Shown here in pieces: positions 1 to 64,000 of a stretch of DNA of 64,000 nt. Position 1 is the stretch's first letter; every line of letters starts with the position of its first letter. The notes under the pieces were generated by a model, which had not been told where the DNA came from, searched no databases, and saw only the letters and a program-made list of their open reading frames with translations. The stretch lies in the IMG/VR virus record IMGVR_UViG_3300045988_162908; one strand, given 5' to 3'. Position numbers and translations under genes: made by a program. This DNA comes from a virus.

Positions 1-407
1 ATGCAGGACAGGCACTTGTTTCTTCTACCTTTATTGGCTCGGATGGCAAGGAGCATAAGGCTTGGGAAATCGTAGAGATTGAAACGAAGGCTAACGACCA
101 AGCGAGTGCTGACAAGACCGAGTTGCAGGAGATTTCAAGTATCATCTTCTTTGCTATGGGTCTTGACGCAAAGCTCATCGGTAATACTCCTGGCGATACG
201 GCTTCATCGGGTGGTACGGACTTGCGAGAGCGATTTTTAGTTAAGCAGATCCAGTTTGCTATTCTGCAGCAGTTGATGTTGCGACCCTTGGAGGTTATCT
301 CTCGCTTCAATGAATACGACGAACATCTGGTTTGGCAGATAGACAGAGAGGTGCTGACTACTCTCGATAATTCAAAAACGGGAGTGACGAAGCAGGAAAG
401 CGTTTAA
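1..407 (+). CDS. partial CDS, 3' end of a virion-module gene (5' end lies outside the window)
   Basis: The frame of ORF 123..407 stays open back to base 3, so the gene enters from upstream. Stop TAA at 405-407. Function not recognisable; portal-like is only a positional guess. Confidence 0.5.
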   Translation, partial: AGQALVSSTFIGSDGKEHKAWEIVEIETKANDQASADKTELQEISSIIFFAMGLDAKLIGNTPGDTASSGGTDLRERFLVKQIQFAILQQLMLRPLEVISRFNEYDEHLVWQIDREVLTTLDNSKTGVTKQESV

Positions 408-455
408 GAAATGAGAAATGACAAATGACAAATGAGAAATGATTTCTTGAAATAA
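408..455 (+). repeat. 7-nt tandem array ATGAGAA/ATGACAA (family H, copy 1)
   Basis: gaaatgagaaatgacaaatgacaaatgagaaatga starts directly after the stop codon. Same family as 55948-55990 and 56205-56298. Confidence 0.8.
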
Positions 456-472
456 CAAAATATGATAAGGAT

Positions 473-1543
473 ATGATACTCTTCACTAATCAAGAACTCC
501 GGCTGCATATCCCGAGTAATTCCGTGGACGAGGTGGCCAACTTGCAAGGTATGCTTGATAATAGCGAGAAGGATTTTCTGAAACCTCGCTTAGGAGCTTC
601 GCTTTATGACCGACTTTGCAAGTACTATGCAAGTATTGAACCTAATGATTTCTGCGATACGGTAATCAATGGCAACTATACTGACAATCCTTGGAGCGAA
701 CTTCTGGTTTATGCGCAACGCATGGTTGCAAATGATGCGATGGCGCAGAATGTAGAAAAGCAAATTCTCTCTGTCAATGGCTCCGGTATCAACGTGGCTT
801 CCAGCAGTGACTTTGCCGCGGCTACAAAAGACCAGATAGCACAGGGCAAGGAAAGCTATCGCCAGTCGGCAATGACTTCGCTCAATAACATGCTTTCTCT
901 CTTGGAAGGATGGGCAAAGGAGATAAATACTCCTATGCCTATCGACACTTCGGGCGAGCATACAGATAGCGGTAATGATGCCGCAACCGAAGCCGAGACC
1001 AAACGACATGAAGCAATAGAGGAAATCGTAACCCTGTGGCAGGAAAGCGAATACTACTACTATCATAAGGATTTGCTTTTCCCTACCTGCGAGTCTTTGC
1101 GTCCGTATCTCGATATTTATGGTAACAGAGATAAGTTTGTGCGTCTTATCCCTGATATGCTTTTCATTCAGAGCGAATACCTGGAGGAAGCATTTGGCGA
1201 AGATTTCATCCCTCGCCTCTTGCAGGCTGATGAGAACGACAAGATGCTAAAGAAGGCTCGCCAGCTCGTAGCCGCTTATCTCAAGCAGCGTACATCAGTT
1301 ATCAATTTTGATAAACTGACCCGTTCTCTTGCCCATGATGATGCCATTACTATAAGGGAAAGTATTCATCGCTTACTGAAAAAAGAGAAGGCAGAGGCAC
1401 AGGCAAAACTCGATGCTGCTAACGAGAAAGCTGATTTGGCCAAGAGTGACACCTCTAATGAGTCTGCATCGGATGATAGTAGCGAATGCTATAAGAACAA
1501 TCAGGCTGGCTCCAGAATATTCGTAACCCCTCTTCTGTGCTAA
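473..1543 (+). CDS. hypothetical virion-module protein (356 aa, acidic)
   Basis: Long ORF co-oriented with its neighbours. The antisense ORF 590..1066 looks like a shadow. No motif recognised. Confidence 0.6.
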   Translation: MILFTNQELRLHIPSNSVDEVANLQGMLDNSEKDFLKPRLGASLYDRLCKYYASIEPNDFCDTVINGNYTDNPWSELLVYAQRMVANDAMAQNVEKQILSVNGSGINVASSSDFAAATKDQIAQGKESYRQSAMTSLNNMLSLLEGWAKEINTPMPIDTSGEHTDSGNDAATEAETKRHEAIEEIVTLWQESEYYYYHKDLLFPTCESLRPYLDIYGNRDKFVRLIPDMLFIQSEYLEEAFGEDFIPRLLQADENDKMLKKARQLVAAYLKQRTSVINFDKLTRSLAHDDAITIRESIHRLLKKEKAEAQAKLDAANEKADLAKSDTSNESASDDSSECYKNNQAGSRIFVTPLLC

Positions 1544-1685
1544 GAGTTTTAAAAATGGCTTATTTTCGGTTTTATGTCGCATCAAGCGTTCTCAAAACCG
1601 CTTAATTTGACATTTAATTGAAAATCAAGCCGAAAATGGGAAAAATTTATTCTTAAAATTCAAATAAACAACAAAATAAGGATTT

Positions 1686-2774
1686 ATGAAAGATTTATCT
1701 AAAGAACAGATTGTTCAGCTCCTTGCTCCTGCCATTGGCGCAAGAATGCTTACATCCGACCAGCGTGAGGCTTTTGAGCAGGGACTTGACATCTTGAGCA
1801 ATGTCGTTAAGGCGAAATCCTTCGTCAAAGACTCACGCCGTTTTAGAGATTATCATCGTCGTGTGCGCCAGATGGTAACTTATCTGCAAACCCTCGATAC
1901 CGGCAGCGCATCATCTGCTTCCGATAAGCGACGTGTGGGCAGACCCACCAAGAAGGAACAGGCTGAGTATGCCGAACTTCAGAAGAAGAAAGCCATGGAA
2001 GAGGCAAAGCAATCTCTCTTTCCTAACTTGAAGCCGAACACAAACATCCAGCCACTTACCTACAATGGTATCGTAGCCAATCCTAACGGTGAGAGTATTG
2101 CTGCTACGATGCCTAATTTGATACAGATCCGTCCGTTCCTCTCTCCTTCCCTGCAGGAGCAGGTAAACACCGTGCGTGAACTTCGCAACGAGATGGCAAG
2201 TAAGGCAGAACAGGCTAAGACCATGGCAGAGGCTAACGAGAAGGCTATATCGCAAGGTAAGGGCGCTATCTATACTGAAGAAGAAATCGCCGCTTTTGCA
2301 ACCCGTGCTACTGAAATCGAAAGTGAACTCTTGCCTAATATCTACACTGCTGTAGATAGAGAGATGGGCGAATGTTACCTGCGTCTGAGCGAGAAGACAG
2401 GTGATCCTGAATACATCGCCTACGCAAAGAAAGCCTTTACCATTGACCCTCAGACTCTCCGTACCCAGTTTAAGCCGTTCTATGAAAAAGCTCTGGCTCG
2501 TGATCCTCATTTTGCCGAAGCTATCGCTGAAAAGATAGCTAACGACCGTCCAGAAGTAAAGGCAGCCCGTGATGCAGCCGCCAAGCACAAAGCAGAAGCT
2601 GATGCCCTTATAAAGTACATCATCCGTAAGGATAAGCCTTCTACAAAGACGAGAGTGAAAGGTATTAAGGAGCGCATCGATCAGCTTCGCCAAAAGTATG
2701 CTGACATCGTGAGTGAGGATGAACTTACCGGCTATGAGGCAATTCTTGCTAAAACGGAAGAAGCGGCGATTTAA
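1686..2774 (+). CDS. hypothetical protein, K/E/A-rich and coiled-coil-like (scaffold-like guess)
   Basis: 362-aa ORF with a charged, helical-looking composition in the late operon. The antisense 1911..2693 is Leu/Ser/Cys-rich and treated as a shadow. Confidence 0.6.
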   Translation: MKDLSKEQIVQLLAPAIGARMLTSDQREAFEQGLDILSNVVKAKSFVKDSRRFRDYHRRVRQMVTYLQTLDTGSASSASDKRRVGRPTKKEQAEYAELQKKKAMEEAKQSLFPNLKPNTNIQPLTYNGIVANPNGESIAATMPNLIQIRPFLSPSLQEQVNTVRELRNEMASKAEQAKTMAEANEKAISQGKGAIYTEEEIAAFATRATEIESELLPNIYTAVDREMGECYLRLSEKTGDPEYIAYAKKAFTIDPQTLRTQFKPFYEKALARDPHFAEAIAEKIANDRPEVKAARDAAAKHKAEADALIKYIIRKDKPSTKTRVKGIKERIDQLRQKYADIVSEDELTGYEAILAKTEEAAI

Positions 2775-2798
2775 AGGTAAAAGGGTAAAAAGGTAAAG
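2773..2798 (+). repeat. GGTAAAAA-family array A1
   Basis: aaaggtaaaagggtaaaaaggtaaag overlaps the stop of 1686..2774. Confidence 0.8.
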
Positions 2799-2806
2799 AA
2801 GTGAAT

Positions 2807-3460
2807 ATGGGAAAGGATCAAGAGACTGTAGAACAGAAAAGCCAGCGATTTAAGCAACTCTGCATTGGCATTCTTGCACAGAGCGGGAATTGCCAGGCTT
2901 CTCAGCATGATTTTGGTGAAACTACAAGTATCAGGGAAATGTGCGATACTTGGCATAAGTATTGGCATGGCATGATAACGGAGGTTCCACAACAGGTGGT
3001 GCAAGCCTTTCATGATTTCTATCCCGATTTCAAGACTGAAATCAATGCGGCTGGCATCTTCTATAATGAGGACTCCCGAACAGGCTATGTACTTGTTGGG
3101 GATAGCGATGAACCTATTCATCTTTTCTTTGCCCATACCGCTTATATTCTCGGCAAAGCGCAGGTGGTGCTGCATGGCAGTGCCTCTGCCTTGGCCATGA
3201 CTACTGGCTGCAAAGTGGAATTGTTGGATAATAGCCGAGCCACCATCAAGGAAGGTTACGCTATTGCCCGAAATAATTCTTATCTTGTGACAAGTAAGGT
3301 GGCTGAGTGTTACGACTGCGCTACCGTCCATATAACTGATGGCACATTGCACGACCATGGTCATAGAGAAATCTGTGCTTATGGAGAGGCAACTATCCAT
3401 AGTTTTACTTCTCGTCTGATAAAATTATACGATAAATCTAAATTGAGTATTAAGAAATGA
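2807..3460 (+). CDS. hypothetical protein (217 aa)
   Basis: First ATG of ORF 2801..3460. Its stop overlaps the next start (ATGA at 3457-3460). The equally long antisense ORF 2771..3400 is rejected on orientation and because its tail is repeat-derived. Confidence 0.5.
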   Translation: MGKDQETVEQKSQRFKQLCIGILAQSGNCQASQHDFGETTSIREMCDTWHKYWHGMITEVPQQVVQAFHDFYPDFKTEINAAGIFYNEDSRTGYVLVGDSDEPIHLFFAHTAYILGKAQVVLHGSASALAMTTGCKVELLDNSRATIKEGYAIARNNSYLVTSKVAECYDCATVHITDGTLHDHGHREICAYGEATIHSFTSRLIKLYDKSKLSIKK

Positions 3461-6366
3461 AATCCCATCTCACTATATTGGTTGACGACAAACCTACGGC
3501 GCAGGCTCCTGATTTCTCTATTGATATAGAGGATCAGAACCCTGTGTTCAACGATACCGAAATGTTCTCTTATCCATTCTCTTTACCGCTTGACGGAAAC
3601 AGATGGCTATTGAAGAACATCGAAGATCCGCGTGCGTCTATTCGTGCGGTAAACTTAGAGTATAAGCCTACCAAGATTTATGCCGACGGCTTGCCTTTCC
3701 GTAATGGTACGCTTGTCATGCAGGATGATGACGAGATAACCGATTCTCTCTCGATGAATATTGATGCCAGCACGCAATCATTCAGCGACCTTATCGGTTC
3801 GTTGAATTGCCGTGATATTCCAGTCAAGGACACAATCATCATCGGAGAAAAGATAGGTAATGTAAGAGTGGATATTGAGAGTGATCCGATAGTGAAGGTA
3901 GAGGTGTTTGTGGCTGGAGGTAAGCACAAGAGCGATAAGACGGAAACCAGAATAATACAGGCTCGACACGTTAGCGTGAGCAAGGTGCTGGAGCCGCAAG
4001 CCCTTGGCTTTTCTTATCCTGGTTCTTGTAAGGAATATGCTGGTACGACTACCGATCATAAGGCGGCAGACGCTTATAAGGCTGGCGAGAGGTCTTACCC
4101 TAACAATCATACCGTAAACGTTCCCGCTTTGGCAGATATGGGCGATTATATCAATGTATCGGCGGCTTATGGTGAGACGGATGGAGCAGGACGTGCCGCT
4201 ACTTATTGTAATGCTCGTGTCTGTTATAAGCATCATGGTTTGGATGATGAAGGGCAAACATCGAGTGATGTTATCAGCGTAAAGGATTGTAAGTGGACTT
4301 ATGAGGATTTATATCCATATTGGGTACTTGATGCAAGGCGACCGCAATCGGGTATCTGTTTCTATGTACTCTATTTTTTGGATTGTCTTTTTGCTCACCT
4401 TGGTGTATCTTTCGATAAATCTGCATTGATGAAAATCGAGGATATGAAGCATCTTTGTTTCTTTACAACTGTATGCGCCTACGATACTATCAGTTATTCT
4501 TATGATGAAAATGACCTTACTGGCGATAAACAACCTTTCCTTCATCGTCACCATGGTGACTATTATACGGAAAGGGAGATTTGGAATGCAAAGGATAAGA
4601 TTAATGATCCAACGTATGTAGCAGGTTCTGATAAGGAGGCAGAAGTTGTAGCAGAGAAGATTCCTGGCGAAATCAAGACAGGCTTCTTCAAGACGCAGGA
4701 ACATATCAATAGCTGGTTGGAGTCTCGTGGTTGCGGTGGTAAGATTGAAATCATTAAAGCAGAGGATAAAACGGTACAGGAACTTACCCTTACCACGCCT
4801 GAAGGTACGACAGAACATGTACAGGTAGGTGAAACGACAAGTGAAGGTGGTAAGGTTACAGGTATCAGTATCGAAGCTCAAATCAAGAAGTTCAGCGTAC
4901 AGGCGAATGTTCTCAATATGAAGGCGAATAGTGATAACTTTCCTGATGAGAGCGTAAGCACTGTTATCTCATCCTTAGAGGCAGCTTTTGGTATTAAGTT
5001 TTCCTATGATTATGAACAAAAGAAGGTTACTGCATATCTCATAAGGGACGTGTTGCGCCGTAGTGGTAATCCTGCCCGAACATTCCATGCAAACGTCCAT
5101 TCTATCACTCCTATGACAGAAAAGATTACAGGTGTGCGTATGCGCTATTCAGAGGAAAATGATACAAAAGACCAGCAGCAGTATATCAAGGACAGCCGTA
5201 AAAACAAGAATATGGGTTATGATACCGATTATAATTATACCGACTATCCAGAGCCAAATTCCGGAGATAATGCGACTGTTTACAATAAATCTTATGTGGA
5301 GTTCTTTCACAATCTCAGCAATGGCGATAAGCGATGCTATATCGACCAAAAAACGGGTAATGCCTATCGTGTCAAGGTAAATAGTGATGCTACTACCACG
5401 TCAGACTTGAAGCCTGTCCTTTTTGAGGTAGGTCAGTTTAAGGGAGTGGAATACGGAGATTGTAGTGAGGAAAATGAGGACTTTATTCAGGATATTAGTA
5501 TCGACTTTACTCCTGTACCTTTCAATGATGTTAATTACTTCAAGGAGATAGAGGCTGCATACGGCTCTCACGAGGCAACCGATTCTCATAGCGGAAAGAA
5601 ATATGGCGTAACTATCGCCGATAGTCAGCCTATTCTTTGCGCCTATGTGGATGAAGATATGGAACATGAATTTGTAGAGCAGATTATTAACCAAACTATT
5701 TCCTCTCCATTCTGCGATTTCTATATGAAACAATCTTTGAAACTCGTAGAGAGTTATGATCCATCGGACACCGATGACGGCAACTCTCCTTTGCAGGATG
5801 ATTCCCGTTGGGGCTTTGCTTTGGCGCTAATGCGAGGTGGTGGTGCAGACGCAAGTATTCAGTCTTATGATTTCAATTACGATGGTTTCGGTACATCGAA
5901 ATGGCGCTCTGCGGTAGGAAAATATGCCCTTGCTTGTGACTCTCTCGATATGATGGGCAATCTTTTTGATTATAATGGTATTCAGGAAGGATTGGGTGGT
6001 GGAGAGCGTTTTTCTCTAAAAATACGTGCATTCAAAGAACCTTCTTGGTTGAAGGACCCTAAGTATGCAGATGTTTCACTCTGTGCGCCTGACGAGGTGG
6101 ATGCGAGCACAGGTAAAGTAACAACTAAAATCAAGTCTCGCGGCTTGTTTGATACTTTTATTTTGCCGTATGCTTATTTCCTACTTAATCGCAAGAAATA
6201 CAAGATACGTTGCTCTACTACCGTGGCGCAGATAGCTGACATTCCTAATCACTGGCAGGAATGGTGGAATATAGGCGGTATCAAATGTCTTATTGACAAG
6301 GTGAATACTACTATCAGCGCAGAAACTGGACTTGACGAGGTAGAATTGACCGTGTATGCGCTATAA
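3457..6366 (+). CDS. large virion structural protein (969 aa; baseplate/tail-like guess)
   Basis: Uninterrupted 2.9-kb ORF, translationally coupled to the upstream gene and located just before the fibre genes. No catalytic motif seen. Confidence 0.75.
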   Translation: MKSHLTILVDDKPTAQAPDFSIDIEDQNPVFNDTEMFSYPFSLPLDGNRWLLKNIEDPRASIRAVNLEYKPTKIYADGLPFRNGTLVMQDDDEITDSLSMNIDASTQSFSDLIGSLNCRDIPVKDTIIIGEKIGNVRVDIESDPIVKVEVFVAGGKHKSDKTETRIIQARHVSVSKVLEPQALGFSYPGSCKEYAGTTTDHKAADAYKAGERSYPNNHTVNVPALADMGDYINVSAAYGETDGAGRAATYCNARVCYKHHGLDDEGQTSSDVISVKDCKWTYEDLYPYWVLDARRPQSGICFYVLYFLDCLFAHLGVSFDKSALMKIEDMKHLCFFTTVCAYDTISYSYDENDLTGDKQPFLHRHHGDYYTEREIWNAKDKINDPTYVAGSDKEAEVVAEKIPGEIKTGFFKTQEHINSWLESRGCGGKIEIIKAEDKTVQELTLTTPEGTTEHVQVGETTSEGGKVTGISIEAQIKKFSVQANVLNMKANSDNFPDESVSTVISSLEAAFGIKFSYDYEQKKVTAYLIRDVLRRSGNPARTFHANVHSITPMTEKITGVRMRYSEENDTKDQQQYIKDSRKNKNMGYDTDYNYTDYPEPNSGDNATVYNKSYVEFFHNLSNGDKRCYIDQKTGNAYRVKVNSDATTTSDLKPVLFEVGQFKGVEYGDCSEENEDFIQDISIDFTPVPFNDVNYFKEIEAAYGSHEATDSHSGKKYGVTIADSQPILCAYVDEDMEHEFVEQIINQTISSPFCDFYMKQSLKLVESYDPSDTDDGNSPLQDDSRWGFALALMRGGGADASIQSYDFNYDGFGTSKWRSAVGKYALACDSLDMMGNLFDYNGIQEGLGGGERFSLKIRAFKEPSWLKDPKYADVSLCAPDEVDASTGKVTTKIKSRGLFDTFILPYAYFLLNRKKYKIRCSTTVAQIADIPNHWQEWWNIGGIKCLIDKVNTTISAETGLDEVELTVYAL

Positions 6367-6369
6367 TTT

Positions 6370-6431
6370 AAAGGTAAAAAAGTAAAAAGGTAAAAAGGTA
6401 AAAAGAGCATTCTTGCTTTTAAAGGTAAAAA
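6370..6431 (+). repeat. GGTAAAAA-family array A2 with AGAGCATTCTTGCT core
   Basis: aaaggtaaaaaagtaaaaaggtaaaaaggtaaaaagagcattcttgcttttaaaggtaaaaa lies between the 969-aa gene and the ketosynthase. Confidence 0.85.
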
Positions 6432-6440
6432 TATACGACT

Positions 6441-7679
6441 ATGATGTACAAAGTAAGAAACGAAAGAAACTATATCACTGGTTTGGGTATTCATTCATGT
6501 CTTGGCGAGGATATTCCATCCTTCGCCAAGGCTTTGCATGATGGTAAATGCGGCTTATACCATGATACCTATCGAGAGAAGATTGGGTATCAGTCATGTT
6601 TGTGCGGTGCAGTACCCCAGGTAGCATTCAAATATACAGATCGTCTATCCAGGGCACAGAGGCAATGCTTCTCCCTTCCTACTTACTATGCGCTAAGTGC
6701 CGTAAAACAAGCTCTTGAAGAAGCAAAGGTAAGCGACGATTTCTTGAAGGATCATCATGTTTCTCTTATCGTAAGCAACGATTCTACCGCAGATGCAATG
6801 ATGGATATAGGTACAATCATGCAGCACACGAATGACACACGCTGTCTGGGTGCAGGTGCGGTGTTCCGCTCGCTCAACTCTACAGCGAGCATGAACCTTG
6901 CTTCCCTCTTGGGTATTCACGGTTTATCGCTTACCGTGAGTGCAGCCTGTGCAGGAGGCGGTCATGCCATCGGCTTAGCACAGATGCTTCTCAATAGTCA
7001 TCAAACGGAAATGGTTATTGTGGTGGGTATGCAGGAGGCTGGACCTTCCTCTATGCAGTCTTTCGACGCTTTGGGTGTATTCGCTACAGATGCGGTGCGA
7101 CCTTTCGATAAACACCGTTCTGGTCTTGCTCCTTCGGGTGGTGCGGCTTGCGTTATCTTAGAGTCGGAATATTTCTATCGCATGAGAAAGGAGGATGAGG
7201 ATATGAAACATACTCCTTTGGCAAAACTATCCGGCTACGGTTTCTCTACCAATGGTTTACAGTCTCCTTGCACCCCACTTGCCTCTTACGAGTCTGTTTC
7301 TATGGTTAAGGCGATAGATGATGCAGGCTTAGATGAAGGCGATATTGATGCGATCCTTGCTCATGCCACTGGTACCCCTGCAGGAGACGAAGCCGAGGCG
7401 ACTGCTATCATGGACTCCTTTACGCTCTGCCCTTACGTGGTAGCTACAAAGGGTATGACAGGGCATGAGTGTTGGATGGCAGGTGTATCGCAAGCCGTGC
7501 AAGCTACTTTGATGATCAAGCACGGCTTTCTTCCTGGTTGTGTAGGTACGAATGACAATGCCTTCCCTGATATGAAACTTGTAATGAAAACCATGAAATA
7601 TGAGCCGCATAATATCCTCTGTAATTCGTTTGGATTTGGGGGAACAAATGCGTCGTTTGTTATATCGAAGGCTATTTAA
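6441..7679 (+). CDS. beta-ketoacyl-ACP synthase, elongating KAS I/II type (FabF/FabB-like)
   Basis: Active-site Cys in SAACAGGGHAIG, first His in AHATGTPAGDEAE, second His in TKGMTGHECWMAG. C-terminal NSFGFGGTNASFVI. N-terminal ITGLGIHSCLG. Confidence 0.9.
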   Translation: MMYKVRNERNYITGLGIHSCLGEDIPSFAKALHDGKCGLYHDTYREKIGYQSCLCGAVPQVAFKYTDRLSRAQRQCFSLPTYYALSAVKQALEEAKVSDDFLKDHHVSLIVSNDSTADAMMDIGTIMQHTNDTRCLGAGAVFRSLNSTASMNLASLLGIHGLSLTVSAACAGGGHAIGLAQMLLNSHQTEMVIVVGMQEAGPSSMQSFDALGVFATDAVRPFDKHRSGLAPSGGAACVILESEYFYRMRKEDEDMKHTPLAKLSGYGFSTNGLQSPCTPLASYESVSMVKAIDDAGLDEGDIDAILAHATGTPAGDEAEATAIMDSFTLCPYVVATKGMTGHECWMAGVSQAVQATLMIKHGFLPGCVGTNDNAFPDMKLVMKTMKYEPHNILCNSFGFGGTNASFVISKAI

Positions 7680-7697
7680 AGGTAAAAAGGTAAAAGG
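7678..7697 (+). repeat. GGTAAAAA-family array A3
   Basis: aaaggtaaaaaggtaaaagg lies between the ketosynthase stop and the ACP start. Confidence 0.8.
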
Positions 7698-7700
7698 AAT

Positions 7701-7949
7701 ATGGAAAGGAAAGATATACAAAAAAGGCTGCATTCTATTATTAATGGATTGAGGTCATCGTGGAATAATGCAGAGATAACTGACAGCTCTGATCTGCGAG
7801 AAGATATAGGCTTAGAGTCTATTGATTTCTTGGACTTGATACTTCAGACAGAAACGATGTTTAGCATCAAGATTACTCCATCTGAAGCCGCAGGTTGCAA
7901 GGTAGTTTCAGACTTTGTTTCACTCGTGGAACAAAAAGTCAATAAGTAA
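7701..7949 (+). CDS. acyl carrier protein
   Basis: 82 aa. DIGLESIDFLDLILQTETMFSIKI matches the ACP D-S-L phosphopantetheine-serine helix II pattern. Lies directly downstream of the KS. Confidence 0.8.
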   Translation: MERKDIQKRLHSIINGLRSSWNNAEITDSSDLREDIGLESIDFLDLILQTETMFSIKITPSEAAGCKVVSDFVSLVEQKVNK

Positions 7950-7974
7950 CGTCTAACATTAAAATTAAATTAAA

Positions 7975-9078
7975 ATGGCAGAACAGATACTCTTAACATC
8001 CGGCTCTATATTGGCTGGCAATCCTATTACGTTTTCTATTAAACCGAGTGACGCGGGAAAATTACCATTTTTTCATCGTGTCATCGTAGAAGTAACGTAT
8101 GACACTAATAATGGTAGATACGAGTTTAACAAATTGCCTGTACCAGTAATTCAAGAAGGTAAGGATGTAGAGCTGGACGTTTCCTCTGCATTGCGTGTGC
8201 TTTTGGTGGACTTTCAATATTCGCCTCTTGTTGCTACTTACCCAATGGTCAAATGGTATATTAGGGCATACGATGAGTATATGGATAGTAATGGCGAGCT
8301 GCATACTAATGTAGGAGAGCATTTTTATCCGAAGAAACCGGAAGCAAGTGATGGCGGTGCCACCAATCTGCGATGTATTGCAGGCGCATTTTGGGATATT
8401 GAGAGAATGGTATCAGGTGTAACGAAATCGGTTAAATCTTTATCACGTAAACCTCAGTCTTTACCGCAACTGATGGTTGTAGGAGATACTTATGCCTATA
8501 CTCCTGCCTACCCTAAGCCTCAGTCTTTGTTGGATAGTCCAGAAAAACTCGTTGTCGATCAGTCTTTAGTGGATAACCCCAAAAAACTTGTTGCTCCACA
8601 ATCTCGTGAGGTTGAAATAACGAAGGAGGGTTTGCAGACCATTGGCGAGCAAAGTATCTATGCTATGCCGAAAGATGAAGGGAAAGACCGTATGGTTTTC
8701 CGTTTTATTAATTCCTTCGGTGTATTGGAGTGCGTAAACATACCAAGAACGTATAGCAAGAAACTCTCTATCCAGAGTAATACCTATACAGTTACGAAGT
8801 TGGAAACCTTCAATAGCTTTTCTCGTTCTGCAGTAACTAAGAAGAATGATCGGGAAAGCTGGTTGTTTATGACTGACCCGCTGGATGAGAATTGGTTGCA
8901 ATGGTATCTGCATGAGTTCTTGATGAGTAATCATATCTGGCTAAATGTGAAGGGTAACTGGATTCCAGTTACCATCATTCCGGAAGATGAAATCACATTC
9001 CTGGATAAGACTAATACTAATATGTATTCCGTATCATTTACAGCGAAATTCGACATCTACGGACCAGCAAGCGTTTAA
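7975..9078 (+). CDS. hypothetical virion-module protein (367 aa)
   Basis: Long co-oriented ORF between the ACP and the giant fibre gene. Confidence 0.65.
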   Translation: MAEQILLTSGSILAGNPITFSIKPSDAGKLPFFHRVIVEVTYDTNNGRYEFNKLPVPVIQEGKDVELDVSSALRVLLVDFQYSPLVATYPMVKWYIRAYDEYMDSNGELHTNVGEHFYPKKPEASDGGATNLRCIAGAFWDIERMVSGVTKSVKSLSRKPQSLPQLMVVGDTYAYTPAYPKPQSLLDSPEKLVVDQSLVDNPKKLVAPQSREVEITKEGLQTIGEQSIYAMPKDEGKDRMVFRFINSFGVLECVNIPRTYSKKLSIQSNTYTVTKLETFNSFSRSAVTKKNDRESWLFMTDPLDENWLQWYLHEFLMSNHIWLNVKGNWIPVTIIPEDEITFLDKTNTNMYSVSFTAKFDIYGPASV

Positions 9079-9110
9079 TCCCTTGTCCTTATTGATTTTT
9101 TTTTTGTTGT

Positions 9111-9118
9111 TATCTTTG
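9111..9118 (+). promoter_or_regulatory. Bacteroidota-type -7 promoter box TATCTTTG
   Basis: Matches TAnnTTTG, 40 nt upstream of the 9158 start. No clean -33 TTTG. Confidence 0.45.
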
Positions 9119-9157
9119 TGATGTAAAAATATGAAATTTTGAAATCCGAAAAGAAAG

Positions 9158-12100
9158 ATGGCAACAGAAGCAAAAACTACTAACTATTGGATCTCCAATA
9201 GTGCGCTTTATATTCAGCTCAATGCAACAGGCGAACCTAACCGCATTCAGGCGAGTGTGGTTAGCGGTGCTTCGATACTCTGTTATATGCAGGGTATCGA
9301 CGGACTGGGCTATGATGCAGGGCATAATTACCAGCGATGGACGCTTGCGGCTTATCCCTCCGAGTTTCCGAGTGATGAGAAGCGATACGTTTACGTAGCT
9401 ATTCCAAGAAAAAGGACATCTGATAATGATATAGCTACAATAGTCTTCCCAAGCCAAAAAATTGACATTTACGGTAAGGCTATTGTTTTAAAGACAGATG
9501 AGGACGGAAAACAAGAAGAGGTTGTTGGCGATCAGATAGGCTCTGAAGATTATTATTATATTTATCTGCAGGGTATTATTTCCGAGGTGTACTTGAATGA
9601 AGCTAATGATCGTATAAGGCGATGGGTTCAAGATGTTGACTTTGGCAGCCTCTCTACTGACGAAGCTTTAGCGAGCGGTGGTGTCGCTCAATGGTGGAAG
9701 TATAATTCGGTTTCTGATACAATAACGTTTTTAAAAACTATTCTTTCTGCTACATTTGAATCTCTTGTAGCAAAGACTATTAGTGTCACGACGTTGTTTT
9801 TCGGAAAAGAGAAGAAGATTACAGGTATTGCTTCTGATGAATCTAAAGAGGATAGTGAGGAAGTGATCGTTACTCCTAAATATGGAAATCGTAATTATCT
9901 TTCAAAAATAAAAGATGATATCGCAGAAGGCTTAATAACCTTTGCTAAAGGTCTGATTACCGACGCCATTAAGTCTCTCGATTACGACAATGCGGCTGAA
10001 CAGGGCTTCTCTGTTGAGAAGGAGAAGAATGGCAAGTATCATGCGTTTTTCACCAACCTCACAATTTGGGGCAAGGCGATATTTCATGAATTAGAGGTGC
10101 GCAAGCTGTCTTATTCGGGAGGTAACATCTATCTGTCTGGCGCAGGAAGTAAGCTTATTAAGGTTGTACCTGTCAAGAAATCGGTTTCTAATGGTTTGAC
10201 ATCTTGGGTAGAAACAACTGAGGATGATACGGAATGCGTCGGTTGGAAATGTTATCTCTTAGCTGACAATGGAACTACTGCTACGATGAATTATTGGCAG
10301 GAGGGCGACCAAGCGCGCTGTCAGACCATGGGCGAAATTGTGGCTGGTGGAGCGTATAGTGATGTAAGCAACAAGAGCTATTGGCGTACTATTCCTGACG
10401 GTGGTATATCTACACAGAATGAGAAGATATACGGCACTATGACGGAGACTTACCTTGATGAAGCTGGTAAGGAGCAGACGAAAAAAGTACAGGTGGAATT
10501 GTACGGTGGTCAGTCGTTTGCCTGGATTGTTATTGGCAAGCATGGAGATTTAGATGGATATACTAATGAGAATAGTGAGCCTAATGAGAATAGTGCTCCT
10601 GCTGAGACGAGCGGTATTCCTGCCGAGGGCGACACAATCGTGCTTGATGGCAACAGACATCGTAATAAACACGGTGAGTATGACAAGACAGACAGACAGA
10701 ACGTGATTATCTTAGAGACGACGGGCGAATATGCTCCTCGTATCGCTTGTTATGCTAATATCTCTGAGTATAAGCACACTTTCGTAAAAAACGTGAATGG
10801 TAGTGATAAAGAGGTATCTCTGTCTGTATTTGAGACCTCTCCAAAGGGAGGAACGAAAATCAACTCTTCACGCTTTGAATGGATTTCGGAAGATGGCAGT
10901 ACTATCAATATCATCAACTATAGAGGTGACTGGTCAAAAGATTATACTTATCGTAAGAACGACCAAGTAAATCACAACAATGCCGTATGGGTGTGCGTTG
11001 CTAATTCGGGGGTTGATGTCAGCGAAGAGCCTTCTGATAGTTCGAAACAATGGAAAAAAGTCCTTTCTGGAGGCAAAGGCGAGAAGGGAGATGATGCAGT
11101 TAGCTATTCCGTGAGTCTTATGAAGGAATTAAGAACAATCGCAGGTCACAGCAATCAATCCGCTGTAACTGTTAGTTTCCGTAAGCAGAAAGGCAGTAAG
11201 AGCACTATTTCGGGAAATATTGCGACTTTTGGTGATTCGGCTTCCGTAAAATGCTATGTCGATGGTGAACGTAGCGATAATATGACGGATTGGATAAATA
11301 GCGGAAATGATTACTTCGGCTATTTGAATTATGAGGATGCTTGGGCAGGAAAGTCTGTTATTACCGTCGTTATGTATATCGGTGATAATATCGTTGCCTC
11401 TGCCAACTTCTCTCTTGGGCAGAGTGGTGAGGGTGTTGTAATGGCGTACAAAAATGCTCCGTCTCAACCTTCAAAACCAACTGTTGAAGACTTGTCTCAG
11501 CTATCTGACGGATGGTCTCGCACACCTCAGAAAGGTGGGTCTTATAACAAGGTGAGCAACATCAGCTACGGAAATTACAGCGTCGATAATACTACGAGCG
11601 GATATAGCACCTCGGAGTGGTCGGAAGTTTCCGATAGTGGAGAAACATGGCGAAAATCTCCTTCTGGGCTGTCTGATAACTACGGATGGGCAATAATGAA
11701 AGTATCATTTTCTACGAATGTAGATAATTCGGACGTTAAAGTTATTATTAAGGCTTATTCCGAGGGCAACTATGACTTCATTCAAGTTCATGCACTTGAT
11801 ACGGAGATAACAGGTTCAAGCAGCCTTCGGAAGACGGGTGTAGCGTATACATCAGGCAACAGCGTAGAGGATTCGTATTCTTACCACGTGGCAACGGCAG
11901 GACAGCATTTCTTCTATGTCTCTTATTGTAAGGATAGTAGCGGTAATGCTAACGGAGACTATGGTTTATTCCGCTTCGACCTATCCGATAATCTCGTCTC
12001 TATGCCATCAACGGTATGGATGAGTCAGGCTGTGCTGAAAGACGGGAAGGCTGTACTTCCTTGGTCAACACCTGTACAGATAACAGGCGATGATGCCTAT

Positions 12101-14737
12101 CGAGTAGAAGTTTCTCCATCCACTCTCGTTTTCGATACAAACGAAAATGGTCTTGTTGACTCTGCTACATTAAGCGGTAAATATGCGACTGTGACTGTCT
12201 ATAAGGGCAATCAGAAGATAAGCGCAGACAACCTCTCTCTGCCAAGCAATTACGCAACGAAAAAATGCACAAACGTAGATGGCAAAATATCTAATGTCAA
12301 TGGAGAGGCAAGAATTACTATTGATAGAATAGAACAGGAAACTATTAGCGGAGACGAAAAAGTCAGCAAGTCAAGCGGACAGATTTCCTTCCCTATCGAC
12401 GTGTTTGGAGAGCGAAGTACTCTTATGTGGGTTACGGTAAACGTGCAAGTCAACGTTTCTAAGTTCACTGGTTCTGTAGCATTTGACAATAAGGGCTACA
12501 AGGCACAATTTGATGAATTGTCAAAGAATGCTGCAACTAAAAACGAGCTGACCCAAGCAACGTCGAAATTTGAACAGACGGCAAGGGAAATCTCACTTTC
12601 TGTGAGCGAAAAGTCGATAGCGAGACGTAACCTTCTCGTGGGGAGTGCATTCCAGCGTGATGATAATAACGTCGAAATATCTGATGGCGCAAGAATCGAG
12701 ATGAACTCGGGTTATCAGGGCACGAATTGCATTCATATCATTGACGAGACTGACAGGACACCACACTATCTTGGTGCGTTTTGGGATGGTTCACAGGGTG
12801 GTAAGAGTATCGAGATAACAAAGGGCAAGAAGTATATTATATCATGCTGGTATATGACCAATGATGTGAATGGACACCTTTATCTTAAAGCGCTTTATAC
12901 GGACAAGCAGACAAATGCAAAAAGGCAAGGAGGTCCAAACTATCTCTCACCAAGCGCTTTCACTGTTAAAAAGGTCAATGAATGGGAATTGTTCACAGCG
13001 GTTATAGATACAACCGATGCACAATATAATTATCTCGCCTTTAACTTTTTTGAGTCTTGTAATGGCAAATTTGGTCGCATTGAAGCTTGGATTTGCAGAC
13101 CGATGGTCGAGGAAGGTGATACTTACAACGGCTGGACGCTATCACAAAACGATTACGACATCATCGGTGCTAACTTGATTGACAATTCAAGGACGCTTGA
13201 TGCAGGTGGTAATGTGCTGGAAGTGAAGGGTCAGAAAGCTCTTGTGGGCGATGCTTATGAACTCACATATATAGGCTCTGACGACTACAATACATTCTAT
13301 CGAATAAAAGGCAGCACCTTCCAGCTCGGCGTAGATTATACTATCAGCTTCGAGGTAAGAGGCGATGCTGAGTATATGGGTGTATATGCCTATTATCCTA
13401 TCACAAACACCAAGTTCACTTTTTACGCAGAATCGAAGAATGGTGCAATGACCGAAGTGACAGATGGCGGAAAGGTTGATAATTATGTTGCTTTGATTCA
13501 AGTAAAAGAGCTATCTAAGCAGCAGAGGGTGTGGAGTCATTTTCGATTCAAGGACAGACTTCCTGATCATATCTACTTCCTGTTCCCAAAGAATGCGCAA
13601 CAGACTGGCGTAACGAGCTGGAGTGTGGCCATCACGAAGCCGAAAATCGAGGTGGGCGCAGTCGTTACTGAGTACACTGAGCGCAAGAGCGACCTTGTGG
13701 ATAAGGCAAGCTTGAAGGCAGCAGGTATAGAAATTACGAGCGACCAAGTTACCTTGTATGGCAATCAGATACACGTAAAGAAGAACAAGACTGATGCAAA
13801 CGATACAGTGCTTATCGACAACGAGACAGGCCAGGTGTCGGCAGGGCTGATAAATGCTAATAAAGTTGTAGCGGATGGTATTAAAACGCAGGACCTTGAA
13901 GCGCAAAATCTGAATGTGACAGGTAATAGCCGACTTGGAATCTTTCGGATAAAGACATCGGGCGCAGACGAGAGGGACCAATATACCATAGCTGGCGATA
14001 TGATTACATACAGCGGAGATTATAAATTCCCTGACGGAACAACGACTATTACTTCTGATGACGGTTTAGCCTACTTGATGTACAAGCCTTTGTTCATCAG
14101 ACAAGGTGCCCCTGATGCGGGTAAGTATATGAGACTCGGAAATTGCTACACAGAATGGGACGATTCCGGATTTGGTTTTGACCATAGTTATCTATTCAAT
14201 GGTGCGTCGGCGAGATATGTATGCGGCGGAGTAGAATCTGAGTGTAAAAAGTATGTCCTGCCTACAGATCTGACTTACAACGCTAATTATTTCCCAGTCT
14301 CGTACATATATTCCATTAAGTCCTCTCCGAATGACCCTGCTTTCGCCATCAATGTGCAAAAGGCAGAAAACACAACAGGTGAGCGAACGGCTATACAGAC
14401 AAACGGCGCTATACGAGGAGTGTTAGCACCAAACACAGAGATTATTAGTGATACTCAGCAAATATTAAACGGCGTCGGAATCGTTATTTGCACAAATCCT
14501 TCTGATATGACGTTAACACTTCCTGCCAATCCTGTTGATGGTCAGACGATGATAATTATTCAAGGTAATGACAAAAGGGTATATATCGTTCCTCCTAAAG
14601 GCGATACGATATATTGGGGTGGTCAGACGAGATACGATACCGGCAATAGATTCTATTCGGGAACGATAGGACAGTTTACTATCCTTGTTTTTATCCGTGG
14701 GGCTTGGCAACTGCAATTCATGAATTATCGTCCATAA
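9158..14737 (+). CDS. giant tail fibre / tail-associated protein (1859 aa)
   Basis: 5.6-kb uninterrupted ORF next to the second fibre gene. Short collagen-like GGKGEKGDD motif, shared in type with the 933-aa fibre (GRKGDKGDS). Confidence 0.85.
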   Translation: MATEAKTTNYWISNSALYIQLNATGEPNRIQASVVSGASILCYMQGIDGLGYDAGHNYQRWTLAAYPSEFPSDEKRYVYVAIPRKRTSDNDIATIVFPSQKIDIYGKAIVLKTDEDGKQEEVVGDQIGSEDYYYIYLQGIISEVYLNEANDRIRRWVQDVDFGSLSTDEALASGGVAQWWKYNSVSDTITFLKTILSATFESLVAKTISVTTLFFGKEKKITGIASDESKEDSEEVIVTPKYGNRNYLSKIKDDIAEGLITFAKGLITDAIKSLDYDNAAEQGFSVEKEKNGKYHAFFTNLTIWGKAIFHELEVRKLSYSGGNIYLSGAGSKLIKVVPVKKSVSNGLTSWVETTEDDTECVGWKCYLLADNGTTATMNYWQEGDQARCQTMGEIVAGGAYSDVSNKSYWRTIPDGGISTQNEKIYGTMTETYLDEAGKEQTKKVQVELYGGQSFAWIVIGKHGDLDGYTNENSEPNENSAPAETSGIPAEGDTIVLDGNRHRNKHGEYDKTDRQNVIILETTGEYAPRIACYANISEYKHTFVKNVNGSDKEVSLSVFETSPKGGTKINSSRFEWISEDGSTINIINYRGDWSKDYTYRKNDQVNHNNAVWVCVANSGVDVSEEPSDSSKQWKKVLSGGKGEKGDDAVSYSVSLMKELRTIAGHSNQSAVTVSFRKQKGSKSTISGNIATFGDSASVKCYVDGERSDNMTDWINSGNDYFGYLNYEDAWAGKSVITVVMYIGDNIVASANFSLGQSGEGVVMAYKNAPSQPSKPTVEDLSQLSDGWSRTPQKGGSYNKVSNISYGNYSVDNTTSGYSTSEWSEVSDSGETWRKSPSGLSDNYGWAIMKVSFSTNVDNSDVKVIIKAYSEGNYDFIQVHALDTEITGSSSLRKTGVAYTSGNSVEDSYSYHVATAGQHFFYVSYCKDSSGNANGDYGLFRFDLSDNLVSMPSTVWMSQAVLKDGKAVLPWSTPVQITGDDAYRVEVSPSTLVFDTNENGLVDSATLSGKYATVTVYKGNQKISADNLSLPSNYATKKCTNVDGKISNVNGEARITIDRIEQETISGDEKVSKSSGQISFPIDVFGERSTLMWVTVNVQVNVSKFTGSVAFDNKGYKAQFDELSKNAATKNELTQATSKFEQTAREISLSVSEKSIARRNLLVGSAFQRDDNNVEISDGARIEMNSGYQGTNCIHIIDETDRTPHYLGAFWDGSQGGKSIEITKGKKYIISCWYMTNDVNGHLYLKALYTDKQTNAKRQGGPNYLSPSAFTVKKVNEWELFTAVIDTTDAQYNYLAFNFFESCNGKFGRIEAWICRPMVEEGDTYNGWTLSQNDYDIIGANLIDNSRTLDAGGNVLEVKGQKALVGDAYELTYIGSDDYNTFYRIKGSTFQLGVDYTISFEVRGDAEYMGVYAYYPITNTKFTFYAESKNGAMTEVTDGGKVDNYVALIQVKELSKQQRVWSHFRFKDRLPDHIYFLFPKNAQQTGVTSWSVAITKPKIEVGAVVTEYTERKSDLVDKASLKAAGIEITSDQVTLYGNQIHVKKNKTDANDTVLIDNETGQVSAGLINANKVVADGIKTQDLEAQNLNVTGNSRLGIFRIKTSGADERDQYTIAGDMITYSGDYKFPDGTTTITSDDGLAYLMYKPLFIRQGAPDAGKYMRLGNCYTEWDDSGFGFDHSYLFNGASARYVCGGVESECKKYVLPTDLTYNANYFPVSYIYSIKSSPNDPAFAINVQKAENTTGERTAIQTNGAIRGVLAPNTEIISDTQQILNGVGIVICTNPSDMTLTLPANPVDGQTMIIIQGNDKRVYIVPPKGDTIYWGGQTRYDTGNRFYSGTIGQFTILVFIRGAWQLQFMNYRP

Positions 14738-14755
14738 TAAATTTTATATAAGCTT

Positions 14756-17557
14756 ATGAAAAAAATAGTGAAAGGAAATGACTTCACGCTGCGAATCCCA
14801 GTGATGAAGATGGTAGAGGGGACAGCTCAGGCTTTCCCTCTGCCAGCCTGTACCGACGTGCTGGTACAGGTGTGTAATCAGTTTAGGCGCATCCCTCTTG
14901 CATTTGAGATTGATGTAAAGGAGGACAATGTTCTCCTTGCGAGAGTAGAGGGTGACAAGATGAGCCTCGGAACTTACGCCATCGAGGTAAGGGGCAAAAT
15001 CTTCGGCAATGACTGGCGAAGCAACGAATATCCTCAGTTTTCCATTGTAGCTAAGAATGCCGATGCTGATACTGAATTTGGAGAGACTGACGAGGGCGAT
15101 AATAGCGTGGAGATGGATACCGCTATAGTCATCCTCCCTCCTTCCGTGGAATTGTCTGACCTCATCAATAAGGCGAATGATGCTCTCAAAACCAACAAGG
15201 AGACAAACGATACCCTCAATACTAACGAGGAAGCACGTAAGGAAGCAGAGGTGAAACGAGTATCTGCCGAGTCTGAGCGAGTATCTTCCGAACAGACGAG
15301 AGTATCTGCTGAGGATGCTCGCATGACGGCAGAGACCAGTCGTGTAAATGCGGAATCCGACCGAGAGCGAGCGGAAGATGCTCGTACCCAAATCGAGATT
15401 GAGCGACAGGCAAATGAACTTACACGCAAGGATAACGAGGCGAAGCGTATCAATGCTGAAACATTAAGGAACAATGCCGAGAAGTTGCGTGTCTTGCAAG
15501 AGAATGAGCGCAAGGGTAACGAGGACGTTCGTAAGTCAGATGAGGATGCACGTATCAAGGCTGAAAGCGCACGTAGCAAGGCTGAGACCAAGAGAGAGGA
15601 AGATTTCTCTGCATCAAAGGAAGCCGCTGACAACGCAACCGAAAAAGCTTTATCTACTTATTCCCACCCTCCTTATGCTGATAGCGATGGTTTCTATTAC
15701 AAGTGGAATCCTGACACGCAGAGTTACGACAAGACGGATGTGAACTTGAAGGCGCAGCCTAGCAAACCAGCCTTTGTCTTCAAGTCGGTTGAAGAAATGG
15801 AGACTACGGACATAAATAACTTCGACCTGTATGATTATGTTATCATCAATACCGACGATACAGAGGATGAGGACAATGCGAAGCTGTACCTCATAGACAA
15901 GAACGAGGATGGCACAAAATATTACCATTACCTTGTTGATATGAGTGGTTTCCGTGGATTTGCTGGCAAGACACCTCAAATCTCCATCGGAACGATTACC
16001 ACCCTACTTCCTAGCGAGAAGGCTAGTGTAGCCATGACCAGCGACGGTATGGATGAGCAAGGAAACCCCAAATACGTCATTAACTTCGCTATTCCGCAAG
16101 GACGGAAAGGCGATAAGGGTGATTCATTTTCTTACGCTGACTTCACGGCAGAGCAAATCGAGGAGCTACAAAAACCTGCTACTGATGTTATTGCAACACT
16201 TGGTCAGACCAAGGTGGATTGTGAGAATGCTACAAAGGCAGCAAACGATGCTGCTTCTGACGCTACCGTAGCTAAGACCAAGGCAGAGAACGCTGCTTCT
16301 GGGGCAGAGAAGTGTAACGTCATCCTTGAAGGCTCTACTATCTCTGTGACCAACAGACACGGAGAAACCGAGTCGGTAGATGTTATTAATACCGACGAGG
16401 AAGTAACCGTTACCATCGCCTCTTCTGTGGAATCTATCAAGGTGGCAGGCATTAAGATTAATGTGTTCCTCAATAACGGAAAGACACCTCAGAGCTATAC
16501 CACCAACGCAGAGGGTAAGGCTACATTCACTATTTATCGAGGAAACTACTATCAGGTCGTATTCCCTGAGTATGGCAATGCGCAGCCTATCGCTCCTCAA
16601 GGCTATACAGCAGTATTGGGCAGTCGTAATATCAATGTAGAATATCTGCCTTACGATGAAGACAGTATGGAGAAGGCGATTATCACGGTTACTAAGTACG
16701 ATAATAACGTGGGGACGGCATGGGAAGGTATTCCTGTTGTTGTGACCGTTGACAGAAAAGATACCACCTATCAAACTGACGCAAAAGGTCAGGTAACGGT
16801 ATTCGTACCATATAAGAAGGAATATACTGTAAGAATTGATAATCAGGATGGCTATAACGTTAGCTTTAACAAAAATTCAAGAACCAATACCGCGAATGTT
16901 CCTCAGAGACTTATCGACTACAGGTTCTATCAGTTTAAGGCAGGTATTTTTGTAGTAGATATTGACAAAAATGAGTACTACATCGAGGACTGGGTAGCAG
17001 CAGGCAAAACCGCTGATGATGCGGTAGCTATCAAGGTGGCGGATGCCTCATTATTAGTCAATCATGGTACTTTCTGTATCCGTACAAGTGACATTAAGAA
17101 CGTGTCGCAGTTGGTCAGTAAGCCATGGTGTACACAGAACTTGCAGTTCGATTCTATTGCGCTGAATGGTAATAATGTAAAAGATGCAAATTACTACAAC
17201 GGAGAATCTTCATCATACCTTATCAGACAGGAGGCTCAGGAGCGAAGTTTATCTGTGCCAGCTTTTGATTATGCCTACGATCAGATATTCACAATCGGTG
17301 ATGAAGAACTTCATGGATTTGTCATGTCGGTTGGTCAGGAATACGTACATGTAGCCAATATCGGTATCATCAAACAGGTGTTGGAAACCCTGTATGGCGA
17401 AGAAGTAGCTACTAATTATTACGACTTTGTGATGAAGAAATACAGATGGACTTCTACGCAGGGCAGCGCTACGAACGCTTGGACCTTCAGTAGTAGTGCA
17501 AGCAACTTCTACTCCAAGTGGTACGGTTCCGTGGTCCTGCCAGTTTACGCTTGTTAA
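14756..17557 (+). CDS. tail fibre / receptor-binding protein, DGR target (933 aa)
   Basis: Periodic AE..R coiled-coil repeats (about aa 150-290), a GRKGDKGD motif and two beta-sandwich-like segments. The C-terminal ...WTSTQGSATNAWTFSSSASNFYSKWYGSVVLPVYAC is the variable region matching the TR. Confidence 0.9.
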   Translation: MKKIVKGNDFTLRIPVMKMVEGTAQAFPLPACTDVLVQVCNQFRRIPLAFEIDVKEDNVLLARVEGDKMSLGTYAIEVRGKIFGNDWRSNEYPQFSIVAKNADADTEFGETDEGDNSVEMDTAIVILPPSVELSDLINKANDALKTNKETNDTLNTNEEARKEAEVKRVSAESERVSSEQTRVSAEDARMTAETSRVNAESDRERAEDARTQIEIERQANELTRKDNEAKRINAETLRNNAEKLRVLQENERKGNEDVRKSDEDARIKAESARSKAETKREEDFSASKEAADNATEKALSTYSHPPYADSDGFYYKWNPDTQSYDKTDVNLKAQPSKPAFVFKSVEEMETTDINNFDLYDYVIINTDDTEDEDNAKLYLIDKNEDGTKYYHYLVDMSGFRGFAGKTPQISIGTITTLLPSEKASVAMTSDGMDEQGNPKYVINFAIPQGRKGDKGDSFSYADFTAEQIEELQKPATDVIATLGQTKVDCENATKAANDAASDATVAKTKAENAASGAEKCNVILEGSTISVTNRHGETESVDVINTDEEVTVTIASSVESIKVAGIKINVFLNNGKTPQSYTTNAEGKATFTIYRGNYYQVVFPEYGNAQPIAPQGYTAVLGSRNINVEYLPYDEDSMEKAIITVTKYDNNVGTAWEGIPVVVTVDRKDTTYQTDAKGQVTVFVPYKKEYTVRIDNQDGYNVSFNKNSRTNTANVPQRLIDYRFYQFKAGIFVVDIDKNEYYIEDWVAAGKTADDAVAIKVADASLLVNHGTFCIRTSDIKNVSQLVSKPWCTQNLQFDSIALNGNNVKDANYYNGESSSYLIRQEAQERSLSVPAFDYAYDQIFTIGDEELHGFVMSVGQEYVHVANIGIIKQVLETLYGEEVATNYYDFVMKKYRWTSTQGSATNAWTFSSSASNFYSKWYGSVVLPVYAC
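17455..17549 (+). other. DGR variable region (VR)
   Basis: 95 nt that align to TR 18145-18236. There are 9 substitutions, all opposite TR adenines, plus one extra codon (tcc at 17513-17515). Confidence 0.9.
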
Positions 17558-17671
17558 TCTCTTTATCTCTTCAAAATCTCTTCCTCTCTCCATGTAAGCA
17601 GCGAGCAGGCAGCGAGCAATGAGCAGGGAGGAGGGATATAAGAGCAATTTTTAATTTCATTCCCTTAAAAA

Positions 17672-18289
17672 ATGGCATTTACAGAGGATTTGTACATATA
17701 TAAAGATACGCTACTCTTGTGCAAGATATTACTCAAGTATAGTAATAGCGTGAGTAGAACCGTCAGATTTACAACCTACAATGAAGCGGTCGTCAAGTCT
17801 TGTACAGCTCTTGACTTGGTTAGGAGAATTAATGAAAGTTGGGAGAATAGAGAGGAGCGTATGCACGATTATATTCTGCTTATGTCGGAAGTTAAGTCAA
17901 GGATCAGCCTCCTCACGGATGCCGAGTTCTTAAACAAGAAACAGGCAACTAACCTTAATATGATGTCAGACAAGGTACTGAAGGAGGTGTACGGCTGGCG
18001 GAAGTCTGAGCGGAAGCGCAAAGGCGAGAATTGCAGAGTCAACGACAATGCGAGAGTGCCGTCACTGGATGTGACAAGGGGTACAATCACGCAACTCACT
18101 TATGTGAGAAGTGAGCAGACTGAAAAACAGAGAATGTACCGAGATACGCAGAGCAGCGCTACGAACGCTTGGAACTACAGTAGTAGTGCAAACAACAACT
18201 ACAAGTGGAACAGTTACGTGGTCCTGCCAGTTTACGATTATCCAACAGTGACGAATGCCTCTGTATTTGCTATTTTTAAAGGGATATGA
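17672..18289 (+). CDS. avd: Avd-like accessory protein; the ORF continues through the TR
   Basis: The N-terminal ~115 aa are helical and basic (..EVYGWRKSERKRKGE), in the position of the DGR accessory variability determinant. The ORF has no stop until TGA 18287-18289, which overlaps the RT ATG. Confidence 0.7.
   Translation: MAFTEDLYIYKDTLLLCKILLKYSNSVSRTVRFTTYNEAVVKSCTALDLVRRINESWENREERMHDYILLMSEVKSRISLLTDAEFLNKKQATNLNMMSDKVLKEVYGWRKSERKRKGENCRVNDNARVPSLDVTRGTITQLTYVRSEQTEKQRMYRDTQSSATNAWNYSSSANNNYKWNSYVVLPVYDYPTVTNASVFAIFKGI
18145..18236 (+). other. DGR template region (TR)
   Basis: tacgcagagcagcgctacgaacgcttggaactacagtagtagtgcaaacaacaactacaagtggaacagttacgtggtcctgccagtttacg. AAC-rich and lies between avd and the RT. 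Confidence 0.9.
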
Positions 18290-19452
18290 AATTTGAAAGA
18301 GAATATGTTACGATAGAAGAGGTGTATGCCGCCTATTATGACTGCTGCAAGCATAAAGGTTCAACACCAGGTTGCATCGAATATCAGATGAACTACATTG
18401 CGAATAATTATCAGCTATATATCGAACTCAACTCGATGATATATGAGATAAGTAAGAGCAAGGCGTTTTGTGTGACGAGACCAAAGCTCAGGGAAGTGTT
18501 CTGTGCAGATTTCCGTGACCGCATCATTCACCATCTGCTTGCTATCAAGTTCACGGATATACTCGAAGGCGAAATGACAGATAAGGCGTATGCCTGCCGT
18601 AAGGGTAAGGGAACTGGTTATGGTATCGCTGATGTCAAGAAGCAAATAAAGCGAGTGAGCGATAACTATACTAAGGAAGCATGGATATTGAAAGGTGATT
18701 TACAGGGCTTCTTCATGAGCATCAATCGTTTACTCCTTTACGACCTCTTCGAAAAGGCCATCAGAAAAAAGTATCATGGAAGTGATATAGAATGGTGGCT
18801 GTGGCTATGGAAGAAAGTCGTCTTACATGACCCGACAAAGAACTGTGTTCGAGTAGGCGATTTGAGCTTGTGGGATAAGCTTCCTGCTAACAAGTCGCTT
18901 TTTACCTGCGGTGAGGGCAAGGGACTCCCGATCGGCAACCTGCCATCGCAATTACTTGCCAACCTTCTGCTATCTCGATTCGATAAGCTGATGATAGAGC
19001 GAGTGGGCGAAGATGGTGGATATGGCAGATATGTAGATGATTTTGTGGTTATCGGTAGGGATAAAAAGTTACTCCTGAATATTCTGCAAGAGGCAAGGAA
19101 CTATCTGTTAGAAGAGCTTGGTCTTACGTTGCATCCTCATAAGGTTAGCCTACAGAGAGCAGCGAGTGGAGTGAGGTTCACGGGCGTATTAATTCGTCCA
19201 GGCAGGACACTTCCAAACCAACGAACGATAGAACATCTATATGACGTGATTGATAGGTTCGGGATGGCGCCCAACCCTGAAGGTGAAGTATTACAGAGGT
19301 ATGCAAACCGCATCAACAGTCTGATGGGTATGCTTGCTCATTGCAATACTTATAACATTAGACGAAAAGCGTGGACTATGATGCCGCACAAAGACAGAGT
19401 TTTCTGCATAAATATGAAGAAAATTAGAATAATGAATAAATATAAAATGTAA
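18286..19452 (+). CDS. DGR reverse transcriptase
   Basis: GLPIGNLPSQLLANLLLSRFD and YGRYVDDFVVIG (YxDD) motifs. 388 aa. Confidence 0.9.
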   Translation: MKFEREYVTIEEVYAAYYDCCKHKGSTPGCIEYQMNYIANNYQLYIELNSMIYEISKSKAFCVTRPKLREVFCADFRDRIIHHLLAIKFTDILEGEMTDKAYACRKGKGTGYGIADVKKQIKRVSDNYTKEAWILKGDLQGFFMSINRLLLYDLFEKAIRKKYHGSDIEWWLWLWKKVVLHDPTKNCVRVGDLSLWDKLPANKSLFTCGEGKGLPIGNLPSQLLANLLLSRFDKLMIERVGEDGGYGRYVDDFVVIGRDKKLLLNILQEARNYLLEELGLTLHPHKVSLQRAASGVRFTGVLIRPGRTLPNQRTIEHLYDVIDRFGMAPNPEGEVLQRYANRINSLMGMLAHCNTYNIRRKAWTMMPHKDRVFCINMKKIRIMNKYKM

Positions 19453-19458
19453 AAGATT

Positions 19459-20049
19459 ATGAAAAAAATTAATTTTATCAAGGCCTTTATCCCTAAAGGC
19501 GATTTTAGTGAAAAGTATGAGCATGGAGGAATAATGGTTCGCCATCTTGCTGCTGTGCTTGACGAAAAAATGGGAGCTTACGAATGCTACGAGTGTACCG
19601 TTCCTATCGGTGAGTACGATGAAAACGAGGTTCAGAAGGCATTTGTTGAGTTTTCGGCTAAGATGAATGCCTTGGATCTCGAACAGGCAAAGGCTGATAA
19701 GATAGCAGAAATCACAGCCTACGACAAATCCCCTGCTGTCAATGCTTTTTACCTTAACGGAGAACAACATTGGCTCGACTTTAATTTAAGAGACCGAGTA
19801 TTTGATGGTAATGAGAGAATTGCTTATAAGGGTCGAGAAGAGACGAGCCTTTGGCTTGATGGAAAGTGTTTTGTCATGCCTATCACAGTAGCTCAAGACC
19901 TCATCTGTACTATTGAGGTGTATGCTAAGGATTGCTACAATGTGACCGCTACTCATCAGGCAGAGGTCAATAAGCTGACAACCATTGAGGAGGTAGAGGC
20001 TTATAACTATAAGACGGGTTATCCTGAAAAGCTTAATCTCAAAGTGTAG
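19459..20049 (+). CDS. hypothetical protein, DUF4376-like (tail-fibre-associated family, from memory)
   Basis: 196 aa. The pattern ..AKADKIAEITAY...W.D...R......L..EEVEAYNYKTGYP resembles a family often found next to phage fibre genes. Not verified. Confidence 0.55.
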   Translation: MKKINFIKAFIPKGDFSEKYEHGGIMVRHLAAVLDEKMGAYECYECTVPIGEYDENEVQKAFVEFSAKMNALDLEQAKADKIAEITAYDKSPAVNAFYLNGEQHWLDFNLRDRVFDGNERIAYKGREETSLWLDGKCFVMPITVAQDLICTIEVYAKDCYNVTATHQAEVNKLTTIEEVEAYNYKTGYPEKLNLKV

Positions 20050-20050
20050 C

Positions 20051-20141
20051 ATCATTTTCCCATCATCGGGAAAAATGATAGCACCATTTTCCTGATGTCA
20101 CGAAAATGGTAAGACCATTTTGTTGACGTCGATAAAATGGT
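20051..20141. promoter_or_regulatory. three consecutive palindromes built on ACCATTTT/AAAATGGT
   Basis: 20051-20079 atcattttccc..gggaaaaatgat; 20083-20110 accattttc-N10-gaaaatggt; 20114-20141 accatttt-N12-aaaatggt. Confidence 0.6.
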
Positions 20142-20174
20142 ATTAATGTGTAACTAATTAAATTTCTAAAGATT

Positions 20175-20741
20175 ATGTATGTATTAAGTATGATTTCTTT
20201 CCTTCTGTGGGCAGGATTTCTCTTGCTCGCAGCCATGCGGTTCGGCATTCCCGACATGATGAGTGATGTGTATTACCAGTTGCAGAGGTGTACGGGCAGT
20301 GAAGTGATAGGCGATAAGCGTAAGCGAAATTATGGATGGGTATTTACCGCTGTCATGGTGGCGAGTGCGATACTGATGCTCATCCCTATGCTCGACTCTG
20401 GCAAGGGAATCCAATGCCTTTCCTTTTTGGGGTGCGCAGGACTGATGTTCGTAGGAGCTGCACCCAACTATATTGACAAAGATACCATGCCCGTCCATAA
20501 ATGCGGTGCGATCGTGGCAGCCATCGGGTGCGTAGGCTGGTGTATGAGCGTGAATATCCTTCCTACGGCCATCCTTGCAGTGATGCTTCTGCTCACCCTT
20601 TGGATTTTGAATAAGCAATGGGAATACTGCCTTGTAGATCGTGATGGACGTGAGCCGGAAATGCACTTGCATCCCTGGTATTGGATAGAGATAGCGGGTT
20701 TCCTTGATGTATATCTCACATATTGGTTGTGCGTATGCTGA
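20175..20741 (+). CDS. multi-pass membrane protein (188 aa)
   Basis: About five hydrophobic segments. Its stop overlaps the next start (ATGCTGA). Confidence 0.6.
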   Translation: MYVLSMISFLLWAGFLLLAAMRFGIPDMMSDVYYQLQRCTGSEVIGDKRKRNYGWVFTAVMVASAILMLIPMLDSGKGIQCLSFLGCAGLMFVGAAPNYIDKDTMPVHKCGAIVAAIGCVGWCMSVNILPTAILAVMLLLTLWILNKQWEYCLVDRDGREPEMHLHPWYWIEIAGFLDVYLTYWLCVC

Positions 20742-20977
20742 AAAGACTGTTTACCCTCAACAGGCGAGACTGGATAGGTCTTGCTTGTTGGTTTCTCTTG
20801 AGTGTGCTGATAGGCATCATAGCCCTTCCGCTGATGATTTGGCGGGAGATTTATCAGTACGACAAATATCAGCTTCCCCGCTTTGAGTGGGAAGATATAG
20901 TGAGATATTCGCTTGTCATCATCATCGGTAGCGTAGTTAATTATTGGTTATTAGATTTGTTATTATGCAGATATTGA
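20735..20977 (+). CDS. small two-TM membrane protein (holin-like guess)
   Basis: ATG at 20735 inside ORF 20723..20977. Two hydrophobic helices. Overlaps both neighbouring genes. Confidence 0.5.
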   Translation: MLKRLFTLNRRDWIGLACWFLLSVLIGIIALPLMIWREIYQYDKYQLPRFEWEDIVRYSLVIIIGSVVNYWLLDLLLCRY

Positions 20978-21399
20978 TAGATAGAAAATGGAAGAAGGAG
21001 GGTTACACCATCAGCAAGGTGTATGTAGATGGCGAGGATTTCCACTGCAATTGCCTTGAGGACACCGACCGTGGATTGTATCAGGGCATGAGTACCGCGG
21101 ACGTGCTGGCTGTAAAGGAAAAAGGCAAGACTGCCATTCCGAGAGGCACCTACCATGTGATCTACACCTATTCCCCTCGTTTCAAGCGCCGCCTGCCCCT
21201 ATTAGAGAATGTCACTGGCTTTGCGGGCATCCGCATCCACCCCGGCAATTCGGCCAAGGACACCGAGGGCTGCCTGCTTTTTGGCAAGAACGACAAGGTG
21301 GGATGGCTCAGCGACTCAAAGCTTTGGACCCTTCGCATCATCGAGAAGATGAAGGAGGCTTGGGAACGCAAGGAGAAAGTCGTAATCACAATCCAATAA
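20965..21399 (+). CDS. YkuD-like / DUF5675-like protein, candidate cell-wall enzyme
   Basis: GIRIHPGNSAKDTEGCLLFG resembles the L,D-transpeptidase-fold H..G..C catalytic motif. Follows two membrane proteins. First ATG of ORF 20944..21399. Confidence 0.55.
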   Translation: MQILIDRKWKKEGYTISKVYVDGEDFHCNCLEDTDRGLYQGMSTADVLAVKEKGKTAIPRGTYHVIYTYSPRFKRRLPLLENVTGFAGIRIHPGNSAKDTEGCLLFGKNDKVGWLSDSKLWTLRIIEKMKEAWERKEKVVITIQ

Positions 21400-21586
21400 A
21401 GGTAAAAAAGTAAAAAAGTAAAAAAGTAAAAAGAGCATTTTTGCTCCAAGATGGACTTTTAAAAGTAAAAGGTAAAAAGGTAAAAATGGCAGGGATATAT
21501 ATTGCCCTACTGATTTTTTACCTTTTTACCTTTTTACTCTTTTACCTTTTTACCTTTAAAAGGCTCTTTTTACTTTTAAAATAGCG
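21398..21586. repeat. GGTAAAAA-family array A4, forward and inverted halves
   Basis: Forward copies at 21398-21445 and 21461-21487; inverted copies at 21514-21586. Lies between convergent genes and can form a very long hairpin. The inverted half encodes the lipoprotein C-terminus (..LKVKRAF). Confidence 0.85.
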
Positions 21587-22404
21587 CTTCTGTTTTTGCG
21601 CCAAATGGCAGCCATATAGCCATTTTTCTCATTATAGAATTTCACATCGAGGCCATCCGAATTGATGTAGTAGAGACTGACCACATTTCCTTCTGTGATA
21701 TAGCCGTTGATGGTAGCTTTTCCGTTCTTGGTAGTATAGGTAGTAGTGAAATCCCACAAGCCTTCCACCACCATGTGCATTGTTCCATCCTCATTAAAGG
21801 TCATAGAAGCTACGTGGTTCTTTCCAGTTGCATGATCTGTTACCAGAGCATACCATGTGCCACGTAGTGCCATATCATGATCCGTAGCATCTGAAATATC
21901 ATCCATCTTTTTGCCACAACTTAGTCTGCATTCATTTCCGTTGGCAAATGAGCCTACGATGAATGGGCGCTGGTCGATATTGATAGAAGTTCCGCTACCA
22001 GTTAATGTGTTGTTTTCCTCCAAGTGGATGCCGGATAAGTTTCCATTCAGCAGGTTGCTTACATCAAAAGTAGCCGGACGACCGAGTACAAACTGGGTAG
22101 TGAGCTTATCGCCCGTCATCTGCCAGTAGCCAAAGCCGATGTTAGGCTCACCCACGAGTCCACCCGATGTAAAGCCCGGACTACCCTCGTAATATACCAT
22201 GTGGTTCTTGTAGTAGGAGTAAGTGCCGTTGGAGGTACCGATACTCCACTCTCTGCCAGCAAGATATTCCTCGATATTCACTTTCTCATCATCATCATCA
22301 CTACTACTGCAGGATGAGAAGGCAGTAGTCATTACGCTCATTGCCATCATAGCACAGAAGGCAAGAATAGAACGTCTCAGTTTGTTTTGAATTTCCTGTT
22401 TCAT
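21556..22404 (-). CDS. lipoprotein (282 aa), probably surface-exposed; lipocalin-like guess
   Basis: Signal peptide and lipobox ..TAFSSC, followed by SSSDDDDEK (acidic Bacteroidota lipoprotein export signal type). One of only three minus-strand genes. Confidence 0.75.
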   Translation of the reverse strand: MKQEIQNKLRRSILAFCAMMAMSVMTTAFSSCSSSDDDDEKVNIEEYLAGREWSIGTSNGTYSYYKNHMVYYEGSPGFTSGGLVGEPNIGFGYWQMTGDKLTTQFVLGRPATFDVSNLLNGNLSGIHLEENNTLTGSGTSINIDQRPFIVGSFANGNECRLSCGKKMDDISDATDHDMALRGTWYALVTDHATGKNHVASMTFNEDGTMHMVVEGLWDFTTTYTTKNGKATINGYITEGNVVSLYYINSDGLDVKFYNEKNGYMAAIWRKNRSAILKVKRAF

Positions 22405-22430
22405 ATCTTCTTATATTTAGAATGTATTAT

Positions 22431-22496
22431 TTTTTTACCCCTAAAATAGCAAGCCTGTTCTTTTTGCCTTTTTACTTTTTTACCTTTTTACCTTTT
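22431..22496 (-). repeat. GGTAAAAA-family array A5 (inverted orientation)
   Basis: ttttttacccctaaaatagcaagcctgttctttttgcctttttacttttttacctttttacctttt lies upstream of the lipoprotein gene. Confidence 0.8.
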
Positions 22497-22525
22497 CCAG
22501 TCCCATTGTTTCACGCAGAATTTAT

Positions 22526-22533
22526 TATCTTTG
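22526..22533 (+). promoter_or_regulatory. -7 promoter box TATCTTTG
   Basis: TAnnTTTG match about 320 nt upstream of 22851. Confidence 0.4.
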
Positions 22534-22624
22534 CAGATGAGAAAACTCGGAGCATGATTCCGAGAGATTTCTGGGTGAAAAATCGGCTTGATATTCGGAA
22601 AGCAATACCGAAACCGCGATAGAA

Positions 22625-22657
22625 TATTCATTGACTATTCATTGGCTATTCATTGGC
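22625..22657 (+). repeat. 3 x 11-bp direct repeat TATTCATTGRC
   Basis: tattcattgac tattcattggc tattcattggc, contiguous, within the leader between the 22526 box and 22851. Confidence 0.8.
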
Positions 22658-22850
22658 CATCCGCAGAGCATTGTCGAAAGACTAAAGAAAGGCATTCGTT
22701 TTAGAAAACTTTTCTTCTGTTCTGTTGCTTTTATGGTTCTTTTCGAGCCTTTGAAAGACGGAATGTTTCACGCTCACGAAATCTCGCCCACAACAACCCC
22801 GTCTCTGTCTCAAAATTTATTTTATTGTACTTTTAAATTATTAAAAAGTT

Positions 22851-23405
22851 ATGGCAAAAGTTAAATTTGCGCCTGATGTGGAAAGCATATCGGGCAAGCT
22901 CTGCTCCAGAAGCGGAGTTATCTATGCTGTCAACAAGCAGACGGGTGTCACACATCGTATGGAACGACATGAGTATTCTGATGCTAACACCGAAGTGCAG
23001 CAGACTCTTCGCAAGACTTTCTCGTCGATGAGCAAGTTAGCCTCCGCTTGGTGGAAAACCAACAAACCATCAGACAAGCAGCCGAAAGGCAGCGAAAACT
23101 ATCAGCTCTTGATGAAGGCTTACAAGAGTCAGCACAAGATTGGCAATCCCTACAGCTATATGCGTGCGCTTGTGACCGACGACATGAAGGTGAAGTTGGG
23201 CGACCTTGACATTACGGGTAGCGTGACCGCAGGTGGCACTGGCTCGCAGGGTGGAAGCCCTTCCACCGGCAATAGCGGCTCGCAGACTGCAGGCGGCACT
23301 GGCTCGCAGGGTGGAAGCCCTTCCACCGGCAATAGCGGCTCGCAGACTGCAGGCGGCACTGGCTCGCAGGGTGCAGGCGGCACTGGTGAAGGTGGCGAAG
23401 GCTAA
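22851..23405 (+). CDS. hypothetical protein with Gly/Ser/Thr-rich repeat tail (184 aa)
   Basis: The C-terminus is GGTGSQGGSPSTGNSGSQTA x2 plus partial copies, encoded by the 60-bp tandem repeat. Confidence 0.6.
   Translation: MAKVKFAPDVESISGKLCSRSGVIYAVNKQTGVTHRMERHEYSDANTEVQQTLRKTFSSMSKLASAWWKTNKPSDKQPKGSENYQLLMKAYKSQHKIGNPYSYMRALVTDDMKVKLGDLDITGSVTAGGTGSQGGSPSTGNSGSQTAGGTGSQGGSPSTGNSGSQTAGGTGSQGAGGTGEGGEG
23229..23392 (+). repeat. 60-bp tandem repeat (about 2.7 copies)
   Basis: gcaggYggcactggctcgcagggtggaagcccttccaccggcaatagcggctcgcagact repeats with an exact 60-nt period. Confidence 0.9.
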
Positions 23406-23425
23406 AATCCTTCTTTTTTTACTTA

Positions 23426-24013
23426 TTAGTCTTCGGGCAATAATACCACCCCTACCCTAACCTTCTGTCCACAATGTGGGCAGAAGGTTTCTGCACGCAT
23501 CATATTGTTTTCGGTACGGATATTGCCGTTTTCGGTACGGATATTGCCGTTTTCGGTACGGATATTGCCGTTTTCGGTACGATTATCGGCATTTTCCATC
23601 GACTTTTCGTCTGCTGTCATCAGTCTCTTTGGGTCGAGAAATTCCATCAATTCATCCACCTCTTCCTTCTTGATGCTTGGGTAGGCTTTCTTCACCAAGT
23701 ACTGCAATCTCAGAGCGAGTGGCGTGCTGATGTTATTTGCATAGTCGATGGCTTCTTTTATTTCCTGCTCCTGCACCTGCTCCATTTCTCTATCCTGCTT
23801 TTCTTTTTCCGCAGCCTCTTCTGCTGGGTCGGGATAGAAAAGGTCGGTGATGTCGCAGCCGATGCCTTCAGCTATCTGCATGAGCTTGGCAACGGTAGGA
23901 TTGCCTTTTATTACCGAGGTCAAACTTTGAGGAGAGAGACCTAATTTTTCGCCAAGTTGAACCTGGGTTATATTGTGATCAGATAATGCTCTTTTTATAT
24001 CTAAATGCTTCAT
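23426..24013 (-). CDS. XRE-family HTH transcriptional regulator (repressor-like)
   Basis: N-terminal ITQVQLGEKLGLSPQSLTSVIKGNPTVAKLMQIAEGIG is a classic HTH_3. Followed by an acidic linker, ENGNIRT heptad repeats and C-terminal CPHCGQ. Confidence 0.8.
   Translation of the reverse strand: MKHLDIKRALSDHNITQVQLGEKLGLSPQSLTSVIKGNPTVAKLMQIAEGIGCDITDLFYPDPAEEAAEKEKQDREMEQVQEQEIKEAIDYANNISTPLALRLQYLVKKAYPSIKKEEVDELMEFLDPKRLMTADEKSMENADNRTENGNIRTENGNIRTENGNIRTENNMMRAETFCPHCGQKVRVGVVLLPED
23507..23590. repeat. 21-bp tandem repeat (3 perfect copies plus 1 degenerate)
   Basis: gttttcggtacggatattgcc repeated. Encodes ENGNIRT repeats in the minus-strand regulator. Confidence 0.9.
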
Positions 24014-24050
24014 ATTGCTTTATCTTTATTATATTGTAATTTATGTGGTG

Positions 24051-24058
24051 CAAAAGTA
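24051..24058 (-). promoter_or_regulatory. -7 box (TACTTTTG on the minus strand) for the repressor gene
   Basis: caaaagta on the + strand is TAnnTTTG on the - strand, about 38 nt upstream of start 24013. Confidence 0.45.
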
Positions 24059-24129
24059 TAATATATTTTTATAACATACAAGTTTTTAGCCTAAAAAATG
24101 GTTAAAATAAAGATTTTTATTTAGAAACG

Positions 24130-24161
24130 TTTGGTTGTTTCGAGAAAACTCCTTATCTTTG
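24130..24161 (+). promoter_or_regulatory. canonical Bacteroidota promoter (-33 TTTG / -7 TATCTTTG)
   Basis: TTTG 24130-24133, 20 nt spacer, TATCTTTG 24154-24161. Divergent from the repressor promoter. Confidence 0.65.
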
Positions 24162-24167
24162 CACCGT

Positions 24168-24372
24168 CTAAAAATAATAAATTCCAAGAATGTATCGAAG
24201 TATATCGTTTTGATTGCGATGTAGTTTGATACGGAATGTCGCATAACTATCTAATGTATAAGAAATAGCTGTGCGCACTCCCTCGCCTACGGTTAATGCC
24301 TTGGGCGTGGTTCTTTCTTTGGAATTTAGAACCATTAGACAGAGGGCGAGGCGCACGGCCTTTTATTTTATT
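24168..24372 (+). ncRNA. candidate ~200-nt sRNA or leader ending in a long hairpin plus T-run
   Basis: Starts after the 24130-24161 promoter. gtgcgc/cctcgcc (24271-24287) pairs with ggcgag/gcgcac (24345-24356), followed by ccttttattttatt. No credible ORF. Confidence 0.4.
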
Positions 24373-24502
24373 CGAGATTACGTATCTTATGCTGACGCGA
24401 TAGAAGTATTCCTATCCCCCATCTCAGTTTTGATATTGTTTCGTATATATATAATGAATGTATGCGCAAATGTCTAACAATATTTAATAAATTCCAATTT
24501 TA

Positions 24503-24694
24503 ATGATGAAAGAAACAACTATTACCCTACCTATGGGTAAAGCTGACCTTCAAGAGGCAGTTACGGCAGTTATCGAGCAGCTTGCCACTGCGCCACCCGA
24601 CACCGAGAGCATGAGTCAAGAGCAGTCCATATCCTATAATATGGGCTTGAGTATCCTTTTTGCGTGTTTGCGCTCTACTTTTGTGCAAGCATAA
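24503..24694 (+). CDS. hypothetical small protein (63 aa)
   Basis: Co-oriented ORF just upstream of 24722. Confidence 0.4.
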   Translation: MMKETTITLPMGKADLQEAVTAVIEQLATAPPDTESMSQEQSISYNMGLSILFACLRSTFVQA

Positions 24695-24721
24695 AGTTTC
24701 ACTTTTAAAGAGATTAAGATT

Positions 24722-25363
24722 ATGAATCAGTTAACTAAGAAAAGTAGTGAGAGTGAGATTAAGGCATACTTCGAGAGTATTGCTAAGCTGATGCAGAGTA
24801 ATGAGCAGTTTCCGGTTAACCTGGAAGATGTTTGGCAGTTGGTATATGCCACAAAGAGTAAGGCTGTACAAACACTCAAAAGAAGCGAATTATTTATCGA
24901 AGGTATTGATTATCAATCATTAAACCAAAAAGTACAGCGAGAAGTAGGTGGTACAACGAGAGTTGAATATATGCTTTCAGTTCCTTGCCTTGAGTTTTTT
25001 ATCGCCCGCAAGGTTCGTCCAGTATTCGAGGTTTACCGCAAGGTATTCCATAAGGTAGTAGATACGGTGCAATCAACCACCATTTCCACTTTCCAACCTA
25101 TCAGTTTCGTTGACAGTTTAGAGCCGCTGGCAGAGCTTAACCGTAGCATCATGGCTCGTTTCAAGCGATTGCAGGAAATGTCTGGCGGTTGTTCCTGTGT
25201 AACCCAGGTATTGAAAGCTTATCGCGAAGGATACCTTATATACCGTGGTTGTATCAGTGACCTCACCTTTTTGGAAGGAGTAGCCAAGTGTGACGGCGCA
25301 GAATATTTGAAGGAATTGAGATATACCGATGGCGATGGTTCTATTCAGATGCCTAAGATATAG
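24722..25363 (+). CDS. phage regulatory DNA-binding protein (antirepressor/KilAC-like guess)
   Basis: FPVNLEDVWQLVYATKSKAVQTLK...GIDY...YMLSVPCLEFFIARK resembles the N-terminal domains of phage antirepressors. 213 aa. Confidence 0.55.
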   Translation: MNQLTKKSSESEIKAYFESIAKLMQSNEQFPVNLEDVWQLVYATKSKAVQTLKRSELFIEGIDYQSLNQKVQREVGGTTRVEYMLSVPCLEFFIARKVRPVFEVYRKVFHKVVDTVQSTTISTFQPISFVDSLEPLAELNRSIMARFKRLQEMSGGCSCVTQVLKAYREGYLIYRGCISDLTFLEGVAKCDGAEYLKELRYTDGDGSIQMPKI

Positions 25364-25376
25364 ACAGAAACAGAAT

Positions 25377-25401
25377 AGCCCAGAGCAAAAAGCCCTGGGC
25401 T
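25377..25401 (+). terminator. intrinsic terminator
   Basis: agcccag-N11-ctgggct followed by a T-rich tract, 14 nt after the stop of 24722..25363. Confidence 0.6.
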
Positions 25402-25683
25402 TTACCATTATATTTATTTAGTTTTTAGCAAGAAAAATCGCAATTTTATCTATATACTTATTTATTTTTAAGATAAAAACGTATATTTGAGTATTTTTTA
25501 CCCATATTTTTAATAAGGATAAGACGTTTTGGTTGATTTCTGAATTATTTTTAAACCCCGATAACGTATTGAAAATCAAAGTCTTATAAAACAATTATCG
25601 TGTTTTCTTCCTCCCGACTGGAGAATATAAATAATTGATATTTAGAGCAATCCGTTCTCTACGATTGTCCCGAAAACTTTAAG

Positions 25684-25836
25684 TCGCACGGATTAGCCCC
25701 GCCGCCCTGAAACGACTCCCTCCTGCCCTCCTGCCTGGGATCGGTTGGGAATATGAGGCCGCCACCAGGAGGTAGCCCCACCAGCCACCGCCGGAACTCA
25801 TCCCCCACCAGCCACCAGGAGGTAGCCACCAGCCGT
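25684..25836 (+). repeat. GC-rich, C-strand-biased repeat island in AT-rich spacer
   Basis: gccaccaggaggtagcc occurs at 25761-25777 and 25811-25827, exactly 50 nt apart. ccaccagc occurs three times (25778-25785, 25806-25813, 25826-25833). Confidence 0.75.
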
Positions 25837-26009
25837 TTAATTTTTCCTTATATATAATAAGGTGTAAACCATATAATCAGAATAAAGGTATAGTAATATA
25901 TCCTTATTAATATAAGCGTATATTTTTTGTGAATAACTGTAAATATAAAGGTATATATTGTTTTTAAACGTTAAATATAAGGGTAAATCTTTATTTTTTT
26001 CGCAAATTG

Positions 26010-26041
26010 TTTGGTGGAATAAAAATATATTATTATCTTTG
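26010..26041 (+). promoter_or_regulatory. canonical Bacteroidota promoter (-33 TTTG / -7 TATCTTTG)
   Basis: TTTG 26010-26013, 20 nt spacer, TATCTTTG 26034-26041. Points into the small-gene array. Confidence 0.65.
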
Positions 26042-26427
26042 CAAACGTAAAACAAAAGGTAATAGTTTTACGATTGATCTTTGACTTAATTACATATTGT
26101 GTGTAACTGCAGGCAGTTACTCAAAATCACAAACGAAATGAAAATATATAATAAGTAGTAAATACTTATTAATAAACATATAAGGATTTTTGCCGTTAAC
26201 CTTCAGGAAACGGCGGGCACTAACAACAGGCTATTATAAAGAATGTAGCGAGCTATTAGGTAGTGTATCTTATTACAGGCGCGGGCGTTATTTTATTGCA
26301 ACGGTAAGAAACGGTAACAACTCAAGCCAAACGAAATACAAAATACATTACATTATAGACGGTGAAAACATTTAGCTTTTGCAAAAGAGGCAGCTTCTTT
26401 TATAGCCACAAATTAAAACAAGAAACA

Positions 26428-26456
26428 TATTATAGAACATTTAAATTTTGAAAATT
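26428..26456 (+). promoter_or_regulatory. motif-1 copy (TATTATAGAAC..AAATTT..AATT fused to the ATG)
   Basis: tattatagaacatttaaattttgaaaatt|ATG. Confidence 0.75.
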
Positions 26457-26843
26457 ATGAAAAAGAATTCAGTTATTGCAAAAGTTGCTGCGATTGCAGC
26501 ATTAAACCCTTCAGGTTTCACCGTTGACGCTGCAACTTTGCAGCCTGTAACAGCCGGTTACGCGGTTGCTATGAAACAGACACAAAACAGCTTTGGACCT
26601 GAAGGTCTGGCAAAGGTTGCAAACACTATCGAGGAGCTCCAGGCCGGCGCCGCAAAGATCGGCTTAAATATAGACGGCCGTCTGGCTTTTGGCGGCTGGT
26701 ATGACTCAGAAAGCGGCCTCTATTATTATGATGCTACTTTGATTTTTCCGGAAAATTGGAAAAAAGAAGCAATCGAGGCCGGTCGCGCAAACGAGCAAAT
26801 AGCAATCTTCGACCTGTCAAACTTGGAGGAGATTCGATTGTAA
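26457..26843 (+). CDS. hypothetical protein (128 aa)
   Basis: ATG preceded by motif-1; the tracked start 26448 is a TTG inside the motif. No family recognised. Confidence 0.65.
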   Translation: MKKNSVIAKVAAIAALNPSGFTVDAATLQPVTAGYAVAMKQTQNSFGPEGLAKVANTIEELQAGAAKIGLNIDGRLAFGGWYDSESGLYYYDATLIFPENWKKEAIEAGRANEQIAIFDLSNLEEIRL

Positions 26844-26854
26844 TATAAGTTAAC

Positions 26855-26874
26855 GGGGGCCGTTCCTGGCTCCC
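26855..26874 (+). terminator. gene-end hairpin
   Basis: gggggcc-gttcct-ggctccc (one G-U pair), then a T-rich stretch. Confidence 0.4.
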
Positions 26875-26886
26875 TTATTATCCCTT

Positions 26887-26917
26887 TATTATAGAAACAT
26901 TTTAAAATTTAGAAATT
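26887..26917 (+). promoter_or_regulatory. motif-1 copy
   Basis: tattatagaaacattttaaaatttagaaatt|ATG. Confidence 0.75.
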
Positions 26918-27355
26918 ATGAAAAATAAAAGATATAATATCAAAACATTTGATTTTGTAGTTAACGGCGAACATATTTATTTTACTTGTAGCACTTCAAA
27001 CACACGAAACGGCTTTTGTCATCATGTTTTTGCATTCGGAGGCGGCAAAGATTATGAGCACTCCCGCGTATCATATTATAACCGCACTTGGGAGACCTTC
27101 GAGTATGAAACGGCCCTATATCACGCTATAGAGAAGTTTTCTAAAAGTATGCGTGAACCTTTGCGCCTCGAAGTGGAGGCGCTGGCACTCGATGAACACA
27201 AAAAGGCCGAATGCTTTATAAAAGCATTCGAAGCTAATTTTGTCGCATTAAGCGACGAACAAAAGAAATTTGTGTGTGAACACACACCAGAAATCACAAA
27301 CAAGGACCAGGCAAAAACCGTTAACGCGGCCGTTGCCATGATGGCGGCGCTATAA
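26918..27355 (+). CDS. hypothetical protein (145 aa)
   Basis: ATG preceded by motif-1. Confidence 0.65.
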   Translation: MKNKRYNIKTFDFVVNGEHIYFTCSTSNTRNGFCHHVFAFGGGKDYEHSRVSYYNRTWETFEYETALYHAIEKFSKSMREPLRLEVEALALDEHKKAECFIKAFEANFVALSDEQKKFVCEHTPEITNKDQAKTVNAAVAMMAAL

Positions 27356-27371
27356 TATATTTTAAGGATTC

Positions 27372-27426
27372 CAGGGTACAAAGGTAGCCAGGCCAACACG
27401 GCGGATCATTCCCGCCGGTACCCCCT
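27372..27426 (+). repeat. structured intergenic element, copy 1 (domain 1 only)
   Basis: Outer stem gggtac (27374-27379) / gtaccc (27418-27423). Inner stem cggcgg/ccgccg with loop atcattc. Confidence 0.7.
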
Positions 27427-27456
27427 ATTTATAGAACATTTAAAATTTTAGGAATT
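27426..27456 (+). promoter_or_regulatory. motif-1 copy
   Basis: tatttatagaacatttaaaattttaggaatt|ATG. Confidence 0.75.
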
Positions 27457-27768
27457 ATGAAAAAGAATTTTGATTTTTTTGGTATCATGGCAAAGTTGAA
27501 GGCAGTAGCCGCAAAGGTAAAGTTTTTCTTTGCCGTACTCGCAAAGGTAGAAGTTTTTTATTTTTTCCCTGTAGCCCTGGCGATCGTCTTCTTTGCGGTT
27601 GTTATTGATTGCGTTTTTGCACTTGTTTCCGGCGGGTGCCCTAATGTTGCTAAAGCCGTCGAAGGTATTATTATTTTCGGCCTTCTGTCTTTTGTTTCCG
27701 CTTTCGCGGGTATTGCCTGTATCGCTGCAGATTGGGACTATACAAAGAAAGAAGTGCTAATTAAATAA
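27457..27768 (+). CDS. small membrane protein (103 aa)
   Basis: Motif-1 lies upstream. Several hydrophobic helices. Confidence 0.6.
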   Translation: MKKNFDFFGIMAKLKAVAAKVKFFFAVLAKVEVFYFFPVALAIVFFAVVIDCVFALVSGGCPNVAKAVEGIIIFGLLSFVSAFAGIACIAADWDYTKKEVLIK

Positions 27769-27820
27769 TATGAGATAACAGCGAGAAAAGAAAGTATCAA
27801 TTTTCTAAACATATAACATC

Positions 27821-28012
27821 ATGGCAAAGAAGACAATTAAACAACAGTACGACGAGTTAGCAAAATACGGTGAATGTTTCGAGCAAGAAGGTTATGGAGG
27901 CTTTGCCCTTGTAATCGACGAAAACGGGGAACGTGCCCTATATAAGGTTTGTTATAACAATACGGAGGAACTTTGCGCGCGCTGGCAAAAAAATAAAATA
28001 CACGTGCCCTAA
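27821..28012 (+). CDS. hypothetical small protein (63 aa)
   Basis: Co-oriented ORF, but the only one in the block without motif-1. Confidence 0.4.
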   Translation: MAKKTIKQQYDELAKYGECFEQEGYGGFALVIDENGERALYKVCYNNTEELCARWQKNKIHVP

Positions 28013-28100
28013 AAAAGAAAATAACTGGCCCCGTCCTTATATCACAATTAAGGGAGTGCGCCACTATCTCGACAACTTCATGCGGTGTGCATAAAAGCCC

Positions 28101-28125
28101 GGTACCCTGAACCTTCCAGGGTACC
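28101..28125 (+). terminator. gene-end hairpin with CCAGGGTACC arm
   Basis: ggtaccctg-aaccttc-cagggtacc, a perfect 9-bp stem. Confidence 0.45.
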
Positions 28126-28138
28126 CACAAAATAACTA

Positions 28139-28167
28139 TATTATAGAATTTTTAAAATATTGAGAAA
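28139..28167 (+). promoter_or_regulatory. motif-1 copy
   Basis: tattatagaatttttaaaatattgagaaa|ATG. Confidence 0.7.
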
Positions 28168-28428
28168 ATGAACAATTATAATATTACATTTTCGCGCCGT
28201 TCCAGTACGGCGGCCCTGGTAAGTGTTTTATTTGCCGTGTGTGCCATTCTGTTTGCACGCCTGAATAAAAGTACCTTTGCAGCTATAAAAAGCGCCTGGC
28301 GATGGTTATTTGCGCCTAAAACCTACTTTGCCAGCGATGGCGACGGTGTAACGGTCAACGGGCTTCAATTTATCGGTATTAATCTAATAGCCGCGGCCGT
28401 GTGTGTATTACTGTCTATCTCCTTATAA
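28168..28428 (+). CDS. small membrane protein (86 aa)
   Basis: Motif-1 lies upstream. Two hydrophobic segments. Confidence 0.55.
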   Translation: MNNYNITFSRRSSTAALVSVLFAVCAILFARLNKSTFAAIKSAWRWLFAPKTYFASDGDGVTVNGLQFIGINLIAAAVCVLLSISL

Positions 28429-28456
28429 AGATATTCTTTTTCAAACTTTAAATATC

Positions 28457-28556
28457 AGGGTGCAAAGGTATCCAGGCCAAAACGGCGGATCATTCCCGCC
28501 GGCACCTTCTAATAAGTGATAAAGCCGCTTTTATAGCGGTTGCAAAATATCACAAG
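28457..28556 (+). repeat. structured intergenic element, copy 2 (domains 1 and 2)
   Basis: Domain 1: agggtgc / gcacctt around cggcgg-atcattc-ccgccg. Domain 2: gtgata..gccgct-tttat-agcggt..tatcac. Confidence 0.7.
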
Positions 28557-28570
28557 GAATTAATAAAATA

Positions 28571-28600
28571 TATTATAGAACATTTTAATTTTTAGGCAAT
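28571..28600 (+). promoter_or_regulatory. motif-1 copy
   Basis: tattatagaacattttaatttttaggcaat|ATG. Confidence 0.75.
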
Positions 28601-28819
28601 ATGAAAAAGAAAATTTTCTCATTTGAAATGTACCTTATTATGAACGGTACGTGGACCCTGTTACGTAATTTTCGTTGTGATATAAACGAAAAGAGAAAAC
28701 AAGTAGCATACCTTAAAAACAAGGGTTATGTTTACGACCGAAAAGAAAAAGCCTACTTTTTACGAAATGTAGGCACCGCCTATAATTGCGCCGTGTCAAT
28801 TAAAAGCTATGAGATGTAA
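28601..28819 (+). CDS. hypothetical small protein (72 aa)
   Basis: Motif-1 lies upstream. Confidence 0.55.
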   Translation: MKKKIFSFEMYLIMNGTWTLLRNFRCDINEKRKQVAYLKNKGYVYDRKEKAYFLRNVGTAYNCAVSIKSYEM

Positions 28820-28831
28820 AATATAGTGCTA

Positions 28832-28862
28832 TATTATAGGACGTTTTTAAAAATAGAAAATT
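28832..28862 (+). promoter_or_regulatory. motif-1 copy
   Basis: tattataggacgtttttaaaaatagaaaatt|ATG. Confidence 0.7.
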
Positions 28863-29051
28863 ATGAAAGCAGCATCTTTTATTACATCAAAAAATTATAG
28901 CGGTGAAGACATTTGTCAAATATATTTGGGACGTCGAGCCGCTGAAGAAGGATACCAGAGTATCCAGGAGCTTATTTCAGACTTACCAAACAGGACACCC
29001 AAGGGCAAAAGAAGCGGAATTGGTTTTTGGTCCTTATGTTTTAAGAAATAA
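28863..29051 (+). CDS. hypothetical small protein (62 aa)
   Basis: Motif-1 lies upstream. Preferred over the overlapping ORF 28903..29187, which runs through the structured element. Confidence 0.5.
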   Translation: MKAASFITSKNYSGEDICQIYLGRRAAEEGYQSIQELISDLPNRTPKGKRSGIGFWSLCFKK

Positions 29052-29150
29052 GGTGCAAAGGTTTAAGGCCCACACGGCGGATCATTCCCGCCGGCACCTT
29101 CTAATAAGTGATAAAAGCCCTATTTATAGCGGCTGCAAAATATCACGAAG
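29050..29150 (+). repeat. structured intergenic element, copy 3 (domains 1 and 2)
   Basis: Domain 1: aaggtgc / gcacctt around cggcgg-atcattc-ccgccg. Domain 2: gtgata...tatcac. Near-identical to copy 2. Confidence 0.7.
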
Positions 29151-29163
29151 AATTATTAAACAG

Positions 29164-29191
29164 ATTATAGAACATTTAAATTTTTAGAGTT
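29164..29191 (+). promoter_or_regulatory. motif-1 copy
   Basis: attatagaacatttaaatttttagagtt|ATG. Confidence 0.75.
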
Positions 29192-29578
29192 ATGAAGACT
29201 TTTCATTTTAATTACACGGTGACTCCTTCTGTATTATACGACAAGGAGGGCAACGAAAAAAGTGCGGATTTTTGGATTGATATTAGAAATCAGCACAGCG
29301 AGATCCAGGCGGAAAACCTGAAGGAGGCGTGCCGGGCATTCAGCGAGATTCTGAGCCGTAACTGGTGCATAGATTTGACCAAAAACGGCATAAAAACCGC
29401 TGAAGGTGTGTATAGAGACACCGACAAAGGAGTAGAACAGGTAGGTCTTGTATTCAAGGCGCGCACGGAGATTGAATTTGATTACGCTTATAAAAGACGT
29501 AATATTCGAGTATGGGCATCTATCCGTGAAGAGTTCATTCCCGATTTTGAGAAAGAAGGCTTTAAGGTATCATTATAG
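29192..29578 (+). CDS. hypothetical protein (128 aa)
   Basis: Motif-1 lies upstream. Confidence 0.65.
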   Translation: MKTFHFNYTVTPSVLYDKEGNEKSADFWIDIRNQHSEIQAENLKEACRAFSEILSRNWCIDLTKNGIKTAEGVYRDTDKGVEQVGLVFKARTEIEFDYAYKRRNIRVWASIREEFIPDFEKEGFKVSL

Positions 29579-29599
29579 ACTCTTTAAAATTTTGAGGAT
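29572..29599 (+). promoter_or_regulatory. motif-1 copy (overlaps the upstream stop codon)
   Basis: attatagactctttaaaattttgaggat|ATG. Confidence 0.7.
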
Positions 29600-29887
29600 A
29601 TGAAGAAATTAAAGAAATTAGCTATTTTATTGCGTGCCCTTGGCTTTAAGGTTGAAGTAAGACACGAGCCTATCACTTTTGATGATGGCACCGTAATAGA
29701 AAATATCTTTGCCGCCGTCGATTTAGCGGGCTGTCACTGGGACATCTGGCACGAAGGTGTTACCTTTGAAATGCACTTTTATAGGAATAAGGAGTGTATT
29801 TATGATCAGGTGTACTACTCGTTTCAGCTTGGAGTTATCAAACAGATTTTTATAGACTTCGACAAGTACGAAAAATACGCCTGTTAA
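29600..29887 (+). CDS. hypothetical protein (95 aa)
   Basis: Motif-1 lies upstream. Confidence 0.6.
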   Translation: MKKLKKLAILLRALGFKVEVRHEPITFDDGTVIENIFAAVDLAGCHWDIWHEGVTFEMHFYRNKECIYDQVYYSFQLGVIKQIFIDFDKYEKYAC

Positions 29888-29891
29888 GGCT

Positions 29892-29916
29892 TCCAGGGCA
29901 CTCCTGGAGTCTTTTA
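29892..29916 (+). terminator. gene-end hairpin plus T-run
   Basis: tccagg-gcact-cctgga then gtctttta. Confidence 0.45.
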
Positions 29917-29940
29917 TATAGGATGCAAAGAATATCACTA

Positions 29941-29971
29941 TATTATAGAACAATTTTAATTTTGAGGAATT
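29941..29971 (+). promoter_or_regulatory. motif-1 copy
   Basis: tattatagaacaattttaattttgaggaatt|ATG. Confidence 0.75.
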
Positions 29972-30796
29972 ATGGAAGCAAAGATAGATTTTGAGAATTT
30001 GGAAAAAGAGGCCATCTGGAAAATTGAGGACCGCCTGGGTGATTTAAAAGAAGACTCCGGAGACGTTTTTCTGTGGGCAAGTAATTCTATCCCGGCTACA
30101 AAACCGGAACGTTTTAGCAGCGTGAAAAATGCAAAAGAATACGGAATTTTGAGAAATGAGTCTTACATGCGCCGTGGTATAATGAAACGAGATGAGCCAA
30201 TAGACTATATTATAGGATCGGAAAAAGATTACCAAAAAACCGTGAAGTCTTGGTTCCGTCGCAAGAAAAACGAGATGGTAAGAAAGTACCGCGAACACGT
30301 CGAAAAACTCGTGGACCGCTCAAACAAAGAAATAACAGCGATGAAGGCGTTTAAAGACGTTTGCCGTACCTTCGATGGCAAAGTGATAAATAAGCGCTTT
30401 CTGGACGCTGCAAGGTATGCTACAGGCTTTTCTTGTAGCTTTTATGATGGCTGTCTTGAAATGAACGCTATCAATTCTTACGGAGAATACGCTCCAGGTA
30501 TCACGTTTTATTCTCCTTGTTGTTCTCTGACACAAAAAGCCTGGAAGTGGACGACAAACGACCGTATGGCTGCAGCAGAAGCCGTCGATCTGATAGACGG
30601 GTATATCTTGAACAAAACACGGGATATTGCTAAATACAAAGATAGCATCAAACATTATGCAAAGTACGTGGACCAGGTACGCAAAATCGAGGCTTCTCTT
30701 CATAAGCTGGTAAAAACCGATGTAACGATCAGAGGCTGGGCACGTGAACACGACCTGGAGAAGTACCCACTGTTTGGTCACATCTGGGTATGCTAA
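29972..30796 (+). CDS. hypothetical protein (274 aa)
   Basis: Motif-1 lies upstream. Largest gene of the array. The antisense 30320..30799 is treated as a shadow. Confidence 0.65.
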   Translation: MEAKIDFENLEKEAIWKIEDRLGDLKEDSGDVFLWASNSIPATKPERFSSVKNAKEYGILRNESYMRRGIMKRDEPIDYIIGSEKDYQKTVKSWFRRKKNEMVRKYREHVEKLVDRSNKEITAMKAFKDVCRTFDGKVINKRFLDAARYATGFSCSFYDGCLEMNAINSYGEYAPGITFYSPCCSLTQKAWKWTTNDRMAAAEAVDLIDGYILNKTRDIAKYKDSIKHYAKYVDQVRKIEASLHKLVKTDVTIRGWAREHDLEKYPLFGHIWVC

Positions 30797-30802
30797 CAAA
30801 TA

Positions 30803-30823
30803 GCCCTGAATGCTATTCAGGGC
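30803..30823 (+). terminator. gene-end hairpin
   Basis: gccctgaat-gct-attcagggc, a 9-bp stem. Confidence 0.45.
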
Positions 30824-30852
30824 ACCCTTTATAGAATGAGTGATTTTTTACT

Positions 30853-30883
30853 TATTATAGAACGTTTTTAATATTGAGGAATT
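30853..30883 (+). promoter_or_regulatory. motif-1 copy
   Basis: tattatagaacgtttttaatattgaggaatt|ATG. Confidence 0.75.
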
Positions 30884-31595
30884 ATGAAAGACAATAAATT
30901 GTATGTAGATATTTTGAGCCGACAGGCAAATAAGGATGGCAGACCATACGAAATGGCACTGAGCGATTTCTGTGACTTCCTTCTGGATTTATTCAGCGTC
31001 GAGGCATTCAAGGGCAAAGATGTTGACAGCCTGCAAAACTGGTTTAGTGAGCGTATCAGCAAGAAGCCTGACTTCGGGCTACTGGCTACAAACTGGCTGG
31101 TAGATGTAAGCGTGGCACTTCAGAATGGTACCTGGCTTGATGTGTTTGGCATTCTTTATGAGAACATGTACCTATTACCTGGCAAGGCCTCCAAGACAGG
31201 GCAATTTTTCACGCCTCCTGCCATTTCCGACCTAATAAGTGATATTATAGGCTCGAAGAAAAAAACAGGCTTCCAGCCCTAATATTTCAGGCAAAACGGT
31301 AAATGATTGCGCCGCTGGTAGCGGTCGCCTTCTTCTGTCACACTTTGCTAAAATGAGCAGCCCTGATCCTTCAGTAGGTAGAACATATAAGTATGTTGCC
31401 CAGGATTCAGATCCGCTGGCATGTAAGATGTGCGCCCTGAACATGATGGCGCACGGTATGAATGGCGTGGTAATCTGCCAGGATACCTTGGCAATGAGTA
31501 CACCATCGGCGGTGTATTACGTCAACGAAGTGAAATATCCATTTAATACGCCTTATTATAGCGTGCGTGTAGTATCAGGGGATCCAGCAAAATAG
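30884..31595 (+). pseudogene. frameshifted, C-terminally truncated N6-adenine methyltransferase-like gene
   Basis: ORF 30884..31282 carries GQFFTPPAISDLISDIIG (MTase motif X). After the A7 tract at 31259-31265, the +1 frame continues ..VNDCAAGSGRLLL (motif I) and ..ACKMCALNMMAHGMNGVVICQDTL. No NPPY/F motif before the stop at 31595. Confidence 0.6.
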
Positions 31596-31622
31596 GATTC
31601 CCTGGCAATAAAGAAAATAACA

Positions 31623-31642
31623 TATTATAGAACAGATAGAAA
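31623..31642 (+). promoter_or_regulatory. motif-1 copy (short form)
   Basis: tattatagaacagatagaaa|ATG. Confidence 0.55.
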
Positions 31643-31999
31643 ATGAAGAAATCATCAGTTATATATAATTTCGCTATCTCGCAGCATCAGGGTAAAATCC
31701 TGCTGACTGCCCAGGAATACCCCTGGAGTGTGCTCCAGGTAATCACTTTCGAGCCACAATTTTTCGACAAGGTGGTGGCGCTTTGCAAGCGCCGCGGTAT
31801 GGTAGCTACCCACGACAAGGATCGCTCCTTCTGCATCATCCATCTTGGCAGTGGAGATCAGAACGGCAAATATCCAGATAGGCATATCAATACCGATACG
31901 CCGGCAGCTATCGACAAGTATCTGGAGGCATTGAAAGATGCGATGGCGCAAGCAGTGGTTTGGTATTTTACGAATATTATAGAACGTGTGAAAAATTAG
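31643..31999 (+). CDS. hypothetical protein (118 aa)
   Basis: Short motif-1 lies upstream. Confidence 0.6.
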   Translation: MKKSSVIYNFAISQHQGKILLTAQEYPWSVLQVITFEPQFFDKVVALCKRRGMVATHDKDRSFCIIHLGSGDQNGKYPDRHINTDTPAAIDKYLEALKDAMAQAVVWYFTNIIERVKN

Positions 32000-32004
32000 A
32001 AATT
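31975..32004 (+). promoter_or_regulatory. motif-1 copy (inside the 3' end of the upstream gene)
   Basis: tattatagaacgtgtgaaaaattagaaatt|ATG. Confidence 0.7.
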
Positions 32005-32265
32005 ATGATAGAATATTTGTTAGATATATATACGATCCGCAGATATACAAATGGGAAGGTAACATGTGAGAAAATCTCGAAAGTACTTAAAGAAAGTACG
32101 GTAAAACTTGCAAAACGAGCTTGCAAAAACGTTGGTTATAAGTACATCGGACGTTACAAGGATACATACGGTAACTATTATGCCAAGTATGAACGCAAGG
32201 ATGAAAAGTTATCTAATTCCGAATGTGAAGTTTACTTCAGGCAGATATTCACAAAATTAAAGTAA
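32005..32265 (+). CDS. hypothetical protein (86 aa)
   Basis: The ATG at 32005 follows motif-1; the tracked 31960 start is probably too far upstream. Confidence 0.55.
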   Translation: MIEYLLDIYTIRRYTNGKVTCEKISKVLKESTVKLAKRACKNVGYKYIGRYKDTYGNYYAKYERKDEKLSNSECEVYFRQIFTKLK

Positions 32266-32295
32266 TATAGAATCAATAAAAAATTAGAAAATCGT
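32263..32295 (+). promoter_or_regulatory. motif-1 copy (divergent)
   Basis: taatatagaatcaataaaaaattagaaaatcgt|ATG. Confidence 0.55.
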
Positions 32296-32595
32296 ATGAA
32301 GCATATTTATATACTGAGCACTTGCGACAACTGGAAATCCCGCGGCTCAATGATTAGATATTACGTCGGATCATCCGACAAGGCTGGCACCCGCCGACTG
32401 CTGGCAGCTATCACAAAAGGTATTAGGGATCGCGTTTTCCGTTGGGCTACGAATGGCGAGAAGATTCCGGTACTGGAACAGATAGAAGACTTTCAACACG
32501 ATGTGAAGTTTGCCGGTGCTACAGTTGCGTATGAAATCCAGAGTAAACTGGAAGGCGGCTCGCTGGAGCTCGTAGAGTTTAACAGTTATCAGTAG
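32296..32595 (+). CDS. hypothetical protein (99 aa)
   Basis: Divergent motif-1 lies upstream. Confidence 0.6.
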   Translation: MKHIYILSTCDNWKSRGSMIRYYVGSSDKAGTRRLLAAITKGIRDRVFRWATNGEKIPVLEQIEDFQHDVKFAGATVAYEIQSKLEGGSLELVEFNSYQ

Positions 32596-32625
32596 TATTG
32601 TAGAATCATAAAAAAATTAGAAATT
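32596..32625 (+). promoter_or_regulatory. motif-1 copy (divergent)
   Basis: tattgtagaatcataaaaaaattagaaatt|ATG. Confidence 0.6.
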
Positions 32626-32886
32626 ATGGCAAAGTTAACAAAGAAAGATAAGGAGTTTTTAAAGAAAATCGGCTATCTCGAAGAGGATTTCAATCAGATA
32701 GAAAAAGCCAATTACAAGTATTACACCAAAGATGATCAGAGAATCAGCGAGGAGGAAGCTCTTAAAAAGTTAGGTAGAGATCGCTGGCTGTCTGGTATAG
32801 GTAGAGCCTGTTTTCATGCTTCATCTGTAAGAGATTACAAGCGTGGTTCAGGATATGTATATATAAATAGTGATACTTTCCAATAA
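32626..32886 (+). CDS. hypothetical protein (86 aa)
   Basis: Motif-1 lies upstream. Confidence 0.6.
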   Translation: MAKLTKKDKEFLKKIGYLEEDFNQIEKANYKYYTKDDQRISEEEALKKLGRDRWLSGIGRACFHASSVRDYKRGSGYVYINSDTFQ

Positions 32887-32904
32887 ATAATATCACGATC
32901 ATCA

Positions 32905-32934
32905 TATTATAACAACATTAAAAAATCAGAAATT
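32905..32934 (+). promoter_or_regulatory. motif-1 copy (divergent)
   Basis: tattataacaacattaaaaaatcagaaatt|ATG. Confidence 0.55.
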
Positions 32935-33477
32935 ATGGAATCAAAGAATAATAATAAGAACGGTATGAACGTTATAGAGAATATAGAAAACGAAGTGAAG
33001 GTAACAGAAGAGAGCCGCAAGGCATACGGACGACCATCTGTTAACGAGGAAAAGGGCTGGAAGCTGGATCACGTTATCCCTTTTGACTTCTACCACAACG
33101 CATATATAAAGAGCCGCATGGGTATTGATGAACTCGTAGAGATAGTGCTGCAGGAGTGTAATATCAGCGCGGATGATACCTGTTCCTGGGCAAAAGATAT
33201 TCGCACACTCATTAAGTACGCCATCGAGCATTTCGATGAGCGGATGGAGGAGGACGAGGAAGACCCGGATGGGGAAAATGAACTCTTATCAGGGTGCTGG
33301 ATAGGCGATGCTATCACCCTGCGTGAAGAGGCGTACGAGTGCGCAGAAATGCACCGCAGCCACACACCAGAAGAGAGACAGGAGTTTCTTGAATATTGCT
33401 GGGGATTTGCATCTAAGGCTGCGAGCCGCATCGACCGCATGATGAAGATATTTGAGCCTTCAGACACGAAGCAGTAA
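32935..33477 (+). CDS. hypothetical acidic protein (180 aa)
   Basis: Motif-1 lies upstream. Contains the run MEEDEEDPDGENE. Confidence 0.6.
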   Translation: MESKNNNKNGMNVIENIENEVKVTEESRKAYGRPSVNEEKGWKLDHVIPFDFYHNAYIKSRMGIDELVEIVLQECNISADDTCSWAKDIRTLIKYAIEHFDERMEEDEEDPDGENELLSGCWIGDAITLREEAYECAEMHRSHTPEERQEFLEYCWGFASKAASRIDRMMKIFEPSDTKQ

Positions 33478-33492
33478 CCCACCATCCCATAC

Positions 33493-33517
33493 AGGGGAAG
33501 TCTGAAAGCCTTCCCCT
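33493..33517 (+). terminator. hairpin at the end of the motif-1 array
   Basis: aggggaag-N9-cttcccct, an 8-bp stem with no T-run. Followed by about 250 nt of GC-rich hairpin-prone spacer. Confidence 0.4.
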
Positions 33518-33819
33518 ACCCCGTCCGGCAGACCGGCAAGCGTGGAGCGACACCACGGCGAGGTGCATTATTTCTTTGAAATAACTTTGAAATTTTAAAT
33601 GTTTTTTGCGGAAGCGTCCGCACTTGTTTTCACGCTGTCTGCGGTCCGTGAGGATAGCAGCGGCATTTTTTCCCATCGCTGCCACGGCTGGCACCATCTA
33701 TTGAAGATGTGAGGATCGACACCTCAGAGCGAACAATGACTGACAAATAAGGTATAGAGTGCTGAAAACGTGATAAAACGTTAAAAATACATCTAAAATA
33801 GTATTTTATGTGTATTTTA

Positions 33820-33851
33820 TTTGGTAGTTTCAGAAATTATCCGTACCTTTG
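33820..33851 (+). promoter_or_regulatory. canonical Bacteroidota promoter (-33 TTTG / -7 TACCTTTG)
   Basis: TTTG 33820-33823, 20 nt spacer, TACCTTTG 33844-33851. Heads the motif-2 gene set. Confidence 0.65.
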
Positions 33852-33897
33852 CATCAGATAAAACAAGAAGATAATATATAATACTAATAATCATTTT

Positions 33898-33932
33898 TAG
33901 CCCTAAGCGCATCACGGTTAAGCGCAAGTAAT
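33898..33932 (+). promoter_or_regulatory. motif-2 copy (AGCCCTAAGCGC-ATCACGGTTAA-GCGC hairpin before the ATG)
   Basis: tagccctaagcgcatcacggttaagcgcaagtaat|ATG. Confidence 0.75.
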
Positions 33933-34298
33933 ATGAAAACAATTTCCTTTAATTTAAATTTTGTAGAAATCCAATCCTTGCTTACATCTATTATCAATAT
34001 AGATAAGTTAATGGGTGTGCATGATTGTTCAGATCAAGACTATCCACGAACACCGCAGGAGGTAAAGATTGCGGTTGCCATCGAATTGAAGGCGATGGGC
34101 GTGTTAGCCTACGACCTCGACAATATCACCGACAAGACCCGCGATACCTTGGAGAATCGAGGATATACGGGAGAGTGGCAGGACGAGTACGAATCCTTCT
34201 GGCTGAAGGGTCAATATGTATGGGTGCGAGTAAGAATGCTCTACAAAACGGACGGAACGCCTGTTATAGCTTTGGAGGCAAAAGCCAATAATCAATAA
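33933..34298 (+). CDS. hypothetical protein (121 aa)
   Basis: Motif-2 lies upstream. Confidence 0.65.
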   Translation: MKTISFNLNFVEIQSLLTSIINIDKLMGVHDCSDQDYPRTPQEVKIAVAIELKAMGVLAYDLDNITDKTRDTLENRGYTGEWQDEYESFWLKGQYVWVRVRMLYKTDGTPVIALEAKANNQ

Positions 34299-34311
34299 TA
34301 CATTTATAATT

Positions 34312-34346
34312 TAGCCCTAAGCGCATCACGGTTAAGCGCAAACAAT
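34312..34346 (+). promoter_or_regulatory. motif-2 copy
   Basis: tagccctaagcgcatcacggttaagcgcaaacaat|ATG. Confidence 0.75.
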
Positions 34347-35054
34347 ATGGGAACATATAGAAGAGTATTTATTCCTTCCAAATTTTCATCTGTTGAGAAT
34401 GCTAACAAAAAGCATAAGAGTAGAGTTTCAGCGTGCAGAAAGAACGGTGTAGTAAACGTTTGTGTCTTCGATGGTACCGCATCACTCCTGGGTAAGCTGA
34501 AGGCTTTCGTCGAAGAAAAGAAGGTAGATTATCATACCTTCGGTGATAACTACAACGGCTACGGCTACCAGGATCACTATCACGATTATTACCTGAATAC
34601 AAAGGACGGAAAAGCATTCATCGAAATGCTTGACGGGAAAAAGAAGGTCGTAAAGAAGGCGAAAACCTGGGAGGACGTTCGCGACGCATGGGCTCGCTCG
34701 CTGGTTAGAAAATCAGAGAATGCAGTTACCTTCGAAGAGGCGCAGCAGATGGCAGAGGAAAAGGTAGATTATAAGAACGACAGAATATCTGCGATGATCT
34801 CGCGCCAGTCTGAGCGAGGCGACAGCGTAAAGCGCGGCAAGCTCATTGCAAAGATGGAGCGTGAAAATCCTTTCCGTCCTATCCGAGATTACGACCACGC
34901 CCTGGCTATCATTGCAGCAAGCAAACGTCACAATAATACGGCCTACGATAGTCTCCTGAACGAGGCGCACGATATGGAGCGCTATGGCGATATTGAGCCA
35001 GGAACCGCAAAAGAGTGGGCACGTGAACAGATAAAGAGAACTAAGCAGTTATAA
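34347..35054 (+). CDS. hypothetical protein (235 aa)
   Basis: Motif-2 lies upstream. Confidence 0.65.
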   Translation: MGTYRRVFIPSKFSSVENANKKHKSRVSACRKNGVVNVCVFDGTASLLGKLKAFVEEKKVDYHTFGDNYNGYGYQDHYHDYYLNTKDGKAFIEMLDGKKKVVKKAKTWEDVRDAWARSLVRKSENAVTFEEAQQMAEEKVDYKNDRISAMISRQSERGDSVKRGKLIAKMERENPFRPIRDYDHALAIIAASKRHNNTAYDSLLNEAHDMERYGDIEPGTAKEWAREQIKRTKQL

Positions 35055-35061
35055 TTATTAC

Positions 35062-35097
35062 TAAGCCCTAAGCGCATCACGGTTAAGCGCAAATAAT
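35062..35097 (+). promoter_or_regulatory. motif-2 copy
   Basis: taagccctaagcgcatcacggttaagcgcaaataat|ATG. Confidence 0.75.
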
Positions 35098-35688
35098 ATG
35101 AAGAAGTTTTTTGTATATTTCGACAAGAAAGTTATTATTGACTCAGCAGAAAAAGCCGAGGAGTTTATTAACAGCCTGACTGACAAGAACGAGCCTGACG
35201 GCAGAAAGTTGGAGGTTAACGACAACGTTCATTCCCTTCTGAAGAAGATTTATCAGGACGAACAGGCGGGCAGAAAATTGCAGACTACAGGCTGTAGCCC
35301 ATCATCCTTCATCTATTGCTATCCTGCCCTTGCTGATACTCCAGAGGAGTGCGAGAAGGCTATCATAGCAAAAGAGGCAGCAGACCGCAAGCACAAGCAG
35401 GATGAGGAGATCCAGGAGAAGCAGCGTATCGCCCGTGAAATCAACGAGCGCCGCAAGGAACTGGCTGCGATGCCGAAAGGTTTCTTTACCGTCTGTCTTT
35501 GTGCAACCGTCAATTTTTCATATAAATATTATGAGTACGTAGGCTATGCCGAGAATGGCGAGGAGGCATATAAAATGGCAGTAGCGAAGCTACAGAAAGA
35601 TTTCGGTACCCACCTCTGGGATTACGATAACATCCTGGATGCAGAAATCATTCCTCGCCTTCTTGGTGATGAAGTTTATTCGTTATAG
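35098..35688 (+). CDS. hypothetical protein (196 aa)
   Basis: Motif-2 lies upstream. Confidence 0.65.
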   Translation: MKKFFVYFDKKVIIDSAEKAEEFINSLTDKNEPDGRKLEVNDNVHSLLKKIYQDEQAGRKLQTTGCSPSSFIYCYPALADTPEECEKAIIAKEAADRKHKQDEEIQEKQRIAREINERRKELAAMPKGFFTVCLCATVNFSYKYYEYVGYAENGEEAYKMAVAKLQKDFGTHLWDYDNILDAEIIPRLLGDEVYSL

Positions 35689-35723
35689 CATCGGATTTTT
35701 ATTACTGGTTTATAGATTATTTT

Positions 35724-35756
35724 CAGCCCTACGCATCACGGTCAAGCGGAACTAAT
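35724..35756 (+). promoter_or_regulatory. motif-2 copy (variant stem)
   Basis: cagccctacgcatcacggtcaagcggaactaat|ATG. Confidence 0.65.
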
Positions 35757-36353
35757 ATGGAAAGAAACGACATAGTAGTATTGGAGAATCTTCAGCAAGA
35801 AGATGATCAACCAAGATACCTTGTAGTATTAGCTAAGGAAATAGAAAATTATGCCGCAGACGGAAGCAGCTACGATTATTCCTTAGAGAACGGCGAGAGT
35901 GAGTGTGAGCATGATATGATGAAGGCTATAGAGAAGAAGTTCGGAATTAACACTGCCGAGCTGTCTCTATGTGGAGAAGACAACGAACTTGAAGCTTGTA
36001 TCGCTTCTGAAATTAGCGATGAGTTGCTTGCCGAGATAAACACTTTCGCTAAAAAATGGCGAGAGGAAAATGAATGGTTTGATAATCCGCTCTATTGGAA
36101 CTATTTTGATGGCTCAAACTGGAAGTCAGAGCTGTTACATAGTGAAGTAGAAGGTGTGAATGACAACCGTCAGTATGATTTGCTCGATAGCAATGGCGAG
36201 ACCGCAAAGGACGTTATTGCGGCATACGACAGAGCCGAGGACGTTCCAAGACAATGGGAAAACGGATATTCTACCTTCATTGATGAAGAAACCGGGTATG
36301 AGGTTAGATTCTCTCAATGGTACGGACACGCAAGTATGGCAGACGTTTATTAA
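35757..36353 (+). CDS. hypothetical strongly acidic protein (198 aa)
   Basis: Motif-2 lies upstream. D/E-rich throughout. Confidence 0.65.
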   Translation: MERNDIVVLENLQQEDDQPRYLVVLAKEIENYAADGSSYDYSLENGESECEHDMMKAIEKKFGINTAELSLCGEDNELEACIASEISDELLAEINTFAKKWREENEWFDNPLYWNYFDGSNWKSELLHSEVEGVNDNRQYDLLDSNGETAKDVIAAYDRAEDVPRQWENGYSTFIDEETGYEVRFSQWYGHASMADVY

Positions 36354-36365
36354 AATCATTATTAT

Positions 36366-36397
36366 CAGCCCTCGACATCACGGTTAAGTCAATAGGT
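36366..36397 (+). promoter_or_regulatory. motif-2 copy (variant stem)
   Basis: cagccctcgacatcacggttaagtcaataggt|ATG. Confidence 0.6.
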
Positions 36398-36985
36398 ATG
36401 GAGGTTTTTAATCTTGTTATAGAAGGGCAAAATAACCTTAAATGTTTATTAAGCGTAAAATTGCCCGTTGATGATCCTAAATATTCAAAGTTTGGGAAAG
36501 ACTTTTTTGATGATGAGTTTATAAATGATGAAGTCTTTAAATATTTCGATCGTTATTTTATGTATCTTTCAGATGAGTTTACTGCCTGGTATCAGCAAAA
36601 CGAAGAAGAAGCATGGTTTGACTTACGCTTAGGCGATGATGGCAAAATGTATGCGGTAGCAGGCGACTCAGAAGGTATTAAGTTCTTAAATGAGGTAATC
36701 TATATAACATTAGATTATCTCGATCATGAGATAAACTTTATGGGTAGCGAGAAAGATAGTAGTTATTGGTTTAGTTTTTGGATTGACCCAGATGGTGGCA
36801 TCCTAAAAGCTGCTGACCATTGTCGTTCTTTTGACTTTTATGACGACTTAAATGATGATGACGCATATTATCCGATGACAGAATATAGCTTCAAGGCAGC
36901 TCTCGATGATTTGATTGCACATAGCGACGACTATCAGAATCCTATCGAGGAGGAGGACGAAGAAGAGGAGGAAGAGGAAGAATAA
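36398..36985 (+). CDS. hypothetical acidic protein with poly-Glu tail (195 aa)
   Basis: The ATG after motif-2 is preferred to the tracked 36317 start. Ends IEEEDEEEEEEEE. Confidence 0.6.
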   Translation: MEVFNLVIEGQNNLKCLLSVKLPVDDPKYSKFGKDFFDDEFINDEVFKYFDRYFMYLSDEFTAWYQQNEEEAWFDLRLGDDGKMYAVAGDSEGIKFLNEVIYITLDYLDHEINFMGSEKDSSYWFSFWIDPDGGILKAADHCRSFDFYDDLNDDDAYYPMTEYSFKAALDDLIAHSDDYQNPIEEEDEEEEEEEE

Positions 36986-37157
36986 AAAAGCCCCGACCTA
37001 AGCCGGGGCACTGCGAGCCTTCTGGCTCGAATCTACTATAGTAGAAATTTGGCTCTTTAAGAGCGTTTGAATCCACAGACTTTTGAAAGTCTGACCGTCA
37101 ACGGAAGTTTTATTTTTCTTTCTATTCCATAAAGGTACGATTAAAAATCTTCCGAAG
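36986..37157 (-). ncRNA. candidate minus-strand multi-hairpin sRNA
   Basis: Minus-strand -7 box at 37164-37171. Six short hairpins lie in 36990-37104. gccccg-N8-cggggc is followed by a T-run only on the minus strand. No ORF. Confidence 0.35.
36990..37029. terminator. two adjacent hairpins after the poly-Glu gene
   Basis: gccccg..cggggc (36990-37009) and cgagcc-ttct-ggctcg (37014-37029). Confidence 0.55.
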
Positions 37158-37163
37158 ACGGTG

Positions 37164-37171
37164 CAAATTTA
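37164..37171 (-). promoter_or_regulatory. -7 box TAAATTTG on the minus strand
   Basis: caaattta on the + strand. Points toward the hairpin cluster. Confidence 0.35.
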
Positions 37172-37231
37172 AGAAATAAAACAATACGGTGTATCAATTT
37201 ACACGAATTATTAATATTAATTAAGATATTT

Positions 37232-37263
37232 CAGCCCTACCGCAGCACGGCGAAGCGGATTTT
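37232..37263 (+). promoter_or_regulatory. motif-2 copy (compensated stem CCGC/GCGG)
   Basis: cagccctaccgcagcacggcgaagcggatttt|ATG. Confidence 0.6.
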
Positions 37264-37737
37264 ATGGAGGATATGAAAAATCAGGCATCATCAACCGCCA
37301 CGAAAGATAGTATCAGCATCGCTCCCCGTGATGTGCTCCAGTGTTACGGCCTATTGGAGGCTCACCTGGATAATTTGAAGCCTGGCGAGTATTCCGTCTG
37401 CATCAATTACAAGAAAAAGGGTGTTGTAGAGCTGCGCAGGAACCCACGTCCTGCTGATCACCTGAACGTATTGGAGAAGGTAACGAAGGAGGAGAAGAAT
37501 ACCAAGGCAGCCCTGCATCGTTTTGCTGTCGAGGTTCGTAAGGCGTACCAGTCTGGTATCACCATCATCGGCAAGACTCATGCCCTGAAAAGTTTCGGAA
37601 AACGTATCGTAGATGCAGCGCTATGTATTAAGGAAGCCAACAACCAGTATTATTCCTGCGCTGCTCCTCGTCAGTACTACGATAAGAATGCGCTGGTATA
37701 TATGAAGCTGGAGCAGATAGAGAATGAAGATAAATAA
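37264..37737 (+). CDS. hypothetical protein (157 aa)
   Basis: Motif-2 variant lies upstream. Confidence 0.6.
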   Translation: MEDMKNQASSTATKDSISIAPRDVLQCYGLLEAHLDNLKPGEYSVCINYKKKGVVELRRNPRPADHLNVLEKVTKEEKNTKAALHRFAVEVRKAYQSGITIIGKTHALKSFGKRIVDAALCIKEANNQYYSCAAPRQYYDKNALVYMKLEQIENEDK

Positions 37738-37773
37738 AGTAATTATCGTAACTATTAAAATTCACTTGAAGTT

Positions 37774-38433
37774 ATGAAGAAAGATAGATTTGTTGTAAAA
37801 TCCAGCAAGACCGAATCTGTAGTATGGACGGTTGAAGATAATATGTCGGGCATAGGCATCACTTTCGTAGAAGGAGATTTGTTTGATACTTGTAGATATT
37901 TTTTCATCGACAAAGCAAAATGCAAGAATAAGAATATTGATGGCATCGTTGCAAATATCACTAAGTGGATAGGTGAGAACCACCTGGATTTAGCTGTATG
38001 TAACGTTTCTGCCCGATTTCGTGCTATCTGGCTGCTGAACGATTCCCACTGCCTGACAGTCATCACTGAGGCTATTAAGGGTATCTCTCCTAACGATGTG
38101 GATATGGCCAAAGCTTCTGATACTCTCTTTAACAAGGTTCACGATTACGTTCTTACGGGCGATGGCGAAAATGAGTTCTGTTCCGAGCAGGAGATTACCC
38201 GACTCCTTGGCGCGGTATCTATGCTATCAGATAAAGAGGCGATGGAGGTGTATTGTCTGGCTTCCGTCTTCTGGAATTACAAGGATAAGGCAGAAATAGA
38301 TATTGGCAATTATGCAGATGATCTTATTTGTTGGCCAGTCTATTTACCTCGTGAGCAACAAGCCGAGGCGATGGGCAATGATAGCAAGATTATCGAAGCT
38401 GAAGATTTTGAACTCGAAGAAGAGGAAAAATAG
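37774..38433 (+). CDS. hypothetical protein with acidic tail (219 aa)
   Basis: Co-oriented ORF ending EDFELEEEEK. The antisense 37755..38135 is treated as a shadow. Confidence 0.6.
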   Translation: MKKDRFVVKSSKTESVVWTVEDNMSGIGITFVEGDLFDTCRYFFIDKAKCKNKNIDGIVANITKWIGENHLDLAVCNVSARFRAIWLLNDSHCLTVITEAIKGISPNDVDMAKASDTLFNKVHDYVLTGDGENEFCSEQEITRLLGAVSMLSDKEAMEVYCLASVFWNYKDKAEIDIGNYADDLICWPVYLPREQQAEAMGNDSKIIEAEDFELEEEEK

Positions 38434-38513
38434 AACACGAAAAGGCTTTGGCCAAACTTCTATTTAGGAAAAATAGAACATTTATAGTAACTTTTTTAAA
38501 TCACAAAAATAAT

Positions 38514-38708
38514 ATGGCAACGATTACGATTGTAGATAATAAAGGCAGAAAAGGCAGACCTGCTGCTGAAGGCAAGAAACGACAGTATGTCATCCCTGAC
38601 GATGTGCATGAGTGGATCATGAGTCACGGAGGCAGCAAGTATATTGCTGATACTTTCCGAGCTATTAAGACTACGACCTTACAGGCGCAGGAGGACCCCT
38701 CGTTATAG
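38514..38708 (+). CDS. hypothetical small basic protein (64 aa)
   Basis: First ATG in ORF 38448..38708. Begins MATITIVDNKGRKGRPAAEGKKRQYVIPDD. Confidence 0.45.
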   Translation: MATITIVDNKGRKGRPAAEGKKRQYVIPDDVHEWIMSHGGSKYIADTFRAIKTTTLQAQEDPSL

Positions 38709-38773
38709 TGTCGGTGATTTTTCACCGATGCTGCGACAAAATTATAAACATCAATACTAAAATTTACAAGGCT

Positions 38774-39073
38774 ATGAATAAAGAAGAAATCGAAGAGATT
38801 GTTTGCAATAAGCTCGCAAACGATCTGAACTTTAACGAAATGCAGATTCGCCATGAAACCATCACGGATATTACAAACAAATGCGGTACCATACAACCTT
38901 GCATTATTGCGATGCAGCCGGTTGTAGATTGGTTTAACTCGAAAAAGCTCGAAACCAAACTGAGGAGAGAGCAAGAGCCTTATGTGGGTGTACTCCTCAA
39001 TCTGATTGCGTTTCTTGCTGCAAACGACATTGCAGGCTTGACGCAGAACTGGGTACTCAGTGATATGGAATAA
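38774..39073 (+). CDS. hypothetical protein (99 aa)
   Basis: First ATG in ORF 38708..39073. A competing antisense ORF exists at 38624..38974. Confidence 0.4.
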   Translation: MNKEEIEEIVCNKLANDLNFNEMQIRHETITDITNKCGTIQPCIIAMQPVVDWFNSKKLETKLRREQEPYVGVLLNLIAFLAANDIAGLTQNWVLSDME

Positions 39074-39112
39074 GAAACATCAATTTAAATACATTCAAAA
39101 GATTATAGCAAT

Positions 39113-39235
39113 ATGAAAAAAGCAATTACATATTCCCTTGCAGCCCTCGCCCTCGTAGGTGTAGCGGTACTGCTCTTCTCTACTATCGGTGTAGCAGTAT
39201 TCTTCCTGCCTCTTCTGGCTGGAGCATTCAAGTAA
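39113..39235 (+). CDS. possible 40-aa hydrophobic peptide
   Basis: MKKAITYSLAALALVGVAVLLFSTIGVAVFFLPLLAGAFK. Below the ORF-track cutoff; found by reading the sequence. Confidence 0.3.
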   Translation: MKKAITYSLAALALVGVAVLLFSTIGVAVFFLPLLAGAFK

Positions 39236-39370
39236 GACAGGGTTTCAAACTCTATCTTACTTGAATATAGTTTGAAGTAGCAGCGAAACTTCGCTGGGAA
39301 TCTAAAAAATACGTAGATACACACAATATTCCGGAATGGTATGCGTTATTATGGTATGCGAAGATAATCA

Positions 39371-39400
39371 CAGGAAGCGGCTATATACTGCTTCCTGTGA
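39371..39400. promoter_or_regulatory. perfect 10-bp-stem hairpin
   Basis: cacaggaagc-N10-gcttcctgtg, just upstream of the lipoprotein gene. Confidence 0.5.
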
Positions 39401-39441
39401 CAAAATATAAAACTAATAACATATTAAAGTCGAAAACTGAA

Positions 39442-40398
39442 ATGAAGAAGAAGAACTTTTTAGTGGCTGCTCTGATGATGGCAGCAAGCGTGATGTCCCT
39501 TACATCATGCAGCGAAAACGAAGTAATCAATCAGTCTGAAGAACAAGATCAGAGTGCAGACCATGGTAAGGTTGCGGTCAAGTTAGTCTGCTCCCCTACT
39601 CCATCGGTAACTTACACCCGTGCATCCATGACAGCGAATGGCAAGCAGCTCACGGATCTCTACATCCTTGACTACAACAAGGCAACCGGCAAACTGCTCC
39701 AGGTATTACACCAGACGAGCACGGCAGAAGACTTTGCCGAGCCTACGCTGAACCTCGATTACGGCAACCACATTTTCAAGGTGATTGCTACGAGAAGCGC
39801 ATCCCCTACCCTATTGGGTGAAGATGGCGCTTTATGGAACCTGCAGGAGAACACTGCTTTTGCGGTAGCCGATGATGGCAATGTGCCTGTAATATGGACG
39901 AGTGACAAGACCTCTGATAGTTTCGGAGCTTCGCAGGATGTCAATGTAGGCATAGGCAAGGACCAGACCATCCATATCCAGTTGGAGCGTATGGTAGCGA
40001 AATTGGTACTCAAGAATACGGGTACCTTTCCGGCTGATTGCAGCACCATCCAGTTGTCTCTCGACGAGTACAAGACCTGGAACTGGCAAAGCTTCTCCGT
40101 TATGGAAGCTGCAAAAAATCAGCGTATCTCTGACGCTTCGCAGTATGCTGGCCAAACGGGTAGTACTATTTCCTACTTCTTCCTGGCTCCTGATGGCGAT
40201 GGCTACACTACGGACATTTCTCTCCAGATGAACCGCAAGGATAGCAACGAGCCGTATGCTGCCTTCACCATCCCGAATGTGCGCCTCCAGCGTAACCGTA
40301 TCACTACCATAAGCGGTTCTTATTATGACCACCAGTCCGGCTTTTCCCTTACGGTAAATGATGCGTGGGAGGAAGAACAGAACAATGTAGAGTTTTGA
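39442..40398 (+). CDS. lipoprotein (fimbrillin-like fold is only a guess)
   Basis: MKKKNFLVAALMMAASVMSLTSC lipobox followed by acidic SENEV..SEEQDQ. The ATG at 39442 is preferred to the tracked 39397. Confidence 0.7.
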   Translation: MKKKNFLVAALMMAASVMSLTSCSENEVINQSEEQDQSADHGKVAVKLVCSPTPSVTYTRASMTANGKQLTDLYILDYNKATGKLLQVLHQTSTAEDFAEPTLNLDYGNHIFKVIATRSASPTLLGEDGALWNLQENTAFAVADDGNVPVIWTSDKTSDSFGASQDVNVGIGKDQTIHIQLERMVAKLVLKNTGTFPADCSTIQLSLDEYKTWNWQSFSVMEAAKNQRISDASQYAGQTGSTISYFFLAPDGDGYTTDISLQMNRKDSNEPYAAFTIPNVRLQRNRITTISGSYYDHQSGFSLTVNDAWEEEQNNVEF

Positions 40399-40454
40399 GT
40401 AAAGGTAAAAAGGTAAAAGAGTAAAAAGGTAAAAAGAGCATTCTTGCTTTTACC
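40399..40454 (+). repeat. GGTAAAAA-family array A6 with AGAGCATTCTTGCT core
   Basis: gtaaaggtaaaaaggtaaaagagtaaaaaggtaaaaagagcattcttgcttttacc. Confidence 0.85.
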
Positions 40455-40502
40455 GAGGATAAAGCGTGCGGATATGCTATTATGGAATTGCATATTCGCA
40501 CG

Positions 40503-40592
40503 TTTCCATTATACCATATTACCATAATCAAAGATTTCCATAACAACAGATTTCCATAATTCAACGTTCATGCAAGAGTATCATTCCATAAA
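40503..40592 (+). repeat. TTCCATAA direct repeats (centromere-like)
   Basis: gatttccataa at 40533-40543 and 40549-40559. Related copies at 40503-40513 and 40582-40592. Confidence 0.6.
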
Positions 40593-40633
40593 CCCACAAA
40601 CACACAAACGTGCATATATTTATGCGTTTATGG

Positions 40634-40673
40634 ATTTATGTATTTGTTGATTTCAATATACAAATACATAAAT
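40634..40673. repeat. 13-bp perfect inverted repeat
   Basis: atttatgtatttg (40634-40646) and caaatacataaat (40661-40673). Confidence 0.8.
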
Positions 40674-40838
40674 CAACGTAGAAACATACACACTCATACA
40701 TATAGAAATACATTCATACACCAACGAAGAAATAAACACATTAAGCAATAAAAGAATGAATAAATACACTAATACATATACAAATGAACTAATAAATGAA
40801 GAAATTTACGCATAAAAGCATTAAATATTTTAAATTTG

Positions 40839-40870
40839 TTTGGCGGTTTAAATTTAATTTCTTAAATTTG
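40839..40870 (+). promoter_or_regulatory. canonical Bacteroidota promoter upstream of parA
   Basis: TTTG 40839-40842, 20 nt spacer, TAAATTTG 40863-40870. acacaaacgtgcat occurs on both sides (40602-40615 and 40898-40911). Confidence 0.6.
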
Positions 40871-41034
40871 CAGTCATAAAAGCACAAAAACATAAAAACA
40901 CAAACGTGCATTTGTATATTTGTGTATTCATGCACTTATGTGTATGCAGATTAGTGGATGTGTGTATTCGTGTATTGTTTCCTGCATTGTCAGGCTAAAG
41001 AGAAGATAATAATAAATAACCAAAAATATAAGTT

Positions 41035-41910
41035 ATGGCAGAAACAAGATTGAAAGAAATCCTCGCCTTCGTAAATCACAAGGGAGGAGTTGGTAAGACA
41101 ACAACAGTTCAGAGTTTGGCAACAGGTCTTCGTCGTTACGGCAAAGGTCATTTCGGTTTGGGTAAAGATGGCAAGGAGCGCAAGCCTCGCATCCTGCTAA
41201 TTGACCTTGACCCCCAGTCAAGTCTCTCCTTCCTCTTTGGATGGAGTGAGGCAGAGAATGCCGGGCAGCCTACCGTATATGATGCGATGATACAGCAGTC
41301 TCGTTTGCCTGTCTATCAGGTAAGAGAGGGCATATATCTCGCTCCTGCATCTTACAGATTGATCAACATCGAGCCTTTCCTCAACCAGATGCCGGTACCA
41401 CGCAAGGCTTTGTTTAAGCTATTCAGTAAGCCGATGACGGAAGTTCGAGGCGACGAATTGACAACGGAAGGAGTTTCATCTATCCTGGAGGCTTTCGATT
41501 ACGTTCTGATAGACTGCCCCCCAGCGTTATCTCTGCTTACGCATAATGCCCTATCGGTTGCATCGGGCGTGGTAATACCTATCCAGCTCGAAATGCTGGC
41601 AACAAAAGGTATTGCTGAAATTCTGAATGCGGTGCAGGAAACTCGTGAAGACTTGAATCCTGATATTGATATTCGCGGTTTGTTCATGGTAATGAGCAAT
41701 GATCAGACAAGAGCCACTAAGCAGTTTAAGGAGTATCTGGGCAATAAGTTTGATGACTATATGTTTGATTCATACACTCGTCGAGATACGAAGATGGTGG
41801 AGGCACAAGCCCTCAATCAGGATATATTCTCTTATTCGCCTTATTGCAGGGTAGGACAAGACTATGAGAATTTTACGAAAGAGATATTGGCCAGTATGCC
41901 GAAAGATTAA
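41035..41910 (+). CDS. parA: ParA-family partition ATPase
   Basis: Deviant Walker A NHKGGVGKTTT. 291 aa. Has ..LIDCPPAL.. and the overall ParA/Soj layout. Confidence 0.9.
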   Translation: MAETRLKEILAFVNHKGGVGKTTTVQSLATGLRRYGKGHFGLGKDGKERKPRILLIDLDPQSSLSFLFGWSEAENAGQPTVYDAMIQQSRLPVYQVREGIYLAPASYRLINIEPFLNQMPVPRKALFKLFSKPMTEVRGDELTTEGVSSILEAFDYVLIDCPPALSLLTHNALSVASGVVIPIQLEMLATKGIAEILNAVQETREDLNPDIDIRGLFMVMSNDQTRATKQFKEYLGNKFDDYMFDSYTRRDTKMVEAQALNQDIFSYSPYCRVGQDYENFTKEILASMPKD

Positions 41911-41958
41911 GGCACCGGACGTTATAGATAATGTATCATTTTAAAAAGAAACATAGAT

Positions 41959-42366
41959 ATGGCAAGACAAGCATCGAATAATTTGAATAAGTTTAAAGGA
42001 CTGGAAGACTCTCCAGCCATCCAAGGTATAGAAAGAATTTATGAGGCTAACGAGGAAGCTCACCAAAAGCGAGTTGCCGAAGCTTTGGAACAACAGCAGA
42101 ACGGACAGGGTACCGCAGAGACGGACACTATGTCACAGACTGATGCACCTTCGCACTCTCCGGTCCCTCCTGTATCATCTGCCCCTATTTCTACTCCCGA
42201 ACCTGCTCCAGCGAAAAAAACTGGCAAGAAGACTCAGAACGGCATCACTATCTATGTGCCGATGAACTACTACATGCAGATATTACAGATGAAGATGGAG
42301 ACGGGTGTTCCTATTAAGGATATTGCCCTGCAAGCTGTCATCGAGTACCTGAATAGACATAAATAA
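41959..42366 (+). CDS. ribbon-helix-helix centromere-binding protein (ParG/CopG-like)
   Basis: Disordered P/S/T-rich N-terminus. C-terminal GITIYVPMNYYMQILQMKMETGVPIKDIALQAVIEYLNRH fits strand-helix-helix. Directly follows parA. Confidence 0.6.
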   Translation: MARQASNNLNKFKGLEDSPAIQGIERIYEANEEAHQKRVAEALEQQQNGQGTAETDTMSQTDAPSHSPVPPVSSAPISTPEPAPAKKTGKKTQNGITIYVPMNYYMQILQMKMETGVPIKDIALQAVIEYLNRHK

Positions 42367-42400
42367 AGGTAAAAGGGCAAAAGAGTAAAAAGGCTTTTGC
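42365..42400 (+). repeat. GGTAAAAA-family array A7
   Basis: aaaggtaaaagggcaaaagagtaaaaaggcttttgc. Confidence 0.75.
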
Positions 42401-42422
42401 TGGTAAATGAAAAGTCAGATTT
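42401..42422 (+). repeat. iteron, isolated forward copy
   Basis: tggtaaatgaaaagtcagattt. Confidence 0.8.
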
Positions 42423-42433
42423 CTACCTTCTGA

Positions 42434-42472
42434 GGTACCGAAAACTATACCCCTCGGCACTATTTCGGTACC
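42434..42472. repeat. 10-bp perfect inverted repeat in the origin region
   Basis: ggtaccgaaa-N19-tttcggtacc. Confidence 0.8.
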
Positions 42473-42528
42473 AACTCACTACATTTGTGGCTAAGTTTAG
42501 GCGAAATCCTACTAAATCATTTTACCTT

Positions 42529-42550
42529 CAATCTGACTTTTCGTTTACCA
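42529..42550 (-). repeat. iteron, inverted copy
   Basis: caatctgacttttcgtttacca is the exact reverse complement of the 22-mer. Confidence 0.85.
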
Positions 42551-42647
42551 AAAAATGAAAACTTTAAATAGAAAATTATAAGATTATAGATATTATATAT
42601 ATTAGGAAAATCTTAATAGTTTGGTTTTCAGACACTTACAAAGTTAC
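42551..42647. other. AT-rich stretch (candidate DNA-unwinding element)
   Basis: aaaaatgaaaactttaaatagaaaattataagattatagatattatatatattagg... lies between the inverted iteron and the iteron array. Confidence 0.5.
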
Positions 42648-42779
42648 TGGTAAACGAAAAGTCAGATTGTGGTAAACGAAAAGTCAGATTGTGGTAAATG
42701 AAAAGTCAGATTGTGGTAAACGAAAAGTCAGATTGTGGTAAACGAAAAGTCAGATTGTGGTAAACGAAAAGTCAGATTT
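42648..42779 (+). repeat. six tandem 22-bp iterons (origin of replication)
   Basis: tggtaaacgaaaagtcagattg x6, head to tail with no spacers (copy 3 has c->t). Ends 3 nt before the rep ATG. Confidence 0.9.
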
Positions 42780-42782
42780 GAT

Positions 42783-44075
42783 ATGATTGATGATAATGAA
42801 AACAAGGGTTTAGCCTGGATAAATACTCCTTTTTCACTCACGAAACTGGATAGACAATACTCTCTTTTTCAGCAAAATGTGTTGATGATAACAAGCACGC
42901 ACCTACAGAAGTTTGTAGATGAGTACTTTTTAGAGAAAAGGCAGTTGGGCGATGCTCGTTCTGATTTTCTTTTTGAGCAAGGCGTGGACCATGCTGTGAT
43001 GAATATCCCGCCTATTAAGATAGACATCCATGATTTCATTACTTGCGAGAATATGAGCTATCAGAAGTTGAGATCGGAGCTAAAGACAAGCATTCTCGAT
43101 ATGACGGTGAAGAGTACGCTGCCCGATGGTAGCGATGAGTTTGCTCATATATTCAGCCGCATGAGTATTCCGTCATCGAAGAACGGATATACGACTAAGG
43201 ACGGAAAGAAGGTGAACCGCATATTGGGATATATCACGCTTGAGATTGATCCGAAACTTTCTAAGCGGGTGTTTGATATGGGACAGGGGTATATTCACCA
43301 TATATCTATGATAGCTAAGTTTGCTAAGAATGTGAATACCCCTCGTGTCTATATCTATCTTTTGCGACAGATAGGATTGAGCAGGAGTATGGATATAGCC
43401 GTACCCTTCCTGGAGCTGAAATCTTATCTTGGTTTAGTGGAACTTGATTGTAATAAGAAAGAAATCTTAAAGAATGAATCTGGAGAGCCTGTTATGAACA
43501 AATATCCTAAATTTTCTCAGTTTAGAAAGCAAGTTCTTGATGTGGTATGCAGAGATTTGCAGAGAATGGAAAAGCTATCCCAGACAGATATTGTGTTTGA
43601 CGAATTGAAAGATGAGGATATTATCTATAAATCGGGTAAACGGAAAGGTGATCCGGACTTCATCAGATTTCGCGTGAAGCGCACAGTAGTAGGTGAGAAT
43701 CATTTATCTAAGGATAAAAATACCGATATTGCCGCTACTCTGAATGAGCGATACAAGCAGAACAGCGTACAGAAGACCGGGAAACTGGTAGAGGGTGATA
43801 TATTCGCCCATGTGCATCAGCCTACGGAAAGCAAGATTATAACCGAGAGCGGACAGGGTACCGACAAGTGGAAGGCTTTCTGTAAGCTCATTATAGGCGA
43901 CGCTGAAAAATCACTGGTTTCCCGCATTTCCTTTGTCGGTATGAAGAACGACAGGTTCTGCGTGGAGTGCAGCGATGAGGACTTTGATATGCTTCGAAAG
44001 TTGGGCATCGAGGAAAAAGCTAAGGAGTTCTTTGACTGCAAAGGTTCTTTTGCACCAGTATTCTACCGAGGGTAG
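42783..44075 (+). CDS. plasmid-type replication initiator (Rep_3/RepB-like guess)
   Basis: The ATG at 42783 lies just after the iterons; the tracked GTG start 42735 is inside them. N-terminal ..AWINTPFSLTKLDRQYSLFQQNVLMITSTHL resembles iteron-binding initiators. The position is the strongest evidence. Confidence 0.6.
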   Translation: MIDDNENKGLAWINTPFSLTKLDRQYSLFQQNVLMITSTHLQKFVDEYFLEKRQLGDARSDFLFEQGVDHAVMNIPPIKIDIHDFITCENMSYQKLRSELKTSILDMTVKSTLPDGSDEFAHIFSRMSIPSSKNGYTTKDGKKVNRILGYITLEIDPKLSKRVFDMGQGYIHHISMIAKFAKNVNTPRVYIYLLRQIGLSRSMDIAVPFLELKSYLGLVELDCNKKEILKNESGEPVMNKYPKFSQFRKQVLDVVCRDLQRMEKLSQTDIVFDELKDEDIIYKSGKRKGDPDFIRFRVKRTVVGENHLSKDKNTDIAATLNERYKQNSVQKTGKLVEGDIFAHVHQPTESKIITESGQGTDKWKAFCKLIIGDAEKSLVSRISFVGMKNDRFCVECSDEDFDMLRKLGIEEKAKEFFDCKGSFAPVFYRG

Positions 44076-44079
44076 TCCT

Positions 44080-44250
44080 AAAGGTAAAAAAGTAAAAAGG
44101 TAAAAAGGTAAAAAGAGCCTGGCGGGATATTGCTGTTCTTTTTACCTTTTGCCTTTTATAGCAAGAATATTCTTTTTACTCTTTTACCTTTTTACTCTTA
44201 TCAGCAAGAATGTTCTTTTTACCTTTTTACTCTTTTACCTTTTTACCTTT
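44080..44250. repeat. GGTAAAAA-family array A8, forward and inverted halves
   Basis: Forward 44080-44117; inverted 44136-44250, including two agcaagaatRttcttttt cores. Confidence 0.85.
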
Positions 44251-44257
44251 AAAATTC

Positions 44258-44294
44258 TTTGTCCTTCCCATTTATTTCTTTCTTTGTATCTTTG
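44258..44294 (+). promoter_or_regulatory. promoter (-33 TTTG / -7 TATCTTTG, long spacer)
   Basis: TTTG 44258-44261 and TATCTTTG 44287-44294, 29 nt before the 44323 start. Confidence 0.5.
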
Positions 44295-44322
44295 CACCAG
44301 AAAAATTAAGAAATGAATACGT

Positions 44323-44934
44323 ATGAAACGGAAAGAGATTATACTACTACTGATGATGTCGGTAGTGATGGTGCTTACAGGCTGCGCTTCTTCTCGTCGA
44401 GTGACTGATATGAGTCACCAGGAAGTGAAGGACAGCATGAGGACAGAGCAGACGGATAGTGTACGCAAGACGGTGGTATCATCGGATAGCGTGCAGAAAA
44501 GTACACAATCGACGGTGCAGGTATCGTCTTCCACTACTGAAGGTGATAGCCTCTCTGAAACCATCCATGAGCTGATAACTGAGACCACGGATGCGCAAGG
44601 CAACAAGACGACCACCACGGATAGGACTATCCAGCGCAATTATGGCTCACAGAAACAAAGCAGTTCTCAGTTAACTGCCAACCACCAACGGCATGAAATT
44701 AAACAGATGCAGCAGAGCGTGGATAGTATTGCACTAAGCGATAAGCGTGATGTGGGTACACACTGGGCAATCAACGACAGTTTATCGGATAGGCAGGAGA
44801 AGAATACGGAAGATGTCAAAAGACAGTCTTTCATTGAAAAAGCATCCAAGAATGCCTTCGCTCTATTCGTCATTCTGGTCATCGTTCTGGTACTTACATC
44901 ATTCAAAAAACATACAGACAATGGGAAAGGGTAA
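44323..44934 (+). CDS. lipoprotein with C-terminal TM helix (203 aa)
   Basis: ..MVLTGCASS lipobox, S/T/Q-rich body, ..AFALFVILVIVLVLTSF near the C-terminus. Confidence 0.65.
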   Translation: MKRKEIILLLMMSVVMVLTGCASSRRVTDMSHQEVKDSMRTEQTDSVRKTVVSSDSVQKSTQSTVQVSSSTTEGDSLSETIHELITETTDAQGNKTTTTDRTIQRNYGSQKQSSSQLTANHQRHEIKQMQQSVDSIALSDKRDVGTHWAINDSLSDRQEKNTEDVKRQSFIEKASKNAFALFVILVIVLVLTSFKKHTDNGKG

Positions 44935-45229
44935 AAGAGGAAATGATTTTGACGGAATCGACAATAGCGATCAGGCGCAAGTAACCTTAGACGATTTCGT
45001 TATTCCGGCTAAGATAACGGCATTCTGCAATCAGTATGCGCCATTGGATCATTGGACGGAAGATTGCGATACCTATACCGACTACCAGTTGAGGAGCTAC
45101 TTCAAGGCGGTGGTCTGTCCGTTAGGCGACCCGTTGAGTCTGTATCTGCAGGAGTTGAGTTATCACGGCTTTAAGATGCACAACGATGAAAGTGGTGAGC
45201 CGGTCATTTATTGTAAGGCAAAGTTTTAA
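44921..45229 (+). CDS. hypothetical protein (102 aa)
   Basis: The ATG at 44921 within ORF 44747..45229 overlaps the upstream gene by 14 nt. Confidence 0.5.
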   Translation: MGKGKRGNDFDGIDNSDQAQVTLDDFVIPAKITAFCNQYAPLDHWTEDCDTYTDYQLRSYFKAVVCPLGDPLSLYLQELSYHGFKMHNDESGEPVIYCKAKF

Positions 45230-45248
45230 TTATCAAAATAAAGGATTT

Positions 45249-45830
45249 ATGGGAAAGAACAACAGACCTCACGTTTATCTCAAGGTAAGTGAGGAAAGCG
45301 AGACAGGTAAGAAGTTGCAAAGCTTTATTGATGATTGCAATAGGGTGAGTGAAACGGCAAGAGCCTGGGTGGAAAAGCAGGGTGGAGATACCTACTTTGA
45401 GTCGGTGGCTGGCATGGCTGGCGGTGTAGCGATGGTAGAGTTCAAGAATACCATCAGCAAGCCTGGATGGAAGAATATAGAAATCCCTAACGTGGAGGGC
45501 ATCGAGCGAACTCCTTATTTTGTTCCAGAACCTGATAGTGCGTTGGAGAAGGAAATGATGGCGCTGCCTGTTGTGAGCGAAATGAACCTGATAGGTATGC
45601 TGCAGCTCAAGCCTATTGAGGAAAAAGATAAGGATGGCAATCCTATCAAGGACCAGGACGGGAACGCAGTCATTCTTCCGTTCTCTTTCGGTGATACGGC
45701 TCCTGCCTTGTTCAAGTATCGTGGTTTCTGGTACACGGATGTGCCTTATGAGAGCCTGTCAGACGATTGTCAGGTAATCACAGAGAAGGAATTTTATCGC
45801 CGCAGAATGTCGGCAACAAATAAATCATAA
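45249..45830 (+). CDS. hypothetical protein (193 aa)
   Basis: First ATG within ORF 45186..45830. Confidence 0.6.
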   Translation: MGKNNRPHVYLKVSEESETGKKLQSFIDDCNRVSETARAWVEKQGGDTYFESVAGMAGGVAMVEFKNTISKPGWKNIEIPNVEGIERTPYFVPEPDSALEKEMMALPVVSEMNLIGMLQLKPIEEKDKDGNPIKDQDGNAVILPFSFGDTAPALFKYRGFWYTDVPYESLSDDCQVITEKEFYRRRMSATNKS

Positions 45831-45981
45831 AGTGATCGTGAGATTATTCTTTTTCTTAGAAGCGTTCTAATCGAATTTTAGAAATGATCTTAATTTTTTA
45901 TTATGTTTTTTATTATTAGTTAGATTTTTTATTATCTTCTTGGTCGCCTATCCATCACGGACGGGCGACCTTTTTTTTTGT

Positions 45982-46674
45982 TTATTTATCATCGTGCATC
46001 AGTGGGTCGGCAGCCATACCGACATTGCCAGAGCCATATCTTGCATCAGTCATGCTGAGTATGCGGTGGGTGAGGGTGGCAATCTCTCGTTGCTGTTCTG
46101 CAATGAGCGTCTGTTGCCCTGCCATCTGTTTCTGTTGCTCTGCGATAATATCGAGCATCTTGTTAAGCGTTGATAGGCTCACGTCTGATTCCTTTTCTGG
46201 AAGAGACTGATTGATGAAAGCATGATGAGCAGATGATGACTGATGGATGTCTCCAGTCTGAACATTCTGCCTATAGGCCTTGATGTTTGTCAGTCCGGGT
46301 ATGATGGATTTCATGCGATCCACATCCATAGGATCACGCAGGGCACGACCGCCGTTAGGTCGTCTCTCATTTTGTGAGATATAGCCGCCATTCGGTTCAA
46401 ACTGGTCATTAATGTCTGGTTGCACATAGTCAAGTTCATCTATGCTTTTATCGTATTTAGCATCCGTATCAACGATGAAAGCGGTGATAGGTACCTGGAA
46501 CGTATTGCAGAATCGCAGGAGTTGGATAGTAGGGATAGGGGCTTTCATTCTTTCCCAATTACCCAGCCTCGTATTGCTTGTTGTACCTATGGCATGAAGA
46601 ATCTGCCTATCCGTAATATCTCTATTCGCTTTTATCCATTTTTCGAGGAAGCTATAATTATAACAATATTTCAT
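45982..46674 (-). CDS. HTH regulator with C-terminal coiled coil (repressor-like)
   Basis: ATG at Met14 of ORF 45982..46713. ..ITDRQILHAIGTTSNTRLGNWERMKAPIPTIQLLRFCNTFQVPITAF is HTH-like. Q-rich ..IIAEQQKQMAGQQTLIAEQQREIATL. Divergent from 46842. Confidence 0.65.
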   Translation of the reverse strand: MKYCYNYSFLEKWIKANRDITDRQILHAIGTTSNTRLGNWERMKAPIPTIQLLRFCNTFQVPITAFIVDTDAKYDKSIDELDYVQPDINDQFEPNGGYISQNERRPNGGRALRDPMDVDRMKSIIPGLTNIKAYRQNVQTGDIHQSSSAHHAFINQSLPEKESDVSLSTLNKMLDIIAEQQKQMAGQQTLIAEQQREIATLTHRILSMTDARYGSGNVGMAADPLMHDDK

Positions 46675-46729
46675 ATCACTAATAATTAAAAAGGTGAATA
46701 ACTCTAAAAACACACTCTAAACTAAATAT

Positions 46730-46782
46730 TATACGTAACCTATGTTAAATTCCCCTAATTTTAAAAGAAAAATATACGTAAC
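46730..46782 (+). repeat. two TATACGTAAC boxes (operator candidates)
   Basis: 46730-46739 and 46773-46782. The second abuts the -33 of the rightward promoter. Confidence 0.55.
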
Positions 46783-46783
46783 G

Positions 46784-46815
46784 TTTGTTTATTTCAATTT
46801 TAATCTTTAAATTTG
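46784..46815 (+). promoter_or_regulatory. canonical Bacteroidota promoter
   Basis: TTTG 46784-46787, 20 nt spacer, TAAATTTG 46808-46815, 27 nt before ATG 46842. Confidence 0.65.
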
Positions 46816-46841
46816 CAACAAATTTAAGAAATTTAATTGAA

Positions 46842-47351
46842 ATGACAAAGGAAATTATAGAAAAAGTTACGCAGCAGAACAATTCGTTAGACGTTAACGA
46901 CCTAAATGCTGAAGAGAAGAAGAATTTAGCTGAGTTTTTATCGGCTAAGGGCTTCACTGACTCTACTTTTTACCTTCGATTCTTTCAGAAAGGTTTCGAT
47001 GCTTGGGAAATTCTGGGTATTAATAACTGTAAAAGTCAGTTTTTAGGTATGCCTGATATAGGTAAGGTATTACTTGAGTACGTAGAGCGTGATGCCTTGG
47101 GTAACGAGATAGGCGATAAGGGTTATCTCTATACTCTTGCCCAGAGTGATAAGCCGGGTGTATTTTATGCCTGTTTGAAGCAGGCAGCAAACGGCTTATG
47201 TATGAAACTCTACTCCTTCATGGAGGAACGAGGTATGAGTCGTACCACCATCATCAAGCGTTTCTCGTCTGATGACTGGAAAGAGTGGGAAAAGGTAGGC
47301 ATCAAAGCCTTGCTGGAAGAGTTCTTAAAAGGTAAAAAAGTAAAAGAGTAA
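46842..47351 (+). CDS. hypothetical protein (169 aa)
   Basis: The ATG after the promoter is preferred to the tracked 46785. Its last residues, LKGKKVKE, are encoded by repeat array A9. Confidence 0.6.
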   Translation: MTKEIIEKVTQQNNSLDVNDLNAEEKKNLAEFLSAKGFTDSTFYLRFFQKGFDAWEILGINNCKSQFLGMPDIGKVLLEYVERDALGNEIGDKGYLYTLAQSDKPGVFYACLKQAANGLCMKLYSFMEERGMSRTTIIKRFSSDDWKEWEKVGIKALLEEFLKGKKVKE

Positions 47352-47466
47352 AAAGGTAAAAAGCAGTCTTACTGAAAAAGGTAAAAACCTCGCATGAATC
47401 CAGGGAACAAGGAAAAGAAGCAGGAATGCTCTTTTTACCTTTTTACCTTTTTACTTTTTTACTTTT
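47327..47466. repeat. GGTAAAAA-family array A9, forward and inverted halves
   Basis: Forward 47327-47387; inverted 47421-47466 (gcaggaatgctctttttacctttttacctttttacttttttactttt). Confidence 0.85.
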
Positions 47467-47479
47467 CAAAGATGAAACG

Positions 47480-48205
47480 ATGATTGACATAACTATTGAT
47501 TTTGAAACCTGTGCGCTCCCAGCTACCGCAGCCATCATGAGTGTTGGCGCGGTAGCGTGGAAGCGCTACGATACCGAAAATCCGTTCTTCGAGAAAAGTG
47601 ACGGATTGCTGAGGTACCCAACCTTTTCGGCAAACGTCGATTTGCGAAGCTGCTTTGTGAAAGGCTTCACTTTTGACCAGAAAACTGCTGAATGGTGGTC
47701 ACAGCAGAGCGAAGAAGCAAAACAGGCTTTGCTCGATGATGATGATGGGGACAATCCTTGTCTTCCGATAGACGTGGTTATCACGGACTTGCTCGGTTGG
47801 ATAAAGGATGAGGTGCTGGCAACGCTGGGAGATACAGACCTTTGCCTTTGGGCGCAGGGTACTGATTTCGACGTCGCCATACTAAGATATGCCTGCTACA
47901 AGTTGGGCATCGAGTTCAATGTCAAGCATACTCAGTTCCGTGACCATCGCACGTACTATTTGGAGGGTGCGCGTCTCCTATGGGAGGCAAACAATACGTT
48001 TGATCACAATAGTGTTCCTTTTAGTGTTGATTGGGCTTATGGGCAAACTCAAGACTATCAGGATATTGCCGATGACGGTGCAGCTCATGACCCTATCTTT
48101 GATTGCAAGCGCAGTATATATAGCACTTGGCAGATGATGAAGAGAATGCGAGCTTTCCCGATTCGGTTATCTGAACTCGAAAAACAGAATGTCTGCGGGT
48201 CTTGA
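47480..48205 (+). CDS. DEDDh 3'-5' exonuclease
   Basis: ExoI ITIDFETC, ExoII GTDFDVAIL, ExoIII AAHDPIFDC. The ATG at 47480 excludes the repeat-derived LFLPFYLFTF leader of the tracked ORF. Confidence 0.8.
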   Translation: MIDITIDFETCALPATAAIMSVGAVAWKRYDTENPFFEKSDGLLRYPTFSANVDLRSCFVKGFTFDQKTAEWWSQQSEEAKQALLDDDDGDNPCLPIDVVITDLLGWIKDEVLATLGDTDLCLWAQGTDFDVAILRYACYKLGIEFNVKHTQFRDHRTYYLEGARLLWEANNTFDHNSVPFSVDWAYGQTQDYQDIADDGAAHDPIFDCKRSIYSTWQMMKRMRAFPIRLSELEKQNVCGS

Positions 48206-48226
48206 CGTTTTATTGCAGCAAGAGTT

Positions 48227-48649
48227 ATGAAAAGAAGATACGACTATCTGGGCATGAAATATACGCCCAATAGACAACATCTGAAGGCATCGGGGCAAAG
48301 GTCTAAACATGCCTTTATTCATCGCATCGCTTACACCGAGACGATGAGAGGCATCAGGGATGATATTCCCACCTTGCTCTTCTATGCTCCATTCGCATTA
48401 TGCTATGATGCTGCCCAATACATCTATGATATTCTGAAGAATCACGTAGAAGATATTCGGGTTGTTCCCTCGCACAGTTGCCGTGTCAAGAACGGCAAAT
48501 GCTACTGGAGAACAGAGGTGCAGGTAATAGGGCTGAATACGGAGCTTTTGAACTTTGAGAGCTTCACCAGAATGCTGATACATCGGATGCAGGTTATCTG
48601 CAACTGCAAGATACGGCATCTGAAACTTGAGACATTTTTGAACACATAG
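48227..48649 (+). CDS. hypothetical protein (140 aa)
   Basis: Co-oriented ORF followed by a terminator. Confidence 0.55.
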   Translation: MKRRYDYLGMKYTPNRQHLKASGQRSKHAFIHRIAYTETMRGIRDDIPTLLFYAPFALCYDAAQYIYDILKNHVEDIRVVPSHSCRVKNGKCYWRTEVQVIGLNTELLNFESFTRMLIHRMQVICNCKIRHLKLETFLNT

Positions 48650-48696
48650 CAACATTTTTACTCATATAACATTTATCATACAAAAGTTGTACTGAA

Positions 48697-48730
48697 AAAA
48701 GCTCCTTCGTTGGGAAACGCGGGAGTTTTT
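48697..48730 (+). terminator. intrinsic terminator
   Basis: aaaagctcc..cgtt-ggga-aacg..ggagttttt. Confidence 0.6.
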
Positions 48731-49281
48731 AAATATGAGTAACGACGTGTTTTGATACGTTCCGAATGTTTATTTTTTTTAGACAACCGAGCCATCGGTG
48801 AAATGGCAGGAAGACCGGAAGGGCGATAGTGGTGCGGTAGAGGATAATCCCTGCCACCACAATAAACGGCTCTCAAAACGACGCAGGAATAGTCTGATTA
48901 AAAAGCCTGAGAATCCTGTTTCAAAAAGTGACCGTGAAATTTGGCGTGTCGCCCGAGGTCTTCTTTATAGTGTGAAATAATGATATTGACGAATAGACCC
49001 ATGAGAGGCGAAGGATGGCAGTAATGCGTCCTGAACTCGTTCATACGCGATCCTGTGCCCGAAATAGCAATGATACCTGAATGGATAGGTGGGAGATGTA
49101 TCAATTTTACATAATTTTATGTGTCGTGGCATTACTGATACATTCCTATTGAGGCGCTCGGACAGGTACATAGCTGGAGGCTTATAACACTGGAAAGCAG
49201 GGTCGTCATCACTTAAGTTTGGCCTCGCCTATCTCATTGGGTCTATTTTCGTCGATACTATAAATATACGATAGTAAGAAA

Positions 49282-52200
49282 ATGATATATCATCCTATAA
49301 TCAACCAGCTTGCCAATCTCGACATGGCTTTCCTTGTGAAGCCTGCCGATGAGCAGCATATAGCGAATCAGACTGCCTGCTTCTGCCCGTTCTGTCAGAA
49401 GAAGGCGGATGATGGTATGGATGATAGCGATACACCTGCCCAACAGACTCCGCATTTCATTATCTATAATAATGAGCGAGGCGGTATGTACGACGGTGTG
49501 GGTGTGGATGACGACAACCAGGCAGGGCATGGAGCCTTGCGCTGGATGTGTACCAAGACCGGCAAAAGCGGTTATGGAGCATTGGAACTCTATGCTGCCA
49601 TGCGCAACCTGCCGATGCACGGGGCAAGTCTTTTGCGCCTATGCCATGACCTCGTGGTGAGGGTGTATGGCGACAATGAGAAGACAAGGGTCAAATGGCC
49701 GATGCTCTTTGCTAAGATGGACTATCGTACCATTGCCACACAAACTATTGAGACGTTTTCATTTTTACCAAAAGTTGACTTCAATCCCCAGGAGCTCGCA
49801 GCTTTGGGGTGCGATGTCACAATGGTAAAGGGAATCCCTCAATTTGGGTTTGGTAAGGATTTCAGCACGACCATGCTGAATGATGATTTCCGCATCTATG
49901 CCGTGGATAAAGTGACCTTGCCCAACGTGGTGAGAAACGGGCAATTAGCGAGTGAGGTGATCTATGGTACTCCATGGAACCCTCTTTTCGTCTGCTTCGC
50001 TACAGACGTGATAGCGCCTCAAGGCAGTTGCGGATGTTTCTTCCGTCCGGCTATGCAGCAAGACCCGATAGTCTTCTCTACCTGTGAGGATCATAGCGTA
50101 AGAAAGGTGAGCAAGTGGCTGATGGGTGATAAGGTTTTCACTTATGCGATGGACCATCGGAGTAACAACTCTACTGCCGTTCATTCGGCAATAGAAAAAC
50201 TGCAACCCGATGAGCCTTATACAGAGACTAAGGAGATATGGGTAGAGAATGAAACGAAGGAAGGAGCGCCGAAAGGTACTTATCATAGCGAAGAGGAACC
50301 CATAGAAGTGGGTGACATCAAGGCGCAGAATATCGTATTCTGCAGAACACCGGAAGACGCATTGAGTATCTATTACGCCATGCGTTCCCTGCGTCAGGAT
50401 AAGGCGCAGGACAGCCATTTTCAGAAATACTGCTGGTACCACGTAGCCTTCTCGCTTGGCAGAAGAAACTTCTGGTATATCGAGCGGGGGCAGTGGAGGC
50501 AGGAAAAGCTCGACTTCAATGCTGTGCAGTATCAGAAGATGAAGCGATTTGCCGAGAGGGTCATCATGCTTTACCCTAACGACATCGCCAGCCAGAGGGA
50601 TTGTGGAGCCATCGCAACCAAGTATTGCGATATTTGCTATGCTACATTGCCAGATGGCTTTAGAAGTAGATATAACCAAAGGTGGAACTGGTTGTATGGT
50701 TGCTCACCACGAAGCGTGAGAGATTATCTGATGTGCTATCACATGGATGATGCCGACAACTTCAAGTTCGACCACGATATAAGGTTGCCGCTATACTCAA
50801 GACTGCGAGGTGCCAACAATACGGACCCATTCGAGATAGAATATCCCCGTGACCCTCGAAGTGGCAAACCAAAACCGCCTACCTGTAAGGTATCGCCTAC
50901 TAAGGTTTGGCTTTTTATGACGTGCCATGGATATTACAGAATGATAGACCCTGAGAGTACCGACCTTGTAGGTCAGTATATCCATCTGGATAGATGTTTC
51001 GTTGAATACATCGACCAGAAGAGTATCATTCAGGCAACGAAGACCCAACTCCTGCAGTTTACAGAACAGAGTTGGCGGCATAATAACCAGGAGCGCAAGA
51101 TGATGTCAGACTGCGCCAACCTGATAGACAAGAATTTCAGCGAGAAATCGGCTGGCGGCTTGCAGGGTATGGTGATAGACTTCACCGAAAGTTTCGATGC
51201 TCATACGGAATATTTCTTCTTCCGCAATGTGGCGTTGAAGATTACTCCCGAAGTCATCATGCCAGTCAGCTACGACCGCCTGAATTTCTTTATCCCAGCC
51301 TTGGCAAAGAAACCGTATGATTTCACGATGAGGGTGTTCAATCCTCCTTTCGTAATCAGCGAGAGTCAGGAATATAAGGATAGGGTAGCAGCCATCGCCC
51401 AAGAGGAAGCGCAGGTTAACGAGGACGGTTCACCGGTCTTTTCAAGAGAGGAAATCGACCAGAAAAAAGCTGAGCTTAAAGACTGGGCGCAGACCTTCCG
51501 CTGGCAAGTGGACTGGCAAGGCAAGCAGGAAAAAGAACTTTGGCCGATACTGAGAGTGATTCGAGGCTGCTGCAATATGCAGTGGCGACTGGAGCAGGAT
51601 TGCATTCGCAACAAAGAACCGATGTCTGCCGAAGCCATCGCCGACATCAACTCCCATTTTGCCAACATGATTTCCTGTTTGGGAAGAATCTGCTATCGCT
51701 CATGGGCCAACATGCAGAGTATCTGCCCTTATCTCCTCGAAGATGAGGTGGAGGACGAGAAGCAGGCAAGTGGTGGTTCGGGTAAATCACTCATGGTGAA
51801 TCTCGTGGTAGGTTCAGCAGTGAATATACTTCGTGTCGATATGAAGGACTTCATAACGATAGCCGATGCAAAGTTCAGCCTGTCTGACTTGTTGATATAT
51901 CCAGGCAAGTTTAGAGTAGTGCATTGGGAAGATAAGCCTTCTGGTTTCCCGATGAAATACTTCTATAATAAGGTAACGGCGGGAGCCAAGGTAGAACGAA
52001 AGTTCGGCGACCCTATCGTCTTCAAGCTGGAAGAATCACCGTTAAACGTGATTACCAGTAACTCGCAGTTGAGTGATGACGATGAGAGTACCATCGGACG
52101 TTTTCCACTGGTATCATTATCTGATAGATTCTGCCGTGATAACCCTATGCAGCATAAGGTGGCGCGTTCCCCAAAGGAAGTGATGAAAAATCTCGTGACA

Positions 52201-52971
52201 GACCCAGAAGAGTTGAATGAGCGAGACCGCAATCAGGCGATATACATCTGCGCCCTTGCCGTTCAGTTCATCATGCGCTATCACACCTTTGTTATCGCTC
52301 CTCAGAAGAACGTACAGCGAAGATTGATGGTAAGAGAACTGACCGAGAATACGGTGAACTACTTCGAGTGGTTCTTCAGCCGTAACGAGGTCTATTCAGC
52401 ACCTATCTGCGCAGACGAAATGTTCAATGAGTTCATGCGAGATTGGGCTGATGCCAGTGAGGGTAAGAGTAAGGAGTATAGCCGAGCCACCTTTAAGAAG
52501 AAAATCAGGAAGTATTGCAAGAACATGAACATCATTTGCAATCCTGAAAACCTTCTTGTAGGTGAGGACAACAAGCGCCATGGTTGTTTCAAGCTTCGAG
52601 CCTGGATAACGGAGGAATACTTCGTAGGACGGGAATGGGAGAACGATGATAGCGTTGAGCCAAAGCATATCCGCAAGGTAAAGACGAGTAAGCACGTCTA
52701 TTTCTTCTTCCGCAGTGGCAAGGATCATATCCCTGAAAGCTATGACGAGTTGAAACGTATCGCCAAAGAGTATGTCGATGGTCCCGACCCATTACCTTAT
52801 CGTGATGATGATGGCAACATCGTTACACTTACTACCGAAGAGGAGGAACGCTGGAAGGCATTCACCTCTCGTAAGCAGGGTAGGAGACAAGCCATACCAA
52901 ATGGCAGTGATAGCAACAACAATGCTGCTGCTACGGTAGATGAAATAGATAAGAGTAGCCTACCTTTTTAA
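49282..52971 (+). CDS. primase / SF3 (D5- or P4-like) helicase, 1229 aa
   Basis: N-terminal CPFCQKK zinc motif. P-loop ASGGSGKS (nt ~51767-51790). Size and position match phage primase-helicases. Confidence 0.7.
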   Translation: MIYHPIINQLANLDMAFLVKPADEQHIANQTACFCPFCQKKADDGMDDSDTPAQQTPHFIIYNNERGGMYDGVGVDDDNQAGHGALRWMCTKTGKSGYGALELYAAMRNLPMHGASLLRLCHDLVVRVYGDNEKTRVKWPMLFAKMDYRTIATQTIETFSFLPKVDFNPQELAALGCDVTMVKGIPQFGFGKDFSTTMLNDDFRIYAVDKVTLPNVVRNGQLASEVIYGTPWNPLFVCFATDVIAPQGSCGCFFRPAMQQDPIVFSTCEDHSVRKVSKWLMGDKVFTYAMDHRSNNSTAVHSAIEKLQPDEPYTETKEIWVENETKEGAPKGTYHSEEEPIEVGDIKAQNIVFCRTPEDALSIYYAMRSLRQDKAQDSHFQKYCWYHVAFSLGRRNFWYIERGQWRQEKLDFNAVQYQKMKRFAERVIMLYPNDIASQRDCGAIATKYCDICYATLPDGFRSRYNQRWNWLYGCSPRSVRDYLMCYHMDDADNFKFDHDIRLPLYSRLRGANNTDPFEIEYPRDPRSGKPKPPTCKVSPTKVWLFMTCHGYYRMIDPESTDLVGQYIHLDRCFVEYIDQKSIIQATKTQLLQFTEQSWRHNNQERKMMSDCANLIDKNFSEKSAGGLQGMVIDFTESFDAHTEYFFFRNVALKITPEVIMPVSYDRLNFFIPALAKKPYDFTMRVFNPPFVISESQEYKDRVAAIAQEEAQVNEDGSPVFSREEIDQKKAELKDWAQTFRWQVDWQGKQEKELWPILRVIRGCCNMQWRLEQDCIRNKEPMSAEAIADINSHFANMISCLGRICYRSWANMQSICPYLLEDEVEDEKQASGGSGKSLMVNLVVGSAVNILRVDMKDFITIADAKFSLSDLLIYPGKFRVVHWEDKPSGFPMKYFYNKVTAGAKVERKFGDPIVFKLEESPLNVITSNSQLSDDDESTIGRFPLVSLSDRFCRDNPMQHKVARSPKEVMKNLVTDPEELNERDRNQAIYICALAVQFIMRYHTFVIAPQKNVQRRLMVRELTENTVNYFEWFFSRNEVYSAPICADEMFNEFMRDWADASEGKSKEYSRATFKKKIRKYCKNMNIICNPENLLVGEDNKRHGCFKLRAWITEEYFVGREWENDDSVEPKHIRKVKTSKHVYFFFRSGKDHIPESYDELKRIAKEYVDGPDPLPYRDDDGNIVTLTTEEEERWKAFTSRKQGRRQAIPNGSDSNNNAAATVDEIDKSSLPF

Positions 52972-52982
52972 AAGATAAAAAA

Positions 52983-53240
52983 ATGGCAAAGAAAGAAGAA
53001 ACAAAAAAGAAGAAAGGCATAAGGGTAGCCAATCGCCAAGCGTGGGTAGATACCTTCGTGTATCTCTGCCCTTGTCACCGAGGAGGAACGGGACCTGGTG
53101 AGTATTGTGAAAATCCGGATGGTACCAGAACCAACTGCACGGGTAGATGCACCTATACCGGTAGCGGAGCTTGCGAACAGGTAACGCAGTTCTTCAATAC
53201 ATACATTAAGTTCGTCAATAAAGAAATTGAATTTATATAA
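52983..53240 (+). CDS. hypothetical Cys-rich small protein (85 aa)
   Basis: Fills the gap between the helicase and clamp genes on the same strand. Confidence 0.4.
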   Translation: MAKKEETKKKKGIRVANRQAWVDTFVYLCPCHRGGTGPGEYCENPDGTRTNCTGRCTYTGSGACEQVTQFFNTYIKFVNKEIEFI

Positions 53241-53254
53241 TAAATAGAAGTAAA

Positions 53255-54448
53255 ATGAAAATACAAGCGCAATCATCCCTCTTGCTCCGTCAAGCCTTGC
53301 AGAAGGCTGCGAAGTGTGTTGACCCTAAGAATGCGATCGCCATTTTGGGAAACGTTCTTCTGACTCAGAAGAATGGAAAATTTTTCTTTGTGTCGGCTAC
53401 TACTGATTCTCAGTTGAAGGTTCCTGCACCTTTCTCTGTTGTCGAAGGCAACTTCACTGATGATGTCATACTGCACCTCGATGACATTCTGCGTCTTCTC
53501 GCTACTCTCCCTGGCGACTGCGTGATCACTTTCGAGTTGTCGGAGCAGACAGGCTCACACAGCATGAACATCGAGTACTGCACCCATAATGGAGAGACTG
53601 CCAAGCAAGGTAAGATCAGAATGGACTTTGAGGATGCAACAGAGTTCCCTCTTGTGGAACCATTCCAAAATGGAATATCTCATATCGCTCTGCCGATTCC
53701 AGTATTCAAGGAGGTGCTATCTCATGCAGGTAAGTTTGTGGCTAATGATGAGTTGCGTCCTGTAATGAACTGTCTCTGCATCGACGAGGCAGAAGACTTA
53801 TCACAAGTTACATTTGTGGCTTCGACCGGACACATTTTATTGAAGGTTATTCATACCAATGACCCGAAGACAGGTGGCAGCGATTACTACCGTGAAGGCA
53901 AAGCCAGCAAGATTCTGGTACACAGCAGTTACCTCAAGATATTCTCTGTCTTTGATGATTGCGAAACGATTGATATTGAGGACAACGAAAACGCTATCCG
54001 ATTTACAGCGGATGACATTGAACTCATCTGCAAGAAGGTAGAAGGTGGCTATCCTAACTACAACTCAGTGATACCTCGTAACAATCCTTATAGCATTGTG
54101 ATGAGTAAAAATGAGCTGATCAGCGTGGTAAAGCGTGTGGCGCTTTTCTCGTCAGAAAGCAGTAATATGATTTCTCTTCAGAAGAAGGGAATGTTCCTCA
54201 ACGTCCATGCTGAAGATATAGATTTCGGTACATTTGCCGATGATCAGGTACTAATTCAGGACAGTAACTGCCCTGAAGACTTCCGCATCGGTTTTAAGGC
54301 AAGTAGTTTGCTGGACTGCGTAGCCGTTATTCCTTGCGACACCATTCGCTTAGAGTTGAATGATCCAAGTCGGGCAGGAATATTTGTACCAAACGAGTCT
54401 TCGCCAAAGCAATTATCATTGCTTATGCCGATGCTCTTGAATGTCTAA
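53255..54448 (+). CDS. dnaN: DNA polymerase III beta sliding clamp
   Basis: ..AIAILGNVLLTQKNGKFFFVSATTDSQL.., EGGYPNYNSVIP, C-terminal LLMPMLL. 397 aa. Confidence 0.85.
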   Translation: MKIQAQSSLLLRQALQKAAKCVDPKNAIAILGNVLLTQKNGKFFFVSATTDSQLKVPAPFSVVEGNFTDDVILHLDDILRLLATLPGDCVITFELSEQTGSHSMNIEYCTHNGETAKQGKIRMDFEDATEFPLVEPFQNGISHIALPIPVFKEVLSHAGKFVANDELRPVMNCLCIDEAEDLSQVTFVASTGHILLKVIHTNDPKTGGSDYYREGKASKILVHSSYLKIFSVFDDCETIDIEDNENAIRFTADDIELICKKVEGGYPNYNSVIPRNNPYSIVMSKNELISVVKRVALFSSESSNMISLQKKGMFLNVHAEDIDFGTFADDQVLIQDSNCPEDFRIGFKASSLLDCVAVIPCDTIRLELNDPSRAGIFVPNESSPKQLSLLMPMLLNV

Positions 54449-54495
54449 TTTGTTTTTTTATTATATTAAGTTGTTGTTGTTGAACTGACGTGTAT

Positions 54496-55194
54496 ATGGA
54501 TGATACTTTGTTGTTTATCCCGCCTTGTTGTGTAGATAAGAAACTACCCAAGGCTGTAAGTGAGGCACCCAGAAGGATGCTTACCTTTTACACACATGGC
54601 GACGTAACGATGGAGAAATTCTTTCGCGCAATCGCCTATCTGATGGATGATGCACCAAGTCACAAGGAGAGTTTCCTTGTGATGGTGCTCTCCATGCCGG
54701 TTCTCTTAAATGAAACGGCAGTCTTTCTGCAGTTGTGTTTTGAGCGAGGATGGATTACCCATCTTGTACTCACTACACAGAGGGACATGAGTAATCTACT
54801 GTTCACTTATTTGGAGCAATATAAGGATAAAATCCTCTATGCTAACAATAGAAATGTGAGCAGTCTTACCTCGCACATGGTGCTCTATAAGAACGATAAA
54901 GCCCTCACGCTTTCTGGTCCTATGCTGGAGAAGATGAGCGCTAAAACTTCTGCTTACAACCTGTCATTCTTCCCGAATACTTCCAACTGGGTGAATGATT
55001 TGACTTGGGGAAATCCGGTAGAGAATGTTTGCTTTCCTGATGTTCTGTATCAGAGGCAGCATGTCAATAAGGAGAAACGAAAGGTGACAGACCTGTTATT
55101 CTCTCGTTTCCTGAAGGCAGAGTTTCCACCTTACCAAGATGAGAAGAATGAGCCGATGAGCCATTCAGATCATTATAATTTTGGGCAGGTGTAA
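54496..55194 (+). CDS. hypothetical protein (232 aa)
   Basis: First ATG in ORF 54490..55194. Confidence 0.6.
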   Translation: MDDTLLFIPPCCVDKKLPKAVSEAPRRMLTFYTHGDVTMEKFFRAIAYLMDDAPSHKESFLVMVLSMPVLLNETAVFLQLCFERGWITHLVLTTQRDMSNLLFTYLEQYKDKILYANNRNVSSLTSHMVLYKNDKALTLSGPMLEKMSAKTSAYNLSFFPNTSNWVNDLTWGNPVENVCFPDVLYQRQHVNKEKRKVTDLLFSRFLKAEFPPYQDEKNEPMSHSDHYNFGQV

Positions 55195-55220
55195 CTTCTG
55201 ATATACTAATAGATAATGTT

Positions 55221-55532
55221 ATGGGAAGATATACTCAAAGCTTCACTGTCTTACGGCAGTTTTGCGAGAAATGGCAATGGATAGACCCTCGTAGCAACCA
55301 ACTTGTTACAGGGTATATCCATCCTCAAACTGCAAGAAAGGTTGAAAGAAAACCCTTCTATATCAAGTTTCTGACCAAGACAGGGCATGTCGATGAAGGT
55401 GAATGTGTCTGCCTCAAGGTAGATGTGTTGCGTCATCAACGGATGGTCCAGTTCGTCAAGAGCAAGGAAATCCGTATCGTAAACGACATTTTGGTAATAG
55501 AAGTGGACGGAATTAGATTCATTACACACTAA
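55221..55532 (+). CDS. hypothetical protein (103 aa)
   Basis: Co-oriented ORF. The antisense 55251..55529 is rejected. Confidence 0.5.
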   Translation: MGRYTQSFTVLRQFCEKWQWIDPRSNQLVTGYIHPQTARKVERKPFYIKFLTKTGHVDEGECVCLKVDVLRHQRMVQFVKSKEIRIVNDILVIEVDGIRFITH

Positions 55533-55743
55533 GTTATTAAGTTATTTTGTTTAAAATATTGATTTCATATTGTTTGTTAAAAAGTTATTAGGTTGATTAT
55601 ATCGTTGCGAAACGAAGACGGTTTTTAAACTCTAAAAAAGTTCTCTTTAATTTAAAAGATGAATATTAAACATTATTTTTCATGTGATGAGCTTTTAGCG
55701 AAAAGCAAAATTGAACCTTATAATGTATTTGTTAATTCATGTT

Positions 55744-55777
55744 ATCTCCCTGGTCCGTGAGGATTGGGGAGATTTTT
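55744..55777 (+). terminator. intrinsic terminator
   Basis: atctccc-N16-ggggagat followed by tttt. Confidence 0.55.
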
Positions 55778-55915
55778 GTGTCTTGATATAGGTGTAAGAC
55801 TTATTTTCTGTAGAGACATTCAGTACAAAATAGATTATAGTTATAATAATTCTTAAATTTATATCTAAATGCGAAAATAAAATAGGTAAGGTATATTATT
55901 TCCCTTGTTTTTTAT

Positions 55916-55923
55916 TATCTTTG
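55916..55923 (+). promoter_or_regulatory. -7 box TATCTTTG
   Basis: TAnnTTTG match with no clean -33. Confidence 0.4.
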
Positions 55924-55947
55924 CACCCGAAAGTATATGTTACGTAT

Positions 55948-55990
55948 ATGAAATGACAAATGAGAAATGACGTTAGGGATGACGTTAAGG
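55948..55990 (+). repeat. family H heptamer array, copy 2
   Basis: atgaaatgacaaatgagaaatgacgttagggatgacgttaagg. Confidence 0.7.
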
Positions 55991-56058
55991 CTGATTTCTT
56001 GATGTGAAAAGCGTTTCTTATTATGAGAAGATAAATGATAAGATAAGTGAGAAGATAA

Positions 56059-56205
56059 ATGGGGAAGGAGAAAACCAAAGCTAAACCTTGTTGGATATGT
56101 CTATATGGTAGGTTATGTATTAGTGGGCAGTACTGCTTGAAACGTAAGCGATATGTAGAACATCAAGACACTTCGGGGTGTACAGACAAAGAAATGAATA
56201 TATAA
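56059..56205 (+). CDS. possible 48-aa Cys-rich peptide
   Basis: MGKEKTKAKPCWICLYGRLCISGQYCLKRKRYVEHQDTSGCTDKEMNI. Below the ORF-track cutoff. Confidence 0.3.
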   Translation: MGKEKTKAKPCWICLYGRLCISGQYCLKRKRYVEHQDTSGCTDKEMNI

Positions 56206-56298
56206 TGAGAAATGAAAAATGAGAAATGAGAAATGGTAAGTGAGAAATGACAAATAATTATCAGTAATATTGCATTTGATAATTTCTAATTTCTCATT
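56205..56298. repeat. family H heptamer array, copy 3 with inverted tail
   Basis: aatgagaaatgaaaaatgagaaatgagaaatggtaagtgagaaatgacaaat forward; aatttctaatttctcatt inverted. Confidence 0.8.
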
Positions 56299-56311
56299 AA
56301 AATAAAGGCTT

Positions 56312-56710
56312 ATGACAGAAATAAAATCAATATTGTTGACGAAAGAAGCCTGGATGAGTAGCTGTTTTAGCGTGGCGAAATTTTCGGGTGGTATTACCGT
56401 CACAGGTGAAGGAGGAAAGAGAAGAGAGTTCTTTGTCGTCAATAAGGAAGGCAAAACCCTCATGCAGGTCGGTATTCCAGCCGGTGAACCTGCTGACTTG
56501 GTAGATAAGGAGTTTATTCCTCTCTACAAAAAGTTGGGCAGAGAGAAGTTCATCGAGATAGTGAAGGACAATCCTCTATTGTCTCGTGAGGAACTGAAGA
56601 ATGTTCTTAGCGAAGCTGCTGATAAGGCAAAGGCAGCAAAGAAGGCTGAGAAGGAAAGAAAGAAAGCCGAGGTAGAGGCAAAATCTCCATCACTCGATTT
56701 CCAAGATTGA
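56312..56710 (+). CDS. hypothetical protein with Lys/Ala/Glu-rich tail (132 aa)
   Basis: Co-oriented ORF containing ..KAKAAKKAEKERKKAEVEAK. Confidence 0.6.
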   Translation: MTEIKSILLTKEAWMSSCFSVAKFSGGITVTGEGGKRREFFVVNKEGKTLMQVGIPAGEPADLVDKEFIPLYKKLGREKFIEIVKDNPLLSREELKNVLSEAADKAKAAKKAEKERKKAEVEAKSPSLDFQD

Positions 56711-56832
56711 AAATAACGCAGGTAAACAGTTTCGTAGTTTCGGCTTTCGTTAGTTTATTATACCGAGACTATCGTTTCACTCGTTACCTGCGACAAAATT
56801 ATAAGTTTAATCATTAAAGGATTTATGTTAAA

Positions 56833-57312
56833 ATGAGAACATTACAAGAGTTTCAATCAGACGTGTTATCTCCCTTACGTAAGGAGAGAGACGAGAAGAT
56901 GATGGCTACTTATGACCACATAAGTAGTCTGAAATCCACGTACCAGCGTGAAGGCAATGAAAGACAGGAAGAAAAAATCGCCTTTATGAAAGAACAGAAG
57001 GAGGCATTAAAGGCTTTCCTGAAGCAGCAGGCTTTTGACCTTGGTGTATTCAACGCCCAGTTGGCCACTCGCAAAACCAATTCTTTCAATCTCTTCTCTA
57101 ACGGTATGGCTCGCATTAAGCAAGAGCGCCGTACCATCAATGAGACCTATCAGGACAAAATAGGTCTCGCCTTCGCCAGATATAATAAGGAACGCATGGT
57201 AGCTGGAGAAGCGCCCGTTTTCTATGATAAAATGGATAGCGAAAAAATGGCAAAAGAGAAAGACAATGGCGAATATCAAACAGAACCTGATGCAGCCCAC
57301 TCCTTCGGCTGA
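56833..57312 (+). CDS. hypothetical coiled-coil protein (159 aa)
   Basis: Co-oriented ORF. Confidence 0.55.
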   Translation: MRTLQEFQSDVLSPLRKERDEKMMATYDHISSLKSTYQREGNERQEEKIAFMKEQKEALKAFLKQQAFDLGVFNAQLATRKTNSFNLFSNGMARIKQERRTINETYQDKIGLAFARYNKERMVAGEAPVFYDKMDSEKMAKEKDNGEYQTEPDAAHSFG

Positions 57313-57826
57313 TGATCAGGAGAGGATGAGGATGTGCAAGTTCTGCGTGCATGGCCATATCAGTGACCTCGGTTACAATCATTGCTGGCAGTCTGATATT
57401 GTCACTTGGGATGAATGTTCTCCTATGGGTATCTGTAGTGCCTTTAGGGATAAGCGGGAATGGAAACCTTACTATATAGCTCACCTCACTACTGAATATC
57501 GAGGGAATATCTGTTGGGTCAAGGCGGTTCGCAACTCTCCAGTAAAAGGCAAGAGTCGTATTTTCAAGTACGAAATCATTGATCCTGTTGCATTAACCAA
57601 GGTTACTCTCACGCCTAAAGAGTTCGTTAAGGCATATACTCCTGCCACTCCAGACTCTAAGCCTCCATATCAGATGGATGAGTATGAGAAATGGGATGTC
57701 TATTGTTTCGGCACATGCAATCCGCAGCTCACTGAGGAACAGAATGCAAGAAATAATCATGAAGCCCATTGGCAAGAAATCCTTGCTCAGGAGGCTATAG
57801 ATAAACAGATAAAAAATGAAAAATAA
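57266..57826 (+). CDS. hypothetical Cys/His-rich protein (start uncertain)
   Basis: ATG at 57266 or 57317 within ORF 57224..57826. CKFCVHGH...CWQ...C suggests a zinc site. Confidence 0.5.
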   Translation: MANIKQNLMQPTPSADDQERMRMCKFCVHGHISDLGYNHCWQSDIVTWDECSPMGICSAFRDKREWKPYYIAHLTTEYRGNICWVKAVRNSPVKGKSRIFKYEIIDPVALTKVTLTPKEFVKAYTPATPDSKPPYQMDEYEKWDVYCFGTCNPQLTEEQNARNNHEAHWQEILAQEAIDKQIKNEK

Positions 57827-57838
57827 AATAATAAGAAA

Positions 57839-58615
57839 ATGAAAGTAGTAAGATTTTTGAAAAGAGTGGGTATTGCAGCGATACCAATTCTTGCAGTGGT
57901 TATACTTATGCTGTGTTTTAACATCGCAAGTATGTCATCTTTTAATACACATTATCCTGATAAGTTATCTCAGAAACTGTTTGCAACAAATACGTTATCT
58001 ATGTATTGGTTTTTTGCGAGCATAGTTGCTTCCCTTTGGGCATTCTTTAAGCTGATGGATTGGGCAAGAGCAAAAATCCGTCAAATGGATACAGAGGAAC
58101 CCGAAGCTGAGGAGCACAAGGATGGCGATGAGGGTGAACATACTAACAATGCCAGATTCAAACCTCCCTTCAAAGCTTCATACCAGATACAAGATTGGTA
58201 CCACGTCCGCAGATATTTAATATCTGAAGTACTGATGCTTGATGTCTATGGTACCTTACATCTTGACATACCCAAGCAGCACGAGAAGGAAAATGATCCA
58301 TTCTGGAAAGATTGCGACGCTTTCGTCTGGGCACTCTTTGTGGATTGTATTGTAAGAAATACCGGTCTTGCTAAAAAGATGATGCGTGAAGCCGAGACAC
58401 TGTGCGTCATGGCAGGATGTCGTACTGTCGGATTGCGTTGGGACGATCGAGAAAGCGAGTCTTGGGTGTTAGACTGGTACAAGCGTATGGGGTATGAGGA
58501 AATAAGAGTAGAGTCTGATGGCCATGCTCATTTCCTTGTTAAGGATTTGAGCAATAAAGCTGACTCTGGTTCATCATCTGATAGCGATAAAAAGGACGAT
58601 GCAACCGAAGAATAA
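57839..58615 (+). CDS. membrane-anchored GNAT-like acetyltransferase
   Basis: Two N-terminal TM helices. The C-terminal ..ALFVDCIVRNTGLAKKMMREAETLCVMAGCRTVGLRWDD..WYKRMGYEE fits GNAT motif A/B. Not verified. Confidence 0.5.
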   Translation: MKVVRFLKRVGIAAIPILAVVILMLCFNIASMSSFNTHYPDKLSQKLFATNTLSMYWFFASIVASLWAFFKLMDWARAKIRQMDTEEPEAEEHKDGDEGEHTNNARFKPPFKASYQIQDWYHVRRYLISEVLMLDVYGTLHLDIPKQHEKENDPFWKDCDAFVWALFVDCIVRNTGLAKKMMREAETLCVMAGCRTVGLRWDDRESESWVLDWYKRMGYEEIRVESDGHAHFLVKDLSNKADSGSSSDSDKKDDATEE

Positions 58616-58745
58616 CCATATTCACACCATTGTCTTAGGTTCTCTTGATACCCCACCTTTCGATAAGCGCTTTGAGTCTTGTCGTAGGGTATTCAGTCCA
58701 CAAGGCATAGCTCCTGCGTGCCATACCTGTGGGGGGGTGGAATAG
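58599..58745 (+). pseudogene. possible relic of a C5-cytosine methyltransferase
   Basis: 48-codon ORF ..IVLGSLDTPPFDKRFESCRRVFSPQGIAPACHTCGGVE resembles the ..RVYS.eGisPTLt..GG segment of Dcm-type enzymes. A G7 tract lies at 58731-58737. Confidence 0.3.
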
Positions 58746-58804
58746 AGCCTAAGATATTGGTGGAGTTTTAGATAAAAATAAACCGCAAAAAAGGTAGGAT
58801 AATT

Positions 58805-59413
58805 ATGGCAAACAAAATAAAGATAAGCAGTTCCGAGCCTGTAAAATACAGCCGACACGATTTTCAGTTGAGTGATTATGTTTATGCTCCGGTATCTCTT
58901 GACGACCCATCACAAGGGAATCAGTTAGCTTATATCGATCAGCAGGATAAAGGTGGTTGCACTATTACCTTTGCGCAGACGGGCCACATGACTTGCAGAG
59001 AATACGATGACCTTTGTCTCGTTCCGATAACAGATGAATGGTTAAAAGAAAATCCGCAGGTGTTCATTCCTTGCAACGATATAGTACAGCCGGATAAAGG
59101 TTTCCGTTTTGCCTATCAGTATAAGTTCTCTGCCAAGCGTTTCCATGGCGATTTCTATATAGTGGCTTACGAACTGCATTATGAAGATGAAGAAGAATAT
59201 CAGCGGTTAGTAAAAGAAGGTCTGAGTTTCTTCACTTGCATCAAGGAGTCACAGGGCAAGGCTACGGTTGCGCAAATCGTGCGTTTTGTCCCTGGTAATG
59301 TAGATTTGGCAGTAGGAGTTATGCAGGTAATAAGCATTCACGACCTGCAGCATTTTCTTCGTCTTTGCGGATGTGAAGAACTAAAGATTCCTCAGTCTTT
59401 ACTCGAAGATTAA
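58805..59413 (+). CDS. hypothetical protein (202 aa)
   Basis: Co-oriented ORF. Confidence 0.6.
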   Translation: MANKIKISSSEPVKYSRHDFQLSDYVYAPVSLDDPSQGNQLAYIDQQDKGGCTITFAQTGHMTCREYDDLCLVPITDEWLKENPQVFIPCNDIVQPDKGFRFAYQYKFSAKRFHGDFYIVAYELHYEDEEEYQRLVKEGLSFFTCIKESQGKATVAQIVRFVPGNVDLAVGVMQVISIHDLQHFLRLCGCEELKIPQSLLED

Positions 59414-59424
59414 AATATGTAGAT

Positions 59425-59565
59425 ATGGAAAATCTAAAGTCTAATGAAGATGAAGATATAGAAAAGATCTGTATTGCCTTTGGTGTGAGTAAGGCAGCAT
59501 TGAAGCTTAAACTCAAGCAACTGGAGTATTTACATAATAAACGTAATAGGAGAAGAAAGAAATGA
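59425..59565 (+). CDS. possible 46-aa peptide
   Basis: MENLKSNEDEDIEKICIAFGVSKAALKLKLKQLEYLHNKRNRRRKK. Its stop overlaps the next ATG (ATGA). Confidence 0.35.
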   Translation: MENLKSNEDEDIEKICIAFGVSKAALKLKLKQLEYLHNKRNRRRKK

Positions 59566-59825
59566 CGTTAGAGTTATCGTTGGAGGAAAAGATAATCGGA
59601 ACCATTTTGTGGGTATTTACGATATTCTTTCTGTTGTTGGTTTCTGGAGTATTTGAAGGTGGGCACGAGCCTATAAAGCCATCAAATATCCCGCCACCGC
59701 CACCACCGCCTCCATCTCGTCCCCATCCTCTACTATTCCGTCGTAGATTAAGAGTAAGAACTAATAAACGAAGAAGATATGTTGTACGAAGCAAAAAAAA
59801 GAACAAAGGCTTGCGAATATATTAA
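59562..59825 (+). CDS. small TM protein with poly-Pro and Arg-rich tail (87 aa)
   Basis: One TM helix, then PSNIPPPPPPPPSRPHP and RRRLRVRTNKRRRYVVRSKKK. Confidence 0.45.
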   Translation: MTLELSLEEKIIGTILWVFTIFFLLLVSGVFEGGHEPIKPSNIPPPPPPPPSRPHPLLFRRRLRVRTNKRRRYVVRSKKKNKGLRIY

Positions 59826-60309
59826 AGGTATTCTCGAAGCTGAAGAGAAAGAGTATCAGGCTTACATGAAAAGAGTAGATGAAACCGTAGGCTTCGAGTT
59901 TGAAAAGTGGCAAGGTTATCAGCCTAACCGCAGTCTGCTGAGAGAGTATGAGATAATCGCTATCTGGGTACCATCTGAGCGATATGAAACGCTGGATAAG
60001 AAGGTATGGAAGAAACGTGATGGCAAGATGCTGGAGGATGGCTATTATGTAGCTGTAGCACCTAATAAGAGATACAAGCAGGGCAAGGCTATCGCTACCG
60101 TGCTTGCCTCTTACAAAGCTGTTACCGACCATTTCAAGATATTGAAGGAGTTGGGTGTAGGGTCTCATCAAGGTGGTTCTATTTCTATCACTCAGCTTTT
60201 CTGCTGCAATGACCGTTACTTTGCCTTCTTCGATGATAGTATTCGAGCCGAGAAATCCAATCCTGATTTCAAGGAAATCACGATAGGAGAGTATGAGGAT
60301 ATTATTTAA
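59779..60309 (+). CDS. hypothetical protein (176 aa)
   Basis: Co-oriented ORF overlapping the previous one by 47 nt. Confidence 0.55.
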   Translation: MLYEAKKRTKACEYIKGILEAEEKEYQAYMKRVDETVGFEFEKWQGYQPNRSLLREYEIIAIWVPSERYETLDKKVWKKRDGKMLEDGYYVAVAPNKRYKQGKAIATVLASYKAVTDHFKILKELGVGSHQGGSISITQLFCCNDRYFAFFDDSIRAEKSNPDFKEITIGEYEDII

Positions 60310-60339
60310 TAGTTATAATGAACAAAAACATTAAAGAAT

Positions 60340-60603
60340 ATGTCATGTGATTGTATTAGCAAAGTAGAGAAGATTATCAAGGAAAAGACCAATGAGAGCG
60401 GTTGCCTTGATGCAAGTATCGGTGTTCCGTCGGGTGTTTTGAAGGTAAACATTTACGGAATGTTCCACAAGCAGAAGAAAGATGGTACCTTTCGTGAGAA
60501 GTGGGAAAAGCTTAACATCCTTCCTGAATATTGCCCTTTCTGCGGTAAAAAGTATGTTGATGATCAGAAAGAAGAGACTCAACAGAAAGAAAAAGAGAAG
60601 TAG
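60340..60603 (+). CDS. hypothetical zinc-ribbon-like protein (87 aa)
   Basis: N-terminal CDC and C-terminal CPFC. Confidence 0.5.
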   Translation: MSCDCISKVEKIIKEKTNESGCLDASIGVPSGVLKVNIYGMFHKQKKDGTFREKWEKLNILPEYCPFCGKKYVDDQKEETQQKEKEK

Positions 60604-60606
60604 CGT

Positions 60607-61599
60607 ATGAAAACAGAAACGAAAGAGACTCCTATAAAGGGAACATTGATTTACCAGCCGCAGGGTGCGGCTGGCGAATACGCAAAGTGGGCAATCAATC
60701 TCTATCATGGTTGCTCCAATGGTTGCACTTATTGCTATAATCGCAGAGGGGTACTGAGTCATGCCTTTGGCGACAAGCCAGAGTTAGCAGCACCTATCGT
60801 GAAAGCAAGAGATAAGTATCTTAATAGATATATGAAAAAAAATAATCTGACCGCACACGATGCTATTCCGCAAAAAGTTATTCGAGATACGACTGCTGTT
60901 GTTGCCCTAAATATTGTAGCTAAAGATATAAAAAGAATTGGGGAAGATGTAATTCGTGAAGACGGAGGAATTTTCTTTTCGTTTATTTGTGATCCGTTTG
61001 ATCCTGATACAGATATAGATATGCTGCGAATGATGGTTTTTGTATTCTTAGATCATCAAATTCCAGTTACAATACTTACCAAAAATATAGATTGGTTAGG
61101 AAACGGAAAATGGAAAGCTTTTTTGGAACCTGATACCTATTGTCCGGATGAAGATTTCCTTCGTTACCTCACCATCGGCTTTACTATCACCGGAAAAGAT
61201 AAGTTTGAGCCTGGCGCTCCTTCTACTAAGGAACGTATCGAAGCCCTGCGTAAGTTGCATGATGAATACAAGATTAAGACTTTCGTATCTTTGGAGCCGA
61301 TAACGGACCTCGATATAGCATTGGAAGTAATCAAGGAAACATCCAAGATTACGAATGAAATACGCCTCGGTGTTCAGTCGCCTATCAAAAAAGATAGATA
61401 TGACCCTAACGAGTTTACCGGTTTCGTTGTCTTGGTTAAAATCATGGCACGTAGTCTTGATTGCCGTTTCATGGTAAAGGAAAGCATGTATAAGCAGGCT
61501 GAAACTTTTGAAGGTGATGATAGAGATGTGTGTGTCGCGAAACTTGATGAAATAAGAAAGATTTATGAATCAAAGCAAACAGAAAATGATGAAAAGTAA
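60607..61599 (+). CDS. radical SAM protein
   Basis: CxxxCxxC cluster motif in YHGCSNGCTYCYN near the N-terminus. 330 aa. Confidence 0.75.
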   Translation: MKTETKETPIKGTLIYQPQGAAGEYAKWAINLYHGCSNGCTYCYNRRGVLSHAFGDKPELAAPIVKARDKYLNRYMKKNNLTAHDAIPQKVIRDTTAVVALNIVAKDIKRIGEDVIREDGGIFFSFICDPFDPDTDIDMLRMMVFVFLDHQIPVTILTKNIDWLGNGKWKAFLEPDTYCPDEDFLRYLTIGFTITGKDKFEPGAPSTKERIEALRKLHDEYKIKTFVSLEPITDLDIALEVIKETSKITNEIRLGVQSPIKKDRYDPNEFTGFVVLVKIMARSLDCRFMVKESMYKQAETFEGDDRDVCVAKLDEIRKIYESKQTENDEK

Positions 61600-62236
61600 A
61601 TTAAAATATTACGCCCAGTTTATCGGTATCAACCTGTTAGCGGCATTGATACCAGTCCTTGCCGTTATCCTTATTTATGGTATCGGCAATTTAAAGAATG
61701 CCTGCACCAATCCTTATGTTATATCGCAGGAGATATATGATTGTTGTCTATGGGCAACCATTGTAGTAATGACTGGCTTTTCCGTAGGCTTCTGGCTTCT
61801 TTCTTGGGCAGACAGATGGAGAAAGGCAAAGCTTAGTGCTCTAAAGATTAAAAGAGAGCACGAGGAATTAGGATTGCGTATCGAAATGAAAGTTGAGCCT
61901 ATCGAAGAGAGGGCAGGACAGAAGAATATGCCTGCATCTGCTGATTCCCAGTGGGAAGATGTTTCCGGGTTGACGGTTAAGGAGATTTATCATCTCTATC
62001 ACGGTCGTCAAGTTCTGATTACGACTGGTAAGGCGCAAGGAAATTTCGGTTATCTTGCTGGTTATAATAACGAAGGTTCTGTTCTCTACGTAGGTTTCAC
62101 TCAATACTACACAGGTTCTTACTTTCTGAATGAAATAAATACTATGCGTGATACGAATCCCGATGTCAGTCACGTAGAACCACAATATAAAAGCTACGTG
62201 AAGCTCATCCCAAGACTCGCCCGTATTCATAAGTAA
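61565..62236 (+). CDS. membrane protein with soluble C-terminal domain (223 aa; start may be 61586)
   Basis: Three hydrophobic helices, then a charged linker. Confidence 0.55.
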   Translation: MNQSKQKMMKSKLKYYAQFIGINLLAALIPVLAVILIYGIGNLKNACTNPYVISQEIYDCCLWATIVVMTGFSVGFWLLSWADRWRKAKLSALKIKREHEELGLRIEMKVEPIEERAGQKNMPASADSQWEDVSGLTVKEIYHLYHGRQVLITTGKAQGNFGYLAGYNNEGSVLYVGFTQYYTGSYFLNEINTMRDTNPDVSHVEPQYKSYVKLIPRLARIHK

Positions 62237-62298
62237 GAATCATAAAGCATAGATTATGACAACAGCAGAAGAGGCAAGAAAAGTAAAGCAAAATAGTT

Positions 62299-62880
62299 AT
62301 GGAAAAGATTTATTTGTTTGATGTTGATGGCTTGCTGCAGGTGCTGCAAGCCATCAAAGAGGAAAGACCGGTAGAGTATCGCCCATTGGAGGAACCTAAT
62401 TGGCGAGATTTCAACCCAGAGGAATACGATATTGATACGGAAAACTGCATATATCGTGTCAAGCCTTGTGAATATAGTGAATACGTGGGAAGTATTGCTA
62501 TACCTCCTGCGCTTATGCAGGAAGGTGTGATTTATTTTCTGAAAAACAAAGACCCTCGGAGTACTAAACAGAGTTTTGCTTGCGTAAAGGCTAACCTCTG
62601 GTATATAGATAAAAAGATATTGCTTCATTTTTTTTGGAGCGAAGACGGTGATTCAAAAAAGCTTTATGTTAGCGATCCGGATAGAAGAGTTAGCCGTAGC
62701 GAGAAAACAGATAATTTCGCTAATGAAATTATTCCTGATATAAATCTTGCTGATCCTAATAAAGCCGATATATATGTAGCTTCCATATCGCAAGTCAAGA
62801 TGTTAGAGTCAAGACTCCGAGATGTGGGTTATGAATTGAAGGACGGACAAATGAAAAGGATAGATGGGAACAAAGCGTAA
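62299..62880 (+). CDS. hypothetical protein (193 aa)
   Basis: Co-oriented ORF. Confidence 0.6.
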   Translation: MEKIYLFDVDGLLQVLQAIKEERPVEYRPLEEPNWRDFNPEEYDIDTENCIYRVKPCEYSEYVGSIAIPPALMQEGVIYFLKNKDPRSTKQSFACVKANLWYIDKKILLHFFWSEDGDSKKLYVSDPDRRVSRSEKTDNFANEIIPDINLADPNKADIYVASISQVKMLESRLRDVGYELKDGQMKRIDGNKA

Positions 62881-63460
62881 ACAAACGCCTCTTCTTACTA
62901 AGGAGCAGGTAACAGAGCCGCTCCTTCAGCAGCATTTGCGTTGCTGGAAATCGAACCCTAAGTACATTGTAGAAAATCTGTATGTGTTCGACTGGGAGAG
63001 CGATATGCTCATCAAGACCCGAAGCGGATATTGGTATGAAGTGGAATGCAAGATTTCACTCGCTGATTTCAAGAATGATTTCAAGCTGAAGTGGCGAAAG
63101 CATGACCTACTGAAGACGGGGGATGAAAAGCATCGCCGCCCGAACTACTTCTGCTATTGCGTACCATGGTACCTTAGTGACAAAGTACTTCCCCTCCTTC
63201 CGAGTTATGCCGGATTGATAGTGCTTACGGAGACTGGCAAGCTGAACGAGGTAAGGCGAGCTTCGCTCCTGCATACAGATAAGTACACCGACGAGGATTT
63301 GAAGTTGTGCAATAAGTTCTATTACGCCTATCGCAACTGGAAGGAGCGTGTGGAGGATCATCAGCCTACTAAGGAAATCAAGCGCCTGAAAGATGAGATT
63401 GCTTTCCTCAAGGCAGAATACAAGGCAGTAGCAGGGTGTGACATTCAGGATGCACTCTGA
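62864..63460 (+). CDS. PD-(D/E)xK nuclease, MmcB-like
   Basis: ..FDWESDMLIKTRSGYWYEVECKISLADFKNDF...PNYFCYCVP fits the D..ExK core and the K-x-S-x-x-D-F pattern of MmcB-type proteins. Confidence 0.6.
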   Translation: MGTKRKQTPLLTKEQVTEPLLQQHLRCWKSNPKYIVENLYVFDWESDMLIKTRSGYWYEVECKISLADFKNDFKLKWRKHDLLKTGDEKHRRPNYFCYCVPWYLSDKVLPLLPSYAGLIVLTETGKLNEVRRASLLHTDKYTDEDLKLCNKFYYAYRNWKERVEDHQPTKEIKRLKDEIAFLKAEYKAVAGCDIQDAL

Positions 63461-63599
63461 GTATGCCGAAAGTTAATATATTAATTAAATGTAGCATATA
63501 AATACAAATGGGTGGTAACGTGTAGTTCGTATTGACCTTTCAGACGAAAAATAGACAAGTATTAACCATCCCCTATGGGGTATAGAATAAGCAATAACA

Positions 63600-63896
63600 A
63601 TGGAAAGTAATATTGGAAAGAAGGTCATCATTCGTGGTGATAGAAGTGGAGTAGAGTTTGGTGAGCTTGTAGCATATAGTGGTAATGAGGTAACTCTGAA
63701 GAATGCTCGCCGTATCTGGTATTGGGACGGAGCTGCATCCTTGTCCCAGTTGGCGGTGGATGGAACAGAAAAACCTGAAACCTGCAAGTTCACGGTAGCA
63801 GTAAATAGCATTACCATTTTAGATGCCGTTGAGATTATTCCTTGCACCGAAAAGGCGATTAAATCTATCGAAGGGGTAACAGAATGGAAGTATTAG
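63600..63896 (+). CDS. hypothetical protein (98 aa)
   Basis: Co-oriented ORF. Confidence 0.55.
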   Translation: MESNIGKKVIIRGDRSGVEFGELVAYSGNEVTLKNARRIWYWDGAASLSQLAVDGTEKPETCKFTVAVNSITILDAVEIIPCTEKAIKSIEGVTEWKY

Positions 63897-64000
63897 AAGA
63901 TAAGATCAAGGAGTTCCTGGCTACCAACACTGTTATTTCGCGCGTGGGTTATGGCTTTGCATCTGGTGAAGGAACCGCTCTTAGCGGTTGTTCTGGCTAT
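63884..64000 (+). CDS. partial CDS running out of the window
   Basis: The ATG at 63884 overlaps the upstream stop. Open to the end (MEVLEDKIKEFLATNTVISRVGYGFASGEG..). Confidence 0.4.
   Translation, partial: MEVLEDKIKEFLATNTVISRVGYGFASGEGTALSGCSGY

What the first reader, a model, noticed from the sequence alone, without database searches (positions are those of the whole stretch)
40453..44075. Plasmid-type partition and iteron-replication module inside a virion-encoding genome (phage-plasmid signature)
One contiguous, co-oriented stretch contains a repeat-rich centromere-like region with a consensus promoter, a ParA ATPase (KGGVGKTT) and an RHH ParG-like protein. It continues with an origin built from eight copies of a 22-bp iteron plus an AT-rich segment, and an initiator gene starting 3 nt after the last iteron. 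The same window encodes tail fibres, a DGR, a lysis-like cassette, two HTH repressor-type switches and phage replication proteins. No integrase is visible. That combination is what defines P1/N15-type phage-plasmids: a carrier state as a low-copy episome rather than an integrated prophage. To my knowledge this lifestyle is poorly documented for Bacteroidota phages.
Basis: partly seen in the sequence, partly recalled or inferred. Interest (0 to 1): 0.75.

Follow-up and report, generated by a model that had tools for sequence, protein, structure and literature searches.

The report
Plasmid maintenance module in Segatella phage
A roughly 107-kb tailed phage of the human gut bacterium Segatella (Prevotella) copri has no integrase. 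It carries a complete plasmid-type partition and replication cassette related to that of its host's own plasmids, so it most likely persists in cells as a low-copy plasmid.

Summary
Window 40.4-44.3 kb contains, co-oriented:
- a centromere/operator of 8-bp-phased repeats around a Bacteroidota-type promoter
- a small Soj/ParF-like ParA
- a partner protein with a disordered N-terminal tail and a C-terminal ribbon-helix-helix
- an origin with eight 22-bp iterons and a 15% GC stretch
- an initiator of the pi/RepE winged-helix class, starting 3 nt after the last iteron

The window is part of a 107,254-bp circular-map genome. That genome encodes a portal, prohead protease, tape measure, tail fibres, a DGR, a holin and an endolysin. 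No integrase or protelomerase was detected anywhere in it. It is never joined to chromosomal DNA in hundreds of assemblies.

The module sits at the same position in all 71 related viral contigs in which that region is intact. The par and ori-rep parts occur as interchangeable specificity cassettes, and each initiator type has its own iterons. The closest Rep relatives are in plasmids and large extrachromosomal elements of cultured Segatella copri.

Best reading: a P1-like, circular phage-plasmid family of Segatella. This is a new member of a known kind. The plasmid state itself is inferred, not shown.

The parts
40400..40448 (+). (AAAGGTAA)n repeat ending in a weak hairpin. It is the left boundary of the exchangeable par cassette and the left arm of a 49-nt, 98% inverted repeat with 44203-44251.
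   Evidence: (I1); the homology breakpoint to relatives with another par type falls at about 40380-40440
40453..40586 (+). 16-bp-phased TTTCCATAA-type repeats, forming the distal part of the centromere-like region
   Evidence: the same repeat is present in relative L034
40587..40838 (+). Array of 8-bp-phased units. Palindromic block 1 (CAyAAAnn x3 | TTTrTGnn x4-5) is centred on AAACGTGCAT at 40607-40616, followed by A-rich phased units. Putative centromere (partition site).
   Evidence: lag-8 autocorrelation 0.552, z about 10; the repeat motif changes with the type of centromere-binding protein in relatives
40839..40870 (+). Bacteroidota-type promoter of the par operon (TTTG, 20 nt, TAAATTTG)
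   Evidence: 8 sites in the window against 1.5 expected; conserved at the same place in relatives
40875..40975 (+). Palindromic block 2 of 8-bp units, centred on AAACGTGCAT at 40903-40912, just downstream of the promoter. Putative operator and centromere.
   Evidence: (D4, D7)
41035..41910 (+). parA: a small Walker-type partition ATPase (291 aa). The deviant Walker A motif KGGVGKTT is at residues 16-23, and there is no N-terminal HTH domain.
41959..42366 (+). Centromere-binding protein (135 aa). It has a conserved N-terminal MARQ...IE.IY helix, a Pro/Glu/Gln-rich disordered linker, and a C-terminal ribbon-helix-helix (residues about 95-133).
   Evidence: pRN1 ORF56 RHH, E 0.018; top fold matches are CopG, Arc, PutA and CdbA, all RHH, but not significant
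42364..42403 (+). (AAAGGTAA)-type repeat and small hairpin after the par operon
42402..42421 (+). Isolated direct iteron (1 mismatch)
   Evidence: (D3)
42421..42529 (.). Origin-proximal segment conserved across all Rep types. It holds single copies resembling the iterons of two other Rep clades (42435-42454 and 42477-42497) and a DnaA-box-like TTAGCCACA (42486-42494, minus strand).
   Evidence: function unknown
42529..42550 (-). Inverted iteron (22/22 match). It marks the left edge of the exchangeable ori-rep cassette.
   Evidence: (I22)
42558..42625 (.). AT-rich stretch (14.7% GC), the putative DNA-unwinding element
42648..42779 (+). Six tandem 22-bp iterons, TGGTAAACGAAAAGTCAGATTG
   Evidence: (98% matches, score 255)
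42783..43854 (+). rep, N-terminal about 357 residues: the WH1-WH2 iteron-binding part. It is exchanged together with the iterons.
   Evidence: (R6K pi, E 1.1e-5)
43855..44075 (+). rep, C-terminal about 73 residues: a domain (GMKNxRFCVECSDEDF...SFAPVFYRG) conserved across Rep clades of this phage group and in Segatella plasmid Reps. It is a putative contact with a host replication factor.
   Evidence: weak fold resemblance to DnaA domain I and DciA
44076..44251 (.). Strong hairpin (44076-44165, -30.6 kcal/mol, z -4.4) and inverted (AAAGGTAA)n repeats. Terminator-like right boundary of the module.

Best explanation
The stretch is the plasmid-maintenance module of a circular phage-plasmid. The host is inferred to be the Segatella copri complex.

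**Partition (type Ib-like).**
- The RHH protein binds the arrays of 8-bp-phased repeats that surround the par promoter. These arrays would serve as both centromere and operator.
- The protein's flexible N-terminal tail stimulates the small ParA ATPase.
- ParA on the nucleoid then moves the copies apart at cell division.

**Replication (iteron type).**
- Rep monomers bind the six 22-bp iterons through two winged-helix domains.
- This opens the adjacent 15% GC stretch.
- The conserved C-terminal domain recruits host replication proteins.
- Because the iterons abut the start codon, Rep binding should also repress rep. The two outlying iterons would allow handcuffing, keeping copy number low.

**Lytic growth.** This would use the phage's own replication genes (clamp, primase, exonuclease and a 1229-aa protein).

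**Shown and inferred.**
- Shown here: the anatomy, the family assignments, the phage nature of the replicon, the lack of any detectable integrase, the circular map, conservation across the phage family, and Rep-iteron and CBP-repeat co-variation.
- Inferred: DNA binding, autoregulation, copy-number control and the plasmid carrier state itself.
For: **Module anatomy and statistics:**

**ParA:**

**CBP as an RHH protein with a ParG/omega-like layout:**

**Rep belongs to the pi/RepE/RctB class.**
- The profile hits 2nra at 1.1e-5.
- 16 of 19 homologues carry Pfam Rep3_C and 3 of 19 carry Rep3_N.
- The ten best fold matches are all iteron initiators.

**The same replicon type runs real plasmids.**
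- Rep is 57% identical to the Rep of the circular 58.9-kb plasmid of S. copri DSM 18205.
- That plasmid has the same ParA, small ORF and Rep order, and 7 x 22-bp iterons ending 4 nt before its ATG.
- Other relatives sit on complete 'plasmid' or 'extrachromosomal' records of 40-317 kb in Segatella.

**Phage identity.**
- Tape measure at 7.6e-26 and prohead protease at 1e-20.
- Portal.
- Holin and S49 protease.
- GH108 endolysin.
- Tail proteins and the DGR.
- CI-like repressor.

**No integrase, recombinase or protelomerase** appears in the Pfam tables or scans covering the whole genome.

**Circle of 107,254 bp**, obtained from two independent assemblies.

**No link to chromosomal DNA.** The exact ParA occurs in 216 collection blocks. 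The longest contigs are 50-200 kb in 82 of them, and none exceeds 200 kb. Three other genes show the same pattern.

**Conservation.** The module is present at the same position in 71 of 71 related IMG/VR loci where the region is not cut off. These include a clade with only 46-58% identical neighbouring genes.

**Specificity co-variation.**
- At least 8 iteron sequences each go with their own Rep type.
- The repeat motif changes with the CBP type.
- There are at least 20 par-type x rep-type combinations, with sharp exchange breakpoints.
Against: - No direct observation of a plasmid state. The phage was not found as a replicon in a cultured isolate: PLSDB and the GTDB species representatives hold only plasmid relatives of Rep plus one 4.5-kb MAG contig.
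- No read-depth, Hi-C or long-read data could be examined.
- No toxin-antitoxin addiction module and no dimer-resolution recombinase (such as P1 Cre) was detected.
- The genome has nucleotide-metabolism and replisome genes typical of large virulent phages.
- Rep-iteron specificity swapping also occurs at lytic origins of lambdoid phages (from memory), so that feature alone does not prove plasmid replication.
- The query Rep itself does not reach any Pfam or NCBIfam threshold. Its assignment rests on profile and fold evidence of moderate strength (E about 1e-5 and 1e-3; model pLDDT 71).
- The terminase was not identified.
Confidence: 0.75

Rival explanations
1. The phage is strictly virulent or only pseudolysogenic. 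Rep and the iterons are its (early) lytic origin, like lambda O/ori. ParA and its partner have another role, such as positioning replicating genomes or interfering with resident plasmids.
For: - No carrier state was observed.
- The genome holds a large set of replication and nucleotide-metabolism genes.
- No addiction module or dimer resolvase was found.
- N-terminal-domain/iteron swapping with a constant C-terminal domain is also the lambdoid O-protein pattern (from memory).
- Some par-carrying SPO1-like phages are doubtful phage-plasmids (PMC7969092).
Against: - A complete par locus with a long centromere/operator array only pays off in dividing cells.
- par cassettes diversify and reassort independently of rep, as expected under partition incompatibility between co-resident elements.
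- Rep and its C-terminal domain are shared with plasmids that have no phage genes, so the initiator works with host factors.
- A CI-like repressor is present.
- The phage has separate replisome genes that could serve lytic replication.
Confidence: 0.15
2. The element is a plasmid, or a defective element, that keeps phage-derived genes (tailocin- or transfer-agent-like) and no longer makes infectious virions.
For: - Terminase and major capsid protein were not identified by any profile.
- Cargo-like genes are present: KAS/ACP, LysR and acetyltransferases.
Against: - Portal, prohead protease, tape measure, tail proteins, holin and endolysin are all intact and conserved across more than 100 contigs.
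- An active-looking DGR targets a tail protein, with mismatches only at template adenines.
- Genome size is uniform at 101-110 kb across assemblies.
- The genes have few database relatives in general, so missing hits are weak evidence.
Confidence: 0.05
3. The phage is an ordinary integrating temperate phage whose integrase is too divergent to detect, and the par/rep module is a passenger.
For: Many genes of this genome have no detectable family.
Against: - Tyrosine and serine recombinases are among the most readily detected families, and none appears in Pfam tables or PHROG scans of the whole genome.
- No contig longer than 200 kb carries any of four tested genes, across hundreds of assemblies.
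- Contigs are circular permutations of each other and often break at the iterons rather than at a fixed attachment site.
- The module is universal in the family, which is unlike a passenger.
Confidence: 0.04
4. The window is an assembly chimera of a phage and a plasmid.
For: None beyond the a priori possibility.
Against: - The same gene order on both sides of the module recurs in 50 + 80 IMG/VR loci and in many ENA assemblies made with different assemblers.
- Two assemblies are 100% identical to the window over 11-21 kb.
Confidence: 0.01

Closest known systems
Bacteriophage P1 plasmid prophage (parABS plus repA/oriR with iterons)
   Same: Both are circular tailed-phage genomes of about 100 kb with no chromosomal integration. 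Both have a ParA-type partition locus next to an iteron-controlled initiator and origin, separate functions for lytic replication, and repressor control. P1 facts are from memory and from PMC10983915.
   Different: - P1 uses a type Ia system: a large ParA with an HTH, an HTH ParB, and parS downstream. Here there is a small ParA, an RHH protein and an upstream repeat array (type Ib-like).
- No Cre/lox-like recombinase and no Phd/Doc-like addiction module was detected here.
- There is no sequence relationship to P1, and the host phylum is different.
Type Ib partition systems: TP228 ParF/ParG/parH and pSM19035 delta/omega
   Same: - Small Walker ParA. It hits ParF 4dzz and delta 2oze, but is closer to Soj.
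- The partner has a disordered N-terminal tail and a C-terminal RHH.
- The centromere lies upstream of the operon, overlaps the promoter and is built of many short phased repeats. TP228 uses 4-bp boxes with 4-bp spacers, an 8-bp period, and omega uses 7-bp heptads (from memory).
   Different: - There is no detectable sequence similarity of the small protein to ParG or omega.
- The repeat motifs differ.
- The arrays here are much longer (about 400-500 bp).
- Binding and ATPase stimulation are untested.
Iteron initiators of the Rep_3 / WH1-WH2 class (R6K pi, F RepE, pPS10 RepA, Vibrio RctB core)
   Same: Profile and fold matches. Both have tandem 22-bp iterons beside an AT-rich stretch, and iterons overlap the start of rep, which suggests autoregulation.
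   Different: - This Rep is about 100-150 residues longer.
- It has an extra conserved C-terminal domain not present in pi or RepE.
- It falls below the Pfam threshold itself.
- No clear DnaA box cluster was found.
Plasmids and large extrachromosomal elements of the Segatella copri complex (Blanco-Miguez 2023, PMC10635906; NZ_CP085934, CP137558, CP137560, CP146525, CP152485)
   Same: Homologous Rep at 43-58% identity, sharing the C-terminal domain. The order is the same (ParA, small ORF, 22-bp iterons, Rep) and the iterons abut the ATG.
   Different: Those replicons carry metabolic and other cargo, and no virion genes are annotated in the one inspected. The paper does not mention phages.
Extrachromosomal prophages of cluster A mycobacteriophages with parABS in place of an integrase
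   Same: Both are temperate phages lacking an integrase and relying on a partition cassette. Several par specificities exist that confer incompatibility (from memory; also mentioned in PMC7969092).
   Different: - Those use a ParB-type system and have no dedicated plasmid initiator module.
- In that group par alternates with an integrase at the same locus. Here no family member with an integrase was seen (71/71 have par-rep).
crAssphage (Carjivirus communis) proposed as a phage-plasmid (PMC10983915)
   Same: A Bacteroidota gut phage that persists without integration.
   Different: It is an unrelated podovirus with a linear genome. That paper does not mention iterons and mentions partition only in describing P1.

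Membership tests
Type Ib (ParF/ParG-like) plasmid partition locus | Small Walker-type ParA with deviant Walker A and no N-terminal DNA-binding domain | tested here: met
   The protein is 291 aa. The AAA_31 match starts at residue 8, and KGGVGKTT is at residues 16-23. It matches Soj at 1.3e-26, and also delta and ParF, and PHROG ParA-like at 1.1e-49.
Type Ib (ParF/ParG-like) plasmid partition locus | Centromere-binding partner is a ribbon-helix-helix dimer with a flexible N-terminal tail | tested here: inconclusive
   - The profile hits the RHH protein ORF56 of pRN1 at E 0.018.
- The AF2 model shows an extended segment followed by two helices at 102-133 after a disordered linker.
- All top fold matches are RHH proteins, but with E > 1.
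- No similarity to ParG itself was detected. Dimerisation is not testable here.
Type Ib (ParF/ParG-like) plasmid partition locus | Centromere of short repeated boxes upstream of the operon, overlapping its promoter | tested here: met
   8-bp-phased arrays at 40587-40975 flank the promoter at 40839-40870. The motif co-varies with the partner protein type in relatives.
Type Ib (ParF/ParG-like) plasmid partition locus | Partner protein binds the repeats and stimulates ParA ATPase; the locus stabilises an unstable replicon | not testable with these tools
   Needs EMSA or footprinting, ATPase assays and plasmid-stability assays.
Iteron-type theta replicon with a Rep_3 (WH1-WH2) initiator | Initiator with two winged-helix domains homologous to pi/RepE/RepA | tested here: met
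   - The profile of 19 homologues hits pi 2nra at E 1.1e-5.
- Rep3_C is found in 16/19 homologues and Rep3_N in 3/19.
- The Foldseek top 10 are pi, RctB and RepE (E 8e-4 to 6e-2).
- The query alone is below Pfam thresholds.
Iteron-type theta replicon with a Rep_3 (WH1-WH2) initiator | Tandem direct repeats of about two helical turns next to rep, specific for the cognate Rep | tested here: met
   6 x 22 bp plus 2 outliers. Each Rep clade in relatives has its own 21-22-bp repeat.
Iteron-type theta replicon with a Rep_3 (WH1-WH2) initiator | AT-rich unwinding element adjacent to the iterons | tested here: met
   42558-42625 is 14.7% GC, against 42.6% for the window.
Iteron-type theta replicon with a Rep_3 (WH1-WH2) initiator | DnaA boxes in the origin (present in many but not all such replicons) | tested here: inconclusive
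   There is one 8/9 match (TTAGCCACA, 42486-42494) in the origin. Window-wide counts are not above chance.
Iteron-type theta replicon with a Rep_3 (WH1-WH2) initiator | Supports autonomous replication | not testable with these tools
   Indirect support only: homologous modules are the only annotated initiators on complete circular Segatella plasmids.
Phage-plasmid (sensu Pfeifer et al. 2021, PMC7969092) | Virion, packaging and lysis genes on the same replicon as plasmid replication and/or partition genes | tested here: met
   Portal, protease, tape measure, tail proteins, holin and endolysin lie on the same 107,254-bp circle as the par-rep module. The terminase was not identified.
Phage-plasmid (sensu Pfeifer et al. 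2021, PMC7969092) | No integration machinery and no integrated copies | tested here: met
   No integrase, recombinase or protelomerase in any table or scan. No contig over 200 kb carries the genes.
Phage-plasmid (sensu Pfeifer et al. 2021, PMC7969092) | Vertical inheritance as a plasmid and horizontal spread as a virion, both observed | not testable with these tools
   Needs culture, long-read or Hi-C data and virus-particle sequencing.
N15-type linear phage-plasmid | Protelomerase and a linear plasmid with hairpin ends | tested here: not met
   No protelomerase family was hit in any scan. Contigs are circular permutations that close a 107,254-bp circle.

The most novel reading that the evidence does not exclude
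The par locus and the ori-rep(N-terminal) unit may be two adjacent 'specificity cassettes'. They would be continually reshuffled among a widespread family of Segatella phage-plasmids and exchanged with the host's own plasmids and large extrachromosomal elements.

- The driver would be incompatibility between co-resident replicons.
- The single copies of other clades' iterons, kept in every origin, would be functional. They could act as decoys or handcuffing sites against competitors, or let the genome be replicated by a co-resident relative's Rep.
- The Rep C-terminal domain would be a fixed adaptor to a host replication factor.

If so, this is a natural combinatorial incompatibility system linking phages and plasmids of a major, genetically intractable gut bacterium.
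Probability: 0.3. Interest if true: 0.8.

Novelty: new member of a known kind. Interest (0 to 1): 0.6.

Why it matters
- A common phage that is likely maintained as a plasmid would change how its 'virulent versus temperate' status is scored. Tools that look for integrases would call it virulent.
- It would also change how its abundance in bulk metagenomes is read.
- It would link phage evolution directly to the large extrachromosomal elements found in most S. copri strains.
- The 3.8-kb module, with defined promoter, centromere, iterons and initiator, is a ready candidate for a stable shuttle vector in Segatella.
- The many natural par and rep specificity types would offer compatible vector sets and a natural system for studying incompatibility.

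Tried and rejected
- **DNA similarity of the module to GenBank phages.** No match. Rep protein against those phages also gave no match. No deposited cultured phage is informative.
- **Direct family scans.** Pfam, NCBIfam and PHROG scans of Rep and of the small protein gave nothing above threshold. Their assignments needed profiles and models.
- **Sigma-70 promoter and intrinsic-terminator scan.** Counts equal chance. The promoter is of the Bacteroidota type, and the hairpins are GC-poor repeat hairpins.
- **DnaA boxes.** Not enriched.
- **Structure prediction of the small protein with locus-derived homologues.** It was redone with database homologues of low diversity, so the model is only moderate.
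- **Major capsid protein and terminase.** PHROG, NCBIfam, Pfam and tblastn on the 433-, 605-, 667- and 969-aa proteins identified only the portal.
- **Search for the phage in cultured isolates via NCBI-sourced cluster members.** The records could not be reached.
- **Spurious ORFs.** Two ORFs first used as queries (L064:263-1228 and 1229-2119) proved to be spurious frames opposite the tape-measure gene.
- **Repeats as the crossover points.** I considered whether the (AAAGGTAA)n repeats are where cassettes exchange.
  - This fits the left edge of the par cassette.
  - It does not fit the rep cassette, whose edges lie at the inverted iteron and inside rep.
- **Integrase in a sister clade.** I considered whether a sister clade carries an integrase at this locus, as in mycobacteriophages. 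It does not; all have par-rep.
- **Literature.** Searches found no description of this phage family. The library lacks most subscription journals.

Full report
**1. What is in the sequence**

The stretch 40.4-44.3 kb holds three co-oriented genes and two repeat-rich non-coding regions.

Upstream of the first gene lies a 580-bp region of 28% GC.
- Its core (40587-40980) has the strongest 8-bp periodicity in the whole window. Lag-8 autocorrelation is 0.552, against 0.309 +/- 0.023 in dinucleotide shuffles.
- The core contains two imperfect palindromes built from CAyAAAnn units and their inverse. Both are centred on AAACGTGCAT (40607-40616 and 40903-40912).
- Between them sits a Bacteroidota-type promoter, TTTG-N20-TAAATTTG, at 40839-40870. 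It is one of 8 such sites in the window, against 1.5 expected.

The first gene (41035-41910) encodes a 291-aa ParA.
- It has the deviant Walker A motif KGGVGKTT and no N-terminal DNA-binding domain.
- It matches Pfam AAA_31 at 8.9e-36 and PHROG 'ParA-like partition protein' at 1.1e-49.
- Among solved structures it matches Soj at 1.3e-26, and also delta of pSM19035 and ParF.

The second gene (41959-42366) encodes a 135-aa protein.
- Its homologues share an N-terminal MARQ...IE.IY segment, a variable Pro/Glu/Gln-rich linker, and a conserved C-terminal strand-helix-helix pattern.
- A profile of these homologues hits the RHH protein ORF56 of pRN1 at E 0.018.
- The AlphaFold model has a disordered linker followed by helices 102-115 and 119-133.
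- Every top fold match is an RHH protein (CopG, YiiF, PutA, Arc, CdbA), though none is statistically significant for so small a domain.

The origin region follows.
- One direct iteron lies at 42402-42421.
- A conserved segment spans 42421-42529.
- One inverted iteron lies at 42529-42550.
- A 14.7% GC stretch lies at 42558-42625.
- Six tandem copies of TGGTAAACGAAAAGTCAGATTG lie at 42648-42779.
- The rep ATG at 42783 comes 3 nt after the last repeat unit.

**2. The initiator**

Rep (430 aa) hits no Pfam, NCBIfam or PHROG model on its own. Three other lines place it in the WH1-WH2 iteron-initiator class.
- 16 of 19 homologues at 33-77% identity carry Pfam Rep3_C (the WH2 domain), and 3 carry Rep3_N.
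- A profile of the 19 hits the R6K pi protein (2nra) at E 1.1e-5.
- The ten best structural matches of the model (pLDDT 71) are pi, RctB, RepE and a Rep-DUE complex.

Rep also has an extra C-terminal domain of about 80 residues (GMKNxRFCVECSDEDF...SFAPVFYRG). This is the most conserved part of the alignment. It shows a weak fold resemblance to DnaA domain I and DciA, which I treat only as a lead.

**3. The replicon is a phage**

The window is 100% identical over 11-21 kb to ENA contigs from independent assemblies.

Two separate calculations give the same circle of 107,254 bp.
- The window bridges the two ends of ERZ2664398 NODE_2 (107,314 nt, implying a terminal overlap of about 60 nt).
- ERZ960386 k127_9916 joins the window's end to its start through 43,254 bp.

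The 43 kb outside the window was read from related contigs. Together with the window, the genome encodes:
- a 1849-aa tape measure protein (7.6e-26) and an S49 prohead protease (1e-20)
- a portal, related to that of Polaribacter phage Leef_1 at 3e-17
- a holin and a GH108 endolysin
- tail fibre and minor tail proteins
- a DGR whose variable region is the C-terminus of a 933-aa tail protein, with mismatches at template adenines
- a CI-like repressor
- a beta clamp, primase and exonuclease, and several methylases

No integrase, serine recombinase or protelomerase appears in the precomputed Pfam tables or in my scans, which together cover the whole circle. The terminase and major capsid protein were not identified.

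**4. Never attached to a chromosome**

The exact ParA sequence occurs in 216 blocks of the assembly collection.
- In 82 blocks the longest contig carrying it is 50-200 kb. In none is it longer.
- Three other genes behave the same way.
- Contig lengths cluster at 101-110 kb.
- Contigs start at different points. Several break exactly at the iteron array, as expected for a circular genome linearised at a repeat.

**5. Conservation and co-variation**

Searching IMG/VR with Rep and with the neighbouring exonuclease gave 130 loci.
- In all 71 exonuclease-selected loci where the region is not cut by a contig end, ParA, the small protein and Rep are present. They lie in the same order and at the same position.
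- This includes a clade whose flanking genes are only 46-58% identical.

Rep occurs in many types that are 23-42% identical to the window's Rep. Each type has its own 21-22-bp (in one case 43-bp) repeat array.

ParA and its partner occur in at least four types.
- The phased repeat motif upstream changes with the partner's RHH sequence. It is CAyAAA in type I, GTAC-containing units in types II and III, and ATTTAT in type IV.
- Types II and III share nearly the same RHH sequence.

Par types and Rep types combine freely, with at least 20 combinations.

Exchange breakpoints are sharp.
- The par cassette runs from about 40.40 to about 42.5 kb.
- The ori-rep cassette runs from the inverted iteron (about 42.53 kb) to nt 43855, inside rep.
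- The iterons and the winged-helix part therefore move together, while the C-terminal domain stays.

This is the pattern expected when binding specificity is under diversifying pressure. It supports the view that both proteins bind the adjacent repeats.

**6. Link to host plasmids**

Rep relatives in genomes are almost confined to the Segatella copri complex and Prevotella.
- They sit on complete 'plasmid' or 'extrachromosomal' records of 40-317 kb.
- These include the large extrachromosomal elements described by Blanco-Miguez et al. (PMC10635906).

The circular 58.9-kb plasmid of the type strain DSM 18205 matches the module closely.
- It has ParA, a small ORF, seven 22-bp iterons ending 4 nt before the ATG, and a Rep 57% identical to the window's.

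In a neighbour-joining tree the window's Rep nests among these plasmid Reps, away from the other phage Rep types. Plasmids and this phage group also share the C-terminal domain. That argues the domain contacts a host factor rather than a phage factor.

The host assignment to Segatella is an inference. It rests on these relatives, the Bacteroidota promoter, a 92% identical Rep contig binned with a Prevotella MAG, and a repeat shared with the S. hominis element.

**7. Interpretation**

The best explanation is a circular phage-plasmid. It would have a type Ib-like partition locus and an iteron replicon for the carrier state, and phage replication genes for lytic growth.

It works like P1, but it is not related to P1 and differs in par type. 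It lacks a detectable Cre-like resolvase and an addiction module. It is not N15-like.

The main rival is a non-lysogenic phage that uses Rep and the iterons as a lytic origin. I cannot exclude this, because nobody has observed the carrier state, and lambdoid O/ori pairs show similar specificity swapping. Three features fit it poorly:
- a universal, independently diversifying partition locus
- an initiator shared with phage-free plasmids
- a CI-like repressor

**8. Novelty**

Phage-plasmids, type Ib partition and Rep_3 replicons are all known, so this is a new member of a known kind.

In the library searched I found no description of this phage family or of a par/iteron phage-plasmid in Segatella.
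- Pfeifer et al. note that such elements are likely missed in Bacteroides for lack of profiles.
- The only Bacteroidota case found is crAssphage.

The combinatorial cassette exchange, the heterologous single 'iterons' in every origin and the exchange with host plasmids are the parts that could prove more than routine.

Noticed in passing
window 2773, 6370, 7678, 21398-21557, 22462-22495, 40401-40434, 42365, 44080-44250, 47328-47466: A dispersed family of (AAAGGTAA)n repeats, often paired as inverted copies that form long GC-poor hairpins. There are 37 matches to an 18-mer against 0.12 expected, and 44076-44165 folds at -30.6 kcal/mol. They sit at gene ends, often starting inside the last codons (...KGKKVKE*), and bracket functional modules. 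A 51-nt stretch is 92% identical to the 317-kb S. hominis extrachromosomal element. They may be terminators, or a host-shared repeat element that promotes recombination.
   Followed up: partly
window 42421-42529, and the equivalent region of L010-L058: Every origin, whatever its Rep type, keeps one or a few copies resembling the iterons of other Rep types. In the window these are at 42435-42454 and 42477-42497, and the latter contains a DnaA-box-like TTAGCCACA. The segment is 80-84% identical across Rep clades. They could be relics of cassette exchange, host-factor sites, or cross-acting decoy sites.
   Followed up: partly
window 43855-44075 (Rep residues about 358-430): The C-terminal domain of Rep is conserved across otherwise 34-42% identical Rep clades and in Segatella plasmid Reps, but is replaced in the more distant phage clade. 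It shows a weak fold resemblance to DnaA domain I and DciA. It may be the adaptor to the host helicase or its loader.
   Followed up: partly
window 14756-19452: A complete DGR. The variable region (17455-17552) is at the C-terminus of a 933-aa tail protein, and the template repeat is at 18145-18239 with differences at template adenines. Avd is at 17672-18289 and the reverse transcriptase at 18286-19452.
   Followed up: partly
window 6441-7679 and the small gene after it (about 7.7-7.95 kb): A beta-ketoacyl-ACP synthase and an acyl carrier protein are encoded in the middle of the block of large virion-type genes. A LysR regulator and several acetyltransferases lie elsewhere in the genome. This cargo is unusual for a phage.
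   Followed up: no
window 39397-40398 and 44323-44934: Both genes flanking the module begin with lipoprotein signal peptides (…LTSCSE, …LTGCASS) and are among the most variable genes between relatives (28-97% identity). They are candidates for surface or exclusion proteins expressed in the carrier state.
   Followed up: no
window 45982-46849: The only minus-strand gene near the module (243 aa, weak HTH-regulator hit) is transcribed divergently from 46785-47351. Two back-to-back Bacteroidota-type promoters lie at 46784-46815 (+) and 46819-46849 (-). The layout looks like a genetic switch.
   Followed up: partly
L266 (NZ_JAVSCC010000001.1, 2621248-2630522): A plasmid-type Rep (58% identical, the same type as in the DSM 18205 plasmid) lies inside a 3.14-Mb contig of S. 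copri H-2632. This is either an integrated plasmid or a misassembly.
   Followed up: no
whole genome (window plus L059-L064, L146, L199): Most large proteins of this common gut phage family (969, 667, 433, 362 and 347 aa) have no hit in PHROGs, Pfam or NCBIfam. The terminase and major capsid protein remain unidentified.
   Followed up: partly
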